Assembly (NCBI GenBank): GCA_964348825.1
Contig: CAYGDX010000002.1
Span: 15,489 to 79,488 of the forward strand
Origin: an uncultured Gammaproteobacteria bacterium
GTDB taxonomy: Bacteria > Patescibacteriota > Patescibacteriia > Veblenbacterales > UBA10138
Length of the DNA: 64,000 nt
Direction: 5' to 3'
The position numbers were made by a program, and so were the translations under genes. Positions 1 through 64,000 of this stretch are shown here, in pieces (positions within the stretch are counted from its first letter, which is position 1; each line of letters opens with the position of its first letter). The notes beneath the pieces were generated by a model. The model did no database searches and was not told the DNA's origin. It was given only the letters and a program-made list of their open reading frames with translations.

Positions 1-180
1 TTTTATTTAGTACGCGCGGGGTGGTGCGAAGTTCTAATTTAAATTCACCAAGTGGTAGCTTAAAGGTAATGCTAATAAAAGTACCCGGATCAGGAGTTAA
101 ACTGCCCGCTTCTTCGGCTAGCACTTGATACTGCTTATGGATTTTATCCACAATTTCTTGCCATTTTTCTTGAGTCATAA
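1..180 (-). CDS. hypothetical protein, N-terminal part (gene continues beyond window start)
   Basis: Open frame from ATG at 178-180 running to the window edge (MTQEKWQEIVDKIHKQYQ...). No recognisable motif. Confidence 0.35.
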
Positions 181-265
181 TGTTTTAATTCTTAATTTTC
201 ATTAGAACATTAAATCACTAGAACATAAAAACAAAAAAATAATAAATGTTGTATTGTTCTAATGT

Positions 266-1558
266 TTAAGTGTTTAAGTGTTTTTCATCCAAATACCTTC
301 TTCCCTTCAAACTCTCGGGCATATAACTTTGATCAACAGGACCTTCAAAATCCGGATTATACCGGTAGCCCTTTCCATAATCCAAATCTTTCATTAATTT
401 AGTTGGTGCGTTGCGTAAATGCAGTGGCACTGGCTCATTGATAGTGCGGACTACATCCTCCTTTATTTTACCATAAGCTGAGTACAAAGCGTTAGATTTA
501 GGCGCGCTTGCCAAATAAGCCGTCGCCTGCGCTAGTACAACATTACACTCTGGCATGCCAATTTGATGTGCAGCTTGATAAGCCGCCACCGCTTGAAGTA
601 AAGCATTTGGATCGGCCAACCCCACATCTTCCGAAGCAAAACGAATTAAACGCCTGGCCACATACAAAGGATCTTCACCGGCTTCTAGCATACGTGCCAG
701 CCAATAAAGTGCGGCATCGGCATCGCCCCCGCGCATTGATTTATGAAGTGCAGAGATAATATTGTAATGTTGTTCGCCTGATTTATCATACAAAAGATGG
801 GTGCGCCCTAAACTTTGTTTGATAATATTTTCATTGAGCTCGGCTACGCCATTTTTAAGTTGTGATTTAACCGCGAGCTCTAAAGTATTAAGTGCCACGC
901 GCGCATCACCGTTTGACAAAACGGCGATATGTTCAAGAGCTGAATCAACGCCTGTAACTTTAATATTACCTAAACCCCGCTCTTTATCTTGAAGCGCGCG
1001 CTCTAAAATTAATTTAATATCAGCAACGCTTAATTGCTTGATAACCACCACGCGCGAACGAGAAAGTAACGCCGCAATTACTTCAAAGGAAGGATTTTCA
1101 GTGGTAGCGCCGATTAAGGTAACAATGCCTTTTTCCACACTCGGTAGTAGCGCATCTTGTTGTGATTTACTCCAGCGATGAATTTCATCAATAAAAAGAA
1201 TGGTGCGTTGGTTTTTTAATTTTCTAATATTGAGAGCTTCGCTTATCGCAGTACGCAAATCATCTAAACCACTAGCTACGCCTGAAAGTTCTATAAAATT
1301 TGATTTGGTTAAACGGGCGATGAGTTGCGCTAGTGTGGTTTTGCCACTACCCGGCGGACCCCAAAAAATAAGCGACGGTATTTCATCACTTGTCACCAAA
1401 TTGCGCAGTAAAGTACCCTCGCCTACTACTTCAGCTTGACCCACAAATTCAGACCAATTTTGCGGACGCATTTTGTCTGGAAGCGGTGCCTCGCGACTCA
1501 AGCTATCAGCCAGCGCCGAATCAAATAAATCAGTTGTTTGTGTGGATTTTTTAACCAT
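266..1558 (-). CDS. rarA: replication-associated recombination protein A (AAA+ ATPase RarA/MgsA)
   Basis: 430 aa. Walker A GPPGSGKTT, Walker B ILFIDEIHR, and the conserved MgsA C-terminal region (ALHKSMRGGDADAALYWLARML). Confidence 0.85.
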   Translation of the reverse strand: MVKKSTQTTDLFDSALADSLSREAPLPDKMRPQNWSEFVGQAEVVGEGTLLRNLVTSDEIPSLIFWGPPGSGKTTLAQLIARLTKSNFIELSGVASGLDDLRTAISEALNIRKLKNQRTILFIDEIHRWSKSQQDALLPSVEKGIVTLIGATTENPSFEVIAALLSRSRVVVIKQLSVADIKLILERALQDKERGLGNIKVTGVDSALEHIAVLSNGDARVALNTLELAVKSQLKNGVAELNENIIKQSLGRTHLLYDKSGEQHYNIISALHKSMRGGDADAALYWLARMLEAGEDPLYVARRLIRFASEDVGLADPNALLQAVAAYQAAHQIGMPECNVVLAQATAYLASAPKSNALYSAYGKIKEDVVRTINEPVPLHLRNAPTKLMKDLDYGKGYRYNPDFEGPVDQSYMPESLKGRRYLDEKHLNT

Positions 1559-1672
1559 AATTGCCCCACCATTTTAGCATAAACTGATATTAATTTAAAG
1601 CATCACAAAGTGTCAGCGGTCGCTGACACTTTGTGATGGATAAAATTTTAATTAATTATCTAAAAATCCTAC

Positions 1673-2269
1673 TTAGACCTTCTTTACCATTTCATCAAAA
1701 GTTATTCTTTGATAATCATGCTCTTCAATACCATTTAATTTATAAACTTGATGAGTGGAAAAGCGTTTACCATCTTCTGGTTTTAAACCTAAACTTAGAG
1801 CGGCCGCATTCACTTGCTCCCAAAGCTTCCCTTCAATTTCCAAATAAGGCGGAAGTTTTGGCCAAGTATCAATATCAAATTCTACTTCGCCTTTCATAAA
1901 TCGAACACGGCGATTTTCTTCATAAAATTTTTCTTTTAAACCAATTGCTTCAAGTAGCGCGCCGGTTTGTTCAAAATCGCTTACTACTATTTCCATTTCT
2001 TCCATGCCAGTGTCGGAAGTTGTGCCATCGGAAGTTTGCACTCCTAAACGTCGCTTAAAAGCTAATGTCACTTTATCACCTTCATCACGCAAACGTACCC
2101 ACGAATGCTCGGCCGCTAAACGCAAATCGGGGTAATCAAAAACCCGCCGACGATAAAGCCACTCGCCGACTTTTTGTGCACCGATAGATTTGAGTTTATT
2201 TTCTATCTCAACTGGATTAATATTAAGAAATTTTACTTCAATTTCTTCCATTTTAGCGCCACAAACCAA
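1673..2269 (-). CDS. CYTH-domain protein (CyaB-like class IV adenylyl cyclase/triphosphatase fold)
   Basis: 198 aa. An EIEVKF acidic beta-strand start and an ExE-type motif layout typical of CYTH. The real start is probably the internal Met at MEEIEVKF. Confidence 0.6.
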   Translation of the reverse strand: MVCGAKMEEIEVKFLNINPVEIENKLKSIGAQKVGEWLYRRRVFDYPDLRLAAEHSWVRLRDEGDKVTLAFKRRLGVQTSDGTTSDTGMEEMEIVVSDFEQTGALLEAIGLKEKFYEENRRVRFMKGEVEFDIDTWPKLPPYLEIEGKLWEQVNAAALSLGLKPEDGKRFSTHQVYKLNGIEEHDYQRITFDEMVKKV

Positions 2270-2669
2270 GAATTAAACCAAATGCTACAAAACAAACTAA
2301 TTGGTAACCAGCTTGGATTAAAAATCTAGCCCAAGATACACGGGCTGAATCATTGTTCCACATTGCGCCCGAAGCTATCATCGGCATTATAAAAGCGGCC
2401 CAAATCCAAAGTGATCGTTCTAGACCGCTTACTTTTACCGTATCATTAATAAGATGCGTCAGCACTAAAACCTGAAATAAACAAAGTAAAAATTGTGTAA
2501 TATATAGTTTCCACACATTTTTCATCATTTCTTGGCGACGAGCTTCGTCAACCTTATCCGCACCGGTAATCTCCAACCACTTTTTACCAAACAGTGGCCC
2601 ATACCAAACGGCCCCCAAAATAATTGACAGCACTGCACAAACCAACACGGCCCAATAATTTGTATCCAT
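2253..2669 (-). CDS. small integral membrane protein (DUF1761-like)
   Basis: 138 aa with 4 predicted TM helices. N-terminal WYGPLFGKKW motif. Confidence 0.45.
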   Translation of the reverse strand: MDTNYWAVLVCAVLSIILGAVWYGPLFGKKWLEITGADKVDEARRQEMMKNVWKLYITQFLLCLFQVLVLTHLINDTVKVSGLERSLWIWAAFIMPMIASGAMWNNDSARVSWARFLIQAGYQLVCFVAFGLILGLWR

Positions 2670-2741
2670 AGATAAAAAGTTAATAATTAAATATTAAATT
2701 ACTAGATCATTATACCATAACAACAGTTTAAAATAATATCA

Positions 2742-3425
2742 TCACTTCCCAAACCGGCGCTCGCGGCTTTCGTACCAAGCTAATATTTTATCAAACTCTT
2801 CTTCCTCAAAATCAGGAAAAAGCGTGGATGTAAAATAAAGCTCGGCATACGATAGTTCCCACAACAAAAAATTAGAGATTCTTTGCTCACCTGAGGTTCG
2901 AATCATTAAATCAACCGGTGGCAGATTTTTTGTAGTCATTGCCTGCTTTAAATCATCACTTGTTATTTTAGATAAATCAGCGCCACTGCTTGATAATTTT
3001 TTAATTGCTTTTAGAATTTCCTGTTGCCCGCCATAATTTATACAAGCTACAAAATTTCCAGCCGTGCCATTTTTAGTTTTGGCTTCAGCTTCATTCATTA
3101 CTTTTTGTAAACTTGGGCGCAACTCTTCCCTTTCCCCTACAAAATGCAAACGAATACCATCGCGCACAAACTCGTCTATTTCATTTTTCAAACCAGTTTC
3201 AAGTAAATTAAACAAATAACCAACCTCGGCTTCAGTGCGCTGCCAATTTTCTTTGGAAAATAAATAAAAACTCGCCCACGGTATGCCACGTTTAAAAATC
3301 CAGCGTGCGAGCTCTCTCACTTTTTTATAACCAGCTAAATGACCTTCTAAGGTTGGCAGATTTTGATTTTTAGCCCAACGACGATTACCGTCGACGATGA
3401 TGGCGATGTGTTGTGGTAGGGGCAT
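2742..3425 (-). CDS. uppS: isoprenyl transferase (undecaprenyl-diphosphate synthase)
   Basis: 227 aa. HIAIIVDGNRRWA and the ERRFG C-terminus are UPP synthase signatures. Confidence 0.9.
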   Translation of the reverse strand: MPLPQHIAIIVDGNRRWAKNQNLPTLEGHLAGYKKVRELARWIFKRGIPWASFYLFSKENWQRTEAEVGYLFNLLETGLKNEIDEFVRDGIRLHFVGEREELRPSLQKVMNEAEAKTKNGTAGNFVACINYGGQQEILKAIKKLSSSGADLSKITSDDLKQAMTTKNLPPVDLMIRTSGEQRISNFLLWELSYAELYFTSTLFPDFEEEEFDKILAWYESRERRFGK

Positions 3426-3612
3426 AATTAATAAATAACCACATTAAACGACCATTTCTACTACAATCTGAAATACAATTTCATGTCTTGGTCGGGGCAC
3501 TGGGAATCCCCTGCGGGCCTGGGTTGTGCGGTCTATGACATCGCCCAACCCTTCGCTTCCCACCGCGAGTGAAACTATTCACTCGCTTCACCCCTCATTC
3601 GCTTTGGCTCAT

Positions 3613-3684
3613 TCGGGGCACTGGGAATCGAACCCAGTCTACACGCACCCGAAGCGTGTGTACTACCGGTATACTATGCCCCGA
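3613..3684 (-). tRNA. tRNA-Pro (anticodon CGG)
   Basis: Hand-folded cloverleaf. Acceptor CGGGGCA/TGCCCCG, anticodon stem CACGC/GCGTG with loop TTCGGGT, T-arm CTGGG-TTCGATT-CCCAG. CCA is not encoded. Confidence 0.75.
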
Positions 3685-3955
3685 AGAATTAGCGAGATAA
3701 TATTAACCCAAACCTTAAAAAATGTCTATGCGTATAAAAAATAACTAAATAGACCTAAATGTATAAATCCGAAACTCTAATATCTAAATCCTAAATAAAT
3801 CCAAAATATTTAAATTTCTAATTCCTAATTTCTAAAAATGACTAATATCTAAACTCAAAATCTGAAATTAAATTTTAATTTCTAAATTTTAAACCAATTT
3901 TAAATGACTAAATGTTTTAAAATTAAAAATTTATAATTTAAAATTATCAATTACC

Positions 3956-4552
3956 TTACTTCTTAACTGTGGGCATTATCACAATCTGCGAGACCTCACT
4001 TAAAGTTTTATTATTTTTATCCCACAACCCTGAAACTACTACTTCTGCTCCAACCATCAAATCGGCTGGTAATTTATTTACCCTTTTGTCTAAAATTTTT
4101 GTAGTATCGGAAAATGTAACAATAATCAGACCATTATTTTTATTTTTCAAATTAAATTTATAATTTGTAGCATCTAAATTTTCTATTTTACCGGTAAAAG
4201 TCGCTTTTTTCTTTATGATTGAAAGATTTCTAATTAAACGAGGATTAATAATACTATCGCCCTCTCGCCTACCTTGAATTTGTAAAATATCGCCGATTTT
4301 AAATTCAGACAAATTTGATTTAGCACCCCAGCGCCGAATCAACTTAGTTTTATCGGCTACTTGAACTTGAAATTCTTTATCTTTTACTGCCACAGTTAAA
4401 TTAGTACCATTTATTGCCTTAAGTTCAGCTTTATGCCAAAACATTGGTTTAAAAGATAAACCATTACCAGCTAGTACACTGGATGGTAAAATAATAAGAG
4501 TGATGGCAATTAAAAAAATTTTATGAAAATTACTCATAAACATACCAAGCAT
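3956..4552 (-). CDS. secreted hypothetical protein (signal peptide; DUF5666-like beta-rich)
   Basis: 198 aa. N-terminal hydrophobic signal followed by AG, and lysine-rich. Confidence 0.45.
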   Translation of the reverse strand: MLGMFMSNFHKIFLIAITLIILPSSVLAGNGLSFKPMFWHKAELKAINGTNLTVAVKDKEFQVQVADKTKLIRRWGAKSNLSEFKIGDILQIQGRREGDSIINPRLIRNLSIIKKKATFTGKIENLDATNYKFNLKNKNNGLIIVTFSDTTKILDKRVNKLPADLMVGAEVVVSGLWDKNNKTLSEVSQIVIMPTVKK

Positions 4553-4590
4553 TAATTATTAATTAACTTAATTATATCATAAAATAATAC

Positions 4591-5346
4591 TTAACGCACT
4601 AACTTTTTTAAACCAAAAGCTAGGCCGGAAATTATTACTACTAATAATAGTAAAGCGGCGGCGTAAGATAAAAGTGGTAATAAAAATGTAATCGCGCTCA
4701 TAGTCCAAATTGATAATTGAATACCAATATTTTGACCAAGCAATTGACTAATAAAAACAATTAGAACTATTAGTAAGGATAAGGCGGTAAAACCGGCGGC
4801 AGTATATTTTAAATCATGAGTCGAGGGTGATAAATGCGCCGCGATACAAAAAGTTAAATAAATAAAAACCCAAGTTTGCCAAATAGTAAAATCAAAGACT
4901 TGCCACAAGTTAACTACCCACGTAAACCACGAAGTAAAATAACCAATGATATTTAACCATATTTCACCACTAACATTAAATACCGGTGCGACTGGCGCTT
5001 GAGGTAGCAACATTGTTACCAACCATAAAATAAACGTGCCACCAAGTAGTGGAAATATGGAAATAATAATTAAAGTAATAGGATTGTTAGATGCTTCGTG
5101 CGTAACTGAGCCAAGCACTGTGCCGCCATCTATTTTTTTCGGCCATAAAGAAAAGCCATGCACGCGCGTAAAAGTAATCACGGCGCCTAAGAGATGCGAT
5201 AATTCATGAATTACCACGCCCGGCCACAGTAAAAAATTATAAATTGTTTGTCCAAAAAGCGCGAGTAAAAATTTACTGGCGAGGCGAGATAAATAAAGCA
5301 CAAGCAGAATAGCGATGAGACCAGAAAGGATTGTTGATAAGTTCAT
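4591..5346 (-). CDS. polytopic membrane protein with HExxH motif (putative membrane-embedded zinc metallopeptidase, DUF3267-like)
   Basis: 251 aa. VVIHELSHLLGAV lies inside a TM segment, with about 6 TM helices in total. Confidence 0.45.
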   Translation of the reverse strand: MNLSTILSGLIAILLVLYLSRLASKFLLALFGQTIYNFLLWPGVVIHELSHLLGAVITFTRVHGFSLWPKKIDGGTVLGSVTHEASNNPITLIIISIFPLLGGTFILWLVTMLLPQAPVAPVFNVSGEIWLNIIGYFTSWFTWVVNLWQVFDFTIWQTWVFIYLTFCIAAHLSPSTHDLKYTAAGFTALSLLIVLIVFISQLLGQNIGIQLSIWTMSAITFLLPLLSYAAALLLLVVIISGLAFGLKKLVR

Positions 5347-5382
5347 AGAATTAAATCAAAAATAATTTATCTTAGCTACTTC

Positions 5383-5540
5383 TCTAGAGAAGTAGCGCAA
5401 GAGTCGCCGCCTCGGTCTCCAGGTTTGAACAGTGCTCGTCAAACGAGCTGGCTCAAGCTATGCCGAGCGACCACAAACACGCTTGAGCCGGACGCTCGTT
5501 TGCCTTGCGCTCTGTACAAACCCTACGACAGGGCGGCAAA
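5383..5540. repeat. GC-rich ~150-bp hairpin repeat, copy 1 (family of 4)
   Basis: Shares the core GGTTTGAACAGTGCTCGTCAAACGAGC ... GCTCGTTTG ... CTGTACAAACCCTACGAC with copies at 8703, 48046 (reverse complement) and 61958 (reverse complement). Flanked by the palindrome CTACTTCTCTAGAGAAGTAG. Confidence 0.8.
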
Positions 5541-5606
5541 ACATTAGGAATTGGGATTTCGGATTTATTTAGAGTTTAGATATTAGGATTTAGGATTTTT
5601 TAGAAA

Positions 5607-6593
5607 TTAGTTATTAGTATTTCCAAACAATCTCTTCCCCTCTTCCCAATACTTCTCGCGTCCATCTAATTTCTGTTTCCACCACCACTCCACGCCCCAC
5701 ACAAAGGCCTCGGAAAGTCCGGTGCGACGAGCGAAATTTGTGTGTTCTTCAAACTGTGCCAATGAAAAAGATTTTTGCGCTTCTTGGTAACTTAAATTAT
5801 TTAACCCACTCGGCGCCCACGGCTCCATTTGCAATTCACTAATCACTGTTTTATTTACAAATGGCGAAACCAGCGCGGCTTTGAAACGATAAAAAAATGG
5901 TGACCAGAAGTAACGAAAATACCCTAGTGTTTTATCCCAAGTGACACGGTACATAGTAACGCCTTGCTCATCAGCTAAAATCGATGTTTCAAGCCACGGC
6001 GAAATTTCACCGGAATCAGTCATTAAAATCGGACGCGATGAATCAAGCGATTTTATTAAATCACGTTCTTCTCTCAATAAATGAAAGTTAGGCGTGCCAC
6101 ATTTACCAAAAGCAAATAGAGGTTCATTTTCAAGTTGCCATCTGATGATACTTCGATTAGATTGATAATGCTCTACCACTTTTTTTAGCATTGTTAAATG
6201 ACGCGCCCGCACTTCCCATGGTTTTAAATCAGATAACCAAATTGGGTCGTGACACTCTGGCCAACGCGGTAATTTTCGCCCTACCGCCAAAGTTACTTTA
6301 ATATTTTTTTCAGCCGCAGAATTTATATACCAATCAAGTTCTGAAAAATTAAACTGACCGCTTTGTTGTTCAATATCATTCCAATTGGCTTGCAAACGCA
6401 CTTGTTTAGGATTTAAATCATTTAAAATTCCTTGCCAAACCGTTCTAGCGTCAAGACCTAAATATTCAGCCTGACGCGGCGCAAAAGCCACCACCCACTG
6501 TGGTTCTTTAGTGAATGGCAAATACTGCACTTGCACTGCACCGTAGATTAGTACAGCGGCGATTAGAGATAGAAAAATGTAGAAGTATTTCAT
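5607..6593 (-). CDS. secreted glycoside hydrolase, GH5-like (clan GH-A TIM barrel)
   Basis: 328 aa with a signal peptide. WQLENEP contains the NEP catalytic acid/base motif of GH5-type enzymes. Confidence 0.5.
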   Translation of the reverse strand: MKYFYIFLSLIAAVLIYGAVQVQYLPFTKEPQWVVAFAPRQAEYLGLDARTVWQGILNDLNPKQVRLQANWNDIEQQSGQFNFSELDWYINSAAEKNIKVTLAVGRKLPRWPECHDPIWLSDLKPWEVRARHLTMLKKVVEHYQSNRSIIRWQLENEPLFAFGKCGTPNFHLLREERDLIKSLDSSRPILMTDSGEISPWLETSILADEQGVTMYRVTWDKTLGYFRYFWSPFFYRFKAALVSPFVNKTVISELQMEPWAPSGLNNLSYQEAQKSFSLAQFEEHTNFARRTGLSEAFVWGVEWWWKQKLDGREKYWEEGKRLFGNTNN

Positions 6594-6705
6594 GTTAAAT
6601 TAGTTTTAGTTTCGATCATTAGAACACTTAAACATTAGAACATTATTAATAAAAAACTTTTTGTTCTTATGATCTAGTGATTTAATGTTCTAGTGAAAAC
6701 TCTTA

Positions 6706-7593
6706 CTATCCCATACTCAACAACCACAGCCCGGCGCCGATTAAAATCATAGCTTGAATTTTTTGAAAAAGTACTGCGCGAGAAAATTCTTCTTTTAATA
6801 AAGCGGGATGAAAACGTGATAGTACCGCCGTTAACGCCAATAAAAATACATACTGCACTCCTTGCAAAGCATTAACCAAGCTCACACTTGTTAAACTAAT
6901 CGCATAAGTAATAATAAGCCCTGATAGCGCTCCAGCCGTTTGCCCACCCACCACTAACCATTTAAAACTTTTATGACCAGCTGATAAATCATTTCTTAAT
7001 TCCTTAGTCACGCCAGGCAGTAGTAATAAAAATAATCCCGCACCCGCCGCGCCCAAACGATTCCAAATCAAACTAGAAATAAAATTCGTATGCTCTAAAG
7101 AAAATTTAAGTAAAACCGATGATACAGCAAAGGCAATGGCCGCACCAATTGCTAAAATTAAATTAGCGCCTTTTAAACCACTTTTACCTTGAGTAATTAA
7201 TAATCCACCTAAAACTAATAAAACAAAACTGGCAATTTCATAAATAGACAATCGCTCACCCAAACTAATAAAAGCTAAAATTAAAACAAATAGTGGCGAC
7301 CAACTGCCGATTAAAGCCGGCACGCGCGAGGCCTCAGCTGTTTTCAAAATTGCAAACATTAACCACAACCCAACTGTAAAAATTGCGCCGGAAACTAAAC
7401 CAACTAATAAAACCGGAATCGAAATAAACTCCAATCCAAAAGGCGTAAGCACTAAAACAAATAATCCCAAAATAGAAATCATTACCGTATATACGGCGGG
7501 ATTTTTTATTTGTTTACTGGTTAATAAAATTTTATCAACCGCGATAGCCGTGGCGTTTAAAAAATAGCCAATTGCCGCCCAAAGTAACCACAT
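6706..7593 (-). CDS. EamA/DMT-family transporter
   Basis: 295 aa with 10 TM helices. Duplicated EamA halves with a GERLS motif. Confidence 0.65.
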   Translation of the reverse strand: MWLLWAAIGYFLNATAIAVDKILLTSKQIKNPAVYTVMISILGLFVLVLTPFGLEFISIPVLLVGLVSGAIFTVGLWLMFAILKTAEASRVPALIGSWSPLFVLILAFISLGERLSIYEIASFVLLVLGGLLITQGKSGLKGANLILAIGAAIAFAVSSVLLKFSLEHTNFISSLIWNRLGAAGAGLFLLLLPGVTKELRNDLSAGHKSFKWLVVGGQTAGALSGLIITYAISLTSVSLVNALQGVQYVFLLALTAVLSRFHPALLKEEFSRAVLFQKIQAMILIGAGLWLLSMG

Positions 7594-7679
7594 AATTTAG
7601 TCGTTAGCCACTAGTTCTTAGTTCTTAGCCACTAGTAGTAATACTAGGAACCATTGGCCAGGAACTAGTGGCTAAATTA

Positions 7680-8618
7680 TTATTTAAATATAAAAAACAA
7701 TTGTCCACCCACAAAAATCAAATAAATCAAAAATAAAATTAAACCTTCTACCCGTGTTAATTTTCTACCTGTGGAGCTAAACCAACCAAAAGCCAAAAGT
7801 AATAATAAAGTAAAAAAACCCAACCAAACAAGGTGATTATCTACTATAACAATAAACCCGCGCGGTAGTGCCAAAATACCAAGTACTAAAGAATTACCTA
7901 AAGCACTACCAATTAAATTACCTAAGCTTAATTCTCTCATTTTACGCTTCGTGGCGCGAATGGCTAAGGCAATTTCTGGTAAATTCGTACCCACTGCCAG
8001 AATTATCCAACCCGTAACAACTTGAGTTACCCCAAGTAAATCAGTTAACTCTAAAGAAAATTTTAAAATCAAACGCGCGAGTACTACCACCGCCAAAACG
8101 CCAACTAGTAATAAAGAAATTGTATTGGTTAAAGAACTATTCTCGATTAATATTTCCGGCTGTACTTTTCGACGACTCGTAATAAAACGCCAAGCGAGAA
8201 GTATATAGCCCAAAATTAAAATTATGCCATCAGCCCGCGAAAGATTGCCATCAAAACTTAAAGCCACTGGTAAAATTATAAAAGCACCAACCGCCAAAAA
8301 TTCACTGACATTGAATGAATGTTTAGTTGATAAATCGCCCCGCGCTAAAACGCTAAGCCCTACCACCAACCCAAGGAGTACAATGATTCCACCAGTTAAA
8401 TTACCAAATGATAAAGCGCCATCGCCCTGCGATACAGCTTGTAGGCCGAGCGAAAATTCTGGCAAAGATGTTAAAAGCCCAATCACTAATCCCAAAGTAA
8501 AAATTGGCCACCTAAGGCGCCGCCCAATTTTTTGGGCATTATCAATTACCAAATCCGCCGCCAAACCAATTAAATAAAATAATAGGGCGAGTAAGGCAAT
8601 TAATAATATAATAGACAT
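7680..8618 (-). CDS. Ca2+/Na+ antiporter family (CaCA, YrbG-like)
   Basis: 312 aa. Two alpha-repeat motifs, TSLPEFS and GTNLPEIA (GxSxPE type). Confidence 0.7.
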   Translation of the reverse strand: MSIILLIALLALLFYLIGLAADLVIDNAQKIGRRLRWPIFTLGLVIGLLTSLPEFSLGLQAVSQGDGALSFGNLTGGIIVLLGLVVGLSVLARGDLSTKHSFNVSEFLAVGAFIILPVALSFDGNLSRADGIILILGYILLAWRFITSRRKVQPEILIENSSLTNTISLLLVGVLAVVVLARLILKFSLELTDLLGVTQVVTGWIILAVGTNLPEIALAIRATKRKMRELSLGNLIGSALGNSLVLGILALPRGFIVIVDNHLVWLGFFTLLLLLAFGWFSSTGRKLTRVEGLILFLIYLIFVGGQLFFIFK

Positions 8619-8702
8619 GAGGTAAGTATAGCATGGGATGCGAAGGATGATAATTTTTAAAATCTAAAATAAATCTTAAAATTTTAAATAATATATTTTG
8701 TT

Positions 8703-8860
8703 ACTTCTTTAGTAGAAGTAACCAAGAATCGCAGGCCACAGTCTTCGGGTTTGAACAGTGCTCGTCAAACGAGCTGGTTCAGGCTATGCACAACTACCAC
8801 AGCACGCCCGAACCGGACGCTCGTTTGACTTCCGCTCTGTACAAACCCTACGACGAGGCC
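8703..8860. repeat. GC-rich hairpin repeat, copy 2
   Basis: Same core as copy 1. The flanking palindrome is degenerate (TTACTTCTTTAGTAGAAGTAA). Confidence 0.8.
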
Positions 8861-9007
8861 GCATAACTGCTAATATTTTTTCATTTTACATCGTCATTTT
8901 CCATTTTGATTTTTAAATTTTAAATTAACAAAAATCCCCTGCTGAACAGGAGATTATTGTTCAATTTATGACTTAACAGTGGGCGACCGTTAGTCCTAAA
9001 TTATAGT

Positions 9008-9292
9008 TTACAAAATTGAATCTTTGGCGGCTTTGGCGACACGGAACTTAACCACGGTTTTGGCGGCTATTTTAATAGTTTCGCCAGTGGCCGGATTACG
9101 TCCCATGCGAGCGGCACGGGCTTTCTTCAAGAGTTTACCTAGTCCTGGTACGGTGAACTCACCGACCCGCTTGGTCTCTTTATAAGCCAATGCTACTACC
9201 GCCTCAAGCATTGCTAAAACTTCTTTTCGGCTGTGGCCGGTGGCCTCAGCCAAAGAAGTTAACAACTGTGTTTTTGTCATGCCTTTGGCCAT
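9008..9292 (-). CDS. hup: DNA-binding protein HU
   Basis: 94 aa. MTKTQLLTSLAEATGHSRKEV ... GRNPATGETIKIAAKTVVKFRVAKA matches the HU/IHF fold. Confidence 0.9.
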   Translation of the reverse strand: MAKGMTKTQLLTSLAEATGHSRKEVLAMLEAVVALAYKETKRVGEFTVPGLGKLLKKARAARMGRNPATGETIKIAAKTVVKFRVAKAAKDSIL

Positions 9293-9370
9293 ATTAGTAT
9301 GGGTTAGTTAATTAACAGGGTTTAGTATAGCACAAACCCCAAGAAATGCTAAGCAAATGGTGGATAAGTG

Positions 9371-11938
9371 TCAAGCGGTCTGGCTATGACCAACTGATTT
9401 AATATTAGATTTATGATGACTAAAATATTTATAATAACTAAGTTTAGCCAATTCTGTTATTACCAAATACACCAAAACAATCCCTAAAATAAGGCCTAAA
9501 GTGCCTATTTTAGGCGTGATAAAACCAAACCAGCTTTGACTTATTGGTATGAATGGCAAAATAATAGTGATGATAGTGGCTGAAGCAGTTAACAATATAA
9601 TAATTAAACTCGGCGCTTTTGTACGCCAAAGTGGCAATTTCGTACGTACTGAAAACAGGAAAGCCAGCTCAGTTAAAATACTAGCGATAAACCAATTAGT
9701 TTGAAGAACTTGCGCCCCTTGTCGATAAAATAATCCAAAAAAAATAAAATCAAACACTGTGCTCACTACCCCAATCAAAACTGTAAACAAAGTAATATCG
9801 CGCAAATTATAACTATGCGGCTCGGCTATTTCACTAGCATCAACTGTATCACTCGCTATTGCCATCATTGGAAAATCACTCAATAAATTAAGTAATAATA
9901 ATTGCACTGGTAGCATTGGTAAAAAATCAACCAATAAACTCGCCACCGCCACGGCGTAAAAATTACCAAAATTAGAAGTCATGGTAGCCTTGATGTACTT
10001 TACCGTGTTAGCAAAAACTAAACGGCCTTCTTTAATGCCATCAATTATAACGTGCAAACTTTTTTGAAGTAGCACAATATCAGCCGCCTCACGCGCGATA
10101 TCGGAAGCATCGCTTACCACCATACCAACATTAGCCACTTTAAGTGCGGGCGCGTCGTTGATCCCCTCACCTAAAAACCCAACTGTATATTTTCTTTCTA
10201 AAATTTCTATTAAACGAAATTTTTGTTCTGGGTTCAGCCGCGCAAATACTGAATAATTTTCCGCCGCTCGCCTTTGCTCAAGCGGACTTAACTGCCAAAA
10301 CTGTTCACCAGTTAAAACCTTGCTCGCATCAGACACCAAACCAACTTCCTTGGCCACTGCGCCAGCTACCTCCGCGCTATCACCAGTTAGCATTTTCATT
10401 TTCACACCTAAACTGCCGGCCGTTTTAACAGCTTCGTGGGTTGTGGATTTGATTGGATCCACAAAAGAAACGGCGCCGACCAAACTAAAATCTTTAAGCT
10501 CATTTAATTTATTATCAGCCGGTGCGACTTTTAAATTTTTTTGTGTAATAACCAACACGCGACGTCCCAACACGCCTTGAGCCTTTACCCAAGTATTTAA
10601 TTCTTCCTCTTTTTCAGCCGCACGTTTTGATAATGATTTGATCAGCACTTCAGCCGCGCCACGCCTTACTAATTCAATTTTTTTACCACGCTGCCACACT
10701 GAAGTATGGTATTTAAGATGCGGATCAAATGGAATATCTATCAATCTTTTTAAATCATCAATATCTTTTTTATCTTTTTCTGCTAAAGCGCCCCAAAGCG
10801 ATAAATCAAAAGCATTGTTGCTAGTGACTTGTTTAGATTGAATTGGCGGTGCCACAGCGGCCGCGCGAAACAGTACTTCAGTACGTGACATTTCCGGCGC
10901 GTAAACTTCCGCCAAAGTTAATTTATTTTCCGTTAAAGTGCCAGTTTTATCAGTACAAAGCACTTCAATTCGCCCCAAATCTTCAATCGCCGATAGTCGC
11001 TTCACCACCACTTTATGTTTAGCCAATCGTAAAGCACCGTGGGCTAAAGAAAAGGTGGTAACTACTGGCAACCCTTCCGGAATTACACTAACCGCCAGCG
11101 CTACGGCAAAAATTAATAAATCTGGTAAATTAACACTCGCACCTTTGATAATTAAATTAGCTACCACCACGCCAACTAAAGTTATTAAAGTTAATTTCAG
11201 CACAAACTTACTAAAACGCCCCATATCTTGCGCAAAACTACTACGCCGACTAGTTTCCGAAACCAACTTACTCACTTCACCTAGGGCAGTTTGTGTGCCA
11301 ATATTAATTACTACTCCTTCCGCCCGACCACTTACCACTGTGGTGCCAGTAAAACACAAATTACTACTAGCCCAGATTTCTTTCGGCGGAACTTCTAAAA
11401 CTTCAATTGATTTTATTTGAGGCACGGCTTCACCAGTTAAAACTGATTCATCAATTGTAAAATTATCAACTACTACTAAGCGAACATCAGCGGGAATAAT
11501 ATCGCCGGGTTCGAGTATTATTAAATCACCCGGCACAAGTTCATTGGAATTTATTACCACTTCTGTACCATCACGCAAAACCTGCGAACGGTGTTCTACA
11601 TATTGGCTAAGCAATCGTAAGGCATGCTCAGATTTATATTCTTGATAAAAAGAAAGGGCGGCATTTATTAAAATAAAAGCCGCAATAAATACGCCGTCAA
11701 TCCACTCGCCTAAAAATAAGGCGAGTAACCCAGCCGCCACCAATAAATAAACAAACGGCGATTTAAATTGGCGAATTAAAATTTTTGGCCAAGTAATTTT
11801 TTCACTAGCAACTAAATTTCGACCATAAGTTTGCGCCCGCAAAACCGCCTCATTTGAAGAGATACCACTTTTTAGATTAACTTTAAGTTCACGTGCGACT
11901 TGATCAATACTTTGAGTTGAATATAAACTAAGATCCAT
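9371..11938 (-). CDS. cation-transporting P-type ATPase (P2/P3-type, Mg2+/Ca2+-like)
   Basis: 855 aa. CTDKTGTLTENK phosphorylation motif, TGDS, and [11 protein letters not shown] hinge. Confidence 0.9.
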   Translation of the reverse strand: MDLSLYSTQSIDQVARELKVNLKSGISSNEAVLRAQTYGRNLVASEKITWPKILIRQFKSPFVYLLVAAGLLALFLGEWIDGVFIAAFILINAALSFYQEYKSEHALRLLSQYVEHRSQVLRDGTEVVINSNELVPGDLIILEPGDIIPADVRLVVVDNFTIDESVLTGEAVPQIKSIEVLEVPPKEIWASSNLCFTGTTVVSGRAEGVVINIGTQTALGEVSKLVSETSRRSSFAQDMGRFSKFVLKLTLITLVGVVVANLIIKGASVNLPDLLIFAVALAVSVIPEGLPVVTTFSLAHGALRLAKHKVVVKRLSAIEDLGRIEVLCTDKTGTLTENKLTLAEVYAPEMSRTEVLFRAAAVAPPIQSKQVTSNNAFDLSLWGALAEKDKKDIDDLKRLIDIPFDPHLKYHTSVWQRGKKIELVRRGAAEVLIKSLSKRAAEKEEELNTWVKAQGVLGRRVLVITQKNLKVAPADNKLNELKDFSLVGAVSFVDPIKSTTHEAVKTAGSLGVKMKMLTGDSAEVAGAVAKEVGLVSDASKVLTGEQFWQLSPLEQRRAAENYSVFARLNPEQKFRLIEILERKYTVGFLGEGINDAPALKVANVGMVVSDASDIAREAADIVLLQKSLHVIIDGIKEGRLVFANTVKYIKATMTSNFGNFYAVAVASLLVDFLPMLPVQLLLLNLLSDFPMMAIASDTVDASEIAEPHSYNLRDITLFTVLIGVVSTVFDFIFFGLFYRQGAQVLQTNWFIASILTELAFLFSVRTKLPLWRTKAPSLIIILLTASATIITIILPFIPISQSWFGFITPKIGTLGLILGIVLVYLVITELAKLSYYKYFSHHKSNIKSVGHSQTA

Positions 11939-12290
11939 AAGTATATCTTATACCATCCAAAATAAAAACGCCATGTGATTTATAAATTTCTAATCTCTAT
12001 GAATGACTAAGGCGTTTAAATCCTAAACTCTAAACCCTAAATCCTAAACAAACCCAAAATTCTAAATTCAAATGCTTAAAACTTTTTTAGATTTTAGTCA
12101 TTAGGATTTATTTAGAGTTTAGATATTAGGATTTCGGATTTTTGAGGAATTGACCATCATTCTACTTTGCCCCACTACTTAACAAAAGACTCTTGCTTAC
12201 CAGATTTGACTCCAAACCTCTACCGTATTACGTTTAAAGTAAATAAAATACAAATCAATATTCATCAACAAAATAAAAAGGAATGCAAAA

Positions 12291-15077
12291 ATGACACATC
12301 GTTATTTAACATTTTTTACATCACTTTTAATTATTATTTTAACACTCACCGACACAAAAACTTTAGCGCAAACCACCACACCGTTTTACTATGATCGCTT
12401 TGACACCAATGCTTTCCAATTGGTCGGACAAACCACAACCAGTCGTGATCGCATTCGACTTACGCCCGCCCAAGGTAGTAAAAAAGGTGCTATTTGGGAT
12501 TCAACCAAACAAGTTGTAAGCAAACAATTCACAGTTACTTACAAACTTCAAACTAAATATCAAGATACTAGAACTCGCGGCGCCGATGGTTTGGCTTTTG
12601 TAATTCAAAACGAAAAAATTAATGCCATTGGCTACGATGGCGGTAGTATGGGCATCAACATTACAAATAGTGTGGCTTGGCCTTGGGATACTTACTATAA
12701 TGTTGAATATGGTGATCGTAATCGCTTTCACTTGTGCTTACTTACCCGTGGCACTTTAATCAACAACCCCAACCATACCAACGCAATTTTTACTAGTGGT
12801 AGTTTAGCATCCGCGCCTGATACTAATATTCATTTAATTCGCTTAACCTATAATTACGGCAAAATAAAAATTTATTTTGAAGATACTACGCAGGCGTTGG
12901 GTACGACTTATTTGAATTTAAACACTGAACTAAATTTGGATTCTGGCCGGGCTTGGGTGGGCTTTACTGCCGCCACCGGTGGAATTGGCTGGCAAACTCA
13001 TGATATATTATTTTGGTCGTTTGACACTTTAATCAGGCCTCTTCACGAACCAGTAATCATAATTGGCGGTATTATGACTTCCCCACTTTATGATTCAGAA
13101 GATAGCATACTACTTGCGACTGAAAAAATCTGGGCAGACAAAAATCATTTACTCGTACAGCGTGATGATTTTTTACAAGTACTGGAGCTTGCTTCCGACG
13201 GCATAAATCCAGCCCAAAGTAATTATCAAATTAAATTTCCACCCCTTGCCACTACTCCACAAATTCCCACCTTGCAAAATGAGTTAGCCCGTTTACCATT
13301 ATCAACTTATCAACCCTTAGTTCAAGAACTAACTTTACGTGAAAAATATGTCTTGGATAATGGCGATAGTGATCACGGTGAAATGGAAGATTTATTTATC
13401 TTCACTTATGATTGGCGGAAAAGTGCGCAAGTTAATGCTCAAAGATTAAATTTATTGGTGGATAGCGTAATTAAGTGGACAAATTATAACCAAGTAAAAA
13501 TCGTGGCGCACAGTTTAGGTGGTTTGATTACTAAATCTTATGTGGCAGAGTACGGTAGCGATAAACTATCACGAATTGTATTTACTGGCACACCACATTT
13601 GGGCGCGCCGAAAATGGGTTACGTACTTTTAAGTGGCGACCTGATGGGACTATTGGGGTTCGCTGTAAATCACGAAATGATTAAAAATTTAGCGCGAAAT
13701 TTTCCCAGTGCTTATGAATTATTACCCAGCGCTAATTGGTTTAATTTCAGCGGCAATGGCCAAACTTTGAATTCTAATTTATATGGACAATATTTAATAG
13801 CGTCTCGGCAAACTTTGAGTAATTATCCAGCGACGATGAATTATTTAGTCAGGCGACAATTAAATGATGCCGCGGAATTTAACTCGGCACTAATTAATTC
13901 AGCTATCACTAATCAAAACTCTTGGACCAATGTAAACTTTGGCGCTACGGAAATTTATAATGTAGTAGGTTGTAATTTACCAACACCGGGCAGTATTATT
14001 ATTACTTCAGCAAACACTGTACCAATACTTAATTTAAACGGTGATGGTACGGTACCACTTGGTAGTGCGGAAGGAATTAATGATAATTCACGCGCCACAA
14101 TTTATTTATCTAGTGTAAAACATGATGATTTGTGTGCGAATGAAACTGCTGTAAAAATTATAGCTAAATTATTACGCAAAGTAGCTGACACAGTAACGGC
14201 TGGCTACCCATTGGCAAGTACTGTACCGCCAACTAGTTACGGCATAAATACAACTGCTACGCGAGTTGGTTCGCCAGTACTACTCCACGCTTACGATGCC
14301 GAGAATAACCACACTGGCCCAATTAACGATACAACCTGGGAAGCGCAAATTCCGGGGTCAAGTTTTGTGAGCGGTCCTTTGAACGATCCTGAGGCCAGTA
14401 AAATTATTTTACTACCCGCTGGTCAATCTTATCGCACCACTATTACTAATTTACTTGATACGGTATCTAATTTTGATTTATGGTCGCAAAATAATAGTAG
14501 TAATAACGCACCGCAAATAGCCATCTTTAATAATTTAACTTTAGAGAATGGCTCGTCAGCCGCGCGGAGTGATATAAATGAAACCGCGAGTGATTTGGAA
14601 ATTGATCAAAATGGCGATAATGATTACGAAACGATTATTACACCCATTACCAATTTTTCTAAATTACTTGATTCGGGTTGGAATTTAGTTGCCCTGCCAC
14701 TTAAAACCGGAAATGACAGCTTGCTCTCAATTTTTCCAAGCACTCTGCCTTATGGTTTTAGGTTTAATGGGCAATACATATCGAGTGAACAACTTGATTC
14801 AACTAGTGGTTGGTGGATAAAAATTAAAAATGACAACGCAATTGATTTAATTGGACAAAATTTCGCCTTAGACACAATTAATTTAATTAGTGATTGGAAT
14901 TTAATCGGCATTGGTTCAAAGTCAAAAATCGCTACCGAACTCAACACTCTACCGAACGACTTACTCAACAGCCAGTTCTTTAAATACCAAAATGGTTACT
15001 CACCGACTGACACTTTGTACCCTGGCTTTGGCTACTGGATAAAAGCTAAGCAAGCGGGGCAAATAATCCTGCGTTAA
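12291..15077 (+). CDS. secreted L-type lectin domain / alpha-beta-hydrolase (LCAT/PGAP1-like lipase) fusion protein
   Basis: 928 aa with a signal peptide. N-terminal legume-lectin-like block (RIRLTPAQGSKKGAIW ... ADGLAFVIQ). Central lipase nucleophile-elbow motif VAHSLGGLI followed by FTGTPHLGAP. The C-terminal ~350 aa is unassigned. Confidence 0.65.
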   Translation: MTHRYLTFFTSLLIIILTLTDTKTLAQTTTPFYYDRFDTNAFQLVGQTTTSRDRIRLTPAQGSKKGAIWDSTKQVVSKQFTVTYKLQTKYQDTRTRGADGLAFVIQNEKINAIGYDGGSMGINITNSVAWPWDTYYNVEYGDRNRFHLCLLTRGTLINNPNHTNAIFTSGSLASAPDTNIHLIRLTYNYGKIKIYFEDTTQALGTTYLNLNTELNLDSGRAWVGFTAATGGIGWQTHDILFWSFDTLIRPLHEPVIIIGGIMTSPLYDSEDSILLATEKIWADKNHLLVQRDDFLQVLELASDGINPAQSNYQIKFPPLATTPQIPTLQNELARLPLSTYQPLVQELTLREKYVLDNGDSDHGEMEDLFIFTYDWRKSAQVNAQRLNLLVDSVIKWTNYNQVKIVAHSLGGLITKSYVAEYGSDKLSRIVFTGTPHLGAPKMGYVLLSGDLMGLLGFAVNHEMIKNLARNFPSAYELLPSANWFNFSGNGQTLNSNLYGQYLIASRQTLSNYPATMNYLVRRQLNDAAEFNSALINSAITNQNSWTNVNFGATEIYNVVGCNLPTPGSIIITSANTVPILNLNGDGTVPLGSAEGINDNSRATIYLSSVKHDDLCANETAVKIIAKLLRKVADTVTAGYPLASTVPPTSYGINTTATRVGSPVLLHAYDAENNHTGPINDTTWEAQIPGSSFVSGPLNDPEASKIILLPAGQSYRTTITNLLDTVSNFDLWSQNNSSNNAPQIAIFNNLTLENGSSAARSDINETASDLEIDQNGDNDYETIITPITNFSKLLDSGWNLVALPLKTGNDSLLSIFPSTLPYGFRFNGQYISSEQLDSTSGWWIKIKNDNAIDLIGQNFALDTINLISDWNLIGIGSKSKIATELNTLPNDLLNSQFFKYQNGYSPTDTLYPGFGYWIKAKQAGQIILR

Positions 15078-15097
15078 GTAATAAATAATAACAACGC

Positions 15098-15136
15098 AAA
15101 ACCCGAACAAAATATTTGTTCGGGTTTTTTATTTTT
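15098..15136 (+). terminator. rho-independent terminator
   Basis: AAACCCGAACAAAATATTTGTTCGGGTTT followed by a T-run, immediately after the 12291..15077 CDS. Confidence 0.8.
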
Positions 15137-15217
15137 TAATGATTTGTGACATAGCTGTAAGCTTTTTCGTTTGCTTGCCGCATACACGCTGTTAGGTGAT
15201 GTAAAATTTTGTTTGAA

Positions 15218-15952
15218 TTATTCCATCTTACTTCTCTTCTTTTTCCTATGGTTTGTATTCAAATATTTATCCTCAACGAAATAATTAACAGCATAAATAA
15301 AACAAACTAGTCGCCACCAAAATTTGCTTATTTCTTTATAAGTTAAATTATCTCCAAAGCATATTTGGTGTACGTACTCATGTCTCTTTTCAAATAATGT
15401 TCCTACCTGATTTTTCCAATCTGGCAAATTAACTTTTAAGTGTAATTTTGTAACAGAAAAGAAATTTTTCTCTACCTTATTTAATCTATGTTGATGGTTT
15501 TCAACTTCTTCTAAAAAATTGCATTTCAATAGTTTGGAAAAAAATGAATCAATCGTTGTTAAATTTTCAAAAAGCCGATCAATTCCAATTAATTCGCTAA
15601 TTCTAATCGGCTTTCTTGACTTACGTGTTCTTAAGAGTTGATAAGCTTCCCAGATTGTTATTTTTTCTTCCAACAGTTTTTCTAAACCATCATTATTTTT
15701 AATAATCTTTATGTCAGGAATATTTTTTAGAAGATCTTTGAAATAAACTTCCGCGGCTGTAACTAAATTTATTACGTAATTTTTTCTAGCATTAATTTTT
15801 ATTGTTTTAGTTTTTGATTTTTTTTCGACTAAGTAAACTAGCCCTACAGACTCAGCAACCTTTTTGTAAAAAGTTGTAATTGCCTCAGGGCCTCTCTGTT
15901 TAAAAAAATTTCTTTCCTTTTCGATTTTTTTAAGTGCATCTGATAAATTCAT
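15218..15952 (-). CDS. hypothetical protein with C-terminal Rx4H (HEPN-like) motif; third gene of the candidate defence island
   Basis: 244 aa, AT-rich codon usage. FEKRHEYVHQ fits the HEPN Rx4-6H signature. No other recognisable domain. Confidence 0.4.
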   Translation of the reverse strand: MNLSDALKKIEKERNFFKQRGPEAITTFYKKVAESVGLVYLVEKKSKTKTIKINARKNYVINLVTAAEVYFKDLLKNIPDIKIIKNNDGLEKLLEEKITIWEAYQLLRTRKSRKPIRISELIGIDRLFENLTTIDSFFSKLLKCNFLEEVENHQHRLNKVEKNFFSVTKLHLKVNLPDWKNQVGTLFEKRHEYVHQICFGDNLTYKEISKFWWRLVCFIYAVNYFVEDKYLNTNHRKKKRSKME

Positions 15953-16192
15953 AGTAAAATTTTATGTCACCTAACATCTCGGGATATCTGATGTTTGCCG
16001 TAGCGTAGCGGAGACAAATATGGGTGGAGGCTTTTGTATAAAAGCCGTAACCAGATATGCCGTGTTATATGATGTATGCTTTTCTTTTTGTCTCGCCTCA
16101 GCGAGACCACTTTTCTGTAATGAACAAATTTTATTTTTGTCTTGGCGAAGGGGCAGAGGGGCTGGGGGTGAATGCCCCGAAGCCAAGACTCC

Positions 16193-17677
16193 TTATTTTC
16201 TTTCTAATTGCCACTTGTAAACTCTTTTAAGCTCATAAACAGTTATTTCTTCATTTTCTTCACATTCTCTCCCTAATTGTAATTGGATGTTATTCTTTGT
16301 TTTCCATGGATCCATTGAGCTTTCCAACAAGTCTTTTATTTTTGATTTAAAAATATTCGTTATTTGAACATAATTCTCGTCCGTTTCTTGGTCATCAATT
16401 AATATAACATCCTTGGGCTTCAAAAAGGAGTATTTATCGTTTATTTCATACAATGTATCAAATTGATATTCTTTAAATTTTTTTTTACTTTCTTCGTCCA
16501 AAATTATTTTTTTATCTGTATAGATCTTAGAAAACTTACCTTTCTTGAATGTTTTTGGAAAAATGTTAACTCTCTTATACTCATCTGTTAAATTTATCTC
16601 TTTACCATTTATTTTAAGTATGTTTCTGCAGCCTGAAAAAGGCCCCATATCTCCTAGAAAATCCACATAGAGATGTGGAAAATCACAGTAAGTATCCCCC
16701 TTGTCATCAATTAATGCGATGTCGGAGTATTTTATCAAACAATCAATAGTAAAATGACCTTTGTGTTTTCGTGGCAGAAAGTCCCAAAAATCATCGACGA
16801 GTTCTTTATTATCAGATATTTTTTTTCTCTCATCGTTATTATGCTCTCGTTGCAGATGAATCAAATCTACTTCTTTAGTAAAATCCCATTCTTTTTTTTC
16901 TGTGTCTATGTATGCAAAATATTCATGATTATGACACCATAGGCCTACTGGGTGATGACTAAATGCAACATATTCCTTCCAGCGAGGCTTTGTCTCAAAA
17001 TCTTTGTACTCCCGTTGATATGGATAATTTGTATCTTTAAGATCTCTCACTAAAACTGACTTATAAAATTGATGGCCTTCCCCAACGGTTCTGAATAATT
17101 TATTTTTTATACTTACCGCCGATCTGATTTCTGCTGTTTTGGACTTTCTTTTACTTACCAGTGAAATGCCAAAAAATGTGAAAAGTATCCTGTCATTTTT
17201 TGGTAAATGTAGCATGTCTTCCAGCTCTGCCTTTCCCCATAGATAAAATTCCATTACACCTTTTTCTCTAAGTTCTTTACGGAATATATCATATGATTCT
17301 TTAGAAAAATTAGCAGACGCGGCTAAGATATACCCATATGGCGGATTTTTTGCATCCACATCAGAAAGAATTGATTTTATTTTTTTTGGACCTATTTCTT
17401 TTTCTCTTTTTCCTTGAATCATCCATAAGTTTCCCTCCATAGGATGAATCAGTTCTTCTTCGACATTATTTTCGTTTTCGGAAGTAGAAATTATTTCAGC
17501 TTTTTCATATGCACGAATATCAAACCCACTATCGCTTCCGCTTCTCCCAGTAGCTTCAATATTCTGCCAATCTTTAAAATCATATATTAATTCTCGAATT
17601 AAATCCTCAAAGCGATGGGGGTCTAAATCCTCAAAATGTATGGGGTTGTATGTTCTTGTGATTTTAGCTTTTGCCAT
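16193..17677 (-). CDS. Mrr-type restriction endonuclease (PD-(D/E)xK) N-terminal domain protein with unknown C-terminal domain
   Basis: 494 aa. The N-terminus follows the Mrr_cat profile order: FEDLIRELIYDF ... ATGRSGSDSGFDI ... WMIQGKRE ... YILAASANFSKESYD ... EFYLWGKAELEDML. The C-terminal ~300 aa is unassigned. Confidence 0.6.
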   Translation of the reverse strand: MAKAKITRTYNPIHFEDLDPHRFEDLIRELIYDFKDWQNIEATGRSGSDSGFDIRAYEKAEIISTSENENNVEEELIHPMEGNLWMIQGKREKEIGPKKIKSILSDVDAKNPPYGYILAASANFSKESYDIFRKELREKGVMEFYLWGKAELEDMLHLPKNDRILFTFFGISLVSKRKSKTAEIRSAVSIKNKLFRTVGEGHQFYKSVLVRDLKDTNYPYQREYKDFETKPRWKEYVAFSHHPVGLWCHNHEYFAYIDTEKKEWDFTKEVDLIHLQREHNNDERKKISDNKELVDDFWDFLPRKHKGHFTIDCLIKYSDIALIDDKGDTYCDFPHLYVDFLGDMGPFSGCRNILKINGKEINLTDEYKRVNIFPKTFKKGKFSKIYTDKKIILDEESKKKFKEYQFDTLYEINDKYSFLKPKDVILIDDQETDENYVQITNIFKSKIKDLLESSMDPWKTKNNIQLQLGRECEENEEITVYELKRVYKWQLERK

Positions 17678-17746
17678 ATTTCTTAATTAATTGTGCTTTT
17701 TGGAAAATGTGGAGAGGTGAATGCCCCAAAGTTAAAGCTACTTCTT

Positions 17747-19951
17747 TTATCCTTTAGTGATCTTTTCAAGTTTACACTTCGGACAAGTGTATTTCGAATT
17801 AGTTCTGTCATTTACGCTTGACTGCCACTCATGGGAACAATTTGGGCAATGCCAAGATATTTTAATTCTGGAGCCACAAGTCATTAAATCAGCCGAATAA
17901 CCTTGTTTATCATTTTTTTCTTTGTCCCAATATTTCATTAAAATGGGATATTTTTCTTTTACAGACCCTCGATTTTTTAAGATCGTCTTTTTATAGGTAT
18001 CAGTTGATTTTTTTATACCACATAGCGGGCAACTACTTAAATTTCCTGTGGTTCTGTTTGCAATAGCTGTATTCCAAGAATGACCGCAAGTTTTACAAAT
18101 CCACCAAACTTTAATTTTACTGCCCGAATGAATTGTATAAGGATCAATATCTTTGTTTTTTTGAAAATCCCATTCTTTCATCAATTGCGAATTTTGATTT
18201 GCAATACTTTGACAAAATGGACACGTACCTTCACCTTTGCTTCTACTTTTGATAGTTGCTTCCCATTTGTGTCCTTTTATACATTTCCACCCTACTCGTT
18301 TTGAACTTCCTGGCGGATACTCCGTGGGTTCTTTTTTGTTTACCTCATAATCCCATTCTTTTAATAATTCAGGATGTTTATTTGCGAAAGTTCCAGTCTT
18401 TTTTATTCGTATCCCAGTTGCCCTTTCACTTCTATTGTTATTCATACAAATTGGACAACCATAGCCCTTTCCAGTTCTACTTCCAACAGAAGCTATCCAA
18501 CTATGACCAATTAGACACTTCCAATTAATCTTTAAAGAGCTCCCAGCGGAAATTTTATTAGGACTATATGTGTTCATTTCGTAATCCCATTCTCTTAACA
18601 TTTCTGGATGGCTCTGTGCGAATGAAATTCCCTTTTTTGTCAGCAATGATTTTCTCAAATTATTTCCTGCGTTGTCTCTATAGCAAATAGGGCAACCGGA
18701 GTTTCTTTTATGTCTATTTTTTATTGATGCCTCCCAAATATGTCCAAGTTTACATTTCCAATAAACTTTTTTCTCTGAATTTGCAGTAAACATATCCGGA
18801 GTCAGTGGATTGTTTTTTGCAAAATCCCACTCTTTAGCTAGTTCAGGATTAATAAATAGTAAACTTTCTTTCTCTGTTGGTGCTGGTAATAAAGATAAGG
18901 TTTTTTTGAATTCATTTTCTCCTATTTGAATTCTATCTAAAATATATTTATCAAATTTAAGTTTTGGATTAATTTTAGAAATAATTTTTAATACACCGAT
19001 CACTAAGTCAATATATTGAGTTTTTTTATCGTAGAGAACAACATCACCATCTATTTTGGGTAACAAAGAATCTCTAACTCTAATTAGATAAATATTGTTG
19101 TCCTTAAAAATTTTATGTTTTATTAAATCTCTTTCAAGTTTATTGTCGTGCCAATATGCACCATCGATTTCAATCCCAAAACCGTCATTTTTTAAAAGGA
19201 TGTCACATTCGTACCCTTCAATTTTTGACCTCCATTTAACATTTTTGAAAAGTTTACTCATTTCGCAAAGAATAAACACCTCTAATTTTGATGTTGAAGA
19301 TTTACAAAAAGGACAACCGCTATTATTTCCAGTTCTGTTATATATTTGGGCTTCCCATGTATGCCCAAATTTACATTTCCAAAAAGCATTTAAATTACTA
19401 TTAGGTGAAATATCATTGGGGTCTATTTTATTTTTAGCATAATCCCACTCAGTTAATAATTCTGGATGTTTTTTAAATAGAATTACTCCTGTTTTTTCTA
19501 ATCTAGCCTTCCTTATTCTTGCACCCTGATTTGTCCTAGAACATATAGGGCAACCATCGCCTCTAGATCTTCTTTGTGGGGTAGATTGCCACTCATGATC
19601 TTCTTTACATTTAAACCAAAAAAGTAAATGACTTTTCTCCGAGACACTTTCTGGTCTTAGATTGTTTTTAAAATAATTCCATTCAGATAATAGTTCTGGT
19701 TTTGCTTGAGCAAAAGAGAGTCCTTTCTTTAACTTACTTTTTCTTATATTTTCATTTTTTATTGGACTGTTGCATATTTTGCATCCATTACTTCTAATTC
19801 GACTAAAAAACGATACATGGTACGTATGTTCCTTTTTACATTTCCACCAAATCTTCTTTGTGCTTGTTTTGGATAGAATAGAAGGGTTAATACCAATATT
19901 TTTTGAATGGTCAAAGTCCTTTAAAATTTTTGAAAAATCTTGTTTTTCCAT
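17747..19951 (-). CDS. multi-zinc-ribbon (DUF4379-like W-C-GH-W-GCP-C repeats) protein with central DUF559/Vsr-like endonuclease domain
   Basis: 734 aa. About 10 repeats of the pattern (H)PEL..EWDY.KN ... W.C..GH.W ... GCP.C. A central block, YECDILLKNDGFGIEIDGAYWHDN ... RD ... IRVRD, matches the DUF559/very-short-patch-repair PD-(D/E)xK fold. Confidence 0.6.
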   Translation of the reverse strand: MEKQDFSKILKDFDHSKNIGINPSILSKTSTKKIWWKCKKEHTYHVSFFSRIRSNGCKICNSPIKNENIRKSKLKKGLSFAQAKPELLSEWNYFKNNLRPESVSEKSHLLFWFKCKEDHEWQSTPQRRSRGDGCPICSRTNQGARIRKARLEKTGVILFKKHPELLTEWDYAKNKIDPNDISPNSNLNAFWKCKFGHTWEAQIYNRTGNNSGCPFCKSSTSKLEVFILCEMSKLFKNVKWRSKIEGYECDILLKNDGFGIEIDGAYWHDNKLERDLIKHKIFKDNNIYLIRVRDSLLPKIDGDVVLYDKKTQYIDLVIGVLKIISKINPKLKFDKYILDRIQIGENEFKKTLSLLPAPTEKESLLFINPELAKEWDFAKNNPLTPDMFTANSEKKVYWKCKLGHIWEASIKNRHKRNSGCPICYRDNAGNNLRKSLLTKKGISFAQSHPEMLREWDYEMNTYSPNKISAGSSLKINWKCLIGHSWIASVGSRTGKGYGCPICMNNNRSERATGIRIKKTGTFANKHPELLKEWDYEVNKKEPTEYPPGSSKRVGWKCIKGHKWEATIKSRSKGEGTCPFCQSIANQNSQLMKEWDFQKNKDIDPYTIHSGSKIKVWWICKTCGHSWNTAIANRTTGNLSSCPLCGIKKSTDTYKKTILKNRGSVKEKYPILMKYWDKEKNDKQGYSADLMTCGSRIKISWHCPNCSHEWQSSVNDRTNSKYTCPKCKLEKITKG

Positions 19952-20210
19952 GTTTTTACTTTAAATAAATCGTTTTCGTAGTGGAGCGGAGAAAACACCT
20001 TATACCCCTCTTTAATTAATGAAAAAGAAATTTGAAGATTTTTTAAAATAATCGAGCGATAGCCCAGAAAAGGAATATTCCAGCTAACTCGTTTGTATGC
20101 GAGTAGATTAATGTTTAATGTTATTAAATTATATATTATGCGAATATAAAGTATTGTAAATATAATTTAATTGACTTTAATATAGCATATTTAAGTAAAA
20201 AAAATAACTA

Positions 20211-21215
20211 CTACTTAGGCACTAAATTCGTCGGCTGATCCGAGACAAACCCGTTAATATTTTCCACCGTAGTTTGTAAAATTCGCTCCACCGCCTCGCG
20301 ACTATTAAAAGCAATATGCGGAGTAATAATTACATCATCACGATCAATCAACATATGATTGCGCGCTAAAGTTTCCCAATTACACTTCTCTGGTAACAAC
20401 TTACTCATTAATTCCCTTTCCTCTTTAATTGTACACTCATCTTCCAAAACATCGAGGCCAGCACCTAAGAGAGTTTTGTTTTCTAAGGCCTGAAGTAGTG
20501 CTTTGGTATCTATAATTGCTCCACGCGCAGTATTAATTAAAAATGCACCTTTCTTAAATAATTTAAATTTGGCCTCATTTAAAAGATGATGCGTGGCTTC
20601 CATATATGGTACATGTACGGAGACAATATCAGATTTTGAAAGCAACTCATCCAGTGGTAAGTAAGTAAAACCAATTTTTTCGGCGAGTTCTGGTTTTGGC
20701 ATACTATCATAAACTAAAACATTCATTTGAAAGCCGCGCGCAATTTGTGCTACATTTTGCCCAATTCGCCCACCACCAATTATACCCAAAGTTTTACCCT
20801 GTAAATCAAAACCCATTAAGCCGTGATAATCAAAGATACCTTTTTCAGTACGCTCATAGGCCTGAAATATTTTGCGGGAGAGTGACAAAATTAAAGCAAA
20901 AGTATGCTCCGCCACAGTTCGCTCGCCATAAGCTGGTACATAACTAACGGCAATGCCACGCTTCTCACAAGCCGCTACATCTATATGATTAAAGCCCATT
21001 GAACGAGTGGTAATAAATTTTAAACCTGGTAGTTTGGCGAGCATTAATTCATTAACTTCTGAATAAACAAAAAGCACCAAAGTGTCGTAACCTGCCGCCT
21101 CTTCAATATGCTCTAAATTCAAAGCATGATCATAAAATTTTAATTCATGACCAGATAGTTGAGAAATTAAATAATCTTTTTCAAAATGTTCAACTTCAAA
21201 AATTGCTATTTTCAT
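20211..21215 (-). CDS. D-isomer-specific 2-hydroxyacid dehydrogenase (LdhA/PGDH-like)
   Basis: 334 aa. NAD-binding Rossmann motif GIIGGGRIGQNVA and the catalytic R/E/H arrangement of this family. Confidence 0.75.
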   Translation of the reverse strand: MKIAIFEVEHFEKDYLISQLSGHELKFYDHALNLEHIEEAAGYDTLVLFVYSEVNELMLAKLPGLKFITTRSMGFNHIDVAACEKRGIAVSYVPAYGERTVAEHTFALILSLSRKIFQAYERTEKGIFDYHGLMGFDLQGKTLGIIGGGRIGQNVAQIARGFQMNVLVYDSMPKPELAEKIGFTYLPLDELLSKSDIVSVHVPYMEATHHLLNEAKFKLFKKGAFLINTARGAIIDTKALLQALENKTLLGAGLDVLEDECTIKEERELMSKLLPEKCNWETLARNHMLIDRDDVIITPHIAFNSREAVERILQTTVENINGFVSDQPTNLVPK

Positions 21216-21723
21216 TATATTTTACTTTAATTAAAATTAAACTCACAGCTAAAGCAACTAGGAAAAATGCTGAACCGGCAAAACAAGGGGTGGCAAACGG
21301 ATTAGTCATTAAAAGTCCGGAACATCCTACGCCCGGAGTGCTACCGCGAAACCAAAATGGAATAGCAGTATAAAAAAAGTTGCCCCAAGCAAATAAAGTA
21401 CTCGCAATAAGTAACCAATTTAATCTTGATTGTTGTTTCTTTTGCTCACTTTGATTAACTAAACGCAAAATATAAATTGACCACACAAGCGCCACTACAA
21501 AAGCAAACGCTCCCCAAAAACAAGGTGTGGTCACTGGATTGGGTAGCGCACAATCTTTAATTTTAAACACCGTACCCTCAATACCATAAAACCGAACAAA
21601 ATCAGTGTACACGGTAAACCAAGCAAAAATACTACCACCTAAAAGAATTATTGTTTGCGTGTAAAGAAGTTTTTTGAACATAAAATGATATTTAATTCCC
21701 AAATCCCAAGACTCAATCCCCAA
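21196..21723 (-). CDS. hypothetical membrane protein
   Basis: 175 aa with 4 TM helices. Overlaps the next gene by about 20 nt; the start may be the internal Met (MFKKLLYT). Confidence 0.4.
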   Translation of the reverse strand: MGIESWDLGIKYHFMFKKLLYTQTIILLGGSIFAWFTVYTDFVRFYGIEGTVFKIKDCALPNPVTTPCFWGAFAFVVALVWSIYILRLVNQSEQKKQQSRLNWLLIASTLFAWGNFFYTAIPFWFRGSTPGVGCSGLLMTNPFATPCFAGSAFFLVALAVSLILIKVKYNENSNF

Positions 21724-21886
21724 GTAGCACTAAAACATGGTTACTAAATTTTGGGAATTAGACATTAAGATTTAAGATTTTTAGAAATTATAAATTAATC
21801 ATTAGTGATTTTGTGAGAGATTGCCACGCTCGCCCTTTTAGGCTTCGCTCGCAATGACGTGCTACGTACTAAAAGTTAAAATACTC

Positions 21887-22396
21887 TTACTCCAACCATT
21901 TCCACTTTTTAACCAACCCCAACTCCTTCCACCACTTCCCTAGCCCACACCGTTCACCTGCGCCCGATGCTCCTAATCCAATCAACACTAAAGCATAAAT
22001 AATATGTTCATCAAACAGTGGATTATTTTTTGGTGGTAATGATAATGCACTGTACATCAAAATCATCATCAATGCTCCAATATAACCCGCCAGTCGCATA
22101 GCCACGCCCAAAATAAGTGCTGTGCCAACAAAGGCTAAACCAATCATAAACAACCAATCAATTACTACACTTCCTGAAAGTGCCTTAAAAAATGAAACAC
22201 CCGCACCTGAGGTTGCAAATTGTAAAAATGAGGCAGTTGGCGAAACGCCAACTAACCACGATTTTTCCGCTACTGTCGCAAATCCTAAACCAAATAATTT
22301 ATCTAGAAATGCCCAAAGAAATATAAATCCCAAAACAAAACGTAAAGAAGTCCAAATTTTTTGTTCAGTTGAATACAACATATGGCTACCAAACAT
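21887..22396 (-). CDS. DoxX-family membrane protein
   Basis: 169 aa. RFVLGFIFLWAFLDKLF matches the N-terminal helix of DoxX. Confidence 0.6.
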   Translation of the reverse strand: MFGSHMLYSTEQKIWTSLRFVLGFIFLWAFLDKLFGLGFATVAEKSWLVGVSPTASFLQFATSGAGVSFFKALSGSVVIDWLFMIGLAFVGTALILGVAMRLAGYIGALMMILMYSALSLPPKNNPLFDEHIIYALVLIGLGASGAGERCGLGKWWKELGLVKKWKWLE

Positions 22397-22599
22397 TAAT
22401 TCTGTAAAACTTTTTTTCGTTCTTGATATTCTTTAGCACTAATTTCACCTTTCGCAAAACGTTGACGCAAAATTCTTATTGCTTCACCGCCATCATTTGG
22501 TGTACCACTTTTATTAAACGAATTAAACAAAGCCATTACACCTAAAATTAATAACCCCCAAAACAAAATCATAAAAATAAAACCAAAACCATACATCAT
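22396..22599 (-). CDS. small membrane protein with C-terminal SHOCT domain
   Basis: The C-terminus AKGEISAKEYQERKKVL is a SHOCT signature. The track ORF (to 22659) extends across a perfect palindrome; the start is set here at the internal MMYGFGF. Confidence 0.5.
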   Translation of the reverse strand: MMYGFGFIFMILFWGLLILGVMALFNSFNKSGTPNDGGEAIRILRQRFAKGEISAKEYQERKKVLQN

Positions 22600-22813
22600 A
22601 TTTGAAAATCCTTTATTTCTTTCCAGACCAGAGGTCTGGAAAAATATTAATAATTTCATCCGCCGAAGCCACCGATTAGTTATGGCTGAACAATTTTAAA
22701 TTGTAGACTAATTTTGTTCATTAACTAATATCAGTCGCGGGCGGAGGAGGAAAACCTCCTTTATTTTTCTAAATTTAAAATCTAGAAAAATTTTAATAAT
22801 CTAACATACTTAA

Positions 22814-24997
22814 TTATAGTTTAAATCGTTTGAGACGTAAACTGTTGCTAACGACACTAACACTTGATAAAGCCATCGCACCTGCGGCAATAATCGGATT
22901 TAAAAATCCAAGCGCCGCGAGTGGCACGGCCGCTAAATTATAAACAAAGGCCCAAAATAAATTTTGTTTGATAATCCGAAATGTCTTTTTAGTTAAATAC
23001 AGCGCTTCGAGTACTTTAAGTGGACTGCCTTGCATTAGCACCATACCGCCGGCCTCAATCGCAATATCAGTACCAGTACCCATCGCGAGGCCTAAATCAG
23101 CTTGTACCAAAGCGGGCGCATCATTTATACCATCGCCCACAAAGGCAACTTTTAAATTTTCGGCTTGTATTTTTGCCACTGCCGCGGCCTTCCCTGCTGG
23201 TAAAATTTCAGCTAAGACTTCGGTAATACCAAGTTGCTTGGCAATGGCTTGACCAGTGCGCAAATTATCACCAGTCATCATTACCACCCGAATATTTTTT
23301 TTCTGCAAGGCGGCAATGGTAGCAATTGAATCATTTTTAATGGCATCAGCAATCGCAATCAAGCCCATCAATTTATTATCTTTTGCTACACCCACCACGG
23401 TTTTAGCTTCGGCTTCAAGCTGTCCAGTTGCGCCCTCAACATTCCCCAACACCACACCTTCATTTTTTAACCAACGTAAATTTCCCACTCTGATTTTCTT
23501 ATCACGAAGCAACGCACTTACGCCTTGACCAGAAATATTAATAAAGGATGACACTGTTTCACTTGCCAAATTTAAACTCTCGGCTTTATTTGCTACCGCT
23601 TGTGCTAAAGGATGCTCAGATAATTTTTCTAGAGCGTAGGCTAATTTTAAAACCGCTTCAATTTGGTAATCTGCTTGGGGCACAATATCAGTTACGATTG
23701 GTTTGCCTTGCGTTAAAGTGCCAGTTTTATCAAAAATCACAGCTTGAATTTTACTGCCTCGTTCTAAACTTTCAGCATTTTTAATTAATACACCGCGCTT
23801 TGCGCCAGTGCCAGTTGCCACCATAATAGCAGTTGGTGTGGCCAAACCTAAAGCACACGGACAAGCAATTACCAGTACCGCCACCGCCGACATTAAACCT
23901 TGATTTAAGTCACCGGTTGTAAAATACCAAACCGCTACTGTAGCCGCCGCGATTACCAAAATAATCGGCACAAAAATTCCGGAAATTTTATCAGCCAATT
24001 TTTGAATGGGCGCTTTTTTAGTTTGCGCTTCACTTACTACTTTTACAATTTGCGCCAGTACTGTGCCTTCGCCAACTTTTGTTACGATAATTGTAAGCAC
24101 TCCATTGATATTTAAAGTGGCACCAAAAATTTCATCACCTATTTTCTTACCCACTGGCAAACTTTCACCAGTTAACATTGATTCATCGACACTTGACTCG
24201 CCACTTAACACCTTGCCATCAATTGGAATTTTTTCACCGGGCTTAATTAATAATTTATCACCAATCATAACTTCCTCAATCGGCACTTGTTCTTCCTGAC
24301 CTTGTGCATTTATTCGCCGAGCGGTTTTGGCACCAAGTTCTAATAATTTTTTAATCGCCGCACTGGCTCGCCCCTTACTTTTAGCTTCTAAATAGCGGCC
24401 AAGTAAAATAAAGGCGGTGATAATTGCGCCGGTCTCAAAATATAATTCCATCCCACTATCAAACAATATCCACCAACTATAAAAAAACGCTGCTAAAGTT
24501 CCCAGTGAAATTAGCGTATCCATATTGGCACTAAAGTAGCGTAAACGCTTAAGTAGTCCTAAGTGAAATTCTAAACCAGTAACTATAATTACTACACTTC
24601 CTAAAATTGCTTGTAGCCACAAAGATAAATCGCGCTCCCAAAAATTCCAACCCAATTTAATTTCCGCCATAGCCAACACCGCTACCGGCACAGCTAAAAT
24701 TAAAGCGGTAATGGCTTTGTTTTTAATCGCTAAAATTTCCGCTTCATCTGCCGCATGATTATGCTCATCGTGTTCTCCGTGTTCAGTGTGTACTGCAACC
24801 TTGTAACCATTTTTAATCACTGCTTGATGTAATTCGTGTTCAGAAATTTTTGTATCATCAAATTCCACTTGGGCTTTATTTAAGGCTAAATTCACTACCG
24901 CTTCGGTAACACCCGGTAAACTATTTAGACTTTTTTCATTACGCACTGCACACGAAGCACAATGCATACCTTGAATATTAAAAGTAATTGATTTCAT
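22814..24997 (-). CDS. copA: copper-translocating P-type ATPase
   Basis: 727 aa. N-terminal HMA motif GMHCASC, a CPC motif in TM6 (ACPCALG), DKTGTLT, and GDGINDAP. Confidence 0.9.
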
Positions 24998-25044
24998 ATA
25001 AAAATACTTATTTGCTAATTTCGTTAAATTAACAAATAATAAAA

Positions 25045-25320
25045 TTAGACTCGATTGGATTGCTGGTAAATTTTCACAAGCTCCATGGTGGCAAGTTTTG
25101 CACCATCTTTTTTATGAAATTGATGCGCCACATGAGTTTTTAAATGATTTTCAAGTAACAAGCGTTCTAAACTTTTAAGCGCCTCACGCATGGCGAAAGA
25201 TTGCTCGAGTAGTTTGGTACAATAATCCTCGCGTTCAATGGCGCGGCTCAGGCCATCCAACTGACCTCGAATTATTTTCGCGCGATGAAGTGCACGTTTT
25301 TTGATTTTTTGGTCAACCAT
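25045..25320 (-). CDS. csoR: CsoR/RcnR-family metal-sensing transcriptional repressor
   Basis: 91 aa. [28 protein letters not shown] shows the DUF156 layout with the Cys and His ligand positions. Sits directly upstream of copA, co-directional. Confidence 0.8.
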
Positions 25321-25925
25321 AAATGTTAAGTTAAGAGTAAGAGCAAAGAGTAAGAGTTAATTTTAAATCCGAAGCACTAAATACGAAATCCGAAAATTTA
25401 GAATTTCGATATTCGCCTGCCTGCCGGCGAGGCAGGGATTTGGGATTTTTGTTATATACCCATTACCCCTATATCCTATTATAAGAAATACGACAAAAAT
25501 TGTCAAATGGGGTATCCACTTAAGCAACTAACCGATAATAAATATTAATCCTAGCAACGAGATAGCCGCCACGCCTGAAGCCACTCCAAACCAAAAAGTG
25601 AGTACGGGTGAGGCCTGAAGCCACCAACTCCCCTCATTTGAGGACGTGGGAGTATTATCAAAGTCGGGATCAAAAGTAATATGGGACATAATTAATTAAA
25701 ATCACTAATGACTAATATCTAATTTCTAAAAATCACCAAAACCTAAATCACAATTACTAAAATTAGTTATTAGACATTTTTAGAAATTAGTGATTAGAGA
25801 TTAGAAATTAAAACTCCTCTAAACTCCCGCCTTCCTCCTTCGCCAGAGGCTTCGGAAGGACAAGCCGCGGGAATGACCCCACTTCGCTTTTAGCTACGCG
25901 GGGCAAGCAACTACGCGCTACTAAC

Positions 25926-27563
25926 TTAACTTTTCGCCACCACTACTATCTGCCCTCGGTACATTCCCATTCCACAACTAAAAGTATAGCTCCCCTGTGC
26001 TTCGGGTGTAAAGGTTACTACATTATCATCTGTTGGGCGCAAAAATACTGGTTTCACTCCCAGTCGTGGCGCTTGTAAAACTGTTACGCAACCTTGTGCT
26101 CCGCGCGCATCTATCTCCCACCGCGCTGGCACACCCACTTGCAGTGTAAAAGAATCAGGCGCATAACCACCAGTAAACACTTTCATCTTCATTACTTGCT
26201 CACGACCATTAAAAGTTACATTGGAATCTTGAGCTGAGTCGGCCTGACTGGTTGACCAAAGCGCTGATAATTTTATTGGATAACCTAAAACTGTTAAACC
26301 ATTTTGAATATTCCATAGCCCGAGCACAAGTACAGTAGCACCAGCTAAACTAAAAAACCAATCACCTAATTTACCTTTGAGTGAGCCCGACACAAAACCA
26401 AGGGCGAGTAGTGCTGGTGCGGTACCCAAAGCAAAAACTCCCAAAATAACACCACTAGTTAAAGCGCTGCCAGTTGTTAGCGCATAAAGTTGTAGAGCTT
26501 GCGTAAAACCACAAGGCAAAAAGAAAGTACCGCCACCTAAAACAAACGGCACATACCACTGCGGTTTTCCTTGCGCATCCATTAATTTATGACCAATATT
26601 TTTTGGTAAACGCGGAATTATTCGCTTTAACCATTGGGGCGCTAAATTTAACATTTCAAGTCCCATTACCAACATAAAAATTGCGGCGAGTAGTGTAATT
26701 AAACCAGTTACCCAAGGCGCGGGCGTTAAAATTTTACCAACTAAACCAATCACGGCGCCGAGTAATGTATAACCAACAATCCGCCCCGCAATAAATAATA
26801 GTACCGGTTGGAGTTGACGCAACTTACTCGCATTTTGATATTTAGCGCGAAATGTACCAATCGTAGAAAGCATCAACCCACCAGCTACTGCCAAACAACT
26901 GGAGCTCGCTGCTACCAACCCTAAAATAAATACCGCCATTAAACTAGTAGAATTAATCGCCCCAACCGCCGGACTAAGGAAACCAAGGCGCGATAAAAAT
27001 CGGCCAACTAACAAAACAATTACAAACAAGCCAACTAATTTCCAAAAACTTGGGCGAGTGGAAACTTTATCTGCTTGATTTGATTGTTGATTAATATGAA
27101 GCACTTTGTATTCACTCTCACCTAAAGATTGTTGTAATTCGCTGACTGATAACTCTGCACCACTGCAAGTAATTTTAGCACGGCCAGTACTAGAATTAAC
27201 GCTAACTTTTTCTACGCCCGGAAGCTCGCGCCAACAACGTTCTACTGTCAACTCACAACTCCGACAATGCATACCTTGAATTTGCACCTCAACTACTTGA
27301 TGTGATGGCTGACTTGGAGCTGACGCTGGCACTTCATTTTTCAACACTTCAAAACTTAAATTAAATTCTACAAAAAGTTTATGCAACACTTCGGTGGTAA
27401 TTTCGTGTTCAGAAATTAAACGCACTACATTTTTTCCACGATTAACATCTATTTTTACCACCTTAGGTAAATTACGTAAAATTACTTCTACTTTCGACCA
27501 AACGACATTATCCAACTCCCCATTTAAACGAATTTTCTTAAGATAAATTTGTTCTTGTGACAT
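25926..27563 (-). CDS. HMA-domain / polytopic membrane (CcdA/TauE-like) / C-terminal cupredoxin-like fusion protein (copper handling)
   Basis: 545 aa. HMA motif GMHCRSCELTV, about 8 TM helices, and a C-terminal beta-rich domain ending FSCGMGMYRGQIVV. Confidence 0.55.
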   Translation of the reverse strand: MSQEQIYLKKIRLNGELDNVVWSKVEVILRNLPKVVKIDVNRGKNVVRLISEHEITTEVLHKLFVEFNLSFEVLKNEVPASAPSQPSHQVVEVQIQGMHCRSCELTVERCWRELPGVEKVSVNSSTGRAKITCSGAELSVSELQQSLGESEYKVLHINQQSNQADKVSTRPSFWKLVGLFVIVLLVGRFLSRLGFLSPAVGAINSTSLMAVFILGLVAASSSCLAVAGGLMLSTIGTFRAKYQNASKLRQLQPVLLFIAGRIVGYTLLGAVIGLVGKILTPAPWVTGLITLLAAIFMLVMGLEMLNLAPQWLKRIIPRLPKNIGHKLMDAQGKPQWYVPFVLGGGTFFLPCGFTQALQLYALTTGSALTSGVILGVFALGTAPALLALGFVSGSLKGKLGDWFFSLAGATVLVLGLWNIQNGLTVLGYPIKLSALWSTSQADSAQDSNVTFNGREQVMKMKVFTGGYAPDSFTLQVGVPARWEIDARGAQGCVTVLQAPRLGVKPVFLRPTDDNVVTFTPEAQGSYTFSCGMGMYRGQIVVVAKS

Positions 27564-27641
27564 AGGTAATTACATTTTACAATAAAAAGTAAAATAACAA
27601 AAATACCACGACAAATTAAGCCGTGATTACACTAAAATATC

Positions 27642-28019
27642 TTAAAATAATTTAGGATTGATAATTCCCTGTTTTAAAAATTGCAACAAATATAAATTCG
27701 TAAACAAATCGTAATTTAAAATTTTACGCGCCCTCCATTTAATTCGCCAACTGGATTCTTTACCAAACAATAAACTAATCAAAGAAGTTGTAATTACAGC
27801 CCCAACTACCAAACTAACCAACAAAATTAAATCAAAACGGAATAAATTTTGCCAAGCTTCTAAGTGCGTAAGCGCCGACATTGGGCACATGACTTGCTGA
27901 TTCATACTAAAAGGACAACCCATATTTACGCCGTGATCCATTCCATTCTTACCAAAAACCACTCCAAAACTGGAAAAGAAAAATACTAAAGCTAAAATAA
28001 ACCCCACCCAATAGCGCAT
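27642..28019 (-). CDS. small membrane protein with Cys/Met-rich periplasmic segment (possible metal binding)
   Basis: 125 aa with 2 TM helices. The segment between them reads GCPFSMNQQVMCPM. Confidence 0.4.
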   Translation of the reverse strand: MRYWVGFILALVFFFSSFGVVFGKNGMDHGVNMGCPFSMNQQVMCPMSALTHLEAWQNLFRFDLILLVSLVVGAVITTSLISLLFGKESSWRIKWRARKILNYDLFTNLYLLQFLKQGIINPKLF

Positions 28020-28057
28020 ATGAACAAAATCTACAAATTAATTATTGCCCCTTAAAT

Positions 28058-29146
28058 TTATAACAAGGCATTATGGAATTTATGTACCTTTTTATCAAAT
28101 CCTCTATCCACCCATTTAAAAGCCCATTTTTTCCAATAATCAGATTTTGTACGGTCTTTATTTTCTTTAATCAAATCTTCATCAAAATTTTTCATAATAT
28201 ATTCATAATCAATTTTGGCAGCTTGTAAAACCTCTCCTGAAAATTTTTCACCAAATTTATCTCTTACCTCCATAATACTAGAGGGAATAGCATCTATTTT
28301 TTTAATATTTTCTTGACTTCTAATAATGTCCTCGCCATCATTCATTTCGCCATTTGTTTCATAAAAATCTTGTAATTGTTTAAATTCTGGCAAACCGAGA
28401 ATCTTTTTTTCTAAAGTTCCCGTGATCTTGGAAAGCATTCCTTTATCTTTATGACCCTCATTTAATCTTGCCGCAAAACTTTTTAAATCTTTAGCGGTAG
28501 ATAATTCGCTTAAATAATTTTTATAATGCTCTCCTATTCCTTGAATCTTAGATTTTAAATTACCAACTAAATTATCGTGCTGGGGTTTTAACTTTAAATA
28601 TGCCTTTTCTTGCTTCGCAGAAGCTTCAGCAATTTCATTAATAGTATTAAGTGACTGCTCAATAACTGTATCTAATTCTTTTTTTAGCTCCATTACCTTA
28701 TCAATTTTTTCATTCATGTTTTTAGCATTATCCTTCATTTCCCCTAACACAATTGGATCTTGCTGTGCCTTATCCAACTCTTCATCAATTTTTTTGATAA
28801 TACTTAAAAATTTTTCAGCCTTACTTTGCAACTCTAAATAATGGGCTTTATCTAATTCATCCATTTTATCAACCTTAACATCAGTTCCATAATCAGCCAA
28901 AGCTTCATTAATTTTATCTAAATCCTGAGTCGCTTTTTCTTGACTTTTACGCAATTCAGGAATTGATTTTAGTTTTTCACTAACCCTAATTTTGCGTTTT
29001 TCTTCAAGTTGAGTTAGCAATTTACCTTCATTATTAAGATCTCTATTTAACTCATTAATATCTAACCCTGCTTGTTCTGCTTGATGAATTTCTGGCATAA
29101 AATTTAAGTTAATAATCTTAATTCTAAGATACTCCTTTTGACCCAT
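28058..29146 (-). CDS. coiled-coil hypothetical protein
   Basis: 362 aa. Heptad-rich and K/E-rich, with no catalytic motif. Confidence 0.4.
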   Translation of the reverse strand: MGQKEYLRIKIINLNFMPEIHQAEQAGLDINELNRDLNNEGKLLTQLEEKRKIRVSEKLKSIPELRKSQEKATQDLDKINEALADYGTDVKVDKMDELDKAHYLELQSKAEKFLSIIKKIDEELDKAQQDPIVLGEMKDNAKNMNEKIDKVMELKKELDTVIEQSLNTINEIAEASAKQEKAYLKLKPQHDNLVGNLKSKIQGIGEHYKNYLSELSTAKDLKSFAARLNEGHKDKGMLSKITGTLEKKILGLPEFKQLQDFYETNGEMNDGEDIIRSQENIKKIDAIPSSIMEVRDKFGEKFSGEVLQAAKIDYEYIMKNFDEDLIKENKDRTKSDYWKKWAFKWVDRGFDKKVHKFHNALL

Positions 29147-29277
29147 TTTGACAAATAAAACCAGTCGGGTGGAGAAAACAAAATTTGTGCCTAACCATAT
29201 ATAGAAATGGTTGTGTGGGATGCGCTAATTTTATTTGCCGACTGGTTTAAACTTTTGGTTGGTACAATTTTACTTTT

Positions 29278-29955
29278 TTAATTAATAATAACTTTTTCCA
29301 TTTTAACTTCTGTAATCGGACGATCACTGCCATCAGTTGGAGAACTTGCTATTTTATCCACTACTTCCAAACCACTAGTTACGCGACCAAAAATTGTGTA
29401 GTTGTGTGGCAGTGGTGTATCGGCATGCATAATGAAAAATTGACTGCCATTGGTATTTGGGCCGGCGTTAGCCATAGCGACTGTACCGCGCACGTAACCG
29501 CGCTTATAACTTTCTGTTTCCGAATTTAATTCATCGGCAAAGGCATAACCTGGACCACCACTACCGGTACCAGTTGGATCACCGCCTTGAATCATAAATC
29601 CTTTAATCACGCGGTGGAAAATTAAACCATCATAATAACCTTTACCCGCTAAAGTAACAAAATTCTCCACTGTTTTGGGTGCGTCATTCGGGAATAACTC
29701 TATTACGATTGTGCCTTGATTAGTTTGAATAGTAGCTTGTGACATAGTTTCTGGTTTAATATTATTATCAACCACTGGCGGAAGATTAGTTTCTTCACCG
29801 GCCGGTGGCGGATTATTGTTATTATTTAAATTAATTGGGGTACTTCCATTATCAAAATTTGTAGCTGGACTAGAAATATTGCTAGACGCCCACCAAAAAA
29901 TTAAGGCGACTACAACTACTCCCACCACTAAACCTAAAATAGATTTTGAATTCAT
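29278..29955 (-). CDS. ppiB: peptidyl-prolyl cis-trans isomerase, cyclophilin type, membrane-anchored
   Basis: 225 aa. FHRVIKGFMIQGGDPTGTGSGGPGY is the cyclophilin signature. N-terminal TM helix plus a low-complexity linker. Confidence 0.85.
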   Translation of the reverse strand: MNSKSILGLVVGVVVVALIFWWASSNISSPATNFDNGSTPINLNNNNNPPPAGEETNLPPVVDNNIKPETMSQATIQTNQGTIVIELFPNDAPKTVENFVTLAGKGYYDGLIFHRVIKGFMIQGGDPTGTGSGGPGYAFADELNSETESYKRGYVRGTVAMANAGPNTNGSQFFIMHADTPLPHNYTIFGRVTSGLEVVDKIASSPTDGSDRPITEVKMEKVIIN

Positions 29956-29976
29956 AAATTTAAATAAAAATTAAAA

Positions 29977-30285
29977 TTACTTAATTTCTAATTGTTTTTT
30001 AATATTATTAATATACCCTAACATATCATCATCGTCAAAATCTGTTGTGACTACTAATTTTCTATAACCATCACTTAGTTTTACCTCCGCTAACAATTCC
30101 GACGCTTCTTTTTGTGAATTATTACTCACTATCTCCACTATATCAAGCGCTAAATTATTCAACCGTATTTGACTAGTATTATCCTTTTCGTCACCGTATT
30201 CGATAAAAAGTGTTGCGCTTAATTTATCAGCTATACTTATTTTTAAACTTTGGTTTTCTGATTGTTCTGCATTCATAAAATGCAA
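29977..30285 (-). CDS. hypothetical protein
   Basis: 102 aa ORF. No motif recognised. Confidence 0.3.
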   Translation of the reverse strand: MHFMNAEQSENQSLKISIADKLSATLFIEYGDEKDNTSQIRLNNLALDIVEIVSNNSQKEASELLAEVKLSDGYRKLVVTTDFDDDDMLGYINNIKKQLEIK

Positions 30286-30422
30286 GTTAATAATAAAATT
30301 AAATTATCAAAAATAATTATTCCTCCCATTCTGCTTTTGGTTTATCCTCATTTTCTTTGTATTTAAAATGCTGCTCAACAGCATCTGACAATTCTTTACC
30401 TTTTTTACCACTTGCAAACTCT

Positions 30423-30770
30423 TCATTGAATATAAGCTAATACTTCATCTATTTTATTTATATTAACTTTTTCCAAAGCAACCGCACCAGCTTTAGCATA
30501 ATTAAATTGCGGTTCATAAATAATTTTAAGTATACCATGATTATCTCCTCGATTATCAGATAACAAAAATACTGGCGTACCAGAATCAACTTTAGATTTA
30601 ACAAACGGTATTAATCTTTCTGGAGCTGTGCCAGTAGCAAAAACTTCAAAAACTATAGCATCTGTACCAGTAGTTGCCAATTCCATTTGCTCAATACTAA
30701 GAGTGGGAGTCGCCTTAACGAAACCAATACTGGCTCGCGGTACTTCATGATTTTCTGGATTTATATTCAT
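30423..30770 (-). CDS. hypothetical protein
   Basis: 115 aa ORF. No confident motif. Confidence 0.3.
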   Translation of the reverse strand: MNINPENHEVPRASIGFVKATPTLSIEQMELATTGTDAIVFEVFATGTAPERLIPFVKSKVDSGTPVFLLSDNRGDNHGILKIIYEPQFNYAKAGAVALEKVNINKIDEVLAYIQ

Positions 30771-30807
30771 ATATTTTTACTGTTATTATTATACCAAAAA
30801 CTGTTAA

Positions 30808-31305
30808 TCAAGCAATCTTAACTATTTTATAAATAACCTCTCCCAGAGTTGATTTTATTTTTACTACTTCCCCCACCCTCCGCCCAAGTAACGCTTGTCC
30901 AAGTGGTGAGTGGTGAGAAATAACACCAGTCGCAGGATTGGTTTCAATAGAGCCAAGTATTAAATATTCTTTTTGTTTACCACCGCTTTCCACTATGACT
31001 GTACAACCCAATTCCACTATCAAACTATTTTTTGATTGCTTAATAATTACTGCGCTGTTTAAATATTTTTCTAATTCTAAAATTTTTTGATTAACTGAAC
31101 GTAATTTCCCCTTCGCCATCGCGTAGCCAGCATTTTCCGAAAAATCACCCATTTCCCCGAGTCGCTTAACTTCTAGTGCTAAGCTCGGGTGACTTTTTTT
31201 TAACCTAACCAACTTATCTCTTAATTCGTCAAATTTGCCTTCCGTAAGATTGGGGTCAAGCTCGAGATTAGTATATTTCCCTGCTTTTCTAATTGGTGTT
31301 TGCAT
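30808..31305 (-). CDS. greA: transcription elongation factor GreA
   Basis: C-terminal ISHHSPLGQALLGRRVGEVVKI is the GreA/GreB signature. Start set at the internal Met (MQTPIRK) rather than the longer track ORF. Confidence 0.8.
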   Translation of the reverse strand: MQTPIRKAGKYTNLELDPNLTEGKFDELRDKLVRLKKSHPSLALEVKRLGEMGDFSENAGYAMAKGKLRSVNQKILELEKYLNSAVIIKQSKNSLIVELGCTVIVESGGKQKEYLILGSIETNPATGVISHHSPLGQALLGRRVGEVVKIKSTLGEVIYKIVKIA

Positions 31306-31355
31306 ATAACCATAGTATAGCAAAAAATAAGCAGACATGTGCTACAATATCAAAT

Positions 31356-33101
31356 ATGAAACTATTACTCTCCTATCTTAAAAAATACCGCAAAGTACTG
31401 CTCGGCACTTTGGTGCTGGCTACTATTAACCAAACCTTCTCTTTACTTGACCCGCAAATTTTTCGGCTGATTATTGATGGTTACGCAAGTCGCGCCACTA
31501 CTCTCCCCTTACAACAATTTTTAAGTGGTGTAACCTTACTACTCCTCGCGGCCATGGGAGTGGCTTTTGTATCGCGAGTGGCTAAAAATTTTCAAGATTA
31601 TTATGTAAATGTTATTACCCAAAAAATCGGAGCTGAACTTTATGGCCAAGCTATTACTCATTCTTTAGCCCTACCTTATAGCGTGTTCGAAGATCAACGC
31701 TCCGGTGAAATTTTACAAAAATTACATAAAGCCCGTAGCGATTCGCAAATTTTAATAGCGAGCTTCATCAATATTATTTTTCTGTCGCTCATCGGAATTT
31801 TATTTGTAGTGAGCTACGCTTTTACTGTGCACTGGTCAGTGGGTTTAACTTATTTATTAGTAATACCAATTTTAGGTACTACCACTTTTATAATTTCCCG
31901 CCGCATTAAAAAAGCGCAAGCAATAATTATTGCCGAAACAGCCGAGCTCGCTGGCTCAACCACTGAAACCTTACGCAACGTGGAATTAGTTAAAAGTTTG
32001 GGCTTAGAAAATCAAGAAACTAATCGCCTAAATGAAGTAAATAATTTAATACTGGCGCTAGAACTTAAAAAAGTAAAGCTAATTCGTAAACTAAGTTTTA
32101 TTCAAGGCACGCTTATAAACGCTTTGCGCTCGATTATAATGCTTTTAATGCTCTGGTTGATTTTTAGTCAAATTATTAGCTTAGGGCAATTTTTCACTTT
32201 ACTATTTTATTCATTTTTTATTTTTAATCCATTATCAGAACTAGGTAATGTAGCTTCGCAATACCAAGAAGCTAGGGCGAGTTTAGAAACTTTGGAAACA
32301 ATTTTAAATTTACCCAAAGCGGCAAAACCAACTCAGCCTAAATCCGCTCATCCAATTAAAGAAGTTTCTTTTTCTAAAGTTGATTTTAAATATCCTTCAG
32401 CTGATGTAAATTCTGTAACCGACATAACACTTAAAATAAAAAATGGACAAACTGTTGCACTTGTTGGACCTTCTGGCTCTGGTAAAACTACTTTAATTAA
32501 ATTGATGGTTGGATTATACCAAGCGCAAAGTGGCGCGCTGACAATAAATAATATACCAGCGAGCGAAGTGGATTATGATGATTTGCGGAAGCAGATGGGT
32601 TATGTTTCGCAAGACACTCAACTTTTCGCCGGCACGATTCGTGAAAATTTATTATTTGTACGACCTGAAGCCACCGACGCCGAATGTTTAGAAGCGCTTA
32701 AAAATGCTTCGGCCTTACCAATAATCGAACGGGGTGATAAAGGTTTGAATAGTAAAATTGGCGAGGGTGGTATAAAAATATCAGGCGGTGAACGTCAACG
32801 CCTCGCCATTGCTCGCGCGATTTTACGCCAACCCGAACTAATTATTTTTGATGAAGCCACTTCAGCTTTAGATTCAATTACCGAAAAATCCATTGCTGAA
32901 ACTATTCACGCCATTTCACATTCACAACCTAATCTTATCACGATACTAGTCGCCCATCGCCTCGCCACTGTTATCAAAGCCGATATTATTTATGTATTAG
33001 AAAAAGGTAAACTTGTGGAGCAAGGCAACCACAATGAACTTCTAAAACTAGGCGGCCTCTACACCGCACTCTGGCGCGAACAAGGTGGAGAAAATATATA
33101 A
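31356..33101 (+). CDS. ABC transporter, fused permease/ATP-binding (MsbA-like exporter)
   Basis: 6-TM domain, Walker A GPSGSGKTT, signature LSGGERQRLAIARA, Walker B IIFDEATS. Start set at Met 22 of the track ORF, because the upstream part overlaps greA. Confidence 0.8.
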   Translation: MKLLLSYLKKYRKVLLGTLVLATINQTFSLLDPQIFRLIIDGYASRATTLPLQQFLSGVTLLLLAAMGVAFVSRVAKNFQDYYVNVITQKIGAELYGQAITHSLALPYSVFEDQRSGEILQKLHKARSDSQILIASFINIIFLSLIGILFVVSYAFTVHWSVGLTYLLVIPILGTTTFIISRRIKKAQAIIIAETAELAGSTTETLRNVELVKSLGLENQETNRLNEVNNLILALELKKVKLIRKLSFIQGTLINALRSIIMLLMLWLIFSQIISLGQFFTLLFYSFFIFNPLSELGNVASQYQEARASLETLETILNLPKAAKPTQPKSAHPIKEVSFSKVDFKYPSADVNSVTDITLKIKNGQTVALVGPSGSGKTTLIKLMVGLYQAQSGALTINNIPASEVDYDDLRKQMGYVSQDTQLFAGTIRENLLFVRPEATDAECLEALKNASALPIIERGDKGLNSKIGEGGIKISGGERQRLAIARAILRQPELIIFDEATSALDSITEKSIAETIHAISHSQPNLITILVAHRLATVIKADIIYVLEKGKLVEQGNHNELLKLGGLYTALWREQGGENI

Positions 33102-33231
33102 ACCTTGACAATTTAGCTTGTTTGGAGTTAAATTTATCTATTCTTTAACAAACATTTACAAACCCGATTTAATTAAATCTAGGGAGAACTGTAAATAATA
33201 TATACCAATCAATTTTTAAAAAGGGAAAACC

Positions 33232-35001
33232 ATGATAACTAAATTATATGGACAACACAGTGGACTAAAATTTAAAGATTTAAACACCTTCAAACCATTG
33301 TGTGAACAAGCTGGAGCACGAGTAATTGAAAGTTTGGTTATAGGGGTGAATTACTTTGATAATTTCGTGAAAGAAAATGGACTCAACCCTCAAAGTACTT
33401 TCGAGCAAGCGAGCATCTCAAATATTACCACTGAACTATCAACTATTAATAAAGAGATACTAACTTCTCTGCCCAAAGAACGACCTCTAGCTCTTGCAAT
33501 ACGTTCATCAGAAATTTCTGAAGGTGGCGGTAGTGGTATTTTTGGCACAGAATTCTTAGTTTTACATGACACAAGCAATGCCGAAGAACTTCTCTGGCAA
33601 GCCGAGCTTAAAGTTTACTTGAGCGAATGGTCGCCTGACGCCCAAGCTTTCAGACAAAAACACAATCAACCAATGGGAATGGAAATAATGATCCAGATTT
33701 TACAGGGTCGTAATTTTGGTAATTATTTTGCCCCATTCTTAGCTGGAAGTGCTTATACATCTTACAATGGACAAGCTCTAATCAGAATTACATTCGGACT
33801 CGGCACAAGAGCGGTAAATTCAGACGCTACAGTAATACAAGGCAATGGACTCTTAAAAGATTGGAGCGTTTCATTGCTCAAAACCCAAACTATTGACGCG
33901 CTTAATCTAAACGGAGCAACCAATGGTTTTGAACAAATATCATTACCGAATGATTGGAAGAAATTTCTAACAGCCGAACCAATCTTGGAACTCCAACGTA
34001 TACTCAACTATCTTAGACAAAAAGGTGATTTTTATATTGAATGGTGTATGTCGGATTATTTCGGCTCTGATCTTACCATTCTTCAGATAGCGCCGTTCGA
34101 AGACAAGGAAACAAAGTCACTGAATATTGAATCTACGCCCGGTAAAGAACTGTGTAGTGGTACAGATATTGTTAATCATGGCGAAAAGGAATGTCAAATA
34201 ATTGTTCTGATTGATAATTGGCATAGTGAAAATAGATCGTGGCAACAAATGGTTAATAAACGCTTATCGAACTATGTTCTTATTTTACCGCAGACGGCTT
34301 TTACAAGTATGTCCCGAGAGTTAACAGTATCTTACGCAGATTTTTCTAATGCTAGCGTGCTGATTGAAAGCCAACACACAAATAGTCCAGTTGAAGAATC
34401 CTTACTTAGACAGCAAGGAATATCTGTGATAGATCACACTGAAAATAGAGGTGGTATGCATTTCCAGCAGGTTTGTTCTCGGGAAGATATTTTATTTCTA
34501 GGCGGATTCCTGCGTCGTGAATTATTTGCAAAACATGAACCATTTCTCAGCTACAATCGTGGTGGAGTAAAAATTTACAAAGTACCCACAAAAACAATCA
34601 ACGACACGACTTGTACGAAGGGTACAATTTATATGACTGGTGGATTTTTGTCAGCACCTAAATATTCATTTGAAGATATAAATCGCTTTGCTGAAATACT
34701 TTATGACACAGCTAGCTCAATCGAACGTGAAGCATCAGCCGATGGATCAGATTTAATTAAAAATTTGGTTAATTCTTTCTATACCATACACTTTGCTATT
34801 TTTAATGACGATCTAATAAATTTTGATCCTTTCAAAATTAACTGGGATACAGCTGAAGTAAATCCAGTAGATTTGATTAGCTATATTAATTTAGTTATAG
34901 AAAATGCCGAAATTTATGCCAAGGCTGATTCAGAAGAGTTGATAAGGGAAGGTGGTTTAATTGATTATTTAACTGAGCTGAAAACAAAAATATCAATCTA
35001 A
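33232..35001 (+). CDS. PEP-synthase/pyruvate-phosphate-dikinase N-terminal (PPDK_N, ATP-grasp) domain protein, no phosphohistidine domain
   Basis: 589 aa. LALAIRSSEISEGGGSGIFGTEFLV corresponds to VRSSAtaED..SFAGQ. FGLGTRAVNSD and DFYIEWCMSD ... ILQIAPF match the PPDK_N C-lobe. The C-terminal ~290 aa is unassigned. Confidence 0.55.
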   Translation: MITKLYGQHSGLKFKDLNTFKPLCEQAGARVIESLVIGVNYFDNFVKENGLNPQSTFEQASISNITTELSTINKEILTSLPKERPLALAIRSSEISEGGGSGIFGTEFLVLHDTSNAEELLWQAELKVYLSEWSPDAQAFRQKHNQPMGMEIMIQILQGRNFGNYFAPFLAGSAYTSYNGQALIRITFGLGTRAVNSDATVIQGNGLLKDWSVSLLKTQTIDALNLNGATNGFEQISLPNDWKKFLTAEPILELQRILNYLRQKGDFYIEWCMSDYFGSDLTILQIAPFEDKETKSLNIESTPGKELCSGTDIVNHGEKECQIIVLIDNWHSENRSWQQMVNKRLSNYVLILPQTAFTSMSRELTVSYADFSNASVLIESQHTNSPVEESLLRQQGISVIDHTENRGGMHFQQVCSREDILFLGGFLRRELFAKHEPFLSYNRGGVKIYKVPTKTINDTTCTKGTIYMTGGFLSAPKYSFEDINRFAEILYDTASSIEREASADGSDLIKNLVNSFYTIHFAIFNDDLINFDPFKINWDTAEVNPVDLISYINLVIENAEIYAKADSEELIREGGLIDYLTELKTKISI

Positions 35002-35011
35002 AAATCCATTA

Positions 35012-35048
35012 ACAATGGTTGTCAGAATTATTGACAACCATTTTTTAT
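35012..35048 (+). terminator. rho-independent terminator
   Basis: TGGTTGTCAGAATTATTGACAACCA with a 9-bp stem, followed by TTTTTTATTT. Confidence 0.75.
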
Positions 35049-35182
35049 TTATTAAAAATCACTCACATTAGACCCATCAACAAAACCTTGACAAAAACTA
35101 CAAATCATTTTAACTTGAGGTTAAGTTAAATAACAAAAATTTAAATAAACACTTCATTAACAATCAACCATAAAGAGGTCCT

Positions 35183-36409
35183 ATGGCAAATTCTCTAGGA
35201 TTAATCATTCCACCTGACTCAAAATCATTGCTGGTGCATTACCCTAATGGTAATTACGAAACTTACGGTGGAAATGACAGCAATCTAACTCTAAAAATCA
35301 AAGACGCCAAAATCATACCTTCAATATTACTCAACCCCAACCTTGGTTTTAGTGAAGCGTATATGAACGGTAAAATTGACTATTTTACTCCTGACGGCAA
35401 TCTTGATGAATTAATAAAATTATTTTTTAATTCGAATTTAAAAATAAAAAATAAAATTTTAGCATTGCCAGCTGTTATCGCTTGGTTTTTTAAACATCAA
35501 TGGTCGCTGATAAATAACAATCGAATTCTGTCGCGTAAAAATGTTACCCGGCATTATGATCATCCCAGCGAGCTTTATCAATACATGCTTGACCCTAACC
35601 AAACTGGTAACATTCAATACTCTTGTGCTTTCTTCCCCACTGCTGACTCAACTCTTGTTGAAGCTCAAAATCACAAATCAAAAGTCACGCTTGATAAATT
35701 AAATTTACAACCTGGCGACAAAGTGCTTGATATTGGTTGTGGATTTGGTGGGCTTGGTTTTTATGCCCTCAATAATTATCCTGGTATTACCTACTTTGGC
35801 ATCACCACTTCACCCAAACAATACCAATGGGTAATTCAAAAAATCGCTGAATTAAAAATACAGAATAGATTCTTTATTAAATTATTGGATTGGCGAGATT
35901 TAAGACCAGGTTACATCAATTATCCAAAGGGTTGGCCAGTCAATTTTGATAAAATTGTATCAGTTGGTATGTTTGAACATGTTGGTAAATATCAAAGCCC
36001 AAAATTCTGCCGGCTTTGTTATAAATTACTAAAAAGTGACGGATTATTTTTACTCCACACTATTGTACGATCATCACCGACCTTACTGCCTGATACGTTT
36101 GTTCTCAAATATATTTTCCCGGGCTCAGACATACCAGTTGATTATCGAATAATGGATTGGCTAAGTCGAGCTGAATTTAAACATTTGAGTAATGATCGCT
36201 GGGGTGAACATTACGCTCAAACCTTAATACACTGGCGTAATAATTTTAGAGAGTATTGGATAAAAATAATAGAACCAGCTTTTAGAATAATAAACTCAAA
36301 CAAAGATCCTGCCGTATTTAAACGGATGTGGGAATTATATTTAGCTGGCTCAATTGTTTGTTTTCAAACCAAACATCTAAACCTGGCTCAATTCTTGGTA
36401 AAAAAATAA
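35183..36409 (+). CDS. cfa: cyclopropane-fatty-acyl-phospholipid synthase family SAM-dependent methyltransferase
   Basis: 408 aa. RHYDHPSELYQYMLDPNQTGNIQYSCAFF is the CMAS N-terminal signature. SAM motif I is VLDIGCGFGGL. Confidence 0.8.
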   Translation: MANSLGLIIPPDSKSLLVHYPNGNYETYGGNDSNLTLKIKDAKIIPSILLNPNLGFSEAYMNGKIDYFTPDGNLDELIKLFFNSNLKIKNKILALPAVIAWFFKHQWSLINNNRILSRKNVTRHYDHPSELYQYMLDPNQTGNIQYSCAFFPTADSTLVEAQNHKSKVTLDKLNLQPGDKVLDIGCGFGGLGFYALNNYPGITYFGITTSPKQYQWVIQKIAELKIQNRFFIKLLDWRDLRPGYINYPKGWPVNFDKIVSVGMFEHVGKYQSPKFCRLCYKLLKSDGLFLLHTIVRSSPTLLPDTFVLKYIFPGSDIPVDYRIMDWLSRAEFKHLSNDRWGEHYAQTLIHWRNNFREYWIKIIEPAFRIINSNKDPAVFKRMWELYLAGSIVCFQTKHLNLAQFLVKK

Positions 36410-36428
36410 TGGTGTAATAAAATTTCCA

Positions 36429-36456
36429 AAGCTAATCAGAAATGGTTAGCTTTTTT
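36429..36456 (+). terminator. rho-independent terminator
   Basis: AGCTAATCAGAAATGGTTAGCT followed by TTTTTT, after cfa. Confidence 0.6.
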
Positions 36457-36538
36457 ATATACTTAATAAGAGCAATAATTAAAACAAGATGACCTCCACG
36501 GGCACTACAACGAGAATAGGATTAAAATAAAGAACGGG

Positions 36539-37180
36539 TTAAATAACTAAATGCTTTGAATATCCTAGATCCACTAACTTTTGATAAGTCGTCCAAACTA
36601 CTTCCGGCATTTCTTGTGGTATTTGAAAACCCATATCAGCATACAATTTAATTCTTTGGGTATCCCCTACCATAATATTAATCAACAACTCTTTGGAAAT
36701 AATATCATTAGGATATTTCTCAAAAGTCAGTTGTGGGCCAGTCGTTATGACATCTGATTCTGGCCAAAAATTTTTAAACGTAGCATAGGCCCGACGAAGC
36801 ATATACGGCTTCTGAACTAAAATGACTCTGTTAACAATCACCCCTTTATTCTTAAGTAAAGTTTTGGTGTAAGTAATATTTTCACCTGTGTTGGTAGCTT
36901 CTGACTCGATTAATATTTTCTCTTTAGGTACGCCTAGTTTAATAATTTCTTCGGCAAACACTTCCGCCTCTGACTTATTCCACATCCCCTTAGTTAACAC
37001 ACCAACCTTGCCGGAACAAACTACTAAGGGCGCATAACCTTGAAGAAATAACTCCGCTCCCCGCTCAGCGACCCTAATATCATTACTACACAAAACTAAA
37101 ATAACATCCGCTTGCTTAAGTGGTTGTTCAAATTTATTATAATCCCAAAGTGTTTGAGCTAATTTATCTATATGATTCAT
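36539..37180 (-). CDS. DUF218 (YdcF/ElyC-like) domain protein
   Basis: 213 aa. CSGKVG ... SEAEVFAEE ... ESEATNTGEN matches the DUF218 pattern. Confidence 0.65.
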   Translation of the reverse strand: MNHIDKLAQTLWDYNKFEQPLKQADVILVLCSNDIRVAERGAELFLQGYAPLVVCSGKVGVLTKGMWNKSEAEVFAEEIIKLGVPKEKILIESEATNTGENITYTKTLLKNKGVIVNRVILVQKPYMLRRAYATFKNFWPESDVITTGPQLTFEKYPNDIISKELLINIMVGDTQRIKLYADMGFQIPQEMPEVVWTTYQKLVDLGYSKHLVI

Positions 37181-37185
37181 AATTA

Positions 37186-37569
37186 TTAAACTTTTGCTTT
37201 AAAATCAACTTGATAATCTGGTATGCTCAAAGAAATACCGTATCGTTTAGCCTCATTGTATTGCTCTTGATTCCATATATCAATTAAGAAAACTTTATTC
37301 TGAAAAATTATGTAATGGTGAGCATCGTTTTTAAAATCAGCATACCAAGCACTCCCGTGACTGTAGTCTAAATTCTGGCTTAACTTCTGTGCCACATTAC
37401 TAGCCTGATCTTCGGGTATTTCTACTGTATGTAAGGTCCACTGCTTAAGCCAAGAAGTTTTATGTTTATCGGTAACTAACGATACCTTAGTAAATAAAAT
37501 TTTAAAGTCCTGTACTAAATTTTTATCCGCTAATGATTCTTCTATAATAACACCTTGGTAGTTAGACAT
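37186..37569 (-). CDS. hypothetical protein
   Basis: 127 aa ORF. No motif. Confidence 0.3.
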   Translation of the reverse strand: MSNYQGVIIEESLADKNLVQDFKILFTKVSLVTDKHKTSWLKQWTLHTVEIPEDQASNVAQKLSQNLDYSHGSAWYADFKNDAHHYIIFQNKVFLIDIWNQEQYNEAKRYGISLSIPDYQVDFKAKV

Positions 37570-37576
37570 ATAATTT

Positions 37577-38335
37577 TTATTTTCTAATTAAAGTGATTAA
37601 CTCCTTAAAGTCTGTTGATTTGCAAATTGATTCATAATAAACTCTTTCTTTTTTCTTAAACACTTTATGCGCCCCAGATTTATTTTTTGAAGTGATAACT
37701 CTAAATTTATCATTAATAATTTCCAGCGCACTAAAATCATCAAGTGCCACAGCAACCCCCGGTGTTTTTTTCATCAAATTAATTAGACCCACCCTTCTAC
37801 TTTGTTCTCTAAGGTGGTGTGGACTAACAGTCAAATTTACCAAGCCCAACCCCCGTACCCGCATGTAGTCCTTACTTTTACCCTTTTGAAAAAGACGTGA
37901 ATCACTTAAGCCATACCTAAACCAACAAATCGCACCCGCACTTAAACCTGACATAACTTTCCCCCTATTATACGCTTGCCTTAATAATTTATCAATACCA
38001 AAGCGTCGCCAAATTTGCATCATCTTCATAGTGTTTCCCCCACCAACATAAATTATATCTGCCCCAAGTATTTTTCGCGCTATAACTCTTTGTGATAAAA
38101 ATTCTTTCACTACACAAAGAGAATCAAAATAACAACCCAGCCTAACTGAAAAATGCTTTTTAGCGAGATCAATATATGTTTTAGAATCTTTACTCGCAGT
38201 GGGTATAAATAAAAATTTAGGATGCTTCTTACCTGACAATCTAATAATTTCCTTATCAATCGATGTGGTTTCTATTTGATAACCCTTCCGTCCAATCTCA
38301 CCACCACCAATCCCAATAATTTTACGAATAGGCAT
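37577..38335 (-). CDS. peptidase S51 family (dipeptidase E / cyanophycinase-like)
   Basis: 252 aa. IIYVGGGNT ... VMSGLSAGAICW places the Ser nucleophile in the SAGA context. Confidence 0.7.
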   Translation of the reverse strand: MPIRKIIGIGGGEIGRKGYQIETTSIDKEIIRLSGKKHPKFLFIPTASKDSKTYIDLAKKHFSVRLGCYFDSLCVVKEFLSQRVIARKILGADIIYVGGGNTMKMMQIWRRFGIDKLLRQAYNRGKVMSGLSAGAICWFRYGLSDSRLFQKGKSKDYMRVRGLGLVNLTVSPHHLREQSRRVGLINLMKKTPGVAVALDDFSALEIINDKFRVITSKNKSGAHKVFKKKERVYYESICKSTDFKELITLIRK

Positions 38336-38377
38336 ATAACAACTTAAAGGCTCGATAAAATTTTTTATATCATTAAC

Positions 38378-38947
38378 TTATAATTTTAACCCTGTCTGAG
38401 ACGACTCATTTAATTTATTATCAATAATTTTATAATACTTACTTACCCCAACTGCGGGTGGAGTCGAAAATGGATCATCTGACCTACGCTCAGCATAATT
38501 TACAATAATTAAATCATTTCTAAATTCCGTAGTTTGTGGCGCAATACGATCACCAATTAATAAAGCATTAGTGCCAATGAATTTGTCACCACTACTTACT
38601 AATGCCGCCAAATAATAAAACGTGCCACTACCGCCACTGATTTGGGTAAGCAAAAAAACGATATCTTTTATACCATCGTTATTAAAATCTCCTACTACAT
38701 CATTGCCAAAATATTGCGTAATTTTTTTAGATGCCCCATTGGTAGTTATCTCCTTCTCATTATAACCGCTTTTAAGCGTAATTTGTTCCCCGTCAATCAA
38801 ATAAGTGCTATTTTTTACATCTGTCTCGCTTATAGTATGAATATTTCCATCATCAACTGCGAAATTAAATTTATAAATTACCAAGCCAAATATAATAAAA
38901 ATCACCACTCCGATGGCAACACTAAAAAAAATTATAAGCTTATTCAT
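38378..38947 (-). CDS. secreted hypothetical protein (FG-GAP-like DFNNDGIKD motif)
   Basis: 189 aa with an N-terminal TM/signal helix. Confidence 0.4.
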   Translation of the reverse strand: MNKLIIFFSVAIGVVIFIIFGLVIYKFNFAVDDGNIHTISETDVKNSTYLIDGEQITLKSGYNEKEITTNGASKKITQYFGNDVVGDFNNDGIKDIVFLLTQISGGSGTFYYLAALVSSGDKFIGTNALLIGDRIAPQTTEFRNDLIIVNYAERRSDDPFSTPPAVGVSKYYKIIDNKLNESSQTGLKL

Positions 38948-39021
38948 AATTTTATAATAACAAAAAAACGCTTTAAAAGCGATTTTTATACAAATAACAT
39001 ATAAATCATTTTAAATCTATA

Positions 39022-39807
39022 TTAAGACAAAACATTAACCAACGCACGTTGAATAATTTTATTATTGCAAGCAATAAATGTTGGAACATTTTCATTTATC
39101 AATTTATCACCTTTAAAATCAACTACTAAAGCCCCCGCCTCTTTGGCAATCAACCTACCGGCTAAATAATCGTATTTATTATTATGATCACTAACCACCG
39201 CTTCAATTTTACCAGACGCTAATAAACAAAAATCAAAAGCTGGTGACCAACAACTTAAAAACCTTTTTATTTTTATACCACGCATTTGTTTTACGACCAC
39301 TATTTCACGTGAATAAGCTACCCCATAACTACAAGAATAAGCTACGGTGGCATGATTAATATCGTGAACAGAATTAACAGATAATTTTTTACTCCCAAGA
39401 TATGCGCCATGATTTATCTCGGCACAGTACATCTGTTTTAAAAAAGGTTGATATACAACAGAATGAGTTGTAATATTATTTTCTTGCAAAGCTATGGCTA
39501 CGGAAAAGTTAGGTATTCCAATAACAAAATTATTTGTGCCGTCAAGCGGATCAATAGTAAATGTATAACTAGATTTTTTATTTATTAAACCACATTCTTC
39601 GGAAAAAATATTATAATCGGGGAATTCTTTTTCTAATATACTTATTATTGCCCGTTCCGAACCAATATCGGCTTTAGTAAAAAAATCTGATGCTGTTGAT
39701 TTTTGGACTGATTGCAACCCCTTACCAAAATATTTTTGCACTACAAAACCTCCGGCTCTAGCCGCTTTAATCATCTTCTTTGTAATGACTGACTTATATC
39801 TCAACAT
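39022..39807 (-). CDS. inositol monophosphatase family protein (SuhB/CysQ-like)
   Basis: 261 aa. FTIDPLDGTNNF and the WSPAFD-type second motif. Confidence 0.8.
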   Translation of the reverse strand: MLRYKSVITKKMIKAARAGGFVVQKYFGKGLQSVQKSTASDFFTKADIGSERAIISILEKEFPDYNIFSEECGLINKKSSYTFTIDPLDGTNNFVIGIPNFSVAIALQENNITTHSVVYQPFLKQMYCAEINHGAYLGSKKLSVNSVHDINHATVAYSCSYGVAYSREIVVVKQMRGIKIKRFLSCWSPAFDFCLLASGKIEAVVSDHNNKYDYLAGRLIAKEAGALVVDFKGDKLINENVPTFIACNNKIIQRALVNVLS

Positions 39808-39918
39808 AATAATATTATAACATAAAAATATCTAAAGCTATCCACTTTTAAATCGACTCTTTGATTCCTCCTTATTTTTATATCAAAGGAAAAAATCCCA
39901 CCATAAAGGTGAGATACT

Positions 39919-40106
39919 TTGCCTTGGCAGGGGGTGAAGGAATCCTCTTCCCCCAAAATTTAGCAACGCTTTAGCGTAAGCTAAATTTTTCCTCCAAAAC
40001 CCGGGTGTTTAAAAATCTAAAGCAGTTTAGATTTTTAAACTACCCTTCGATTCCTACCTTCACCACATTCAAGAAAAGAGCGCTTCCAAAAATCGGAACC
40101 GCTCTT
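39919..40106. repeat. tRNA-3'-end-linked repeat unit 1 (starts with 21-nt copy of the tRNA-Trp 3' end)
   Basis: TTGGCAGGGGGTGAAGGAATC, then CTCTTCCCCCAAAATTTAGCAACGC and onward. It matches the 62886..63010 element next to tRNA-Lys at roughly 90%. Confidence 0.75.
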
Positions 40107-40286
40107 TTCTGGCAGGGGGTGAAGGAATCCTCTTCCCCCGTCGTGCTCGAAGACTCGCACTCCTCCGCCAGAACCCGGCGCCCGTTGCGACTGCCACTAG
40201 GCAGTCGGTCGGGTCGCCTTCGATTCCTCTGCCATCTCTACATACCAAGATAAATCACCCCACCGTGAAGGTGAGGTGATTTATCT
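40107..40286. repeat. tRNA-3'-end-linked repeat unit 2 with ~95-nt GC-rich structured insert
   Basis: Starts with the same 20-nt tRNA-Trp 3'-end copy followed by CTCTTCCCCC. It then diverges into a roughly 65% GC segment (40135..40235) that contains the perfect hairpin CGACTGCC-ACTA-GGCAGTCG. Confidence 0.7.
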
Positions 40287-40360
40287 TGGCAGGGGGTGAA
40301 GGAATCGAACCCACGCTAGAGGTTTTGGAGACCCCTGTACTACCATTATACTAACCCCCC
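40287..40360 (-). tRNA. tRNA-Trp (anticodon CCA), CCA encoded
   Basis: Hand-folded. Acceptor GGGGGGT/ACCCCCT, anticodon stem GGGGT/ACCTC with loop CTCCAAA, T-loop TTCGATT. The T-stem has one mismatch. Confidence 0.7.
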
Positions 40361-40374
40361 ATAAGTAGGCGCAC

Positions 40375-40530
40375 CTACTTCGTTTCTTTATGCATCGCGT
40401 GCTTCTTGCACCATTCACAATGTTTTTTCAATTCCAAACGTGTTTTCACTTTCTTCTTATTACGGAAGGTGTGATAATTGATGCGGTGACAAGCACTGCA
40501 TTCCATTTTTATAAGATTATCTTGAGACAT
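40375..40530 (-). CDS. rpmG: 50S ribosomal protein L33
   Basis: 51 aa, below the ORF-track cutoff. MSQDNLIKMECSACHRINYHTFRNKKKVKTRLELKKHCEWCKKHAMHKETK has the C4 zinc ribbon and typical L33 spacing. Confidence 0.85.
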   Translation of the reverse strand: MSQDNLIKMECSACHRINYHTFRNKKKVKTRLELKKHCEWCKKHAMHKETK

Positions 40531-40584
40531 AATATTAGAAATAATAAATAATAAAAATCATTATTACAAGCTTCGGTTTTTACA

Positions 40585-40660
40585 TGGAGCCGATGGTCGG
40601 GTTCGAACCGACGACCTACGGTTTACAAAACCGTTGCTCTACCAGCTGAGCTACATCGGC
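40585..40660 (-). tRNA. tRNA-Thr (anticodon UGU)
   Basis: GCCGATGTAGCTCAGCTGGTAGAGCAACGGTTTTGTAAACCGT ... GGTTCGAACCCGACCATCGGCTCCA, cloverleaf folded by hand. Confidence 0.85.
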
Positions 40661-40661
40661 G

Positions 40662-40749
40662 TGGTGGGTGGGATAGGATTCGAACCTATGAAGCCACGAG
40701 GGCAACTGGTTTACAGCCAGTCACGTTTGACCACTTCGTTACCCACCCC
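40662..40749 (-). tRNA. tRNA-Tyr (anticodon GUA), long variable arm
   Basis: GGGGTGGGTAACGAAGTGGTCAAACGTGACTGGCTGTAAACCAGTT ... GGTTCGAATCCTATCCCACCCACCA. Confidence 0.8.
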
Positions 40750-40775
40750 TACAAAAACATAATTTCTCCACCCTG

Positions 40776-40848
40776 AGCCGTTGATCGGAATTGAACCGAT
40801 GACCTACTCCTTACCATGGAGTTGCTCTACCAGCTGAGCTACAACGGC
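40776..40848 (-). tRNA. tRNA-Thr (anticodon GGU)
   Basis: GCCGTTGTAGCTCAGCTGGTAGAGCAACTCCATGGTAAGGAGT ... GGTTCAATTCCGATCAACGGCT. Confidence 0.8.
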
Positions 40849-40875
40849 TCAAGGGGGACAAAAAATAATTACACT

Positions 40876-41781
40876 TTATTTAATAGACAATTTAATAGAC
40901 ATTTTTTTGTTTCTTTGGCGATTTGTTAAAGCTCGAATCGCTTGCGCAAAATCTGCTATTTTTTGATTATCTGGATTAGTATCTTTTAACCTATTTAAAG
41001 CTTCCTGTGCTTCAATTAGGTGCCCATTTACTATACTGAGTTCAATAAAAAAGTCAAGTACTTTTGGATTATTTGGCTCGAGCGCGCGTGCCGCTGTCAT
41101 TTGTACTAAAGCACCCTCACTATCACCCAAATCTTCCAAAACATGGGCTAGCTCTAATCTTATTTCCAATGAATTATTAAATACTAAACTCTGCTCAAAA
41201 GCTGCGCGCGCTTCATTTAACAATCCTTGCCCCAAATTCGCTCGAGCTAAATTAAGATAAGCTGAGTTATCACCCTTAGTTATTAAATACTCAAGCACCT
41301 CGCGCGCTGGTTCAAAATCACGCTTCGCTAAATAAACTTCAGCTAAACTTTGGTAAAATTCTAAACGACTGGGCTCTTTAGCAATCGCATCAAGTAGATA
41401 CTGCTCGCTTGATTCATAATTACCCGCCTTAAGTGCCTTAATTGACTTTGATTTTAATTCGGTAGCCGCTACTTGGGGCGACAATTTATGTTCAATTTCC
41501 GCCACTAATTTATTTTCCAACCCTTGCCAATATTTATTGGCATTTGGTTTAGTTATTTTTGATACTGGGGTAGAAATTTTTTTGGTTAGGGTTTGTACAA
41601 AACTACGTGCACTACGCATTAAACGCATTTGAACTAATTTGTGTTTAACTTCTTGCTGGTTAATATCGACTACCAACTTAGGATTAATCAATTTTAAAAT
41701 TGACCACTTGCGCCATAATAACCCAAGTAGGCCTAATATTCCGAGCCAAAATAAAATACCTAAAATCAAATCTAATCCCAT
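40876..41781 (-). CDS. TPR-repeat protein with N-terminal membrane anchor
   Basis: 301 aa. N-terminal TM helix, then 4-5 TPR-like repeats (AEVYLAKRDFEPAREVLE ...). Confidence 0.5.
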   Translation of the reverse strand: MGLDLILGILFWLGILGLLGLLWRKWSILKLINPKLVVDINQQEVKHKLVQMRLMRSARSFVQTLTKKISTPVSKITKPNANKYWQGLENKLVAEIEHKLSPQVAATELKSKSIKALKAGNYESSEQYLLDAIAKEPSRLEFYQSLAEVYLAKRDFEPAREVLEYLITKGDNSAYLNLARANLGQGLLNEARAAFEQSLVFNNSLEIRLELAHVLEDLGDSEGALVQMTAARALEPNNPKVLDFFIELSIVNGHLIEAQEALNRLKDTNPDNQKIADFAQAIRALTNRQRNKKMSIKLSIK

Positions 41782-41782
41782 A

Positions 41783-42634
41783 TTAATTTACTGATTTGAT
41801 TTTTTTAGTTACTAATTTCGCAATTTTTTCAATTATCGGTAACATAATCACCCGTGGATCATATTCATTTTTTTGAATTTGTAACTGCTCGTGTAATCCA
41901 CCCAAATAAGCTAAACGAATTTCAGTATCAATATTAGCCACTGTAGCGCCTAGCGATTTAGCTTTTTTCAATTGTTCAACCGGTACACCAGAAGCACCAT
42001 GCAAAACCAAGGGCAAACAACATAATTTATGAATCGCTTCTAAACGCTCAAAATCAATGGTTGGTAATTTATGAAAAATTTTGGCTGGACCGTGCAAGGT
42101 GCCAACCGCCACTGCCAAACTATCCACACCAGTTAACTTTACAAATTCTTGGGCTTGTTTGGGATCGGTCATTAAATCAGCCGCGGCGTGCAAAGTTTTA
42201 AAATTTTTATCAGGTTGTAGTGCGCCCACCTCACCTTGTACTATCACATTATGCTTGTGGGCTAGTGCTACCACTTTTTTAGTTAATGCTATATTAGCTT
42301 TATATGGTAAAGCTGAACCATCAATCATCACTGAAGAAAATCCAGCTTGAATTGCACGAGCTACTACTTCAAAACTATGGCCATGATCCAAATGCATCGC
42401 AAGTGGCGCAGTAATACTTTTATCCTGCACAATTGATTCGATAGTGGCCACAATTGTTTTAAGGCCAAGATAATTTATAGTTTTTTCACTCACTTCAAAT
42501 AAAGCTGTGGCCTTAGCTGCTGTTACCCCACGCGCAATTGCCCAAGTGGTTTCGGCGTTAATGGTATTAAAAGCAAAAATTAACTTTTTTTGATTGTAGG
42601 CCTGATTTATAATTTTACGAGCGTGAAGTAACAT
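41783..42634 (-). CDS. fba: fructose-bisphosphate aldolase, class II
   Basis: 283 aa. LAMHLDHGHS zinc-binding motif and LVLHGASG. Confidence 0.85.
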   Translation of the reverse strand: MLLHARKIINQAYNQKKLIFAFNTINAETTWAIARGVTAAKATALFEVSEKTINYLGLKTIVATIESIVQDKSITAPLAMHLDHGHSFEVVARAIQAGFSSVMIDGSALPYKANIALTKKVVALAHKHNVIVQGEVGALQPDKNFKTLHAAADLMTDPKQAQEFVKLTGVDSLAVAVGTLHGPAKIFHKLPTIDFERLEAIHKLCCLPLVLHGASGVPVEQLKKAKSLGATVANIDTEIRLAYLGGLHEQLQIQKNEYDPRVIMLPIIEKIAKLVTKKIKSVN

Positions 42635-42643
42635 AAGAATAAG

Positions 42644-43411
42644 CTAAATTTGTTTTAATAATGAAATAAAACGTTTGGCTTCCAAACTAGCGCCACCTAC
42701 CAACACGCCATTAATTGGCGGAACATCATGCACAAAAGAATCGATATTTGTTAAATCTACACTACCACCATAAATAATTTTTATTTGACTATCGACTGTT
42801 TTTTTAGAGAAATGATCAAGTAGCGCCCGATTTATTACTTGTGCTGTATGCTGAGCTTCCACGGGCTCTACTGCCTGCCCTGAACCAATCACCCACACTG
42901 GCTCATAAGCAATAATTAATTTTTGAGCTCCAGATAATGTTAAACCATCGAGCGCTTGATTAACTTGCCTAGCCACTACCATATCTTTTTGCCCTATTTG
43001 GCGCTGGGCAAATGTTTCACCTACACATAATACTGGTACCATATTGGCCGCTACCACTCCAGCTACTTTTTGTTGAATCATTACATCACTCTCACCAAAA
43101 TATTGCCGTCGTTCAGAATGACCCACAATTACATAGCCCACACCCAGCTCTTTTAAAACTTCGGGCGATACTTCACCAGTGTAGGGGCCAGTACTTTTCC
43201 AAAACACATCTTGTGCACCTAAAATAACACCGGAGCGTTTTATTACCTCGGCCACAGCTTGAAGCGCTGGAAAGCTCGGCGCTAAAACCAACTCAAAACT
43301 ATTTTTAAATTTTTTATATTCTTTAACCAACTGTTTCGCTGTAAGCGTACTATCTTTGATAGACAAGTTCATTTTCCAGTTGGCGATTATGAGTGGATAT
43401 TTTTTGAACAT
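42644..43411 (-). CDS. tpiA: triosephosphate isomerase
   Basis: 255 aa. IIANWKMN, GHSERR, AYEPVWVIGSG. Confidence 0.9.
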   Translation of the reverse strand: MFKKYPLIIANWKMNLSIKDSTLTAKQLVKEYKKFKNSFELVLAPSFPALQAVAEVIKRSGVILGAQDVFWKSTGPYTGEVSPEVLKELGVGYVIVGHSERRQYFGESDVMIQQKVAGVVAANMVPVLCVGETFAQRQIGQKDMVVARQVNQALDGLTLSGAQKLIIAYEPVWVIGSGQAVEPVEAQHTAQVINRALLDHFSKKTVDSQIKIIYGGSVDLTNIDSFVHDVPPINGVLVGGASLEAKRFISLLKQI

Positions 43412-43611
43412 AAAAATATAAATTTCTAATTTCTAATCACTAATTTCTAAAAATAACTAAATTGTTTAAATCCTAAACTCTAAATCTTATTCATCAGAAC
43501 ACTAGAACATTCAAACATTAGAACATTATTAATAAAAAACTTTTCTGTTTTTATGTTCTAGTGTTCTGATGTTCTAATGAAAAACTCTTACTCTTACTTA
43601 ATAATTCTACC

Positions 43612-44595
43612 TCATTCTCTCTGGCCTAGCCAATTCAAAACTTTATTAACATCTTCTACTCGGCTGGAAGCTTCAGGCGCGTTTAAAAGCGCTACAATAT
43701 ACTCTTTATTATTTTTAAATTTAATTTGAAAAACTATACTACTCCCCGCTTCTTCCAAATAACCTGTTTTACTCGCTACTACTGTATATTTATTAGACGG
43801 ACTTATTACCAAGCGATTGGTATTTTTAATTGTATGCCACTCACCACTACCAGTTTTAAATTTTATTTGTGGCAGACCTGACAATTTTTTAAGCAATGGA
43901 TTACGCCAAACATTTTGGGCGAGACGCGCAATTTCGTAAGCTGTGCCAGTATTATCGGCCAACAATCCAGTGGCATCGGCAAAATGAGTTGATTTAAACT
44001 CCAACTCATCAGCTTTTTGATTCATTAAGCGAATAAATTCAGTTGGGTCATAAACTGATGCTTCTGCTAGTGCGGCCATTGCATTATTAGCTGAACCAAC
44101 TAAACCGGAGGATAATAAATCATAAATTTTTACTGGCTCGCCGTCTTTGACCCGCAAATAACTAATACTATCACCACGGGCTCGATAATACTTTAATAAT
44201 TCGCTGTTACTTGAGGCGGTCATTTTAAATTGATTTTGCAAAGGAAAATCTTGATCAATTACCAAACGCGCTGTCATTAATTTTGTTAAACTGGCCAGTG
44301 GTAATTCTAAATCTGGTTCTAATTCACCTATCACCTGCCCACTTGGTAGTTCTAAAACTACGGCGGCCAAGCTAGCTAATTCTAATTCTTCTAATTTATA
44401 CGGTGCAGTAAATTCATCATAAAATAAATAATTATCCGCTGATAAAACATTCACGGTTTGATGAATAATTCCCGGCCAAAAAGTAAATAAAATCGCCAAA
44501 ACTACAGCTGCTTGCCAAAGTTCTGATTTAAATATATTAGCTTGAAGTTTGGGCCAGAATTCTTTCCAAATTGGCATGTTGAATAAGTTCTTCAT
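43612..44595 (-). CDS. D-alanyl-D-alanine carboxypeptidase (peptidase S11, PBP5-like)
   Basis: 327 aa. SxxK motif LASLTKLMTA, SGN-like and KTG (SKTGY) motifs, and an N-terminal TM helix. Confidence 0.75.
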   Translation of the reverse strand: MKNLFNMPIWKEFWPKLQANIFKSELWQAAVVLAILFTFWPGIIHQTVNVLSADNYLFYDEFTAPYKLEELELASLAAVVLELPSGQVIGELEPDLELPLASLTKLMTARLVIDQDFPLQNQFKMTASSNSELLKYYRARGDSISYLRVKDGEPVKIYDLLSSGLVGSANNAMAALAEASVYDPTEFIRLMNQKADELEFKSTHFADATGLLADNTGTAYEIARLAQNVWRNPLLKKLSGLPQIKFKTGSGEWHTIKNTNRLVISPSNKYTVVASKTGYLEEAGSSIVFQIKFKNNKEYIVALLNAPEASSRVEDVNKVLNWLGQRE

Positions 44596-45094
44596 ATTGA
44601 GGCAGTTCCTTAATATCTTTAAGCCCTAAGTATCTTATAAAATCCATGGTTACTTTGTACTTTGGCATAGTGTTAGATGATTCTTCAGTTTCAACTAGCC
44701 CGCGAATTAGTAAATTACGCAAAATCAAAGCACAATTCACGCCCCTGATTTGTTCGAGCTCGGGCTTAGTAAGTGGTCCACGATAAGCCACTACCGATAA
44801 AGCTTCTAATTGCGGACGAGTGAGTTCGCCTAATTCTTCTTTTTTTAAAAACTGACGCACTAAATTGGCTTGCTCGGGTGCAGTAGCTAAAACTGCTTCT
44901 CGGTCGTGAATTAAAACTACTAATCCACTTCCAGTAGTTTCATAACGTGATTTTAATTGTTTGAGACCTTCTTCTACCTCGACTGATTTCACTTCACAAA
45001 GTTCTGCCAAACGCTTTAAACCAATCGGCTTACCAGCGGCGAAGAGGACGACCTCTAATTTTTTGATTAAATCTGATGTTTGATTATTAGACAT
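44537..45094 (-). CDS. scpB: segregation and condensation protein B
   Basis: 185 aa with two winged-helix repeats (VVAYRGPLTKPELEQIRGVN). Confidence 0.8.
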   Translation of the reverse strand: MSNNQTSDLIKKLEVVLFAAGKPIGLKRLAELCEVKSVEVEEGLKQLKSRYETTGSGLVVLIHDREAVLATAPEQANLVRQFLKKEELGELTRPQLEALSVVAYRGPLTKPELEQIRGVNCALILRNLLIRGLVETEESSNTMPKYKVTMDFIRYLGLKDIKELPQYEELIQHANLERILAQTSS

Positions 45095-45265
45095 AATAAT
45101 TTAAATTCTAGACTCTAAATCTAAAACAAATCATAAATTCAAATGTTTTAAATTTTTTGAATTTTTGCCATTGGAATTTATTTAGGATTTAGATATTAGG
45201 ATTTCGGATTTTTTGGTTCTAGATTCCCGCCTCCGCGGGAATGACGACTTCTAATAATTATACTC

Positions 45266-45994
45266 TTACCCTAAGCTCTTACTCTTGCTAATACTTATTT
45301 CCTCAAACAACCCATTTTGCTCCACACTCACTTCTTTTTGTTTCACAAGTTCAAGTAGCGCGAGAAACGACACTATCATTTCGGTTTTATCTTTGGCCTT
45401 GGTTTTTAAATGTTGCCAAGTGAGGCCGGCGTGATCTTTTATAAAATTCCTTAGGTGCTCAATTTTTTCTTTAAGTGAAATAGCTTTTTGTAAAGTAATT
45501 TGCGGTAATTTGATAATTGGTTCTAAAATTGCCAAAATTTTACGGAAAGCTTGCTCTAGAATAGAAATATCTAAACCAGACGGTGGTGGTGAAAAACGTT
45601 TTAATTCCTCTAAAATAATTGGTTTTTCCCGAATATATTCAATTTGTCCCTGCCGCCATAGTTTATCAATTTTTTGTCCAGCTTCCAAATAAGCTTTAAA
45701 TAATTTCAATTGTTCTTGTAGTTCAATGGCTTCTTCCTCACCACCTAAGGATATTCCTGGCAAAAGTAAACGTGATTTTATAAGTAGTAATTTAGCGGCG
45801 ACGACTAACCAATCTGCCACTTCCGCCGGATTTAATTCTTCTACCTGCGCTAAATATTTTAAATATTGATCACACACTTGTGCCAAAGACACTTCCGATA
45901 TATCAAGCTCCTCCTGCTCAATTAGCTGGAGGAGTAAATCCATTGGGCCTTGAAATTTTTCTAGTTTAATTTGGTACACGACAAAAAGAGTCAA
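45266..45994 (-). CDS. scpA: segregation and condensation protein A
   Basis: 242 aa. The KLEKFQGPMDLLLQLIEQEELDI N-terminus is the ScpA signature. Confidence 0.85.
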   Translation of the reverse strand: MTLFVVYQIKLEKFQGPMDLLLQLIEQEELDISEVSLAQVCDQYLKYLAQVEELNPAEVADWLVVAAKLLLIKSRLLLPGISLGGEEEAIELQEQLKLFKAYLEAGQKIDKLWRQGQIEYIREKPIILEELKRFSPPPSGLDISILEQAFRKILAILEPIIKLPQITLQKAISLKEKIEHLRNFIKDHAGLTWQHLKTKAKDKTEMIVSFLALLELVKQKEVSVEQNGLFEEISISKSKSLG

Positions 45995-46018
45995 AAGTAA
46001 AAATCAGAACTAATTTTT

Positions 46019-46492
46019 TTATTTTTTCTTTTTTGCAAATACGGCCAAGGTGCCTTCCACCACTTTTAACAAATCCTTGGTTTTGATGTGAAGTGATTGT
46101 TCAAAACTACCAGCTTGCGCCACCACTTTTTGCGCTTTCATTACCGCCTTATCAACGTAAACAGGAATTTTGTGAAGTGGACCATGAAAAGCGGAAAGCG
46201 CGCCCGGTTTTATTTTAAATAATTTTACCATTACATTTTCACGATCAATATCCACTATTTTCGCGCCCAATACTTTTTTCAAAATTTTAAAATCTACTTG
46301 ATGTGAAGCTGGTAGTACCAAAAGCACATGACCTTTATCTACTTTAACCACTAAAGTTTTAGCGACTTCGGTTAATTTCTTTTTTAAAGTTTGCGCCAAA
46401 TCATAAGTCGTAAATACTTTTTTGTGTTCTAAAATATCGTGCTTAATTTTATTTTTCTTAAGAAAATTAGTAACCTTAGCTGGAATTTTCAT
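46019..46492 (-). CDS. YbaK/ProX-type aminoacyl-tRNA deacylase domain protein
   Basis: GHVLLVLPASHQVDFKILKKVLG ... SAFHG matches YbaK. Start set at the internal Met (MKIPAKV); the longer track ORF would overlap the next gene. Confidence 0.6.
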   Translation of the reverse strand: MKIPAKVTNFLKKNKIKHDILEHKKVFTTYDLAQTLKKKLTEVAKTLVVKVDKGHVLLVLPASHQVDFKILKKVLGAKIVDIDRENVMVKLFKIKPGALSAFHGPLHKIPVYVDKAVMKAQKVVAQAGSFEQSLHIKTKDLLKVVEGTLAVFAKKKK

Positions 46493-46514
46493 ATTAAATA
46501 AATAAATTATTAAA

Positions 46515-46778
46515 CTACTGTTGCACACTATTAAACCACTCTGTAACCGGTAATCCAATTGCCGATAGTAAAAATAAAACCAAAGCCGCAATCAGCACAA
46601 TAATAATTACTCGTAAAACTACATGGGTTACCACTTTTAAAATTAAAAGGCCAACAAAAATTAATACTAATCCCAAAACCCATGATGGTATAACTACACC
46701 AAACGGCAAGGTGATATTATCGCCAGCCAGTTCGCCGATTGAACTTAGCCAACCAAATATTGTATCTATGATAGACAT
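46515..46778 (-). CDS. small membrane protein (2 TM)
   Basis: 87 aa and hydrophobic. Confidence 0.35.
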   Translation of the reverse strand: MSIIDTIFGWLSSIGELAGDNITLPFGVVIPSWVLGLVLIFVGLLILKVVTHVVLRVIIIVLIAALVLFLLSAIGLPVTEWFNSVQQ

Positions 46779-46894
46779 AAAAATTTTTTTAGTTAATAAA
46801 GTTTAATTTATGACATTAGATCACTAGAACACTAGATCATTAAAACAAAAAAATTTTATTAATTAATTTTCTAATGTTGAAGTGTTCTAATGTT

Positions 46895-47212
46895 TTAATG
46901 ACAACTCTTACTAACCCTCAATGGCAACTTTTGTTGCTCGCCAAGTAAGCGACGAGTAGTGCGACGACCAATCACAGTTAACTTTACCTCTTTAATATAC
47001 CATTTTTGCGGCGTTCTTACACCATAACCAGTAAGCAACCCTTTATTAATTAAACTTTCTAAACTTTTAGTAATAATATTCACTAAATCACCATCCTTGG
47101 ACTTTAATTTTTGATCATCATAAAAGTGCACAAAAATATCCCTCTTGATAACCTTCGGCGGTATTCCATAACACGCCTTTAAAATATATTTTTGTAATGG
47201 CGACAAGCGCAT
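46895..47212 (-). CDS. hypothetical protein
   Basis: 105 aa and basic. No motif. Confidence 0.3.
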   Translation of the reverse strand: MRLSPLQKYILKACYGIPPKVIKRDIFVHFYDDQKLKSKDGDLVNIITKSLESLINKGLLTGYGVRTPQKWYIKEVKLTVIGRRTTRRLLGEQQKLPLRVSKSCH

Positions 47213-47319
47213 GATAAAAATTCAAAAGTAAAAAGTAAAAACTCAAAACTTTTGATTTTTGTTTTTTAAATTTTAAATCTGTAATTCTACACCATACTCC
47301 CTACACGCTACACCCTAAA

Positions 47320-47982
47320 CTACAACAACTTCGTTTCATTAATCACAATCTCAAGCTTATACCCCAACTTCGCGGCCGCGTGCCGACAATACGCCATACG
47401 CTCGGAAAAAATTTCAAAATATTCCATAATTGGCGAGTGCTCGGTATCAATCATCAATTTCAAAGCAATAATTTTGTTTTTATTATCCACTGTTAATTCA
47501 TTACTCGTTACGGCATAATTTACGCGGTCATGAATATCTTGGCTTAAATTAGATGGCCTAGTATCAAACACGCGCGACTGCCGCACATCTGATTTATCGG
47601 CAATCACGAGACAAGCCACAATTGGGCCAGGAATAGTAATATCTTCTTTATCGTGATCAGCAATCGCTTGCATAATAGTAGCTACTTCGGCGGGATCGGC
47701 TTGGGTAGAAAATACCTGCCCAAAAAGCAGTGCTCCCCAATAATGGTGTTGCGTGCGACCTAAAAAATTTCCCATATCGTGGCACCACCCGGCAATAGCC
47801 GCCAGCTCTTGTTCTGATTCCGACAAACCAATTGATTGCGCGAGTTCACGAGCGCGGCTGGCCACAATTTCCGAATGACTAGTGCCGTGGTCGGTATAAC
47901 CAATCTGCTGGGCATAAATTTCCGTTTGACGAATGTACTCAGAGATGAGCGGATTAGATTTAACTTGTTCTAAAGTAAGCAT
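47320..47982 (-). CDS. HD-domain phosphohydrolase
   Basis: 220 aa. H..H ... CHDMGN ... D in the HD-motif arrangement. Confidence 0.7.
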   Translation of the reverse strand: MLTLEQVKSNPLISEYIRQTEIYAQQIGYTDHGTSHSEIVASRARELAQSIGLSESEQELAAIAGWCHDMGNFLGRTQHHYWGALLFGQVFSTQADPAEVATIMQAIADHDKEDITIPGPIVACLVIADKSDVRQSRVFDTRPSNLSQDIHDRVNYAVTSNELTVDNKNKIIALKLMIDTEHSPIMEYFEIFSERMAYCRHAAAKLGYKLEIVINETKLL

Positions 47983-48045
47983 GGCAAATAAATTAAAATG
48001 TAAAAATCAAAATGCAAAATGACAATGTAAAATGAAAAATTAACC

Positions 48046-48212
48046 GTCGTGCAACCCTGTCGGAAAGTTAGCGCAGAGCGGAAGTCAAACGAGCGTCCGG
48101 TCAGGCCGTGTTTGTGGTCGCTGTGCATAGGCCTGACCAGCGAGTTTGACGAGCACTGCCTAACTTGGAGACAAAGGTTGCGACTCTTGCACTACTTCTC
48201 TAGAGAAGTAGA
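48046..48212. repeat. GC-rich hairpin repeat, copy 3 (reverse orientation)
   Basis: Its reverse complement aligns to copy 1 and includes the CTACTTCTCTAGAGAAGTAG palindrome. The internal stem carries compensatory changes (GGTCAGGCC/GGCCTGACC against GGCTCAAGC/GCTTGAGCC). Confidence 0.8.
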
Positions 48213-48232
48213 AAAAATAAATAAATTTTAAA

Positions 48233-49651
48233 CTAACTACCAATTTTTATCCCCAACTCATCCAATTGTTCCTTAGCAACTTCCGATGGTGCGCCCATTA
48301 AAGGATCGCGTACATCGCCCGTGAGCGGGAAAGCAATTACTTCGCGAATATTTTTTTCACCACACAAAATAGAAACCAAGCGATCAAGGCCAGGTGCGAT
48401 TCCACCATGCGGTGGCACACCGTACTCAAAAGCCTCTATCAAATGACTAAATTGTTGTTTTTGCTCAGCTGAAAAACCGATTAAATCCCAAATTTTTTCC
48501 TGCACCCGTGGATCGTAAATCCGCAAACTCCCGCCACCCACTTCCAAACCATTAAGCACTAAATCATGTTGATATGCTTTCGCACTACCCGGATCAGTTT
48601 CAAGCAACGGCAAATCTTCTTCTTTTGGCCGAGTGAACATATGGTGTGAAGGAGCCCATTCACTCTTGCCTGAACCATGAAAAAAGTCATCTTTGGATTG
48701 TTTGTTAAATAATGGAAAATCAATCACCCAAGCAAAGGCGAGTTCTTGGGGATCATTTTTATCTCGCCTTAAATCTGGTTTATCAACACCATACTTAGTC
48801 ATAACTTCAGCGTGTTTTAAACGTGGCCAAGGTGAAAATGTAAAATGTTTCTCAGGAAATAATTTTTTTACCATGCTTACAAACATATCTTCAGTTAAAT
48901 CCAAAATTTCGGCCTGCGACATAAAAGACATTTCCATATCTATTTGATAAAATTCGCCCGGGGATCGGTCAGCCCGTGCATCTTCATCGCGAAAACACGG
49001 CGCAATTTGGAAATATCTTTCAAACCCTGCCACCATCAGCAACTGTTTATATTGTTGTGGGCTTTGCGGTAGGGCAAAAAACTTTCCTTTGTGCACCCGA
49101 CTAGGCACCAAATAATCACGCGCACCTTCAGGCGTGGATTTAGAAAGCATTGGTGTTTGAATGTAAGTAAAATCGTGATCATTTAAATAATCAACTACAA
49201 AACGAATTATACTCGAACGTGATTTCATATTTTTTGCCATTCTAGTGTGCCGTAAATCAAGGTAACGATATTTAAGCCGTAGTTCTTCCGCCGCTTGCCG
49301 TTCTTCATTTTCAATTTCAAAGGGTGGAGTTTTAGCTTGGCTTAAAATTTCTACTTTTGAGGCTAAAATTTCTACACCACCAGTTGCCAAACCAGGATTC
49401 TCGCGCCCCGCATCACGCTTTTGCACCTTGCCGGTAATTGCCACCACAAATTCTGGCCGCATATCTTTGGCGGCTTGGAGCGATGCTTCGTCAACATTGC
49501 TGGGCGCGATAACTACTTGCATGAGTCCGCTACGATCCCGCAAATCAATAAAAACCATTTTGCCTAAATTGCGGCGCACGTGTACCCAACCAGAAAGCAA
49601 AACTTCCTCGCCTATTTTATTAACCGATTCACTAATAAAAATTCGTGACAT
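48233..49651 (-). CDS. aspS: aspartyl-tRNA synthetase (bacterial type, lacking GAD insertion)
   Basis: 472 aa. N-terminal OB fold and class II motifs (FRDEDARADRSPGEFYQID; SHHMFTRP; GGSLRI; GLDRLV). Confidence 0.8.
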   Translation of the reverse strand: MSRIFISESVNKIGEEVLLSGWVHVRRNLGKMVFIDLRDRSGLMQVVIAPSNVDEASLQAAKDMRPEFVVAITGKVQKRDAGRENPGLATGGVEILASKVEILSQAKTPPFEIENEERQAAEELRLKYRYLDLRHTRMAKNMKSRSSIIRFVVDYLNDHDFTYIQTPMLSKSTPEGARDYLVPSRVHKGKFFALPQSPQQYKQLLMVAGFERYFQIAPCFRDEDARADRSPGEFYQIDMEMSFMSQAEILDLTEDMFVSMVKKLFPEKHFTFSPWPRLKHAEVMTKYGVDKPDLRRDKNDPQELAFAWVIDFPLFNKQSKDDFFHGSGKSEWAPSHHMFTRPKEEDLPLLETDPGSAKAYQHDLVLNGLEVGGGSLRIYDPRVQEKIWDLIGFSAEQKQQFSHLIEAFEYGVPPHGGIAPGLDRLVSILCGEKNIREVIAFPLTGDVRDPLMGAPSEVAKEQLDELGIKIGS

Positions 49652-49917
49652 AATATAACCAATAAAAAATTACTACCCCGAATATCATTCCACACTATCG
49701 GGAATGAACATTCGGAATTTAAATATAAATAAATGTAAATTAAAAACTATTTTACTGGTGTGGCCGCTGGAATTTGACTAATAACATTGGGCTGTTCCAA
49801 AATTTTCAAAGCTGAAATGCCACCCGCCACGATGGTAACAGACACTATGAGCATCCAAGCCATAAAACTGTTAACGTAAAATTGTTTGACCGTTCTCATA
49901 AAATTTATGATTAATTA

Positions 49918-51246
49918 TTAAGGTCTTAAACGATTAATTAATCTGGGGAATGGAATACTCTCGCGCACGTGTTTTAAACCGCACAACCAAGTAACAATTC
50001 GTTCTAAACCATAACCAAACCCCGAATGTGGTACCGAGCCAAAGCGACGAGTATCTAAATACCATTCAAATTCTTTAATTGGTAATTTATGTTCTTTCAT
50101 TCGCTCAATGAGCATTTCTAAATTATCCTCGCGCTGACTGCCACCAATAATTTCGCCATAACCCTCAGGCGCGAGTAAATCGGCATTCAAAACACGACTT
50201 GAATCCTCAGGATCGCGCTTCATATAAAATGCCTTCACCGCGCTTGGATACTTTTCCACAAAAATCGGCTTGTCATACATTTGCGTTAAAGTTGTTTCGT
50301 CATCGGCACCTAAATCATCCATGGCACCAATATCGCTCCCCCTTTCTTTCAAAAGACGAACTGCCTCAGCGTGAGTGATTCTATAAAATGGTGGCTTAAT
50401 ATTTTGTAGTGGCACAACATCACGTTCTAAAATTTTTAGTTCCGCCGCATTTTTAGCTAAAACTTGAGCCACAATAAAACTAATTAAATTTTCCTGGATG
50501 ACCAAGTTTTCCGCGTGCTCCACAAAAGCGGCTTCGGCGTCCATCATCCAAAATTCGGTTAAGTGCCTTCTAGTTTTGGATTTCTCAGCCCGAAATACTG
50601 GCCCAAAATCAAATACGCGTCCAAACGAAGCAATCGCTGCTTCTAAATAAAGTTGACCAGATTGTGTAAGATACGCTGGTTCATCGAAATAATCAATTTT
50701 AAAAAGTTCAGTTGTGCCTTCACAAGAAGTCGGTGTAAGAATCGGTGAATCAATTTTAATAAAATTCTCATTATTTAAAAATTCGTACGTGGCATTGATA
50801 ATGGTATTACGCACCCGTTGAATCGCCCACTGCCGTGAGGAGCGAAGCCAAAGATGACGGTTATCCAACAGAAAATCTGGACCATGTTCTTTTTTACCAA
50901 TCGGATATTCAATTGATTTACTAATTAATTTAACTGCGGAAGCATGAAGTTCATATTCATCTTTTTTAGGGTGTTTGGCTACTAGACCAGTTACTTCTAC
51001 CGCTGATTCAAGAGTTAGCTCTCCGCAAACCTGCAAACTCGCCTCACCCGCGCTTTTACCCTCTACTACAATAGATACGAAACCAGCACCATCGCGTAGT
51101 TCCAAAAACCAAATCTTACCCGAAGACCTAAAATTCGCTACCCAACCTTTAAGGGTAACTACTTCGCCAATACTTTCCGCTAATTTGTTTGATAAAATAT
51201 CCATAATATACTTAGATAATTTAACATTTTTCTGCAATTTCCGCAA
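49918..51246 (-). CDS. asnS: asparaginyl-tRNA synthetase or archaeal-type (type 2) AspRS
   Basis: 442 aa with an OB fold. FRAEKSKTRRHLTEFWMMDAE and GSVPHSGFGYGLERIV are class IIb motifs. Sequence alone does not settle Asn versus Asp specificity. Confidence 0.7.
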   Translation of the reverse strand: MRKLQKNVKLSKYIMDILSNKLAESIGEVVTLKGWVANFRSSGKIWFLELRDGAGFVSIVVEGKSAGEASLQVCGELTLESAVEVTGLVAKHPKKDEYELHASAVKLISKSIEYPIGKKEHGPDFLLDNRHLWLRSSRQWAIQRVRNTIINATYEFLNNENFIKIDSPILTPTSCEGTTELFKIDYFDEPAYLTQSGQLYLEAAIASFGRVFDFGPVFRAEKSKTRRHLTEFWMMDAEAAFVEHAENLVIQENLISFIVAQVLAKNAAELKILERDVVPLQNIKPPFYRITHAEAVRLLKERGSDIGAMDDLGADDETTLTQMYDKPIFVEKYPSAVKAFYMKRDPEDSSRVLNADLLAPEGYGEIIGGSQREDNLEMLIERMKEHKLPIKEFEWYLDTRRFGSVPHSGFGYGLERIVTWLCGLKHVRESIPFPRLINRLRP

Positions 51247-51328
51247 ACTTTTAAAACACAGATGAAATAATCACCCCCTTGAACTGTATTATACTCTATG
51301 CTAATGTAGTACGCGTAACTTTACATTT

Positions 51329-52231
51329 ATGCTAAAACCATCACAACCATACCAAATATCATTAAGTGAAATAATTGGCCTAACTTATTTAGTGCTGATT
51401 TTACTAGCCGCCGGCCTAGGTATTTTTGTTTACTGGGGCGGATTAAATATAAAATTCCTTGGCCCAATTTTACTAGGCGGACTGATATTTAGCGTGCTTT
51501 ACTTTTTGTTTATTAAAAAATATCACTGGCGCGATAGTTTACGGCATCTCATTTATTTTGCAGGCATAGCTTGGCCACTCCTTTTACTCGCTTTTAACTA
51601 CGTTAACTTGCGAGTTTGGAAAACACCCGGTATTACCCTGCTTGATAATGTTTTAATGAATATTGATAAATCTATTTTTGGTGGCACAAATATTCACGCG
51701 ACTCTAGGCCAATTTAATTTACCCACTTTAGAATTTTGGCTAGCTTTCTCCTACTTGGCATTTTTTGGTTTTTATGTAATTACACCCCTAGTTTTGTACG
51801 ATAAAGATAATCAACGTGCAACGCGTGATATAGTATTATCAATAACTTTAATTTCTTATTTATCTTTTATCTGGTATCATTTTTGGCCCGCCGCTGGTCC
51901 GTGGCGATTTTTTAGCGGTGATTATGCCACAACCCTTGGTACACCAATTAGTCAATTTTTAACTGCCATTGTACAAAAATATGGTAATGGAGTAGATGCT
52001 CTGCCCAGCTTACATGCTGGCATAACAGCAATTTTTATGTATTATTTGTATAAGTACAATCGACGATTTTTTTGGTGGACACTACCGATTTTAGCCAGCG
52101 TGTATCCAGCCACGATTTATTTACGCTTCCATTATGTAACCGATATCATTGCTGGCGTAGTAGTTGCCGCACTTGTACTTTGGCTCACGCCAAAATTAAA
52201 TGATTGGTGGTTCGACGAAAAATCATCCTAA
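51329..52231 (+). CDS. PAP2-family membrane phosphatase
   Basis: 300 aa, polytopic. PSLHAG (a PSGH-like motif) and RFHYVTD (SRx5Hx3D). Confidence 0.6.
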   Translation: MLKPSQPYQISLSEIIGLTYLVLILLAAGLGIFVYWGGLNIKFLGPILLGGLIFSVLYFLFIKKYHWRDSLRHLIYFAGIAWPLLLLAFNYVNLRVWKTPGITLLDNVLMNIDKSIFGGTNIHATLGQFNLPTLEFWLAFSYLAFFGFYVITPLVLYDKDNQRATRDIVLSITLISYLSFIWYHFWPAAGPWRFFSGDYATTLGTPISQFLTAIVQKYGNGVDALPSLHAGITAIFMYYLYKYNRRFFWWTLPILASVYPATIYLRFHYVTDIIAGVVVAALVLWLTPKLNDWWFDEKSS

Positions 52232-52349
52232 ATAAATTTAAATTCACCCCGTCACAAATACCGTACGGCCGCACAGTTTTTGTGACGGTAAAATAAAAAG
52301 ATCGACTTATTAGCCGATCTTTTGTTATTTTATTTAACAAAATTTTCCG

Positions 52350-52739
52350 TTACTCTTGCGGTGATGCTTCAAATTCAATTTCAATCAAAGCCCCGAAAGG
52401 CAAACCGGCTACCCCGAAGGTTTTTCTTCTTGGCTTAATAAGAACATCTTTGAATGCTTCGGCGTAAATTTCATTGACAACAGTGTAATCATCCATTGAT
52501 TTTAACATTATTGTCACGCCGAATACATCGTTGAGAGACAATCGACACTCTTCAAGATACTTTTTCATTTTAGCAATAATTTGCCGGGTTTGCTCAGATA
52601 CATCAATTGAAATTAGTTTTTTGTCATTACCAATGTTTGGCAAGGTTCCGGAAAAATAATTTATATCACCAAGTTTCACACAAACTGAGTATGGTAATTG
52701 TGAATTTTGGTCAATTGATAAAGGACAAGTTTTATTCAT
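52350..52739 (-). CDS. RidA/YjgF/TdcF-family protein
   Basis: 129 aa. The C-terminal GLPFGALIEIEFEA is typical of the RidA family. Bracketed by direct copies of a hairpin repeat. Confidence 0.6.
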   Translation of the reverse strand: MNKTCPLSIDQNSQLPYSVCVKLGDINYFSGTLPNIGNDKKLISIDVSEQTRQIIAKMKKYLEECRLSLNDVFGVTIMLKSMDDYTVVNEIYAEAFKDVLIKPRRKTFGVAGLPFGALIEIEFEASPQE

Positions 52740-52962
52740 ATCGTTAAACCTCTTGTTAAATTAAATTTTAATTTTTGATTATTTTGAATTATTTTTATTT
52801 TACCTTAACAAAATATTATACCTAAATGATAAAAAAGTCAACACCTTAAAATCCACTACCAAAACTTACCCAAATAACAACCAATCTTAATCTGATTTAA
52901 ATTTACCCCGTCACAAATATTTCGCGGCCGCTGACAGTTTGTGATGAAAAAAATTAACTTAA

Positions 52963-53589
52963 TTATTTACCAAAAAACTTTTTAAACAATCGCCCAAGCT
53001 GTTGTCTTTTTTTATTATCACTTAAAAAATGAATAGCCGACGGAGCAACTGAGATTACAATAATTAAACCAACAATCGGTATTAGGTATTTATCCGCATT
53101 GGGAACCACGCTACCTAAAAAATATCCGAGCAATGTAATTCCTACAGCCCAAAGTAATCCGCCAGTTAAATTAAATAACAAAAAAGTTGGATAATGCATT
53201 TCACCAATACCAGCTAATATTGGTGCGAGTGTGCGAATACCGGGAATAAAACGCGCTAAGATAATTGCCTTACCACCATGTTTTTCATAAAACAATCGTG
53301 CTCGTTCAATATTTTCCGGATTAAAAATCAATGATTCTGGTTTACTAAAAAATCTTCTCCCTACCCTGCGACCAAAAGTGTAACCCACGCTATCGCCCAC
53401 TACTGCCGCCGTAAAACACAAAAATACCAAGGCGGCAATATTAAAAATACCTTGCGATGCTAAAAATCCGGCTGTGAAAAGTAAACTATCTCCGGGAAAA
53501 AACACCCCGATCAAAAGCCCTGATTCAGCAAAAATGATCAAGGTAATGCCAATATAACCTGAGGCGATAATTAGTTCTTGGAAGTTCAT
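52963..53589 (-). CDS. DedA-family membrane protein
   Basis: 208 aa. FFPGDSLLFTAG and RFIPGIRTLAPILAG motifs. Confidence 0.75.
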   Translation of the reverse strand: MNFQELIIASGYIGITLIIFAESGLLIGVFFPGDSLLFTAGFLASQGIFNIAALVFLCFTAAVVGDSVGYTFGRRVGRRFFSKPESLIFNPENIERARLFYEKHGGKAIILARFIPGIRTLAPILAGIGEMHYPTFLLFNLTGGLLWAVGITLLGYFLGSVVPNADKYLIPIVGLIIVISVAPSAIHFLSDNKKRQQLGRLFKKFFGK

Positions 53590-53772
53590 ACCCAGAATAT
53601 CAACTTCGCTCCGCCTAACTTAGACAAGCGTTGGTTGAAGATTTAATAATTAAATTATGATTAAAATTAGAAAACATAGTAAGAGTATTATTTAGGCGGA
53701 AATAAGCTTAAGCGAAGTTGTATTACTGGGCATACCTTTATATACTAGCAAAAAATATTAGTTTTGACTTAA

Positions 53773-54483
53773 ATGCCATTGGGATTTAAGCTTAATTTAG
53801 CTATGATACAAATTAAACGATTATTTATCTTTTTACTCGGTCTTGATGTTTTGGTGATATTCTTACACCAAACGCTTGGGGATAAACATTTATTTTTTAA
53901 TTTAGATGCCGAACAAAATCTGGCCGCCTTAATTGGTGGTTTTGAACTTTTAATTATTTCTGCATTAAGTTTACTAATTTGGTTTTTATTTAATAAAATT
54001 AGAGAGACAAAAATTAAATACTGGCCGTGGATTGCCCTAACCTTAATCACTAGTGGGCTCGCGGTTGATGATATGCTAGCACTACACGAACGAGTTACTT
54101 TTATAATAAACAAAATTACCGAAATTGGTAACAACACAGGTCAATCTTTTAATTGGTTACTTTATTACATACCACTAATTTTAATGGCGCTAATTATTTT
54201 TAGTTTAATCATTAAACAAATTTGGTTAGAGCAAAAATCCGCCGCTTATTATTTTATAGCCGGAGTAACGGCTTGGCTTTTAAGTTTAGGGAGCGAACTA
54301 ATCGGCCGCACGCTAATTTTAGCGCCAACTATAAATGTTCCACTTTACCATTCATTAATTATTGCGGAGGAAGCACTAGAACTTGTTGGCGCTTCGTTAA
54401 TTATCATCGCCTGCGCTACCTTGCTACAAAATATTTACAAAAAACACGTGGTAATAAAAAACCATCACTCAATTATTGTTTAA
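53773..54483 (+). CDS. hypothetical membrane protein
   Basis: 236 aa with 6 TM helices. Preferred over the overlapping minus-strand ORF, which has poor hydropathy and composition. Confidence 0.4.
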   Translation: MPLGFKLNLAMIQIKRLFIFLLGLDVLVIFLHQTLGDKHLFFNLDAEQNLAALIGGFELLIISALSLLIWFLFNKIRETKIKYWPWIALTLITSGLAVDDMLALHERVTFIINKITEIGNNTGQSFNWLLYYIPLILMALIIFSLIIKQIWLEQKSAAYYFIAGVTAWLLSLGSELIGRTLILAPTINVPLYHSLIIAEEALELVGASLIIIACATLLQNIYKKHVVIKNHHSIIV

Positions 54484-54549
54484 TAAAAAAGTGACGGCAT
54501 AACTATACTCGCTGAATTAATAATACCAGAATATTTACTGGCATTGTTT

Positions 54550-54867
54550 TTATTTTTTTAACAAATCATTGAATTGACGTAATCTGCTGTCTGATAAACA
54601 AATACCAACATCGTCTCCGGTTTTAGCCGATTCAACCTCAACACCATCCTTCTCGATGCGAATTATATTATCAGTAATAATCGGGCCGGCTAATATTTTA
54701 ATTTGTTGACCAACATTAACAATACCATCTGTTACCTTAACCAGCATGATGGTACCGTGTTTAGTGTTACATCTATCTTTTGCTTTCGAAGAACTAAATA
54801 TTCTAGTAACTTCTAATACAAATCCGTCACCAGCGATTGTTGTGAGAACTGAAGAATTTGTTTCCAT
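54550..54867 (-). CDS. hypothetical small beta-barrel protein (EF-Tu domain-2-like?)
   Basis: 105 aa. GDDVGICL resembles translation-factor beta-barrel domain II. Weak. Confidence 0.3.
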   Translation of the reverse strand: METNSSVLTTIAGDGFVLEVTRIFSSSKAKDRCNTKHGTIMLVKVTDGIVNVGQQIKILAGPIITDNIIRIEKDGVEVESAKTGDDVGICLSDSRLRQFNDLLKK

Positions 54868-55007
54868 AATGATTCCTTTTTTAAAGTTTTTTTTAATGTG
54901 ATTTGTGATTATTTAATTTATTTATTTTACTTTGTATTATTTTATTATACTTAATATTTTTTGTCAACACATTGTCAATACTTTTAATTTTCTATACTTC
55001 CACTCAG

Positions 55008-55080
55008 CTCCCTCGCCAGGACTTGAACCTGGAACCTCTCCGTTAACAGCGGAGCGTTCTACCAATTGAACTACAAGGGA
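55008..55080 (-). tRNA. tRNA-Asn (anticodon GUU)
   Basis: TCCCTTGTAGTTCAATTGGTAGAACGCTCCGCTGTTAACGGAG ... GGTTCAAGTCCTGGCGAGGGAG. Confidence 0.8.
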
Positions 55081-55368
55081 ACAAAATGGAAGTATAAACG
55101 AAAACCAGCCCCGTGATCCGCCGGTTGGCGGAGGGACTGGTTTTAAAATACAAGAAAATCACCAATCCCTAGGGCTGGTTATTATTGTTATTCAAAGTGG
55201 AAACAAATCGCTTCAACATAAGTAATTTAAGTATAGATCATTGATAAATTTCCGTCAAACTTACATTTGACAAAACCTACCAAAAGCGTAAGATTGTAGG
55301 CAAATAAACCTCAAATAAAAATAATCTAAAATCACAAAATCAAAACCACAAAATAAAGGATCAACTAA

Positions 55369-56373
55369 ATGAAACTGTTACTTAAAATATCTTGGCTGTG
55401 GTTGTTAATTATAACCACTACCTTACTCCCCATACCATCTGTGGCGCAATTTTTCAGGGCAATGCCAGTCAGCACTGTTGAACAAAAAGATACTTGGTTC
55501 GACGAGATGCTACAAAATTATCAAATTTCCTACAAACAACAGCATACTGGTAATTTTGAGCAAGCGGCAATTACTGGTTCTAAATCAGCACGCCACATAC
55601 CACTCGCCATAACTGATTTCAATCGCTATCTTGGTTTGCTGTTAAAACGCGAATCAGATGGTGAAAAAAATTGGGCTGAACAATTAAATTTTACCTTTAA
55701 AGCGCTTAATCAATTTTTAGAAAATGGTAAAGTTGTTGATCACCCTTTCCAAACCTACCTACAATTTGTTTTCACCGAACAGGGCAAAATACTCCGACAA
55801 AATGGTTTAGACACTGCGGAGTTCAATCCAGATATACCTGAATATTTAGCTATAATTGAAAACAACCAGTCAGAAATGTTTAACAATTACCCATGGCTGA
55901 ACCGCGATCCAAATTATGAAGCAAAAATAGTTATTATCTCTCCGCCCAATTTATTTACGGAAAATGAAGACAATGACTATCTGCCAAATATGCTAATTGA
56001 TTATCAAAAAAAGATTATCAATAATCAGGATCAAGCGGCGCGAGTAATAGCTAAAAAAATCGGTAACGATTATTTGGAAACATACTGCATTAGCACTTAC
56101 CTAACAAATGACGACTCCGCCAAAAATTGGTTAAAATCAAGTATTAAATGGTTTGGGCTAGCTGGGTTAAAGGTTGATGATATTAATTTACGACTTCGTA
56201 AAGCCAGCCAATTTATGGAATATGACAGCACTTGGCCCGAAGACGATTATTGTCTTAAAACCATGTGTAGGCGTCTTCAAATATTATACAGTAAAGAATA
56301 TTTGAATGATGAAAAAAACTCTCTCCGAATGGACTTATTACTGCGAGAAGTTAGTATTGTACAAAATAATTAA
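55369..56373 (+). CDS. secreted hypothetical protein
   Basis: 334 aa with a signal peptide (LLIITTTLLPIPSVAQ). No motif. Confidence 0.45.
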   Translation: MKLLLKISWLWLLIITTTLLPIPSVAQFFRAMPVSTVEQKDTWFDEMLQNYQISYKQQHTGNFEQAAITGSKSARHIPLAITDFNRYLGLLLKRESDGEKNWAEQLNFTFKALNQFLENGKVVDHPFQTYLQFVFTEQGKILRQNGLDTAEFNPDIPEYLAIIENNQSEMFNNYPWLNRDPNYEAKIVIISPPNLFTENEDNDYLPNMLIDYQKKIINNQDQAARVIAKKIGNDYLETYCISTYLTNDDSAKNWLKSSIKWFGLAGLKVDDINLRLRKASQFMEYDSTWPEDDYCLKTMCRRLQILYSKEYLNDEKNSLRMDLLLREVSIVQNN

Positions 56374-56390
56374 TGAATTTATCGTGATTT

Positions 56391-56425
56391 AAAAAGACGA
56401 TGCAAAAGCATCGTCTTATTTTTTT
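56391..56425 (+). terminator. rho-independent terminator
   Basis: AAAAAGACGATGCAAAAGCATCGTCTT followed by ATTTTTTT. Confidence 0.8.
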
Positions 56426-56450
56426 ATCAACTTACACAAAAATGATAAAT

Positions 56451-57269
56451 CTATCTTAATTTATAATTCAAATTTATTTCCATTATCACTTCCGAAGTGC
56501 CCGTAGGCAAAGTTGGCAAACTGCCAGCCCCCATACCTGCGCCACCCTTACCATCGTAAATACCGATTGGTGGATTACCTGGCGCTTGAATAATATTTTC
56601 CCACCAACCCACTACTTCGCCTAAATCAACATCAGTCGCTTTAGCTAGCGCCTCGGCCCGCGATTTAGCATCGGCTACCGCTTTGAGGCGCGCCTCTTGT
56701 TTTAAGTCCGACAAATTATCAACTTCAAAAGTAATGCCGGCTACTTGATTGGCGCCAGCCTTGGTCGCTTCTGCAATTACTTTTGAAACAGCTTCAGAAT
56801 TATCTTTTAATTTTCTTACTTTAACTGTTAATTGCTGACTAGCACTATAACCAACCGCAATTGATACGCCGTCTTTAAAATCATATTGCGGATTTAAATT
56901 ATAATTTTGGGTTTGAATATCTTCGGCTGGAATTCCCGCGAGCTTAACTGCCTTAACAACTTGTGTCATTCGATCATTTAATTGCTTTAAAGCACTCTCA
57001 GCTGAAAATTGCTTGGTTAAATCCACCCCTAAAGTTACTACCGCAATATCGGGCTGATAAGATACCTTGCCTTGACCAGTCACACTCACCTGCCACTGTG
57101 GCTGATTCACTATTCGATCGCGTATAATTGCTACAATAACAATAGTAGCCAATAGCACATAACCCACTAAACGAATAATAGTTTTAGGATTATGCCAACT
57201 TGGTGTGCAGCAGGATTTGATTTGATCCGCATCAACGGATTGATTATGATTTGAACAATTTTGACACAT
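56451..57269 (-). CDS. SIMPL-domain (DUF541) protein, membrane-anchored
   Basis: 272 aa. VSVTGQGKVSYQPDIAVVTLGV and the C-terminal EVDNLSDLKQEARLKAVADAKSRAEALA pattern. Confidence 0.65.
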   Translation of the reverse strand: MCQNCSNHNQSVDADQIKSCCTPSWHNPKTIIRLVGYVLLATIVIVAIIRDRIVNQPQWQVSVTGQGKVSYQPDIAVVTLGVDLTKQFSAESALKQLNDRMTQVVKAVKLAGIPAEDIQTQNYNLNPQYDFKDGVSIAVGYSASQQLTVKVRKLKDNSEAVSKVIAEATKAGANQVAGITFEVDNLSDLKQEARLKAVADAKSRAEALAKATDVDLGEVVGWWENIIQAPGNPPIGIYDGKGGAGMGAGSLPTLPTGTSEVIMEINLNYKLR

Positions 57270-57532
57270 AAGTGTAAGAAAAAATAATTATTAACGTTAT
57301 AGTAAATGAATGGAGATGAAATTTTACTCTGACTATGGTAGTATACTAGAGAAAGGACCAATAGTCAAACAAATCAAAATTGTTAAATGTCTAATTTCTA
57401 ATAACTAATTTCTAAAAAATTCCAAATCCTAATATCTAAATTTAGAAATTTAAATTTTTAGACATTAGAAATTAGTCATTAGTTATTTTCAACAACTCTT
57501 ATTAAATATTTTATTATTTATTTTAAACCCCT

Positions 57533-58318
57533 ATGGATCTCTCATCTATGTCTCCTACTTCCAAACTTTGGCTGGTAGGTATATTCGTTCTCGCGCTCGG
57601 TGCTTTTGGCTTTAACCAATTGTTTCAAGCTGGCGTGAGTTATAAAAATTTTACCCACTGGCAAAAGCCGGGTAACATTAGTGATACTATTACCGTTACC
57701 GGCGAAGGTAAGGTAACTGCAGTACCTGATATTGGCTTAATTTCCTTCTCGGTTGAAAATAGAGGTGCAAATGTAACTTCCGTACAAACCGAAGGTACTA
57801 AAAAAATGAATGAAATAATCAACTATCTTAAAGCCCAAGATATTGATAAAAAAGATATTCGCACAGTGCAGTATAATTTAAATCCAATTTATACCTATGA
57901 ACAAGCGACTGGTAAACAAAAATTTGACGGTTATCAACTTTCTCAAAGTGTAGAAGTAAAAATGAGAAACTTGGAAAAAATTGGCGCCATTATTGCTGGT
58001 GCCAGCGAGAAAGGTGCCAATCAAATTGGACAATTAACCTTCTCAGTTGACGAACCTGAACAATACCAACAACAAGCCAGAATTGAAGCTATTGCCAAAG
58101 CCAAAGCCAAAGCCGAAGCTATGGCTCGTGCCGCCGGAATTAGCTTAGGTAAGGTAAAATCTTTTTCCGAAAATATAAATTCACCGATGAATTATCCAAT
58201 GATGTACGCTCGCGACGCAGTTGGCACTTTTGGAGCCGAAAAAGCCCCTGCCCCACAAGTTGAAGCTGGCTCACAAGAAGTGGTGGTAAATGTAAGTTTA
58301 AGTTTTGAAATAAACTAG
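57533..58318 (+). CDS. SIMPL-domain (DUF541) protein, paralog, divergent from previous
   Basis: 261 aa. ITVTGEGKVTAVPDIGLISFSV ... QQQARIEAIAKAKAKAEAMA. Confidence 0.65.
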   Translation: MDLSSMSPTSKLWLVGIFVLALGAFGFNQLFQAGVSYKNFTHWQKPGNISDTITVTGEGKVTAVPDIGLISFSVENRGANVTSVQTEGTKKMNEIINYLKAQDIDKKDIRTVQYNLNPIYTYEQATGKQKFDGYQLSQSVEVKMRNLEKIGAIIAGASEKGANQIGQLTFSVDEPEQYQQQARIEAIAKAKAKAEAMARAAGISLGKVKSFSENINSPMNYPMMYARDAVGTFGAEKAPAPQVEAGSQEVVVNVSLSFEIN

Positions 58319-58420
58319 CCACTAGAACACTTCATCATTAAAGCATTAAAACACTTAACCACTGAACATCAAATAACCCCGCACTCATTTGAGTACGGGG
58401 TTAAATTTAACTCCTAAAAA

Positions 58421-59146
58421 CTAATTATTTTTTAACTGGAATCCAAATTTTACCAACATCTTCAGTTTTTCTTTACTAATTGGAAATTCAAAAATTTTAT
58501 GTTCAATATATAATTTTATCTCCCCATAAAATTTCTCTCCCAATAAATCTTTATTATGTTCAATGGCAGATAATTTTGAAGGTAATTGATTTGTTTGAAG
58601 AGTATATATCGAACGCAATATATTAATAAGTAAATGATAGAGTGATTTAAAGTCAGTGGCACCATCAATTTTTACGGCATCTTCCTTAAGCATACCTAAA
58701 ACCGCTTCTCTAAGCTCTTCTTTGGTAACATGTAACCCTAATTCATTAATCGGTTTTCCTATAATTACTAAACCGTATTCTATAAGACAAACAATATTAT
58801 CTGCTGATAAATTACACGGCCCACTATAAAAATTACCATTACTAATTCCAGCACAATGACTTGAAAGGTAATTTTTTTGAAGCATTTTTAAATCAACATA
58901 TTCACCTTCTAGTTTATAGCCAATATCAGAGCTCAATAATTTTTCGTGTAGAACTTTTAATTCTTGCATCTCTTGTTCAACAACCGGGGTTTTAATAATT
59001 ACCAAAAAGTCTATATCACTGGTTACAGTATCCCAATTTCCCATTGCTAAAGAACCAAAAATATAAAATCCAATGAAATTATCTTTCAAAACCGAAGAGA
59101 CTTGCTCGGCAAACTTTTTAATTTCTTCATTTGTTTTTTCATCCAT
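58421..59146 (-). CDS. nucleotidyltransferase-domain protein (ANT/Lnu-like antibiotic nucleotidyltransferase architecture)
   Basis: 241 aa. GFYIFGSLAMGNWDTVTSDIDFLVI is the Pol-beta-type NTase motif (GS ... D.D), followed by a helical C-domain. Confidence 0.5.
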   Translation of the reverse strand: MDEKTNEEIKKFAEQVSSVLKDNFIGFYIFGSLAMGNWDTVTSDIDFLVIIKTPVVEQEMQELKVLHEKLLSSDIGYKLEGEYVDLKMLQKNYLSSHCAGISNGNFYSGPCNLSADNIVCLIEYGLVIIGKPINELGLHVTKEELREAVLGMLKEDAVKIDGATDFKSLYHLLINILRSIYTLQTNQLPSKLSAIEHNKDLLGEKFYGEIKLYIEHKIFEFPISKEKLKMLVKFGFQLKNN

Positions 59147-59166
59147 ATAAATATTGATACTATTTT

Positions 59167-61854
59167 CTACTGACTAACCACTAAACTTCCCTGCATTTTT
59201 TTAACTAATGCCAGTACCGGATACACGGTTAAAGCGGTTGCACTAACTAATAGCCAATCAAATAGTGAGAGTGAGACAATACCCAGCCAACCTTGAAAAG
59301 TCGGTACGGCCATTAAAATCAGTAATAAAATCATCTCTAAAACTATTGACCAATTGAGCCATTTATTATTAAACAAAGAACCGCTCTGTGAACCATGTGG
59401 TCGACGGAAACTATAAGCTTTTACAAAATGGATTAAAATTGTAGAAACAAAAGCTATTGTCATAGCATGAAGTAAAGAGTACTCAGTTATTATCAAACCA
59501 ATAAACAAAGATAAACTTATAATTGTTGACCAAGCTGCGCCGATAAGCATTAACCAAATTGTAGGGCGATCTAAAATCTGTTTGCGTTTGGAATTGACTA
59601 CTTGTTTCATAACATTATTTTCTGCTGGATCAACCGCCAGAGCCAGCGCTGGCGCGCCATCAGTTACTAAATTAATAAATAATAATTGCACAGCCGAAAG
59701 TGGTAAGGGAAAACCCAAAAGCACAGCACCAACTACCAAACCAATCTCACCAATATTAGACGACAAAAGATAAGTTAAATATTTTTTTATATTACTGTAA
59801 ATTACTCGCCCCTCTTCCACGCCGGCTACAATTGAAGCAAAATTATCATCAGTTAAAGTTACGGCCGCGGCTTCACGCGTAACATCGGTACCGGTAATAC
59901 CCATAGCGAGGCCCACATCGGCTCGTTTTAAGGCAGGGGCGTCGTTCACGCCATCACCAGTCATTGCTACAATAAACCCGCGTTTTTGCCACGCTTCAAC
60001 CACCCGCAATTTATGAGTGGGAGATACGCGCGCATAAATTTCAATTTTATCAACTTGATTAAATAATTCTTCGTCACTCATTGCGTCAAGTTCAACACCT
60101 GTTATTATTTGCCCACCATCTATTAAGCCCAATTCACGACCAATACTTTCAGCGGTAATCGGATGGTCGCCCGTAATCATCACTGGTTTTATGCCAGCCG
60201 TACGACAAACTTCAATCGCCGCTTTTACTTCAGGACGCGCCGGATCAATCATACCAACTAATCCTAAAAATACCATTCCTTTTTCGGCTTGATTAATATC
60301 GGCTTCATTTTTCTTTTCCGCTATACCCATTACACGAAGTCCGCGCTTCGCTAATTTTTGTGCAACTTGTAAAATATTATCTCTAACATCATCAGTCAAA
60401 ACCACCTCGCCGTTTATACTTAACCATTTGTCACAGGCCTTTAAAATAATTTCCGGCGCACCTTTAGTGCTCGCTAAAAATCCAACCGAAGTTTTGTGTA
60501 AAGTTGTCATTCGTTTACTTTCGGAAGTAAACGGAATTTCTGACTGCCGTGGATATTCTTGATCTAAAAATTCTTTAAGTAATCCAAATTTAGCGCCAGC
60601 TACTACCAAAGCACCCTCGGTTGGATCACCTTTAATAATAAAACTGCCTTGTTCTTCCACTAATTTAGCATCCGAACAAAGTACCGCGACTTGCAACATC
60701 TCTCGTAAAATCGGATCAGCGGTTAAAGTTTTACCACTATCATCCATAAATGCGCCTTTGGGCTCATAACCCACTCCACCAACTTTTATCTCACGACCAT
60801 CACACCACAAAGCAGACACTGTCATTTCATTGCGAGTGAGTGTACCGGTTTTATCAGTACAAATTACTTGTACACCACCCAAGGCCTCCACCGCTGGTAA
60901 ATGCCGTACCAAAACATTTCGCTTCACCATACGTTGTACGCCGAGTGCTAAAGAAATTGTTACCACCGCTGGTAGGGCTTCGGGCACCGCCGCCACAGCT
61001 AAGGCAATACCAAAAATTAAAGAATCGAATATTTCACGACCTTGCCAAAAACCCAAAACCACCATAATAGCAATTACCACCAAGCTAGCTTGCCCCAGGC
61101 GCGTACTTAATTTGTTTAATGATTTTTGAAGCGGAGTAATACTAACTTCCACTCGTGTTAACATATCGGCAATTTTACCAAATTCAGTTTTATTACCAGT
61201 GGCAACTACACAAGCGAGTCCCCTACCATAAGTAATAATTGTGCCAGCTAACACCAAATTTTGTTTGTCACCCAAAGAAATATTTTCGGCTAAAGTATTG
61301 ATATGTTTTTCGACTGGCACTGATTCACCAGTAAGCGAGGCCTCGTCGGCTTTTAAACTAAACGACTCTACCACCCGAGCATCGGCTGGCACTTTATCGC
61401 CGGCTGTTAAAACTATAATATCACCGGGCACTGCTTCAGCCGCTTTAATTTTTGTTTCTTGAGAAGCGCGAATTACCGTGGCAGTTGGCGCCGCCATTTC
61501 ACCTAAAGCTTCTAGTGATTTTTCAGCGCGCCACTCTTGAATAAAGCCCAGTAAAATAGAAAGAAACACGATAATAGCAATCGCTACCGCCTCGGTGGTG
61601 TGACCAAGTAAACCCGAAACCAAAGCCGCCGCCAGAAGTAGTAAAACTAAAACACTTTTAAATTGCTGAATAAAAATTTTAAAAGCTGAAGTTTTATTTT
61701 TAAATTGTAAAATATTGGGACCGTACTTAGTTAAGCGCGCTGCTACCTCTTCACTACTCAACCCTTGTGGGCTAGTGGATAAAATATCAAAAACCTGCGG
61801 CACTGTTAAAGTGTGCCATTTATTATCTATAGTTGTGGGGGTGCTGTTGGACAT
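59167..61854 (-). CDS. cation-transporting P-type ATPase, P2-type (Ca2+-ATPase-like)
   Basis: 895 aa. PEALP TM4 motif, ICTDKTGTLT, TGDHP, GDGVNDAPALK. Confidence 0.9.
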   Translation of the reverse strand: MSNSTPTTIDNKWHTLTVPQVFDILSTSPQGLSSEEVAARLTKYGPNILQFKNKTSAFKIFIQQFKSVLVLLLLAAALVSGLLGHTTEAVAIAIIVFLSILLGFIQEWRAEKSLEALGEMAAPTATVIRASQETKIKAAEAVPGDIIVLTAGDKVPADARVVESFSLKADEASLTGESVPVEKHINTLAENISLGDKQNLVLAGTIITYGRGLACVVATGNKTEFGKIADMLTRVEVSITPLQKSLNKLSTRLGQASLVVIAIMVVLGFWQGREIFDSLIFGIALAVAAVPEALPAVVTISLALGVQRMVKRNVLVRHLPAVEALGGVQVICTDKTGTLTRNEMTVSALWCDGREIKVGGVGYEPKGAFMDDSGKTLTADPILREMLQVAVLCSDAKLVEEQGSFIIKGDPTEGALVVAGAKFGLLKEFLDQEYPRQSEIPFTSESKRMTTLHKTSVGFLASTKGAPEIILKACDKWLSINGEVVLTDDVRDNILQVAQKLAKRGLRVMGIAEKKNEADINQAEKGMVFLGLVGMIDPARPEVKAAIEVCRTAGIKPVMITGDHPITAESIGRELGLIDGGQIITGVELDAMSDEELFNQVDKIEIYARVSPTHKLRVVEAWQKRGFIVAMTGDGVNDAPALKRADVGLAMGITGTDVTREAAAVTLTDDNFASIVAGVEEGRVIYSNIKKYLTYLLSSNIGEIGLVVGAVLLGFPLPLSAVQLLFINLVTDGAPALALAVDPAENNVMKQVVNSKRKQILDRPTIWLMLIGAAWSTIISLSLFIGLIITEYSLLHAMTIAFVSTILIHFVKAYSFRRPHGSQSGSLFNNKWLNWSIVLEMILLLILMAVPTFQGWLGIVSLSLFDWLLVSATALTVYPVLALVKKMQGSLVVSQ

Positions 61855-61957
61855 AATTATTATTATCGAAAACTACTTAATAAAATCTAATAATTTAAAA
61901 TTTAAATATCAAAATGAAAAATGACAAATCAAAATTTAAAAAGAAACTGTGGAACCG

Positions 61958-62107
61958 TGCCGCCCTGTCGTAGGGTTTGTACAGCGCGCCTGTCTGCCGG
62001 TAGGCAGGGAATCAAACGAGCTTTAGGTCAAGCCGTGTTGTGGTCGCTGTGTATAGGCCTGACCAGATCGTTTGACGAGCACTGTTCAAACCCTATACCT
62101 GCGCGGC
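61958..62107. repeat. GC-rich hairpin repeat, copy 4 (reverse orientation, with ~25-nt insertion)
   Basis: TAGGGTTTGTACAG ... CTGTTCAAACCCTATA terminal inverted ends. The internal insertion CGCCTGTCTGCCGGTAGGCAGGGA resembles the motif upstream of csoR. Confidence 0.75.
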
Positions 62108-62335
62108 GATTTTGTGTTACTTTATAAAAAGTAACAAAATTATAAATATGATTTTAATTTTGATTTAATAAAATCTCACGCCCGACCAATATTCGTCTTC
62201 CTTCCCCTACCCGGCGGGTGAAACGGCACGGCTTTAAAACGCTTCACACCTTCCGCCTGCCGCACTTTAAACGACGATGGCGTACGATACCGCGTTACTT
62301 TACGAATAGTTTTTGATGAATTATCACGCATATTT

Positions 62336-62842
62336 TTATTGATTAATAGTTTTTAAATAATAACGTATTACTTTATCTTGCCCATTGCGAAAATTTGATG
62401 GTTTTAAATTTTTAGCTTTAACAAAATGACACTCATACCATCTTTTACCTTTTTTCTTAGGATCACTATCTTGATGTCGCCAAACCTTGTCTACATTAAT
62501 AGATTTGATTGGCTGACAAATAAAATAAATTTGGCAATCAGTGTAATTTATTTTGGGGGCTTGATATATATTTAGCATCAATGGTCGCACCACTCTAACA
62601 TTCAACCCAGTTTCTTCCTTGATTTCGCGCATTACATTATTTTCTACTGAACCACTGGTTACTCCGCCACGAGTCCACTCTAAATATTTTTCTCTCCTAT
62701 TGCCATAAATCCGCTGATAAACCAAAACATATAAATCATTACCTTTCTTAATTTCCACTACTCCACCTATCTTAAGCTCAAAATTATTAGCTAGCTGATA
62801 ATACAAATTCTGCTTCATAGTTTGATTATAACTAAAAAACAA
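62336..62842 (-). CDS. NUDIX hydrolase
   Basis: 168 aa. Nudix box GGVTSGSVENNVMREIKEETGL. Confidence 0.7.
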   Translation of the reverse strand: MFFSYNQTMKQNLYYQLANNFELKIGGVVEIKKGNDLYVLVYQRIYGNRREKYLEWTRGGVTSGSVENNVMREIKEETGLNVRVVRPLMLNIYQAPKINYTDCQIYFICQPIKSINVDKVWRHQDSDPKKKGKRWYECHFVKAKNLKPSNFRNGQDKVIRYYLKTINQ

Positions 62843-62885
62843 AAAAACAGCGAATTGAAGCTGTTTTGTGTACTTTTTAATGGTG

Positions 62886-63010
62886 GGAACGGTGGGGATC
62901 CTCTTCCCCCAAAATTTAGCAACGCTTTAACGTAAGCTAAATTTTTCCTCCAGATCCTGGGTGTTTAAAAACCTAAAGCAGTTTAGGTTTTTAAACTACC
63001 CTTCGATCCC
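62886..63010. repeat. tRNA-3'-end-linked repeat (tRNA-Lys version)
   Basis: Starts with GGTGGGAACGGTGGGGATC, a copy of the tRNA-Lys 3' end. It continues with CTCTTCCCCCAAAATTTAGCAACGCTTTAACGTAAGC ... and the 15-bp-stem hairpin GTTTAAAAACCTAAAGCAGTTTAGGTTTTTAAAC. Confidence 0.75.
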
Positions 63011-63057
63011 TTTTGAATAAAAATTAGAGAGTATCTTAAAATTAAGATACTCTCTAA

Positions 63058-63133
63058 TGGTGGGAACGGTGGGGATCGAACCCACGACAAACGGCTTAAA
63101 AGGCCGCTGCTCTACCGACTGAGCTACGTTCCC
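63058..63133 (-). tRNA. tRNA-Lys (anticodon UUU), CCA encoded
   Basis: GGGAACGTAGCTCAGTCGGTAGAGCAGCGGCCTTTTAAGCCGT ... GGTTCGATCCCCACCGTTCCCACCA. Followed by a 16-bp perfect hairpin (63026..63057). Confidence 0.85.
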
Positions 63134-63303
63134 AGAACAAGCACTTATGTAAATATAACCTAGATATTTGTTTTAAAATTTAGACCTACTTCCTGTCCGC
63201 CGTAGTTACAACGAAGGCGGAAGCTACGTTCCCAAAACAACCAATAATTAAGCAATAAATAAGATACTACCTAACAATAAATGATTTTAAACTATTTTCC
63301 TAA

Positions 63304-63810
63304 TTATTTCAAGTCCAATAACTTAAATAGCAACTCCCGCGCGGTTTCAACGTCCGCCAGCGCCCGATGCGCCGTGGATTGCGGGATGTTGAAATGTTTG
63401 GCTAAATACCCCAGCGCGTAGCTCGCGATATTAACTTTTTGCCGTGCCAATTCTAAAGTATCAAGCAAAGGATTAGTTAAAGCGGGTAATCCTAAATCAC
63501 GCAAATGCTTATTGATAAAACCTAAATCAAATTTAATATTATGCGCCACCAAAGTCGCACCTTCACTAAATAAAACAAACGACGGTATTACTTCAATTAG
63601 TGACTTACCTTCTTTTTTAATTATTTCATTGGAAATGCCGTGCACCGCCGCGGCACCCGCCTCCACCGAGCGCCCCGGATTCACAATTGTATCAAAACTT
63701 TCTATTACATCCCTACCGCGTACGCGCTGTGCCGCGAGCTCCACAATGGCGTGACCATCCTCTGGTTTTAAACCGGTGGTCTCCACATCAAAAATTACAA
63801 AGTCAGTCAT
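63304..63810 (-). CDS. dnaQ: DEDDh 3'-5' exonuclease (DNA polymerase III epsilon-like)
   Basis: 168 aa. Exo I motif FVIFDVETTGL, Exo II LVAHNIKFDLGFI, Exo III H ... ALADV. Confidence 0.75.
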   Translation of the reverse strand: MTDFVIFDVETTGLKPEDGHAIVELAAQRVRGRDVIESFDTIVNPGRSVEAGAAAVHGISNEIIKKEGKSLIEVIPSFVLFSEGATLVAHNIKFDLGFINKHLRDLGLPALTNPLLDTLELARQKVNIASYALGYLAKHFNIPQSTAHRALADVETARELLFKLLDLK

Positions 63811-64000
63811 AATAAATTTTTACTTCTAACCGTATCTGATTCGTATTTATCAAAATCTTCCTTACTTACATTTAGCTCAATAAACACTATATCAGTTAAG
63901 GCTTTAAATGAATGGTAAATATAAGGAGGTATCTCAATTTTAATACCAGATTCAACTATATACTTCTCTTCTACGCCGCTACTAAGATCTTTTAAATACA
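63807..64000 (-). CDS. hypothetical protein, C-terminal part (gene starts beyond window end)
   Basis: Open frame to the window edge. Its stop overlaps the dnaQ start (ATGA). Confidence 0.35.
   Translation of the reverse strand, partial: YLKDLSSGVEEKYIVESGIKIEIPPYIYHSFKALTDIVFIELNVSKEDFDKYESDTVRSKNLL

Follow-up and report, generated by a model that had tools for sequence, protein, structure and literature searches.

A candidate modification-dependent nuclease family joining an N-terminal Mrr_cat domain to an orphan domain and a degenerate ASCH-like domain

Modification-dependent nucleases form a major layer of anti-phage defence, and some, MspJI, AbaSI and the END nucleases among them, have practical use as reagents with which DNA modifications are mapped. 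In a 64,000-nucleotide stretch of DNA from an uncultured Gammaproteobacteria bacterium, here called the window, an earlier note made from the sequence alone had drawn attention to a gene whose product begins with an Mrr-type catalytic domain and continues into some 300 residues that it took for one novel domain, and it had called this a different architecture from that of Mrr. The question raised by the locus is what such a protein would be for: which domains make up its C-terminal part, how their arrangement relates to that of known nucleases, and what the protein would act on.

The gene and its nuclease domain

The reading frame proposed in the earlier note is present in the ORF list of the window, opening with ATG and encoding 494 aa (Table 1), and all of the quoted blocks (5/5) are found in its translation and in sequence order: RFEDLIRELIYDF, ATGRSGSDSGFDIRAY, WMIQGKREKE, YGYILAASANFSKESYDIF and YLWGKAELEDMLHL. 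The ORF did not arise by chance but is a genuine gene: among 5.8 billion proteins searched, 1267 relatives were found at E ≤ 1e-3, of which the best 120 are full-length (~495 aa) and 52–87% identical. These best 120 come from Patescibacteria, Deltaproteobacteria, Nitrospirota, a Promethearchaeota MAG and Caenimonas, and those that bear a name carry no other than “restriction endonuclease” or “hypothetical protein”.

Table 1. Features of the gene and its 3′ flank, with positions counted in the window
Feature	Position	Strand	Remarks
Whole gene, 494 aa	16193..17677	(-)	order: Mrr_cat nuclease, linker, orphan C1, ASCH-like C2
N-terminal Mrr_cat PD-QxK nuclease, aa ~12-175	17153..17644	(-)	Pfam, relatives, AF2, Foldseek
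D53, predicted catalytic Asp (GFD motif)	17519..17521	(-)	invariant in 43 diverse relatives
Variable acidic insert, aa 60-78	17444..17500	(-)	between D53 strand and QxK strand
Q88-G-K90, QxK half of PD-QxK motif	17408..17416	(-)	Q88 and K90 invariant in 43 diverse relatives
Linker, aa 176-199	17081..17152	(-)	alignments; AF2
C1, orphan mostly-beta domain, aa ~200-380	16538..17080	(-)	family-defining; in long and short forms
C1 signature D324-x-x-G327-D328-x5-P334-H335	16673..16708	(-)	on beta-hairpin
C2, ASCH/PUA-like beta-barrel, aa ~383-494	16196..16531	(-)	without ASCH catalytic motif; absent from ~390-aa subfamily
3′ flank, structured, GC-rich, about 215 nt	15979..16192	(-)	travels with gene

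The assignment of the N-terminal part to Mrr_cat holds. The Pfam family (PF04471) matches aa 17–134 with an E-value of 2.1e-5 and 25.0 bits against a gathering cut-off of 21, and it is matched individually by 40 of 43 deliberately diverse relatives (best E 9.1e-7). AF2 predicts an alpha-beta-beta-beta-alpha-beta core, the canonical PD-(D/E)xK order, with helices at aa 20–34 and 97–104 and strands at aa 37–42, 52–58, 83–90 and 115–120; D53 opens the second of these strands and Q88 and K90 both lie on the third. In the alignment of the 43 diverse relatives, E24, R28, D49 and E58 are invariant alongside these three residues. PD-QxK is a recognised catalytic signature of Mrr-like and MspJI nucleases (PMC6765204; PMC12707154), and by family the domain is an Mrr_cat-type PD-(D/E)xK nuclease, going by its profile match and modelled fold, with a predicted activity. 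The strands bearing D53 and the QxK motif are separated by an acidic insert of 13–30 aa, composed to 33% of D and E, with a mean pairwise identity of only 14% and a pLDDT below 50 over aa 63–76. Mean pairwise identity is, by comparison, 73% over aa 12–59, among clusters that are otherwise ~40–50% identical, and this is unusually strong conservation for a defence nuclease.

Motif by motif, the domain corresponds to EcoKMrr of E. coli K-12, with which it shares the nuclease family and the blocks PxRFE, GxxGxDxGxD, QxKR and hhhh(S/T)xF(S/T). D53 is equivalent to D203, Q88 to Q219 and K90 to K221: SDSGFD53 corresponds to GDGGID203 (aligned by eye, from the sequences and motif positions), IQ88GK90R to VQ219AK221R and YILAASANFSK to VFITTSGFTSQ. 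The D203A variant of Mrr is a catalytic-loop mutant (PMC5435990). Compared by hhalign, the N-domain profile matches Mrr weakly (E 0.006, probability 6%), and neither the full-length single sequence nor the full-length profile matched anything among PDB sequences. When the full-length AF2 model (pLDDT 79.9) was compared with the PDB by Foldseek, the best matches included MspJI, the nuclease subunit of the short-pAgo SPARDA system and EcoT38I, with modest E-values of 8.5e-3 to 0.14, those of the MspJI chains lying between 8.5e-3 and 2.9e-2. The N-domain is also matched by the PADLOC candidate profile PDC-M58A (E 8.3e-6, aa 14–158).

Two domains in the C-terminal region

Residues ~195–494 gave no domain-library match above threshold. 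The AF2 model of aa 195–494 is confident (pLDDT 91.3, pTM 0.86), and where the earlier note had described one domain of ~300 aa we find two, C1 and C2. They are joined to the nuclease by a linker, which follows a conserved PKNDRILFTFFGIS block (aa ~159–172, still within the N-domain part) and starts within a basic K/R-R-R-S-R/K stretch; pLDDT is low over aa 165–179, after which comes a helix (aa 180–198) with an invariant N192.

In the model, C1 comprises ~180 aa, mostly beta, with one long helix. Its signature is invariant in 30/30 long- and short-form sequences and in 43/43 diverse relatives, and the full set of invariant positions in the domain is R211, P219, W233, D324, G327, D328, P334, H335 and F373, to which Y218, F227, P231, G245 and D265 can be added as near-invariant. 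No Pfam family recurs among 30 members over C1, even at E ≤ 10, and the C1 profile found only coiled-coil noise among PDB sequences, with no solved structure matched. Two more familiar identities for this region were considered and rejected. The first is a second PD-(D/E)xK domain built around D…D-x-K326; the window protein has a lysine at position 326, but the position is variable in the family (K/E/S/H/V/R), so K326 is no (D/E)xK lysine, and the strands concerned are separated by the long helix. The second is a zinc or Cys/His domain, which the conserved-looking His/Cys positions mentioned in the earlier note might suggest. Among the 43 relatives no Cys column is conserved, H335 alone is invariant among histidines and H242 is kept in 30/43, and as the Cys/His columns are mostly unconserved the C-region is not a Cys/His metal-finger. 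Nor do the domains derive from one another by internal duplication, as hhalign gave probabilities of ≤0.3% for C1 against C2 and for the N-domain against either.

C2 has the strand/helix order E-H-E-E-E-H-H-E in the AF2 model. Its profile aligns with E. coli YqfB, taken from the K-12 genome, end to end over 98 columns (hhalign probability 86%, E 5.5e-6), the control comparison of the C1 profile with YqfB giving a probability of 0.7%; YqfB is also its best PDB match (E 0.029). The BFVD matches are ASCH and DUF3850 proteins of ~100 aa, and Pfam ASCH (PF04266) matches weakly, in only 1–2 of ~41 members (E 0.001–0.02). The amidohydrolase activity of ASCH proteins needs a GxK(T/E)xR octapeptide, which supplies K21, T24 and R26 in YqfB, and the general acid E74 (bioRxiv 10.64898/2026.02.27.708502). 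In the hhalign alignment the window protein has F, Y and I in place of K21, T24 and R26, positions that vary across the family, and the equivalent of E74 falls inside a variable, gapped stretch. With these residues absent we reject C2 as an active ac4C-type amidohydrolase; judging from the profiles and the model, it is an ASCH-like fold with a lost enzyme site, as is usual in reader or binding modules. The novelty that the earlier note had claimed for the C-terminal part is therefore borne out for C1, an orphan that matches nothing, and withdrawn for C2. A well-known C-domain, which the same note had named as a finding that would speak against it, is likewise half present: the fold of C2 is well known but its ASCH catalytic motif has been lost.

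The relative weight of the two domains is suggested by how they are conserved. When 1.84 billion representatives were scanned exhaustively by HMMER with aa 195–494, 334 clusters were found, and nearly all of the complete matches among the best 150 carry the same conserved ~200-aa N-terminus, the exception being P0203, a single partial sequence with a different N-terminus and no Pfam match. Four N-domain-only genome matches (L078, L086, L092 and L077), considered as other architectures, are truncated or frameshifted pseudogenes. There is, however, a short subfamily of 374–416 aa that has C1 and stops before C2; short-form genes are intact ORFs in genomes, one of them on the Agrobacterium plasmid pDG3-1b, with WP_217005072.1 as its product. 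Since this subfamily keeps C1 without C2, the sequences point to Mrr_cat + C1 as the family core and to C2 as accessory. Mean pairwise identity among diverse relatives falls from 57% in the N-domain to 31% in C1 and 21% in C2, a gradient as expected for a conserved effector joined to a fast-evolving sensor. No part is less conserved than C2, in which E482 alone is near-invariant, and as C2 is also dispensable in the short subfamily, the ASCH-like domain may not be the primary sensor. Because the C1 motif is invariant and C1 is retained in the short form without C2, the nuclease probably cannot do without C1 as its partner, and C2 would probably be an accessory specificity module.

The locus and the spread of the family

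The window's GC content is low (0.30–0.34, vs ~0.36–0.43 on either side) over the 5-kb stretch that contains the gene, and two co-directional nuclease-type genes flank the gene. The upstream one encodes 734 aa, which include eight DUF4379 treble-clef fingers as well as a nuclease core of Vsr/MTES_1575-like type, and the downstream one 244 aa, with a weak HEPN_RiboL-PSP match and an Rx4H motif; a terminator-like bidirectional hairpin at 15098–15128 closes the gene set. No methyltransferase gene flanks it in the window, and homologs of the two flanking genes were found near none of the other family members (81 loci). The 3′ flank is 98% identical to positions 8486–8698 of locus L001, the 100-nt windows of the coding sequence being 74–94% identical, and has a minimum free energy of −67.7 kcal/mol; it matches no Rfam family, Rfam finding only tRNAs in the window. 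Between the window and its closest relatives, DNA homology extends from the ATG to ~215 nt past the stop codon, so the transferred unit is the gene alone together with its 3′ flank.

The family comprises >1,200 metagenome sequence clusters and occurs in 153 of 185,579 species (one genome per species), spread sporadically over >12 phyla. Its hosts include many Patescibacteria (of several classes) as well as Syntrophales, Thermodesulfovibrionales, Atribacterota, Bdellovibrionales, Actinomycetota, Burkholderiales, Ignavibacteria, Bacteroidota, Cyanobacteria, Verrucomicrobia, Planctomycetes, Acidobacteriota, Alphaproteobacteria and Chloroflexi. Long-form homologs are found in Caenimonas sedimenti, Pedobacter and Mucilaginibacter. 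Frameshifted or truncated copies exist in genomes. Three plasmid records were found, one with a short-form gene (77% of the query) and two with the N-domain region only (35% and 30%). A phage origin was rejected, with no tblastn match in 50,697 phage records and no PHROG.

The neighbours of homologs, which the earlier note had proposed to check, were clustered over 81 loci, and neither there nor at 7 annotated loci was an obligate or conserved partner gene found. The commonest clusters are large serine recombinases (13), His-kinase-like proteins (8), C5 DNA methyltransferases (6, all within 8 kb) and Vsr (5), and small ORFs found downstream at several loci, candidates for an operon partner, are mutually unrelated. 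The surroundings of the 7 annotated loci vary, and mobile-element and defence genes abound in them: integrase, serine recombinases, TraG/TrwB, a LexA-peptidase-DNA-methylase fusion, SNF2, radical-SAM and other restriction genes, with a CBASS CD-NTase + Cap15 pair directly downstream of the family gene at one locus (L003).

Such surroundings could also belong to an ordinary Type II-like or non-specific nuclease of mobile elements, serving maintenance, addiction or homing, whose C-domains would bind a DNA sequence and not a modification. The database label “restriction endonuclease”, the frequent carriage with serine recombinases or conjugation genes and the movement of the gene with its conserved 3′ flank would all fit. 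We nevertheless consider this improbable, and the least probable of the readings weighed here: 75 of the 81 loci are without a C5-methyltransferase and have no other recurrent neighbour able to shield the host from an enzyme blind to modification, none of the genes was seen inserted in homing fashion into a conserved host gene, and PUA-like domains are not typical sequence-specific DNA binders.

The HEPN-like, RNase-type gene downstream in the window, with its Rx4H motif, bears on a further alternative, a nuclease or toxin directed at RNA, in which the ASCH-like domain would bind (modified) RNA such as tRNA and the PD-(D/E)xK domain would cleave RNA, the protein serving as a toxin or as an effector of abortive infection. 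The substrates of characterised ASCH proteins are RNA or nucleosides, as with YqfB and others, which act on ac4C in tRNA, and ZmASCH has been reported as an ssRNA ribonuclease. Yet in the 81 loci the HEPN gene does not recur with the family, the catalytic, RNA-acting motif of ASCH has been lost in C2, and the characterised Mrr_cat/PD-QxK enzymes considered here, Mrr (PMC5435990) and MspJI (PMC12707154), are DNA endonucleases, which makes the reading quite unlikely in our view.

Relation to known nucleases and a proposed role

In EcoKMrr, an N-terminal winged-helix DNA-binding domain precedes the C-terminal nuclease, whose blocks lie at aa ~166–290 of 304. In the window protein, by contrast, the nuclease is N-terminal (aa 12–175 of 494), no Pfam match to Mrr_N is found, and the C-terminus consists of C1 and the ASCH-like domain; the nuclease-first order is thus, as the earlier note had observed, the reverse of that of Mrr, and it is reversed with respect to MspJI too. 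[quoted passage not shown] What the two have in common is a single chain that holds a domain of the PUA superfamily and an Mrr-like PD-QxK nuclease with no methyltransferase partner (PMC12707154), and by analogy the MspJI family would be the closest of the characterised relatives in design. They differ in that the PUA-type domain is here ASCH-like and not SRA-like, that an extra orphan domain of ~180 aa stands between it and the nuclease, and that this C1, not the PUA-like domain, is the invariant partner; outside the nuclease core there is no sequence similarity.

Comparison with other groups gives a similar picture. Unlike the ASCH proteins (E. coli YqfB, an ac4C amidohydrolase; L. crispatus ASCH, 3s9x; TRIP4/EOLA1), C2 is fused to a nuclease and not free-standing, and it is without the GxK(T/E)xR octapeptide and E74. 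The PUA-HNH and EVE-HNH modification-dependent enzymes VcaM4I and TagI and the END nucleases have an HNH or PLD nuclease, as against PD-QxK here, and their sensors are EVE/SRA or an inactivated EndoIII, as against C1 and an ASCH-like domain; no sequence homology to any of them is detectable. Fusions of PUA-superfamily domains (SRA, EVE, YTH, ASCH), the commonest readers, to nucleases are the standard architecture of modification-dependent restriction (PMC6765204, PMC12191111), and an N-terminal nuclease with a C-terminal sensor is already known elsewhere, for instance in END nucleases (PMC12191111). For these two reasons the architecture is a new combination within a known paradigm and not a different principle, and the claim of a different architecture stands for the combination of domains only. 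We found no description of an Mrr_cat + ASCH-like family in the literature: the family is new to description beyond the “restriction endonuclease” label, its kind, a fusion of nuclease and reader, being already known, and what is new in it is the order reversed relative to Mrr and MspJI, the degenerate ASCH-like reader and the family-defining orphan domain.

On balance, from sequence, models and analogy, we favour with moderate confidence a stand-alone, single-chain, Type IV-like (modification-dependent) restriction or defence nuclease that has spread horizontally. This reading fits the combination of a conserved PD-QxK effector, a domain of PUA-superfamily fold and no methyltransferase, and an occurrence that is stand-alone, sporadic and cross-phylum, in mobile and defence contexts and with occasional decay. 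The Type IV class has no cognate methyltransferase, and none flanks the gene in the window or is a conserved partner over the 81 loci. The nuclease and the domain of PUA-superfamily fold stand in one chain; that C1 or C2 senses the modification we infer. The C-terminal module, with C1 packed against C2, would bind nucleic acid and recognise a base that is non-canonical (modified) and, as with other PUA-superfamily readers, probably flipped into a pocket. The N-terminal PD-QxK domain (D53, Q88, K90 and E24, on helix 1) would then cut the DNA close by and, like Mrr and MspJI, would probably do so as a dimer or higher oligomer. A methyltransferase partner would be dispensable, and the role of the enzyme would presumably be anti-phage.

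Several observations sit awkwardly with a modification-dependent nuclease. C2 is poorly conserved and dispensable, and the fold of C1 is unrecognised. A C5-methyltransferase near 6 of the 81 loci is awkward for a 5mC-dependent enzyme, although these genes may belong to separate R-M systems. Characterised ASCH proteins act mainly on RNA or nucleosides. PADLOC sees the nuclease domain alone, as the candidate PDC-M58A, whose profile of 154 positions leaves C1 and C2 outside; no literature on PDC-M58 was found. Finally, there is the strong conservation of the N-domain over aa 12–59.

This last observation, which could reflect oligomer interfaces, leads to the alternative of an abortive-infection nuclease activated by a ligand or signal: C1 and C2 would bind a small molecule or a free modified nucleotide arising from infection, and binding would lead to oligomerisation and indiscriminate degradation of DNA (or of DNA and RNA) by the Mrr-type domain. 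The PUA-Cal-HAD defence module, which is reported to sense the free modified nucleotide m6-dAMP and to form filaments (PMC12871103), is a precedent; by Foldseek the N-domain resembles the Mrr-subfamily nuclease of the short-pAgo system SPARDA, the matched PDB entries including the activated XauSPARDA filament on dsDNA, and the invariant Asp/His cluster of C1 (D324, D328 and H335, plus D265) could form a ligand or metal site. Against this, no conserved gene for a signal-generating partner lies nearby in the 81 loci, the searches detected no fold that binds nucleotides, such as SAVED, CARF or TIR, and the residues of the ASCH-like pocket are poorly conserved, so that we regard the alternative as unlikely, although it ranks first among those to the Type IV-like nuclease.

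Within the Type IV-like reading, we put forward tentatively, as a possibility about which we are rather doubtful, that C1 is an undescribed fold sensing a modified base or nucleic-acid feature, with C2 as an add-on tuning specificity. C1 and the Mrr-type nuclease might then represent a new and widespread family of single-chain modification-dependent nucleases with a specificity outside the SRA, EVE, YTH, wH, DUF3427 and iEndoIII readers. As no fold can be recognised in C1, a sensing role for it is purely one that we infer. The family joins the best-known Type IV nuclease core to a C-terminal module with an essential C1 that matches no solved structure; were C1 a new reader, the catalogue of modification sensors would be extended, possibly to modifications that lack a tool enzyme, and were the protein activated by a ligand, a compact one-gene abortive-infection system would be added. 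On either reading, the catalytic motif and the invariant residues of C1 are immediate targets for mutation.

The conserved 3' flank of the family gene

The stretch that follows the stop codon of the family gene, which encodes the Mrr_cat nuclease with its C1 and ASCH-like C2 domains, is conserved more closely than the gene itself. At L001, a locus from a different Patescibacteria genome, the flank of the homolog (L001 8486-8698) is 98% identical to this one, whereas the coding regions of the two share only 74-94% identity in 100-nt windows; the ATG is the exact point at which the homology between them begins. Rich in GC and strongly structured (MFE -67.7 kcal/mol), the flank has no match in Rfam. 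Directly 3' of the stop codon stands a hairpin, TCTTGGC...GCCAAGA, which is retained at a further homolog's locus, L013, and is followed by GGTCTCGC-TGAG-GCGAGACC.

The segment containing this second hairpin recurs elsewhere: an inverted copy with 80% identity lies at another place in L001, and a second inverted copy, with 72% identity, immediately precedes the family gene at L018. This recurrence suggests that the mid-flank segment is a small repeated hairpin element of the REP/MITE-like kind. An intrinsic-terminator-like site is also scored within it, on the plus strand (window 16090-16107).

Features around the family gene (window coordinates)
Feature	Position	Strand or sense	Description
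Terminator-like hairpin	15098-15128	bidirectional	perfect 14-bp stem, T-runs each side
Downstream neighbour	15218-15952	-	244 aa; sub-threshold HEPN_RiboL-PSP match and Rx4H motif
3' flank of family gene	15979-16192	minus-strand sense	~215 nt past stop codon
Mid-flank segment including GGTCTCGC/GCGAGACC hairpin	~16064-16138		copies at L001 4837-4908 and L018 6616-6683
Upstream neighbour	17747-19951	-	734 aa; DUF4379 repeats and nuclease core

A low-GC stretch and its genes

From 15001 to 20000 the GC content falls to 0.30-0.34 with a negative AT skew, whereas the flanking 5 kb have a GC content of approximately 0.36-0.43, and on these grounds the stretch would fit a three-gene islet acquired by horizontal transfer; its edges showed neither a tRNA nor direct repeats. 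The terminator-like hairpin separates a 928-aa gene (12291-15077, +) from the three convergent minus-strand genes.

The upstream neighbour is a second nuclease-type gene of the same stretch. In its product, eight treble-clef zinc-finger repeats of the DUF4379 type (E 1.3e-132) are arranged around a Vsr/MTES_1575-like nuclease core at residues ~237-294, and there is a match to PHROG 559, "HNH endonuclease" (5.7e-49). The gene shows no association with the family at other loci. The downstream neighbour may be a HEPN RNase, a reading based on its HEPN_RiboL-PSP match (23.6 bits, below the cut-off of 28.4) and its Rx4H motif, KRHEYVH. Around it lies an imperfect inverted repeat of ~20 bp (15956-15976 versus 15190-15210, 19/21 bases, blastn-short E ~0.1-0.2); chance may account for it.

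Elsewhere in the window, four clustered tRNA genes (Trp, Thr, Tyr, Thr; 40287-40848, -) bear no relation to the family gene.

Relatives at other loci

P0203, an N-terminally incomplete metagenomic protein of 420 aa, joins an unrelated N-terminal region of ~220 aa, for which Pfam gives no match, to the last two-thirds of the orphan domain C1. This arrangement, seen in a single sequence, may represent an alternative fusion or else an assembly or frameshift artefact. In L077, L078, L086, and L092 (match at ~8001 in each) the family gene is frameshifted or truncated, with the N-domain intact and the C-terminal part gone; these are pseudogenised copies from several lineages.

In HGW-13, a MAG of the Deltaproteobacteria (L003/L004 8989-10497), an HTH_3/Peptidase_M78 gene comes before the family gene, which is itself followed by a 155-aa ORF and then a CBASS pair, composed of a CD-NTase and a Cap15-like effector; serine recombinases stand on either side. 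The locus resembles a compact defence island carried by a mobile element.

Follow-up and report, generated by a model that had tools for sequence, protein, structure and literature searches.

A predicted Vsr/EDxHD-type nuclease within an array of DUF4379 zinc ribbons, carried as cargo of a small inverted-repeat-bounded cassette

What might a protein do that encloses a putative nuclease in a long string of small zinc-binding modules, and in what genetic setting is its gene carried? Both questions are raised by the locus analyzed here. The window, that is, the whole stretch of 64,000 nucleotides that was analyzed, contains an open reading frame of 734 amino acids at 17747..19951, as an earlier sequence-only reading had claimed; the frame is real, lies on the minus strand (as do all features given below), and encodes three DUF4379 units, a nuclease core resembling Vsr and the EDxHD homing endonucleases, and five further DUF4379 units. 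With some reservation, we favor a mobile, array-guided DNA endonuclease that would take part in genetic conflict, whether for its own selfish ends or for defense.

The repeat motif reported for this protein, W-C-GH-W-GCP-C, is real and far above chance. The Pfam family DUF4379 (PF14311, a probable treble-clef zinc finger) matches the protein in eight stretches with 432 bits (E=1.3e-132), against a gathering cut-off of 24.5 bits, and this profile match also supports the view that the repeats are zinc ribbons of the treble-clef type. The number and placing of the units differ from those proposed: instead of about ten, with five or six on either side, we count eight, of which three lie N-terminal and five C-terminal of a 150-aa core. 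The N-terminal group comprises unit 1 (aa 6-62, 19766..19936), which has a degenerate N-terminal half and the predicted ligands C38, H42, C57, and C60; unit 2 (aa 83-139, 19535..19705; C115, H119, C134, and C137); and unit 3 (aa 161-218, 19298..19471; C193, H197, C213, and C216). The C-terminal group, in which the first zinc ligands fall at aa 400, 479, 557, 619, and 702, comprises unit 4 (aa 368-425, 18677..18850), the best conserved across orthologues, the fast-evolving unit 5 (aa 448-504, 18440..18610), unit 6 (aa 526-582, 18206..18376), unit 7 (aa 588-646, 18014..18190), which follows unit 6 after a mere 5 aa, and unit 8 (aa 671-728, 17768..17941), which is again fast-evolving.

A unit is about 57 aa long; a basic helical linker of some 20 aa lies between most of them, so that the array repeats about every 78 aa. 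Predicted zinc ligands follow the pattern C..H..CxxC in units 1 to 6, and units 7 and 8 share a variant with one additional cysteine (CxxC-x-H ... CxxC); a CapR match on unit 8 is weak (E=0.021). Across 33 orthologues all four predicted ligand columns are invariant in all eight units (entropy ~0). Pairwise identity among the units is 29-51%, and a tandem repeat finder run across the gene returned no repeat at the DNA level, so the array has not been recently amplified. The linkers are strongly basic (pI 10-11.7), and the whole protein has a pI of 9.55 and a net charge of about +56. In the full-length model the individual domains are good (pLDDT 85.8) and pTM is just 0.40; the arrangement of the domains is therefore undefined, and a solenoid of ribbons around the nuclease, raised earlier as a possibility, finds no support in the model.

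The core block quoted in the sequence-only reading, ECDILLKNDGFGIEIDGAYWHDN ... IYLIRVRD, is found at aa 248-295, within the nuclease fold proper (aa 219-307, 19031..19297), in which S221, E224, E248, D250, E261, D263, G264, W267, H268, D275, K278, R291, and R293 are conserved. A family-specific helical extension completes the core (aa 308-367, 18851..19030) and carries conserved Y336, Q342, and an LPxP motif (L355, P356, and P358). The proposed assignment as a DUF559/Vsr-like PD-(D/E)xK nuclease stands with respect to the catalytic pattern, which is conserved, but not with respect to DUF559 itself: the protein's own core has no match to Pfam DUF559 (PF04480) and reaches 19.7 bits with REase_MTES_1575 (PF18741), below the cut-off of 38.2. 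Among the cores of 34 relatives, 30 match REase_MTES_1575 (E<=0.01) and 15 match DUF559. For Pfam Vsr (PF03852) there is no match in the 734-aa protein and a weak one in 2 of the 34 relatives. The core was modeled with a pLDDT of 90.6, and its best fold match is the homing endonuclease I-Bth0305I, followed by a DUF559 protein and Vsr; the core profile also finds the I-Bth0305I sequence (E=5e-5). From pattern and model together, the core is a predicted PD-(D/E)xK nuclease of the Vsr/EDxHD type with a Vsr-like fold.

The EDxHD catalytic set appears in order as E224, D250, D263, H268, and D275, with a register that agrees with the Vsr and I-Bth0305I alignments, the equivalence of E224 and D250 being based on pattern and fold. 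Aligned by hhalign to a single sequence, E. coli Vsr, the core profile places D250 at D51, D263 at H64, and H268 at H69; this alignment is weak (E=0.032, probability 1.6%), and the same residue mapping onto Vsr has been published for I-Bth0305I (PMC3239194). Conservation of these positions bears on whether the protein is an enzyme at all. Among 33-34 relatives with identities as low as about 30%, S221, E224, E248, D250, D263, H268, K278, and R293 are invariant and E261 and D275 nearly so, which points to selection for catalysis. Catalysis has been lost in some Vsr-like and RAP domains, and the protein could in the same way be a regulator or structural component that binds nucleic acid and retains a nuclease-like fold. 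With every catalytic position kept invariant or nearly so over such a range of relatives, we consider this very improbable.

A further alternative concerns the substrate. The array could bind structured RNA and the Vsr-like domain could cleave or merely grip RNA, like the organellar RAP-domain proteins. It is in keeping with such a role that the only solved DUF4379 domains belong to mitoribosomal proteins or assembly factors of kinetoplastids, namely mS66 (E=1.5e-7), 6yxx_E2, and mt-SAF33, and that RAP domains fit the core fold almost as well as Vsr does; RAP/FASTK proteins also join a repeat array to a Vsr-like domain (PMC11879112). A literature search on CapR with zinc ribbons and on mS66 with zinc returned nothing useful. 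Against an RNA substrate, the nearest match by both sequence and fold is a DNA homing endonuclease, the core retains every catalytic residue of the DNA enzymes, and relatives in phages and giant viruses both carry DNA endonuclease annotations and occur in the manner of such genes. An RNA-directed function is thus an unlikely explanation in our judgment, and DNA would be the probable substrate.

The distribution of the family is in line with a mobile gene. A nuclease embedded in a ribbon array had been thought unusual, yet the core family, clustered at 50% identity, numbers 565 clusters at E<=1e-30 and 3603 at E<=1e-10. The layout of array, core, and array recurs almost throughout the top 120 full-length matches, and in the wider family the core may lie anywhere along the protein. 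Relatives are spread over more than 15 bacterial phyla and are found in 140 plasmid records and 89 phage records, some of the latter minimal, with a single unit and the nuclease; 211 viral structure matches come from giant viruses and phages. Several relatives bear the JGI name "very-short-patch-repair endonuclease." The type of protein is already known from a 2025 paper describing phage homing-endonuclease genes that pair CapR/DUF4379-like modules with an EDxHD/Vsr domain, together with thousands of relatives that lack annotation and form a large unrecognized group (PMC12350094). The 734-aa protein evidently belongs to this population, and the nuclease-in-array architecture is not rare.

At the level of individual loci, orthologues about 72% identical occupy three unrelated contexts, and the DNA homology among them reaches beyond the gene by about 150 nt on its upstream side and 30 nt on its downstream side. 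No conserved neighbor gene was detected across more than 60 loci, and no family dominates among 89 adjacent ORFs. The Mrr-like and HEPN-like neighbors were considered as partners and rejected, both being missing from all 64 other loci. Rfam intron families have no match at 15900-20300, and the gene is free-standing, outside any intron or intein. No family among the PADLOC-DB 2.0 defense-protein models matches the 734-aa protein, which leaves neighborhood as the sole ground for a role in defense. Relatives of the flanking 2-hydroxyacid dehydrogenase occur without the gene in four loci; they are just 63-65% identical and their downstream genes differ. No unoccupied target site turned up, and with the gene outside any intron or intein, homing gains no support here.

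The same surroundings bear on whether the protein could be a housekeeping repair enzyme of the Vsr type, nicking T:G mismatches that arise from deamination of 5-methylcytosine. The JGI label of several relatives would fit, as would the Vsr-type fold and active site. Vsr, though, functions without such a set of DNA-binding modules, and the Pfam searches above returned almost nothing for Vsr itself; the occurrence of the family is patchy and mobile, viruses and plasmids included. A Dcm-like methyltransferase is absent from the 64-kb window and lies nearby in 1 of the 64 other loci. As there is neither a conserved partner gene nor a Dcm nearby, we regard Vsr-type repair as a highly improbable function.

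A small mobile cassette, which is a new finding of the present analysis, carries the gene in the closest clade. Its ends are conserved and bear inverted repeats of roughly 75 nt, and in the window it extends over about 15972-20146. A conserved left (5') module of about 150-195 nt runs up to the start codon (19952..20146) and contains the left inverted-repeat core (20003..20091, HMM 54 bits), which is diverged in the window copy. In L081 and L086 the same left module stands ahead of a different, unrelated first gene. At the other end, a conserved right (3') module of about 220 nt (15972..16192) is 96-98% identical to those of L081 and L086 and contains the right inverted-repeat core (16060..16156, HMM 70 bits). 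In the window it follows not the DUF4379 gene but the second cargo gene, which encodes a 494-aa restriction-endonuclease-like protein of the Mrr_cat type (16193..17677). Directly 3' of this gene, the last of the cargo, lies a GC-rich hairpin (16139..16189) with a folding energy of -13 kcal/mol (z = -3.35); the inverted-repeat cores alone show no significant folding. Searches for Rfam families in the cassette ends, for the inverted-repeat pattern in viral contigs, and for a further cassette copy within the 64-kb window gave no match, and no clear target-site duplication was seen at the cassette.

It could be asked whether the nuclease itself is the mobility enzyme of this cassette, recognizing its ends or the empty site, with cassettes of other cargo as its non-autonomous derivatives. 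The minimal cassette of L004-L006, in which the DUF4379 nuclease gene is the sole content between the inverted repeats, would be compatible with this, as would the identical type of ends around other cargo and the presence of eight predicted DNA-binding modules, which could span tens of base pairs. The same ends, though, elsewhere enclose other cargo with the DUF4379 nuclease gene absent, and so the nuclease probably does not move the cassette. Flanking inverted repeats had to be rejected as a general trait of the family, since in 47 more distant family loci none rose above the same-orientation control, and that no empty site was identified also counts against such a function. A PD-(D/E)xK nuclease is not known to perform strand transfer on its own. 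The dif-like site at the left end instead suggests that a Xer-type recombinase acts in trans. This site is strong only in L004-L006 and L086, where no more than 2 of its 22 positions are mismatched (a chance of 0.007 per simulation), and in L004 and L086 it agrees with the published XerC and XerD arms at 10 of 11 positions each. The window copy and L081 have degenerate forms of it, the right end has a XerD-like arm alone, and a tyrosine recombinase lies near the cassette in L081 only. Mobilization by the nuclease is accordingly a decidedly doubtful proposition.

Returning to an array-guided DNA endonuclease, it can be proposed that the protein is metal dependent and uses one Vsr/EDxHD-type active site formed by E224, D250, D263, H268, and D275, to which E261 adds a further conserved acidic residue. 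The eight DUF4379 modules and their basic linkers, with three modules preceding the catalytic domain and five following it, may place this active site on a long DNA target. A lone active site would be expected to nick DNA, and a double-strand break would require dimerization, as for I-Bth0305I. The gene would act alone, with no dedicated partner; it moves horizontally, in this lineage as cargo of the small inverted-repeat-bounded cassette. As its role we favor that of a free-standing, homing-endonuclease-like nuclease serving either its own selfish spread or the restriction of foreign DNA.

Sequence-specific reading by the array is part of this proposal, and it may be speculated, tentatively and at rather long odds, that the DUF4379 units and basic linkers constitute a modular, evolvable DNA-recognition code of a few base pairs per unit. 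Docking of the nuclease could then fall to the conserved proximal units 1-4, and its retargeting to units 5, 7, and 8, which are distal and evolve fast. Such proteins would be nature's equivalent of zinc-finger or TALE nucleases, and both the positional orthology of the units and their unit-specific conservation would fit a code of this kind. If the proposed function holds, a very large nuclease group common to bacteria, plasmids, phages, and giant viruses would find its targets via small zinc modules strung together. Knowing what a single module recognizes might provide a new modular DNA-targeting scaffold and could also explain the common annotation "zinc-ribbon domain-containing protein." The cassette, for its part, indicates that nuclease genes (DUF4379 nuclease and Mrr-like) are swapped as cargo between conserved ends, apparently in Patescibacteria genomes, a placement drawn solely from the near-identity of cassette genes to those in named MAGs.

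Comparison with known systems places these features in context. I-Bth0305I, the prototype of the EDxHD/Vsr-like homing endonucleases (PDB 3r3p) and the best match to the core by sequence profile and fold, shares the ordered E...D...x...H...D residues and an extra acidic residue two positions ahead of x. With the EDxHD homing endonucleases in general, the protein has in common a bipartite build of a non-specific-looking nuclease domain and separate DNA-binding modules, occurrence in phages, and free-standing genes; it differs from them at position x, which is Asp (D263) here and Asn or His there. In I-Bth0305I, which is located in a group I intron, two NUMOD motifs at the N-terminus precede a C-terminal nuclease (PMC3239194, PMC2677866), whereas the 734-aa protein has eight DUF4379 ribbons flanking a central nuclease, a helical extension of about 60 aa that I-Bth0305I lacks, and a gene in a chromosomal bacterial cassette with no intron or intein. 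The phage "outgroup" of PMC12350094 similarly combines zinc-ribbon-like modules of about 60 aa (CapR/DUF4379/DUF723-like) with a Vsr-like nuclease; its genes encode 3-5 modules followed by a C-terminal nuclease inside phage group II introns, in contrast to the 3+5 modules, central nuclease, and free-standing gene described here. Relative to E. coli Vsr, the Dcm partner is missing and external arrays take the place of the enzyme's own elements for DNA recognition, and sequence matches to Vsr, DUF559, and REase_MTES_1575 are weak or none.

For the cassette, the closest parallel is with the dif modules of Acinetobacter, gene modules flanked by inverted Xer sites (PMC12907356, PMC13141974). Both are discrete, inverted-repeat-bounded units with no transposase that carry variable accessory cargo in differing contexts. 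The cassette differs in its repeats (about 75 nt compared with 28 bp), in the central region of its site (7 bp compared with 6), in a right end with a XerD-like arm only, in the degenerate site of the window copy, and in its chromosomal location in an apparently Patescibacteria-like host. The dif-like site suggests that Xer-type module exchange extends beyond the plasmids of Acinetobacter.

The intact ORF at window positions 17747-19951 (reverse strand) encodes a 734-aa protein that is a variant of a kind already recognized, and the cassette that carries it, which is new and lies beyond the sequence-only reading, is the more unexpected result. Pfam assigns DUF4379 ("probable treble clef zinc finger") to 8 stretches of the protein (E=1.3e-132; 432 bits against a cut-off of 24.5), and a motif scan identifies exactly eight W-x-C...H-x-W...C-P-x-C units, 3 N-terminal to a core without repeats (aa about 219-372) and 5 C-terminal to it, with no further such units elsewhere in the 64-kb window. 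The sequence-only reading was correct on the motif, the core sequence, and a unit size of roughly 55 aa; its figure of about 10 units, with five or six on either side of the core, was therefore mistaken in both number and distribution. Since the units share 29-51% pairwise identity and the gene holds no DNA-level tandem repeat, the array is old. The alignment covered 33 full-length relatives with identities as low as 36%; across it, each of the eight units keeps all four ligand positions (Cys, His or Cys, Cys, Cys) without exception, as well as a scaffold of Trp-Asp, Asn, Pro, Ser, Trp, and Arg in the post-hairpin helix; such conservation argues that selection maintains the repeats as zinc modules. 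When distant relatives are compared, units 1-4 and 6 resemble the unit at the same position more than they resemble the other units; this is not so for units 5, 7, and 8, which vary more from one orthologue to another. Basic helices of ~20 aa with the form R-K-x-x-L-x-K-x-G link most units (the linker between units 6 and 7 is only 5 aa), and the linkers have a pI of 10-11.7 within a protein of pI 9.55 and net charge about +56.

The earlier assignment of the core as a DUF559/Vsr-like endonuclease is right in kind, but EDxHD homing endonucleases are nearer kin to the core than DUF559 is. Taken alone, it has no DUF559 match in Pfam and a sub-threshold one to REase_MTES_1575 (19.7 bits against a cut-off of 38.2), and the core-family profile matches the sequence of the EDxHD prototype I-Bth0305I (3r3p) at E=5e-5. 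Among the aligned family cores, REase_MTES_1575 is matched by 30/34, DUF559 by 15/34, and Vsr by 2/34. In the family alignment, S221, E224, E248, D250, D263, H268, K278, and R293 are invariant and E261, G264, W267, D275, and R291 nearly so. A statistically weak alignment with E. coli Vsr pairs D250 with D51, D263 with H64, and H268 with H69 and places E261 at the Phe62 position. This register is the same as that published for I-Bth0305I, which maps E170, D196, N208, H213, and D222 and an acidic residue conserved where Vsr has Phe62 (PMC3239194). With a confident AlphaFold2 model (pLDDT 90.6, pTM 0.82), these features indicate a Vsr/EDxHD-type nuclease with an intact active site. The core also bears a helical extension of about 60 residues (aa 308-367) with a conserved LPxP motif, which is kept by all top family members and is absent from I-Bth0305I.

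The product is hence described as a basic protein predicted to combine eight intact zinc modules with one intact Vsr/EDxHD active site. In the full-length model the domains are well folded (pLDDT 85.8), yet pTM is only 0.40, so that the mutual placement of the nine domains is undefined; the suggested solenoid around the nuclease finds no support in this model, and a simpler reading would be beads on a flexible string that become ordered on the substrate. Together with their linkers, the arrays probably hold nucleic acid on either side of the catalytic domain, which would give it a long target. The substrate would be DNA, as the nearest characterized relative and the viral relatives, so annotated, are DNA endonucleases. 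An RNA-directed function is a real rival to this: DUF4379 proteins occur in the mitoribosome, all solved DUF4379 structures being kinetoplastid mitoribosomal or assembly proteins (mS66, E=1.5e-7; mt-SAF33; 6yxx_E2), and the core has fold matches to RAP domains. If DNA is the substrate, the single active site would be expected to nick, and a double-strand break would need dimerization, as in I-Bth0305I.

The architecture had been thought unusual, and this does not hold. Of the >1100 matches to a word-indexed search, the best 120 almost all follow an array-core-array plan comprising 4 to 15 units, and the closest clade among them mostly has 3+5. An exhaustive core-profile search gave 565 clusters at 50% identity with E<=1e-30, 3603 at E<=1e-10, and 17,396 at E<=1e-3, with the core anywhere from the N to the C terminus in the wider family. 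Species-representative genomes contributed 61 loci from >15 phyla, many of them from amoeba-associated lineages (Legionella, Berkiella, Parachlamydia, Simkaniaceae, Dependentiae, and Francisellaceae). Both bacteria associated with amoebae (at least 8 Legionella among loci L007-L067) and giant viruses of amoebae (BFVD matches) appear over-represented, which suggests that family genes are exchanged inside amoebal hosts. The gene is present in 140 plasmid records, where its sole annotation is "zinc-ribbon domain-containing protein", and relatives occur in 89 phage records, most of them minimal with one unit plus nuclease (e.g., Listeria phage A511 gp39). Giant viruses and phages account for 211 significant matches in a viral structure library, with labels including "restriction endonuclease", "treble clef zinc finger protein", "homing endonuclease", and "CapR homology domain protein". 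According to a 2025 paper, some phage introns encode 3-5 CapR/DUF4379/DUF723-like modules together with an EDxHD/Vsr domain, and thousands of unannotated relatives make up a large unrecognized outgroup (PMC12350094). We found no experimental work in the literature on the combination of a DUF4379 array with a Vsr-type nuclease.

The DUF4379-Vsr gene is solitary, without a conserved partner, and orthologues of 72-73% identity lie in entirely different neighborhoods. Two window neighbors were considered as partners, a 494-aa Mrr_cat-type restriction-endonuclease-like gene by Pfam (16193-17677, reverse strand) and a 244-aa HEPN (RiboL-PSP-like) protein (15218-15952, reverse strand; sub-threshold match, E=5.6e-5); both are absent from 64/64 other loci. 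When flanking ORFs were clustered and 89 adjacent ORFs were searched with Pfam and PADLOC, only scattered mobile-element or defense genes emerged (recombinases, primase-like, terminase-small-subunit-like, OLD/GajA-like ATPases, and a transposase). The only recurrent neighbor seen is a small gene resembling the Sf6 terminase small subunit, which also matches PADLOC PDC-S31 and lies directly upstream in four Legionella species (L050, L059, L061, and L062). A Vsr-type repair role is unlikely, since a Dcm-like methyltransferase is absent from the 64-kb window and present at 1/64 other loci.

The gene is horizontally mobile. It lies in a cassette with conserved end modules and ~75-nt inverted repeats, found at window 15972-20146, at 5856-8450 in L004 (a minimal cassette), and around other cargo in L081, a Patescibacteria MAG (3819-7700), and L086 (2328-5890). 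The cargo may be DUF4379-Vsr alone, DUF4379-Vsr with the Mrr-like gene, or, as in L081 and L086, DnaJ-like, TPR, and Mrr-like genes between the same ends, in other contexts again, e.g., directly after groES-groEL. At the DNA level the window matches the P0001 loci at 77.7% over 2399 nt, from 151 nt before the start codon to 31 nt past the stop. Inverted repeats flank the gene in L004; by alignment, a conserved element of ~85-95 nt in inverted orientation lies to its left and right throughout L004-L006, with a downstream copy in L003. The window copies lie at 20003-20091 (left) and, after the Mrr-like gene, at 16060-16156 (right), so the window cassette carries two genes; a stable GC-rich hairpin (16139-16189; z=-3.35) precedes the right copy. 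The left module (~150-195 nt) reaches the first start codon regardless of the gene, and the right module (~215-221 nt; 96-98% identical between the window and L081/L086) follows the last gene regardless of its identity; the repeat cores of about 75-80 nt are about 80% complementary. The 64-kb window holds no other repeat copies, Rfam gives no match for the cassette, no clear target-site duplication is seen at it, and flanking inverted repeats at 47 distant family loci are not above control. The Mrr-like gene also looks recently mobile: its protein has 10 members of at least 90% identity (one named from a Patescibacteria MAG) located on different contigs, unlike the contig's housekeeping proteins, which are singletons. 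It occurs alone with weak repeat remnants in L083-85, and has a weak PADLOC match to PDC-M58A.

The window holds several other features. The 15-20 kb block has a GC content of 0.32-0.34 against 0.37-0.41 around it, and the HEPN-like gene begins about 20 nt past the right cassette end. Between this gene and a convergent one, a perfect hairpin with a 14-bp stem and T-runs on both strands (15098-15128) is probably a bidirectional terminator. The convergent gene (12291-15077, forward strand) encodes a 928-aa protein with an N-terminal hydrophobic leader and legume-type lectin and LCAT-like lipase/alpha-beta hydrolase domains, a eukaryote-like combination. A copper/metal-handling cluster (22814-27563, reverse strand) comprises a heavy-metal P-type ATPase with an HMA domain, a CsoR-type repressor, and an HMA-DsbD-cupredoxin fusion. 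Bacteria commonly place tuf between tRNA-Thr and tRNA-Trp; in the tRNA cluster Thr-Tyr-Thr-Trp (40287-40848, reverse strand) the gap between the second tRNA-Thr and tRNA-Trp is only about 225 nt, without tuf.

The role of the DUF4379-Vsr protein probably lies in genetic conflict. Its lineage and its dissemination among phages, giant viruses, and plasmids suggest homing-like selfishness; that it can be exchanged, as cargo, for an Mrr-like restriction enzyme suggests defense. The cassette probably does not owe its movement to the nuclease, since identical ends carry cargo without the nuclease gene. A tyrosine recombinase is found near the cassette in L081 only (XerC/D-like, 1903-2724, 1.1 kb upstream); there, at 3780-3836, the last ~55 nt of a right-module copy sits in direct orientation immediately next to the left inverted repeat, a possible sign of neighboring modules or an array. 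In L004-L006 and L086 (two copies) the left end reads ATTTCGTATA(T/G)-7 nt-TTATATGAAAT, whose arms agree at 10/11 positions each with the published XerC and XerD arms, respectively, of Acinetobacter (PMC12907356). At two or fewer mismatches this dif-like site occurs only there, against a chance expectation of 0.007 per simulation; it is degenerate in the window copy and L081. The right end bears an XerD-like arm only. The cassette thus resembles dif modules and may be one of them.

Follow-up and report, generated by a model that had tools for sequence, protein, structure and literature searches.

An accessory PPDK_N-family gene with a predicted three-domain dikinase-like product lies beside a probably independent CFA synthase gene in a Patescibacteria genome

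Two adjacent genes of an ultra-small groundwater bacterium, which an initial annotation had joined into one lipid- or small-molecule-modifying unit, are probably independent of each other. The first (the PPDK_N gene) is accessory and would encode a self-contained three-domain phosphotransferase of the PEPS/PPDK/RPH superfamily, while the second (cfa) would encode a phospholipid CFA synthase. The evidence comes from the layout of the locus, the family to which the PPDK_N protein belongs, its predicted fold, and a comparison with close relatives and other loci of the family.

Organisation of the locus

In the window, that is the whole 64-kb stretch of DNA analysed, both open reading frames were confirmed as first described. 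They lie among the following features:

31356–33101, plus strand: MsbA-like ABC exporter, half-transporter, 581 aa counted from the ATG at 31356 (the mechanical ORF starts at a TTG at 31293)
33101–33111, plus strand: left copy of the 11-bp direct repeat AACCTTGACAA, containing a −35-like TTGACA
33105–33134, plus strand: promoter-like site 5′ of the PPDK_N gene, with its −35-like TTGACA within the left repeat copy
33232–35001, plus strand: PPDK_N gene, for a predicted dikinase-like phosphotransferase of an uncharacterised PPDK_N subfamily, 589 aa (ORF, Pfam, homologues, fold model)
35014–35042, plus strand: terminator-like hairpin 3′ of the PPDK_N gene, 12-bp stem and T run
35084–35094, plus strand: right copy of the repeat, with a −35-like box 5′ of cfa
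35183–36409, plus strand: cfa, for a cyclopropane-fatty-acyl-phospholipid synthase family methyltransferase, 408 aa (CMAS and DUF7884)
36428–36453, plus strand: terminator-like hairpin 3′ of cfa, 11-bp stem

Promoter and terminator sites were assigned solely by consensus matching; on this footing each gene has its own terminator, as had been proposed. The two genes had also been described as the only adjacent plus-strand genes of their neighbourhood. The surroundings are indeed otherwise minus-strand over more than 30 kb, but there is a third plus-strand gene, the exporter, 130 nt 5′ of the PPDK_N gene, and no terminator-like site was found in the gap between these two. The exporter contains ABC_membrane and ABC_tran domains (Pfam) and scores 356 bits with the MsbA model TIGR02203, which is under the cutoff of that model. 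Its 581-aa form is already on record in databases.

A rare family of full-length PPDK_N proteins

The family of the PPDK_N protein is very rare and patchy in distribution. Only three relatives were recovered from a word-indexed set of 5.8 billion sequences, and an exhaustive profile search with a threshold of E<1e-30 returned 74 proteins, among them about 40 that are 575–630 aa long and match from end to end. Family members are 23–39% identical to the window protein, with conservation extending through its last helix. Across an alignment of 38 sequences there is no variation at K13, R91, S92, G102, E270, Q285 or H410, and at least 90% of the sequences share H402 and C415. In one lineage the gene is interrupted by a stop codon.

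Models from Pfam, NCBIfam, PADLOC and PHROGs, run on the full protein, its C-terminal half and the 38 family members, recovered PPDK_N only, plus a trivial 20-bit RedH match; the PADLOC and PHROGs models, which represent anti-phage defence and phage protein families, likewise matched neither the protein nor four of its relatives. The carrier and acceptor domains proposed below are invisible to such domain libraries, which explains why these proteins, where named at all, are currently called hypothetical protein or ‘PEP/pyruvate-binding domain-containing protein’.

Predicted domain architecture of the PPDK_N protein

An AF2 model of the protein is confident across all 589 residues (an alignment of only 3 sequences gave a pLDDT of 50), and three domains can be delineated:

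33232–34131, plus strand: ATP-grasp nucleotide-binding domain, residues ~1–300, with the invariant K13, R91, S92, E270 and Q285
34144–34641, plus strand: predicted cryptic swivelling β/β/α domain of phospho-carrier type, residues ~305–470, with a ~25-residue insertion and the motif DHTxxRGGxHFxxxCxRxDILFLG
34459–34461, plus strand: codon of His410, candidate phospho-carrier histidine and sole invariant residue of the C-terminal half in 38 family members
34654–34998, plus strand: C-terminal helical domain, residues ~475–589, with a conserved Y517 and an FDPF motif; candidate acceptor-binding or oligomerisation domain

The ATP-grasp assignment made in the initial annotation is borne out (Pfam PPDK_N, 40.7 bits, residues 58–296), and the motifs quoted in its favour are present, IRSSEISEGGGSGIFG at residues 90–105 and EWCMSDYFGSDLTILQIAPF at residues 270–289. 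The domain has the features expected of the dikinase superfamily, a PF01326 ATP-grasp with phosphate-binding Lys and Arg and Mg-site Glu and Gln. PEP synthase (2ols) is the top Foldseek match of the protein, and the ATP-grasp domain has HpeI (9goj) as one of its top structural matches; a BFVD fold search gave generic ATP-grasp matches only.

The last ~290 aa have no Pfam match, as had been reported. The accompanying statement that the phospho-histidine domain is lacking is true for Pfam and HMM profiles, but the predicted fold does show a swivel-type domain. No PF00391 signal was seen in this middle domain at any threshold by the sequence-level methods applied, and hhalign of the domain gave no signal against E. 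coli PpsA, against seven aligned genuine carrier domains, or after the presumed insertion (residues 381–405) had been excised in silico alongside control deletions. Searches of PDB sequences by phmmer and profiles, using the full protein, the middle domain and the C-terminal domain, returned nothing meaningful. In the AF2 model, the middle domain is predicted to have a PF00391-type swivelling carrier fold, in which His410 stands at the N-terminus of helix 409–417, after RGG and ahead of strand 421–427. Gly-Gly before the histidine, the helix N-terminus, and a hydrophobic strand ending in Gly together make up the canonical carrier arrangement. The only significant profile alignment, that with E. 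coli PpsA (hhalign probability 97.5%, PpsA residues 23–465), sets the PpsA catalytic His421 against the non-conserved V388 and not against His410. What speaks for the equivalence is therefore the order of secondary-structure elements together with the pattern GG-x-H…R…hydrophobic strand-G, which make His410 a candidate counterpart of the canonical histidine.

The PEP-binding domain is missing, as the initial annotation had it: the PEP/pyruvate-binding TIM barrel PF02896 has no Pfam match in the protein, and the model places a helical bundle of ~115 aa there. A fold search with this C-terminal domain gave non-specific helical-bundle matches only, with no known relative among them.

Comparison with known dikinases

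As in PpsA and PPDK, the ATP-grasp domain comes first and the swivelling carrier second, with ATP-site residues conserved in both. The PPDK_N protein differs from them in its length (589 aa, compared to ~790–880 aa), in having the helical domain instead of the TIM barrel, and in a carrier domain that has acquired the ~25-residue insertion and diverged past Pfam and HMM detection. The layout had earlier been likened to that of RPH. The two probably share a mechanism class, but the domain order is PPDK/PEPS-like: RPH-Lm (5HV1, 5FBS; PMC4844700) has an ATP-grasp domain, a ~440-aa RIF-binding domain and a C-terminal swivel (His825) in a protein of ~860 aa, whereas here the swivel lies in the middle and is followed by a small third domain that bears no relation to the RIF-binding domain. 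In two-component small-molecule dikinases of the HpeHI/phenylphosphate-synthase type (PMC12167813), phosphate is transferred through a His onto a non-pyruvate acceptor, and the ATP-grasp fold of HpeI is similar. Their ATP-grasp and swivel-plus-substrate domains, however, sit on two polypeptides encoded in catabolic clusters, in contrast to the single chain described here, which has no pathway neighbours.

Another comparison, made by published description, is with VadK (Rv1127c) of M. tuberculosis, which autophosphorylates on His, has no PEP/pyruvate domain and evolved from PPDK by its authors’ phylogeny (PMC13400623). The PPDK_N family differs in having an extra helical C-terminal domain and in being found in Patescibacteria-type genomes. 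The PPDK_N protein could be a regulatory histidine autokinase like VadK that acts on or with partner proteins, its C-terminal domain serving for protein contacts. The shared truncated logic of ATP-grasp plus carrier without TIM barrel is consistent with this, as are a C-terminal domain that is small, purely helical and without an obvious pocket-forming fold match, and the absence of a conserved enzymatic neighbour (see below). We nevertheless consider it unlikely: a housekeeping regulator is not expected to be strain-variable, or to be cut short in one lineage by a stop codon, a very rare and patchy family argues against such a role, and no candidate partner is conserved nearby.

It is quite improbable, in our judgement, that the swivel-like domain has lost its carrier function, which would leave a conventional ATP-grasp ligase or kinase, or an ATP pyrophosphatase, with H402, H410 and C415 in metal-binding or structural roles. 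The V388 register of the hhalign alignment, the missing PF00391 signal and the conserved His/His/Cys trio would all fit such a loss, as would the absence of the Thr-Ser found immediately before the catalytic His in most of 7 aligned canonical carrier domains. Against it, one His is strictly invariant among sequences as little as 23–39% identical to the PPDK_N protein, this His410 has the canonical setting, and the PEPS/PPDK order of ATP-grasp then swivel is wholly retained.

The PPDK_N gene is strain-variable and its neighbours are not conserved

In two close relatives, L009 and L010, the exporter gene is followed directly by cfa and the PPDK_N gene is missing. The absent unit (33101–35083, 1,983 bp) is bounded by the two copies of AACCTTGACAA starting at 33101 and 35084; blastn breakpoints against the relatives fall at 33088 and 35084, with homology picking up again at the latter. 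The unit includes the PPDK_N gene with its own promoter-like site and its own terminator-like hairpin. The PPDK_N–cfa adjacency recurs in three other assemblies of the strain, and the PPDK_N reading frame is identical in all four. The gene is accessory and strain-variable, the indel being either a gain in this strain or a loss in L009 and L010. GC content here is 36.6%, compared to 36.7% for the window, and GC3, at 28%, is like that of the neighbours. A mobile-element origin is unsupported, with transposase, inverted repeats and compositional anomaly all absent and no tblastn match in plasmid and phage collections.

Across about 14 other loci of the family, no conserved neighbour of the gene was found, and a CMAS gene is the neighbour at none of them. 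Exporter genes lie within 4 kb of the family gene at 5 of about 14 distinct loci; the whole window has one ABC ATPase. If this proximity is an enrichment at all, it is a weak one, and no weight is placed on it. The nearby exporters differ in type: MsbA-like here, ABC-2 in L020, MacB with an HlyD-like protein in L026, an ABC exporter in L008. L011 is the only relative with a serine recombinase and a PycTM gene close by.

These comparative data largely refute the proposed functional cassette of two genes, in which the PPDK_N protein and the methyltransferase would jointly modify a lipid or a small molecule, for instance by phosphorylation and then methylation. This strain and three other assemblies of it do have the genes side by side on one strand, and a lipid-type ABC exporter gene adjoins both. 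The proposal now appears very unlikely, however, because L009 and L010 retain the exporter and cfa without the PPDK_N gene, because neither a CMAS gene nor any other conserved neighbour accompanies the family elsewhere, and because each gene comes with promoter-like and terminator-like sites of its own, the interval between the two containing a strong hairpin of terminator type and a distinct promoter-like site. The resemblance of the methyltransferase to a self-sufficient Cfa also stands against it.

That the ORF is a decayed pps/ppdK fragment, a pseudogene reading raised in the initial annotation and consistent with an N-terminal domain alone recognised by Pfam and an absent TIM-barrel domain, is refuted by ~40 full-length homologues with the same 575–630 aa architecture conserved to the last helix, a confident fold prediction for all 589 residues, intact ATP-site residues and the identical reading frame in four assemblies.

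The neighbouring gene encodes a predicted CFA synthase

The assignment of the second gene to the CFA synthase family was right. Its product matches PF02353 (CMAS) at 236 bits and PF25371 (DUF7884) at 41.9 bits, giving an N-terminal DUF7884 domain of lipid-binding type (residues 15–85) and a CMAS catalytic domain (residues 117–404). The top PDB matches are the CFA synthases of Aquifex, Lactobacillus and E. coli, and the alignments to 6bqc, 7qos and 5z9o begin at residues 18–37. With E. coli-type Cfa (6BQC, 7QOS, 5Z9O) the protein shares the two-domain architecture, the SAM motif VLDIGCGFGG and the residues aligned with the bicarbonate site, while, compared with the E. coli enzyme, it has an insertion of ~11 residues ahead of the DKIVSVGMFEH segment. 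Residues C148, E265, H292, I294 and Y344 align with C139, E239, H266, I268 and Y317 of the E. coli enzyme, so that all residues matching its bicarbonate site are kept; Cys139 and Ile268 we take to be further residues of that site. The bicarbonate ligands of E. coli Cfa are Glu239, His266 and Tyr317 (PMC11387697).

By its scores, the protein is a family member and not an equivalog of E. coli or Brucella Cfa, being under the NCBIfam equivalog cutoffs (245 versus 600 for NF053839; 232 versus 400 for NF008686), and it is encoded in a Patescibacteria-group genome. Its distance from housekeeping Cfa enzymes is no greater than that between the clades of these enzymes: it is 32–39% identical to CFA synthases, and those clades are 35–40% identical among themselves. 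It is predicted to be an ordinary-looking phospholipid CFA synthase, deep-branching and catalytically complete, whose substrate is presumably a lipid, and its sequence would be compatible with a cyclopropane product or with other carbocation outcomes (methylene, methyl branch). Upstream of cfa, the MsbA-like ABC exporter gene is the conserved neighbour that L009 and L010 share with this strain.

Discussion

We postulate three parts for the PPDK_N protein: the ATP-grasp domain, then a swivelling carrier, highly diverged and with the invariant His410, and a small helical domain in place of the PEP/pyruvate TIM barrel. ATP would be bound by the ATP-grasp domain, and its β-phosphate would move to His410 with release of AMP and Pi. 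The carrier domain would then swivel and hand the phosphate to an acceptor at the C-terminal domain or its interface. Such an enzyme would be an ‘X, water dikinase’, with X standing for the acceptor. The data show gene integrity, the domain folds, residue conservation, the indel and the absence of conserved linkage; the phospho-His chemistry, the lipid substrate of the cfa product and the role of the C-terminal domain are what we infer. This domain could be just an oligomerisation module, and H402 and C415 could instead make a metal site with H410. For its part, the cfa product would cyclopropanate unsaturated acyl chains of Patescibacteria membrane phospholipids, which are presumably scavenged.

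A more specific proposal, which we put forward as doubtful, is that the family is a new class of single-chain small-molecule dikinases in which the helical C-terminal domain is a novel acceptor-binding module. In ultra-small episymbiotic bacteria these enzymes would phosphorylate, and so inactivate, an antibiotic or other toxic metabolite of hosts or neighbours. This would explain both a strain-variable single gene and the repeated nearness to exporters of different types.

Adjacency in one genome was misleading here, and the question was decided by two close relatives, L009 and L010. A smaller point concerns lipids. The Patescibacteria group has been reported as incapable of its own membrane-lipid synthesis (bioRxiv 10.1101/465690), yet carries a predicted acyl-chain-editing CFA synthase adjoining a lipid-type ABC exporter. 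If the proposed mechanism is true, the ‘swivelling histidine’ enzymes of the PEPS/PPDK/RPH type gain a compact form of 590 aa. The accessory genes of Patescibacteria are, to our knowledge, almost wholly uncharacterised, and identifying the acceptor of the PPDK_N protein could bring to light a new activity of these bacteria, in resistance, detoxification or regulation.

Organisation of the plus-strand island

The initial annotation described the PPDK_N gene and a cyclopropane fatty acid (CFA)-family methyltransferase gene (cfa) as the only adjacent plus-strand genes and as a two-gene cassette, each with its own terminator. Both ORFs and a terminator-like hairpin after each were recovered, but the island holds three genes, the first encoding an MsbA-like exporter.

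Features of the plus-strand island (window positions)
31356-33101, plus strand: MsbA-like ABC half-transporter gene, 130 nt upstream of the PPDK_N gene
33101-33111 and 35084-35094: 11-bp direct repeat, AACCTTGACAA, bounding the segment missing from relatives L009 and L010
33232-35001, plus strand: PPDK_N gene, ORF of 589 aa
35014-35042: terminator-like hairpin after the PPDK_N gene
35183-36409, plus strand: CFA-family methyltransferase gene, ORF of 408 aa
36428-36453: terminator-like hairpin after the methyltransferase gene

A promoter-like TTGACA box lies ahead of both the PPDK_N and methyltransferase genes, and no terminator-like site was found between the exporter and PPDK_N genes. The GC content of the window is ~37%, and proteins sharing 90% clusters with those of the window carry the NCBI name "Patescibacteria group bacterium". 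The three-gene order, with a 100% identical protein, recurs in three other assemblies. A mechanical TTG-start ORF for the exporter overlaps (31293-31338) the 5' end of greA (30808-31338, minus strand); because the database-recorded form begins at ATG 31356, this overlap is not real.

The PPDK_N unit is missing from close relatives

A protein in the same 90% cluster as the methyltransferase led us to contigs of two close relatives, L009 (GCA_964360795.1) and L010 (Hainich groundwater). Neither has a PPDK_N gene at this place; in each, the exporter gene is followed, after 98 nt, directly by the CFA-synthase gene. In blastn, window 31355-33088 aligned with L009 306-2039 at 88.5% identity and window 35084-40021 with L009 2054-6992 at 97.6%. 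The indel unit of 1,983 bp comprises a promoter-like site, the PPDK_N gene and its terminator-like hairpin, and each repeat copy holds the -35-like box of one promoter-like site. In GC and GC3 the segment matches neighbouring DNA, and no mobile-element hallmarks were seen in it.

Right of the indel, 150-nt windows are 87-100% identical to L009, mostly above 94%, and the exporter gene is 83-95% identical to its counterpart. Left of 31341 there is no identity and synteny is gone, with greA in the window and unrelated sequence in L009. This fall in identity over the exporter and its loss beyond 31341 therefore mark the island's left side as a recombination-prone spot, and its left edge resembles a recombination breakpoint. 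Downstream of the PPDK_N gene, on the opposite strand, an inositol-monophosphatase-family gene is found both in the window (39022-39807) and in L001 (12235-13011; 35% identity), the contig (L007/L001) of the closest relative of the PPDK_N protein, P0002 (40% identity). This neighbour, common to both, is a weak hint that the PPDK_N gene has long occupied this site and that the L009 lineage lost it when the repeats recombined. Peptidase_S51 genes lie close by as well, in the window (37577-38335) and at locus L002 (12489-13055), and the common neighbours may be a microsynteny remnant. The tRNA/rpmG region (window 40021-40892, L009 7040-9158), ~5 kb from the PPDK_N and cfa genes, is another strain-variable spot, where L009 has two extra small genes, of the 23S_rRNA_IVP family and PDDEXK_5, with no window counterpart.

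We surveyed neighbours at the loci of the homologues P0002, P0003, P0124 and P0132 and at 17 metagenomic loci. All-against-all clustering over these loci returned no conserved neighbour of the family gene, and Pfam, run on 103 neighbouring proteins, revealed no CMAS gene next to the family gene at the other loci. Together with the direct succession of exporter and cfa genes in L009 and L010, this leaves the cassette interpretation unsupported: the two genes do not form a conserved unit. Exporters of unrelated types lie near family genes (MsbA-like in the window, ABC-2 in L020, an ABC exporter in L008, MacB with an HlyD-like protein in L026), a statistically weak association (5 of ~14 loci, versus one ABC ATPase in the 64-kb window). 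P0124, in L011 (15-12726), lies among hypothetical genes and adjoins a large serine recombinase (Resolvase, Recombinase and Zn_ribbon_recom) and a PycTM-domain protein; such surroundings are typical of mobile elements or defence islands. PADLOC and PHROGs gave no matches, and there were no plasmid or phage matches.

The methyltransferase is a deep branch of the Cfa family

Assignment to the CFA-synthase family was borne out by Pfam matches to CMAS (236 bits) and the N-terminal DUF7884, the full two-domain architecture of phospholipid CFA synthases, and by the best solved relatives, the Aquifex, Lactobacillus and E. coli CFA synthases, which rank above mycolic-acid enzymes. The best NCBIfam models, Brucella-type (245 bits) and E. 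coli-type (232 bits) CFA synthase, both scored under their equivalog cutoffs. C148 and I294 align with E. coli Cys139 and Ile268, which we take to be bicarbonate-site residues additional to the ligands themselves. Those ligands, Glu239, His266 and Tyr317 (PMC11387697), align with E265, H292 and Y344.

The nearest non-self relative among 5.8 billion proteins is 36% identical, and the best match, P0005, has an unremarkable, housekeeping-type gene context. In our pairwise matrix and NJ tree, however, the established Cfa clades (E. coli, alphaproteobacteria, Aquificae) share only 35-40% identity among themselves, and the enzyme is thus one more deep branch and not an aberrant enzyme. Judged from sequence, its function is most likely ordinary cyclopropanation of unsaturated acyl chains in membrane phospholipids. 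Two points stand out: the host belongs to the CPR, bacteria reportedly incapable of making membrane lipids (bioRxiv 10.1101/465690), and the place of the gene after that of an MsbA-like exporter is conserved.

A rare PPDK_N family

Pfam places PPDK_N on residues 58-296 of the 589-aa protein (40.7 bits, cutoff 27) and matches nothing on the other ~290 residues. A word-indexed search of 5.8 billion proteins returned three proteins only; an exhaustive profile search returned 74 at E<1e-30, ~40 of them 575-630 aa long and aligned end to end. The possibility, raised in the initial annotation, of a degraded pps fragment does not survive these full-length homologues, and sequence comparison indicates a real and rare family. 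The motifs that annotation quoted are present in the protein. In an alignment of 38 sequences that share 23-39% identity with the window protein, K13, R91, S92, G102, E270, Q285 and His410 are invariant, and H402 and C415 are kept in at least 90%. The invariant residues other than His410 fall in GxK, RSS, EW and VQ motifs that align with the ATP-site motifs of PEP synthase (PpsA); their counterparts in rifampin phosphotransferase (RPH), Lys22, Arg117 and Glu297, position ATP and Mg, by mutagenesis or structure (PMC4844700).

The family occurs at least in Patescibacteria and Saccharibacteria; the contig of P0002 carries the deposited label 'uncultured Gammaproteobacteria bacterium', which its gene content neither bore out nor contradicted. 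A gene from a Candidatus Saccharibacteria MAG (L008 7959-9746, L018 7728-9515) has an in-frame TAA at codon 492, directly after the swivel-type domain and identical in these two independent assemblies; this copy could be decaying, or a naturally truncated form without the helical domain. Many ~500-aa PPDK_N-only proteins (e.g. P0188, P0194, P0197, P0211) match the family profile to ~386-390, across the ATP-grasp domain and the first half of the swivel-type domain, with Pfam finding PPDK_N only, and there may be a broader range of dikinase-like architectures that lack annotation.

A predicted carrier domain and its candidate histidine

An AlphaFold model from the 38 sequences (pLDDT 90.4, pTM 0.87) was compared with the PDB using Foldseek, which ranked PEP synthase first (2ols, E 2.6e-12), then RPH, HpeI and PPDK; other swivelling beta/beta/alpha proteins, LdcA and aconitase X, fall in the same score range. 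On the strength of these matches, residues ~305-470 are predicted to have a phospho-carrier fold. When this middle domain was searched alone, no signal came from Pfam (38 family members), from a profile search of the PDB or from hhalign tests of three kinds. The earlier statement that the protein lacks a phospho-histidine domain therefore holds for sequence models but not for the predicted fold, which indicates that the apparent lack reflects the blindness of such models.

In the model His410 sits at the N-terminal end of a helix (409-417), preceded by Arg-Gly-Gly and with a hydrophobic strand, ILFLGG, after it; these surroundings mirror the canonical carrier pattern GG-x-T-S-H-AAIVARE-x-GIPAVVG. 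The family/PpsA profile alignment (probability 97.5%, the only significant one, driven by the ATP-grasp domain) sets PpsA His421 opposite the non-conserved V388 and not His410. We read the extra helix holding V388 (386-394) as an insertion, and infer from the model that His410 is the candidate equivalent of the canonical catalytic histidine. Over the last ~115 residues the model shows a bundle of helices carrying a conserved Y517 and an FDPF motif; neither sequence nor fold comparison gave an informative match.

Candidate mechanism and role

On this reading the PPDK_N protein, more complete than first described, is a compact enzyme of the dikinase type whose carrier domain is cryptic; it also has a third domain, and its presence varies between strains. 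By analogy with PEPS, PPDK, RPH, HpeHI and GWD (PMC4844700; PMC12167813), the best reading of its mechanism is a three-step phosphotransfer: the ATP-grasp domain would bind ATP, His410 would attack the beta-phosphate with release of AMP and Pi, and the carrier domain would then swivel and pass the phosphate to an acceptor. As there is no TIM barrel, the acceptor should not be pyruvate. The two main options are a small-molecule acceptor, as with RPH or the two-component dikinase HpeHI, and a protein or regulatory role like that of VadK, a PPDK-derived His autokinase of M. tuberculosis (PMC13400623). Given its strain-variable presence, the TAA at codon 492 in one lineage and the recurring exporters nearby, we lean towards an accessory, possibly detoxifying, role for the PPDK_N gene.

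Follow-up and report, generated by a model that had tools for sequence, protein, structure and literature searches.

A family of short structured units behind tRNA genes of Patescibacteria with the appearance of miniature mobile elements

In the 64,000-nt stretch of DNA analyzed here (the window), three of the seven tRNA genes are followed by small non-coding units, four copies in all (two at tRNA-Trp, one at tRNA-Lys and one reduced variant at tRNA-Pro), the units and their host tRNAs all lying on the minus strand. They belong to a family that, as far as seen, is confined to Patescibacteria (candidate phyla radiation), a vast bacterial branch of very small genomes that is still poorly understood, and that looks like a set of miniature mobile elements not described before. 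In our best reading, to which we give about an even chance, each unit is a non-autonomous insertion element of miniature size, directed to the T-loop between nt 56 and 57, which restores the interrupted gene and is moved in trans via a folded single strand. We infer its mobility from comparative patterns; the single-strand intermediate and the enzyme are likewise putative.

Anatomy of the units and their junctions

Read on the tRNA strand, a unit consists of a terminator-like hairpin, a segment of 9–20 nt (A'), a core of 89–101 nt and a direct copy of the host tRNA that begins at T-loop nt 57 and ends at the discriminator or CCA (17–23 nt across loci). The inserted length is ∼165–185 bp, with no ORF (Table 1). 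The first-pass annotation had noticed tandem copies of the tRNA-Trp 3' end, and indeed the terminal 20 nt of this gene (GATTCCTTCACCCCCTGCCA, tRNA strand) recur exactly at both places, at spacings of 177 and 185 nt, each copy being fused, as described there, to GGGGGAAGAG (CTCTTCCCCC on the plus strand). It was also right that the unit 1 element recurs near tRNA-Lys (39939-40055 versus 62895-63011, 93% identity over 117 nt) and is joined there to a copy of the tRNA-Lys 3' end, although this copy is 23 nt rather than 19 nt long. The T-loop position that it had given for the junctions is confirmed: each one falls between nt 56 and 57 (TTC/GATTCC, TTC/GATCCC, the slash marking the junction), as do the junctions of all loci examined, including the tRNA-Ser and tRNA-Thr variants. 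What it had missed is that unit 2 is structurally the same element as unit 1 (matched by model R1 with 87 bits, E 6e-21), that a reduced variant stands behind tRNA-Pro, and that the segment A' at the start of each element is complementary, in inverted orientation, to the host T-loop and T-stem.

Table 1. Features of the unit-bearing tRNA loci in the window, in order of position; bit scores marked R1 refer to model R1
Feature	Position	Strand	Remarks
tRNA-Pro reduced variant	3489..3564	-	behind tRNA-Pro (3612-3684); R1 23.5 bits, E 6.5e-4
Pro variant, copy of nt 57-73 + CCA	3489..3508	-	
Pro variant, core	3509..3551	-	43 nt
Pro variant, A'	3552..3564	-	GGTGGGAAGCGAA
Hairpin hpZ	39890..39924	-	intrinsic-terminator-like, with T run; stem 39915-39895
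Unit 1, copy of tRNA-Trp nt 57-76	39925..39944	-	second exact 20-nt copy
Unit 1, core	39945..40045	-	101 nt; 93% identity to tRNA-Lys-side core; R1 121.9 bits; folded
Unit 1, A'	40046..40065	-	TGGTGAAGGTAGGAATCGAA; inverted complement of T-loop, T-stem and CCA, internally rearranged
Hairpin hpY	40066..40109	-	separates units 2 and 1
Unit 2, copy of tRNA-Trp nt 57-76	40110..40129	-	exact 20-nt copy (displaced, spare 3' end)
Unit 2, core	40130..40218	-	89 nt; P2 hairpin, junction, P3 hairpin; 3' end GGGGGAAGAG; from alignments
Unit 2, A'	40219..40234	-	TGGCAGAGGAATCGAA; inverted complement of tRNA-Trp nt 54-63 + CTGCCA; 7-nt internal deletion
Hairpin hpX, after tRNA-Trp	40235..40286	-	terminator-like; stem 40274-40255, CCA included in stem
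tRNA-Trp (CCA)	40287..40360	-	intact; T50.T64 mismatch in T stem; ARAGORN, Rfam tRNA 57.9 bits, sequence
Hairpin after Lys copy	62840..62877	-	terminator-like
Lys unit, copy of tRNA-Lys 3' end	62878..62900	-	23 nt (nt 57-76 + 3 nt)
Lys unit, core	62901..63001	-	101 nt; R1 120.2 bits
Lys unit, A'	63002..63010	-	GGGATCGAA; complements tRNA-Lys nt 54-62 (TTCGATCCC)
Hairpin after tRNA-Lys	63011..63057	-	terminator-like; 16-bp stem
tRNA-Lys (TTT)	63058..63133	-	intact
Copy of tRNA-Lys nt 1-12	63222..63233	-	exact; 100 nt upstream of the tRNA-Lys gene

The A' segment follows its target: GGAATCGAA is found for TTCGATTCC, GGGATCGAA for TTCGATCCC and CAGAGAATCGAA for TTCGATTCTCTG. In a tRNA-Ser family of unrelated sequence, A' is GGATTTGAA for TTCAAATCC, with an equal three-way fold and the same junction. 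The cores of unit 1 and of the Lys unit are 93% identical, yet their hairpins, A' segments and tails are unrelated, which leaves two possibilities: either retargeting replaces everything but the core, or gene conversion homogenizes the cores of old insertions. Next to the junction, GGGGGAAGAG/GATYCC does not imitate the T-arm well as an inverted repeat, given the spacing that a classical tyrosine recombinase would require. The 12-nt copy of the tRNA-Lys 5' end, also reported in the first-pass annotation, is exact and is a member of a separate, 5'-side insertion family.

The TTCGATYCC T-loop is common to many tRNAs, and a chance or generic T-arm similarity had to be considered; we rate it as practically negligible, since the identity extends over 17–23 nt, covers the T-stem and acceptor strand, which are specific to each tRNA, reaches the discriminator or CCA, and changes with the host tRNA at every locus. 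A long target duplication that would include the terminator hairpin was also rejected, because the hairpin that follows the tRNA is unrelated to the one that follows the copy, the exception being hpX, ∼68% similar to the outermost hairpin hpZ, which lies outside the tRNA copy. An origin of the tails from mature tRNA was discarded because the presence of CCA is inconsistent among the copies: the tails of two further loci (L005 and L009) have no CCA, and those of the Pro variant and of L013 have it though their own genes do not.

Conserved fold, distribution and variation of the family

The units fold into a three-way junction in which A' pairs with the 3'-end copy as the closing helix, a helix present in all members, and the core supplies two hairpins only (P2 and P3). 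The branch point of this junction coincides exactly with the insertion point. Double changes were found in 24 out of 34 pairs (for instance, P3a changes from CUCU:AGAG to CUGC:GCAG in L003), and 92.7% of the cells are paired; none of the 500 shuffled controls reached this level of covariation, and slid controls had at most 53% of their cells paired. The single-sequence fold of the reduced Pro variant is no better than that of shuffled sequences. By type, the pairs comprise 546 Watson-Crick, 12 G-U (∼2%) and 16 A-C, and an attempt to assign the strand from G-U versus A-C pairs failed, as there is no bias. A structure at the DNA rather than the RNA level is favored because the pairs are almost all Watson-Crick with no strand bias, both strands fold equally well as DNA, terminator-like hairpins stand between tRNA and element, and no promoter-like site was found between them. 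On the RNA side, the unpaired purine-rich strands (GGAGGA / GGGGGA) are conserved on the tRNA-sense strand, and read-through transcripts are predicted to be very stable (z -9 to -10).

Pattern scans of two public collections, with a search pattern that itself imposed several of the invariant main-family motifs, returned 28 loci, of which 19 are elements on contigs of Patescibacteria type and 9 are chance matches within coding sequence that have neither the hairpins nor a tRNA. Matches in gut metagenomes and in L026 were set aside as chance for the same location inside coding sequence. With duplicates merged, there are ∼20 distinct units at ∼15 different tRNA loci, and the core family is present in several candidate phyla, a Patescibacteria-wide spread that had escaped the first-pass annotation. 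The association with tRNA genes seen in the window holds throughout both collections: all elements with available upstream sequence lie behind a same-strand tRNA or behind another unit, the first unit being 45–70 nt 3' of the tRNA and further units following in tandem. The host tRNAs in these scans are Trp, Glu-TTC, Glu-CTC, Gly-TCC, Lys or Asn, and the tails correspond to the host tRNA from nt 57 to the 3' end, save in a few decayed copies. No copy of the core was found in viral contigs, GenBank phages or PLSDB plasmids. The family also breaks short-read assemblies at tRNA loci.

Between the window and a sister genome (97.5% identity), the 341 nt that run from tRNA-Trp into unit 1 contain two mismatches only. 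Both affect T64/A64, each in a different copy, and the remaining Trp-end copy differs there as well; the three Trp-end copies thus co-evolve between the two genomes. Unit 1 of the sister genome carries a 46-nt insertion in the P2 loop; elsewhere in the family, the L007 tail contains a 19-nt palindrome and the L003 tail is lost. Several features are signs of selfish DNA: tandem units whose P2, P3 and hairpins are unrelated, a GC-rich unit 2 (64% GC over its 109-nt model match at 40122-40230, versus 36.7% for the window), the 46-nt insertion, the palindrome, the lost tail and the shrunken Pro variant.

Empty sites were found at a tRNA-Glu-CTC gene with an identical 3' half and no element (L040) and at L041. 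Sites of this kind were seen at tRNA-Glu in more distant lineages only, and the close relatives found all share the same array. Look-ups by way of MurF yielded distant empty sites only, those by way of L33 and an RNase T-like gene returned the same two haplotypes only, and the inositol monophosphatase neighborhood was not syntenic in relatives. These searches brought up neither a near-isogenic empty site nor an excision product nor a circle junction.

Neither a recombinase nor a transposase nor a reverse transcriptase was detected near any copy or among the 10 window ORFs scanned, and the same is true of TnpA/TnpB in the flanks and the scanned window ORFs. An all-against-all ORF comparison around 16 loci revealed no shared protein family near the elements. 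In the Rfam search (Rfam 15), tRNAs alone reached the gathering score, and nothing credible appeared at E <=10; weak miRNA-like matches merely reflect the hairpins. The hammerhead, hairpin, HDV, hatchet, pistol and twister ribozymes and group I introns were considered and dropped, since their junction strands do not fit by eye and no model matches.

Mobile element or structured RNA

According to our best reading, insertion between T-loop nt 56 and 57 would add a 3'-end copy, a terminator-like hairpin, A' and a core of ∼90–100 nt. The tRNA gene would thereby be kept intact, with the redundant 3' end remaining behind the core, and successive insertions at one tRNA would give rise to tandem arrays. 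A trans-acting site-specific recombinase, encoded elsewhere, would move the element, its presumed substrate being the folded single strand, in which A':A pairing may rebuild a double-stranded target half-site in the way of integron attC sites and the CTX phage attP(+). The GAA of A' (complement of TTC, nt 54-56) would span the cut and could help to select sequence-matched T-loops. This reading draws on the shared architecture, the tRNA association, the covarying fold, the target-matched A', the signs of selfish DNA, the empty sites and the co-evolving copies. Points against it are the failure to find a near-isogenic empty site, an excision product, a circle junction or a recombinase in the searches above, the unrelated flanks of nearly identical cores, the poor T-arm mimicry beside the junction, the motifs imposed by the search pattern, and the purine-rich unpaired strands and tRNA-like 3' end, which a functional RNA could equally have. 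A bolder version, possible but on the unlikely side, is a new class of nucleic-acid-guided mobile element: a protein-less unit of ∼185 nt that would pair with T-loops through its own guide of 9–14 nt (A'), insert at the same point as a folded single strand (either RNA, or DNA that was taken up or became exposed during replication) and be retargeted by a change of guide and spare 3' end, with a mirror-image family inserting between nt 12 and 13 of the tRNA 5' end. At the RNA level, the same guide could act in the manner of a group I intron, A' serving as an internal guide on TTC/GATYCC and the 3'-terminal G of the core attacking the bond between nt 56 and 57 in a step resembling reverse splicing, with the RNAs then copied into DNA. 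The arrangement GGRATC/GAA does resemble a P10-plus-P1 guide for TTC/GATYCC, the GAA is unpartnered in the element's own tail, a G terminates the main-family core, and the CCA carried by the Pro and L013 tails is missing from their genes. We nevertheless consider this scheme very unlikely: a group I fold would need a far larger core, ribozyme families give no match at E <=10, the Ser and Thr variants have no terminal G, CCA is inconsistent (absent from the L005 and L009 tails), and a survey of complete Patescibacteria genomes found no group II introns, the retroelements that it had sought (PMC13011429).

A function as structured RNA, doubtful in our view, would have the unit co-transcribed with the tRNA by read-through and matured by the machinery for tRNA ends into a stable three-way-junction RNA, the closing helix and 3' tail of which would imitate the acceptor and T-arm of the host tRNA and which could serve as decoy, regulator or aid in processing. 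It would make sense of the strong covariation, the invariant purine-rich strands on the tRNA-sense strand, the orientation that always matches the tRNA, a tail that stops exactly at the discriminator or CCA to form a tRNA-like 3' end, tails that have stayed the same as the tRNA while two genomes diverged, and the stability predicted for read-through folds; the phylum is, moreover, rich in group I introns and relies heavily on RNA elements (PMC13011429). It fits poorly with the terminator-like hairpins that intervene after the tRNA, the lack of a promoter-like site, the scarcity of G-U pairs, the absence of strand bias among them, the tolerance for insertions and for loss of the tail or of P3, the absence of the element from related tRNA-Glu genes, the presence of two different units at one tRNA, and the lack of an Rfam family. 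The first-pass annotation had offered two explanations, an attL/attR scar of an integrase and a small element targeting T-loops. Several features are scar-like (an intact tRNA, displaced direct 3' fragments that start in the T-loop, tandem pile-up), and att regions left in tandem by decayed, integrase-encoding T-loop islands (remnants of cis-mobilizable elements) would account for these, such fragments, accretion and junctions being typical of islands (PMC4383910, PMC5704250). Two observations point the same way: L023 has an additional 25-nt tRNA-Asn fragment 6 kb downstream, and L021 and L028 differ by a strain-level 2.1-kb indel adjoining the tail copy. Nevertheless, random decay would not yield the same covarying fold of 89–101 nt at ∼15–20 loci of several candidate phyla; gene remnants are absent, none of the flanks yielded an integrase (by Pfam, the 6-kb tRNA-Asn stretch of L023 encodes proteases and a helicase, and no integrase), and the phage, plasmid and viral collections gave no match. 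The inverted target complement A' is also not a known feature of classical attP or attR. Ordinary scars are thus quite unlikely, and the second of the two explanations is the one supported, because the core is discrete and covarying, there is no ORF or nearby integrase, and the target complement is inverted.

If active, the units would be smaller than any other gene-restoring, site-specific insertion element known, programmable-looking in that guide and spare 3' end vary with the target, and would account for a recurring oddity at the tRNA loci of the candidate phyla radiation. They would also appear to return mutations to an essential tRNA, as the T-stem mismatch of tRNA-Trp is common to both pseudo-ends, and would imply a trans-acting recombinase or RNA activity that is possibly worth finding. 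For annotation, they represent a new non-coding motif that is not in Rfam.

Comparison with known systems

For tRNA-gene islands, gene-restoring insertion, a displaced fragment of the tRNA gene, crossovers commonly in the T-stem region and tandem arrays are all established, and the displaced fragment is the principle by which such islands are mapped ('Islander') (PMC4383910). The units share with islands of tyrosine integrases the insertion within the gene, the 3' end supplied by the element, the displaced direct fragment, the start in a loop and the tandem arrays. They differ in size (∼165–185 bp versus kilobases), in having no integrase or ORF, and in having a covarying fold, an inverted target complement and one core at six or more tRNA species. 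CIMEs, in which att-like repeats flank integrase-less DNA, also accrete in tandem at tRNA 3' ends (PMC5704250), and the units resemble them in both respects. However, CIMEs are decayed relatives of ICEs and IMEs without a common structured core, and the units have no known parent.

Like MITEs, the units are small, non-coding, multi-copy and structured, and are presumably moved in trans. Unlike MITEs, they lack terminal inverted repeats shared by the whole family and a target duplication of short, fixed length: their inverted repeat (A' and tail) is target-derived, the duplication of 17–23 nt ends at the tRNA end, and they are strictly site-specific.

At folded single-strand sites (integron attC, CTX phage attP(+)), a duplex site is rebuilt and replicative resolution is required (PMC4792948, PMC3053210). 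The units are comparable in their imperfect inverted repeats ∼100 nt apart, mostly Watson-Crick and with bulges tolerated. On the other hand, alignments revealed neither R''/L''-L'/R' boxes nor a 28-bp dif-like XerC/XerD site in the units, which target tRNA T-loops and fold into a three-way junction instead of a plain hairpin. Finally, a short internal sequence that complements the target across the insertion point is a feature common to the units, the ends of IS200/IS605, the bridge RNA of IS110 and group I and II introns, and a new guide would accordingly mean a new target. The palindrome elements derived from IS200/IS605 have no target duplication, in contrast to the 20-nt duplication seen here; the units have no IS110 recombinase or intron core, and the Rfam models of these RNAs do not match them. 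With respect to group I introns in particular, the P3-P9 catalytic core with its G-binding site finds no match (Rfam, E <=10), and the core of the units has two hairpins only.

Units behind tRNA genes and their predicted fold

At position 56/57, several tRNA genes carry a discrete, structured, non-coding element. Each unit lies 3' of a tRNA gene, after a terminator-like hairpin, and consists of A' (an inverted complement of the host tRNA's T-loop and T-stem), a core, and a tail that directly copies the tRNA 3' end. All seven tRNA genes in the window are on the minus strand, with downstream at lower coordinates; sequences are given on the tRNA strand. The tandem tRNA-Trp end copies, and the element shared with tRNA-Lys, that the first-pass annotation had reported are borne out (20-nt copies; 93% identity between the cores of unit 1 and the Lys unit). 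Its lengths needed small corrections (the Lys tail is 23 nt, not 19), and it missed both the shorter tRNA-Pro variant and the kinship of unit 2 with unit 1, in which junction sequences are conserved and both hairpins are wholly different in sequence.

Coordinates of the tRNA-associated units and of other features (window positions unless a contig is named)
Feature	Position	Strand	Remarks
tRNA-Trp	40287-40360	-	
Hairpin hpX	40235-40286	-	behind tRNA-Trp
Unit 2 A'	40219-40234	-	TGGCAGAGGAATCGAA
Unit 2 core	40130-40218	-	89 nt
Unit 2 tail	40110-40129	-	GATTCCTTCACCCCCTGCCA, exact copy of tRNA-Trp nt 57-76
Hairpin hpY	40066-40109	-	between units 2 and 1
Unit 1 A'	40046-40065	-	TGGTGAAGGTAGGAATCGAA
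Unit 1 core	39945-40045	-	101 nt
Unit 1 tail	39925-39944	-	20-nt tRNA-Trp end copy, identical to unit 2 tail
Hairpin hpZ		-	with T run, 3' of unit 1 tail
tRNA-Lys	63058-63133	-	hairpin next, then Lys unit
Lys unit A'	63002-63010	-	GGGATCGAA
Lys unit core	62901-63001	-	101 nt
Lys unit tail	62878-62900	-	23-nt tRNA-Lys end copy; another terminator-like hairpin beyond
tRNA-Pro variant, A' and core		-	GGTGGGAAGCGAA + 43-nt core, same logic
tRNA-Pro variant tail	3489-3508	-	copy of nt 57-73, then CCA
5'-side insert at tRNA-Lys	63134-63233	-	
46-nt insertion, sister genome	L001 6996-7041; L034 3467-3512		window site near 40018
L021/L028 indel	L021 11336-12988 with L038 2797-4281, vs L028 1789-1876		
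GC-rich repeat	5395-5545, 8720-8870	+	
GC-rich repeat	48035-48240, 61990-62100	-	
Palindrome CCTGCCTRCCGGYAGGCAGG	61989-62008; L007 2661-2680, 4396-4415; L019 2375-2393; L031 624-643		
AT-rich 8-nt repeats	197-280, 6611-6712, 43492-43583, 46811-46917, 58320-58351		
AT-rich 8-nt repeats, also	3761-3898, 12014-12143, 25696-25812, 57368-57489		
PF05635 and PDDEXK_5 ORFs	L034 2069-2464 and 2684-3070		window equivalents ~40360-40585
Defence-like cluster	15218-19951		three adjacent genes

RNAalifold (11 members, later 18) predicts a three-way junction. In P1, GGRATC of A' and its adjoining bases pair with GATYCC and adjoining bases of the tail; an unpaired GAA leads to P2, a long hairpin followed by an unpaired RGG; P3a (CUCU:AGAG, or CUGC:GCAG in the first unit of L003) stacks directly on P1, and beyond it lie an invariant purine-rich internal loop (GGAGGA or GGGGGA) and a variable hairpin, P3b, which the Pro variant lacks. 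In the 18-sequence alignment standard pairs make up 92.7% of the cells, and both partners change in 24 of the 34 pairs; the sequence invariance is partly imposed by the search pattern, the covariation in P1, P2 and P3b is not. None of 500 column shuffles reached the observed pairing and covariation values. Pairing fell to 33-53% when the partners were shifted by 1-3 columns. Nearly all pairs are Watson-Crick (546, versus 12 G-U and 16 A-C), there is no strand bias, and with DNA folding parameters both strands fold equally well. Rfam held no family matching the element, even at E <= 10.

The core/tail junction always falls after tRNA position 56, reading TTC/GATTCC or TTC/GATCCC in the main family and, in families of unrelated sequence, TTC/AAATCTC (tRNA-Ser, contig L019) and TTC/AATTCC (tRNA-Thr, contig L007). 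A' reads as the reverse complement of the target, starting at nt 54 and contiguous over 9-14 nt, with further stretches in some units extending as far as the complement of CCA. It varies with the host (CAGAGAATCGAA for TTCGATTCTCTG, AGGGGGAATCGAA for TTCGATTCCCCCT, GTGGGGATCGAA for TTCGATCCCCAC), also in the Ser family (GGATTTGAA for TTCAAATCC), where A' and tail again close a three-way junction. The GAA of A' complements nt 54-56, which are missing from the element's own tail; A' thus extends across the insertion site in an intact T-loop. No unit is found at the window tRNAs whose T-loops differ: Thr TTCGAAC, Tyr TTCGAAT, Thr TTCAATT and Asn TTCAAGT.

Distribution of the element and exchange between copies

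A pattern of the conserved blocks ATCGAAGG, TGGNGGA and GGGGGAAGAGGAT, in this order with variable spacers, matched nine loci among 185,579 species (one genome each), eight of them in Patescibacteria-labelled MAGs (Azam-, Moranii- and Kerfeldbacteria among them) and one on a 3.6-kb contig from a bin labelled Gammaproteobacteria. A metagenome collection yielded 19 loci, viral contigs gave 0 matches, and phage and plasmid collections held no match to the core. Elements with both hairpins occur at 19 of the 28 loci, corresponding to ~20 distinct units at ~15 different tRNA loci once duplicates are merged; the remaining nine (human-gut contigs and L026) match within coding sequence, with neither hairpins nor a tRNA, and thereby provide the pattern with a negative control. 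The tRNA association noted in the first-pass annotation extends to these copies, with an upstream tRNA at 16 of the 19 element loci and the other three at contig starts (L013, where the 3' part of a tRNA is visible; L025, with almost no upstream sequence; L024, a duplicate of L003). First units start 45-70 nt past a same-strand tRNA-Trp, -Glu-TTC, -Glu-CTC, -Gly-TCC, -Lys or -Asn, and second units stand in tandem behind them. In most units the tail reproduces, over 14-23 nt free of mismatches, the stretch of the host tRNA that runs from nt 57 to its discriminator or CCA; the exceptions (two mismatches in L006, an inserted 19-nt palindrome in L007, no tail in the second unit of L003) look like decayed copies.

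A terminator-like hairpin follows every tRNA end and every tail, and no promoter-like site was found 5' of A'. An integrase, one of the two origins suggested in the first-pass annotation, did not turn up near the elements: ORFs compared around 16 loci share no protein family between loci, the 6 kb between the tRNA-Asn fragments of L023 hold no integrase, and the ten window ORFs scanned include no recombinase.

Sub-families can differ at one tRNA, as units 1 and 2 do, which indicates that the units were acquired separately; the 109-nt model match around unit 2 has 64% GC (window, 36.7%). The Trp array is shared with a sister genome (L001 and L034, 97.5% identical to the window), in which the P2 loop of unit 1 carries a 46-nt insertion of two small GC hairpins, absent from the window; like the altered tails and the loss of P3b, this is damage that units tolerate. 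Empty sites, which the first-pass annotation had proposed to look for, exist in more distant lineages at tRNA-Glu: at tRNA-Glu-CTC, L040, its tRNA 3' half the same as in L021 and L028, has no unit, and L041 is also empty, so these tRNA genes do not invariably carry the element. L021 and L028 are 99.5% identical across tRNA, unit and tail and diverge totally beyond the tail end. What separates them is a strain-level indel of 2.1 kb that lies between murF and the tail and holds a single gene, for a glycine-rich protein of ~650 aa with a signal peptide; one end of the indel coincides exactly with the end of the tRNA 3'-end copy.

All three Trp-end copies of the window have T64, which leaves a T50.T64 T-stem mismatch in the functional tRNA-Trp, and all three in the sister genome have A64 (L007 is also T50-A64). 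The 341-nt stretch that runs from tRNA-Trp into unit 1 differs between the two genomes at only two sites, each of them position 64 of a copy; the third copy differs there as well. Since position 64 has changed alike in all copies, these co-evolve with the tRNA, which requires recurrent exchange between them; such exchange seems to have spread a slightly damaging T64 into the tRNA-Trp gene by conversion from a pseudo-end. The 93%-identical cores of unit 1, the Lys unit and a sister-genome Glu unit (L002) are accompanied by unrelated hairpins, A' and tails, which complicates simple transposition. Either retargeting swaps everything except the core, or within-genome gene conversion between conserved end blocks homogenises the cores; the mosaic of P2/P3 types, as in L007, would fit the latter.

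Inserts on the 5' side, other repeats and neighbouring genes

The first-pass annotation also listed a 12-nt copy of the 5' end of tRNA-Lys; it is present (63222-63233) and forms no part of the 3' element. In this layout a GC-rich hairpin and then ~90 nt separate the copy of nt 1-12 from the gene, with exact or near-exact copies 100-130 nt upstream of genes and an AT-rich promoter-like stretch after the hairpin. It recurs before tRNA-Arg-CCT and tRNA-Arg-GCG of L019, whose inserts are alike and clearly homologous, and before other tRNAs in L007 and L019, tRNA-Thr of L007 among them. This looks like a mirror-image family inserting at 12/13 and restoring the tRNA 5' end; no inverted target copy was found in it.

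A GC-rich repeat of ~150 nt (four copies, no match in Rfam) lies within AT-rich intergenic DNA, with AT-rich periodic repeats on its flanks. One window copy, like the L007 tRNA-end copy, contains a cleanly inserted palindrome of ~19 nt, which may be a tiny mobile hairpin common across Patescibacteria. Further intergenic repeats, AT-rich and with a period of 8 nt (CAYTAGAAC... and TAAATCCTAAAC... types), form direct and inverted pairs. Between rpmG and tRNA-Trp the sister genome has an extra 128-aa ORF of PF05635 (23S rRNA intervening-sequence protein, Avd-like), and upstream of rpmG a PDDEXK_5 ORF; both are missing from the window. A small defence-like cluster in the window comprises genes for three proteins: one with a weak HEPN RiboL-PSP match (below the Pfam cut-off), one resembling restriction endonucleases (Mrr_cat), and one of 734 aa that contains eight DUF4379 treble-clef zinc-finger repeats.

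Proposed mechanism and relation to known systems

Because an extra 3'-end copy and a hairpin come with the element, the tRNA gene stays whole. We infer that the element inserts at 56/57, rather than arising in place, and that it depends on a recombinase encoded elsewhere; the overall statement, a protein-less miniature element inserting at tRNA 56/57 and moved in trans, stands in our estimate at about an even chance. The mechanism we prefer, with clearly lower confidence, is recombination on a folded single strand of the element, a mode used by the attC sites of integrons and by CTX phage attP(+) (PMC4792948, PMC3053210). The duplex of A' and tail would reproduce the right half of the target, with the branch point exactly opposite the exchanged bond; a single strand exchange of element ...GAAGAG/GATYCC with tRNA ...TTC/GATYCC would then give the order tRNA, 3' end, hairpin, A', core, old 3' end, as observed, and replication would fix the insertion. 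Such a mechanism would account for the existence of an inverted target copy, for strictly Watson-Crick pairing on both strands, for the tolerance of bulges in A' and for transcription signals that do not suit the making of an RNA product; it leaves retargeting unexplained.

Chance similarity is excluded. A functional RNA carrying a tRNA-like end would agree with the covariation, with the purine-rich loops and with tails that have kept their identity, but is made unlikely by the terminators, damaged copies, empty sites and double units. Ordinary decayed islands cannot yield one conserved fold at ~20 loci and are improbable as an explanation. RNA-level, group-I-like reverse splicing, to which the guide geometry and the terminal G point, would have to work with too small a core, variants devoid of the terminal G and inconsistent CCA evidence; group II introns, moreover, were not detected in a survey of complete Patescibacteria genomes (PMC13011429), and we consider this route very improbable.

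No description of the element was found in the searchable literature or in Rfam; that it represents a new, guide-bearing class is a real though minor possibility. It differs from tRNA-gene islands in having no integrase, from MITEs in having neither family-wide terminal inverted repeats nor a short target duplication, from integron attC and dif sites in their motifs, which it lacks, and from group I introns in the absence of the intron core. On the other hand, it has the gene-restoring logic of a tRNA-gene island (PMC4383910) and, like a CIME or MITE, is non-coding and presumably moved in trans (PMC5704250); we file it as a miniature tRNA-gene-specific integrative element.
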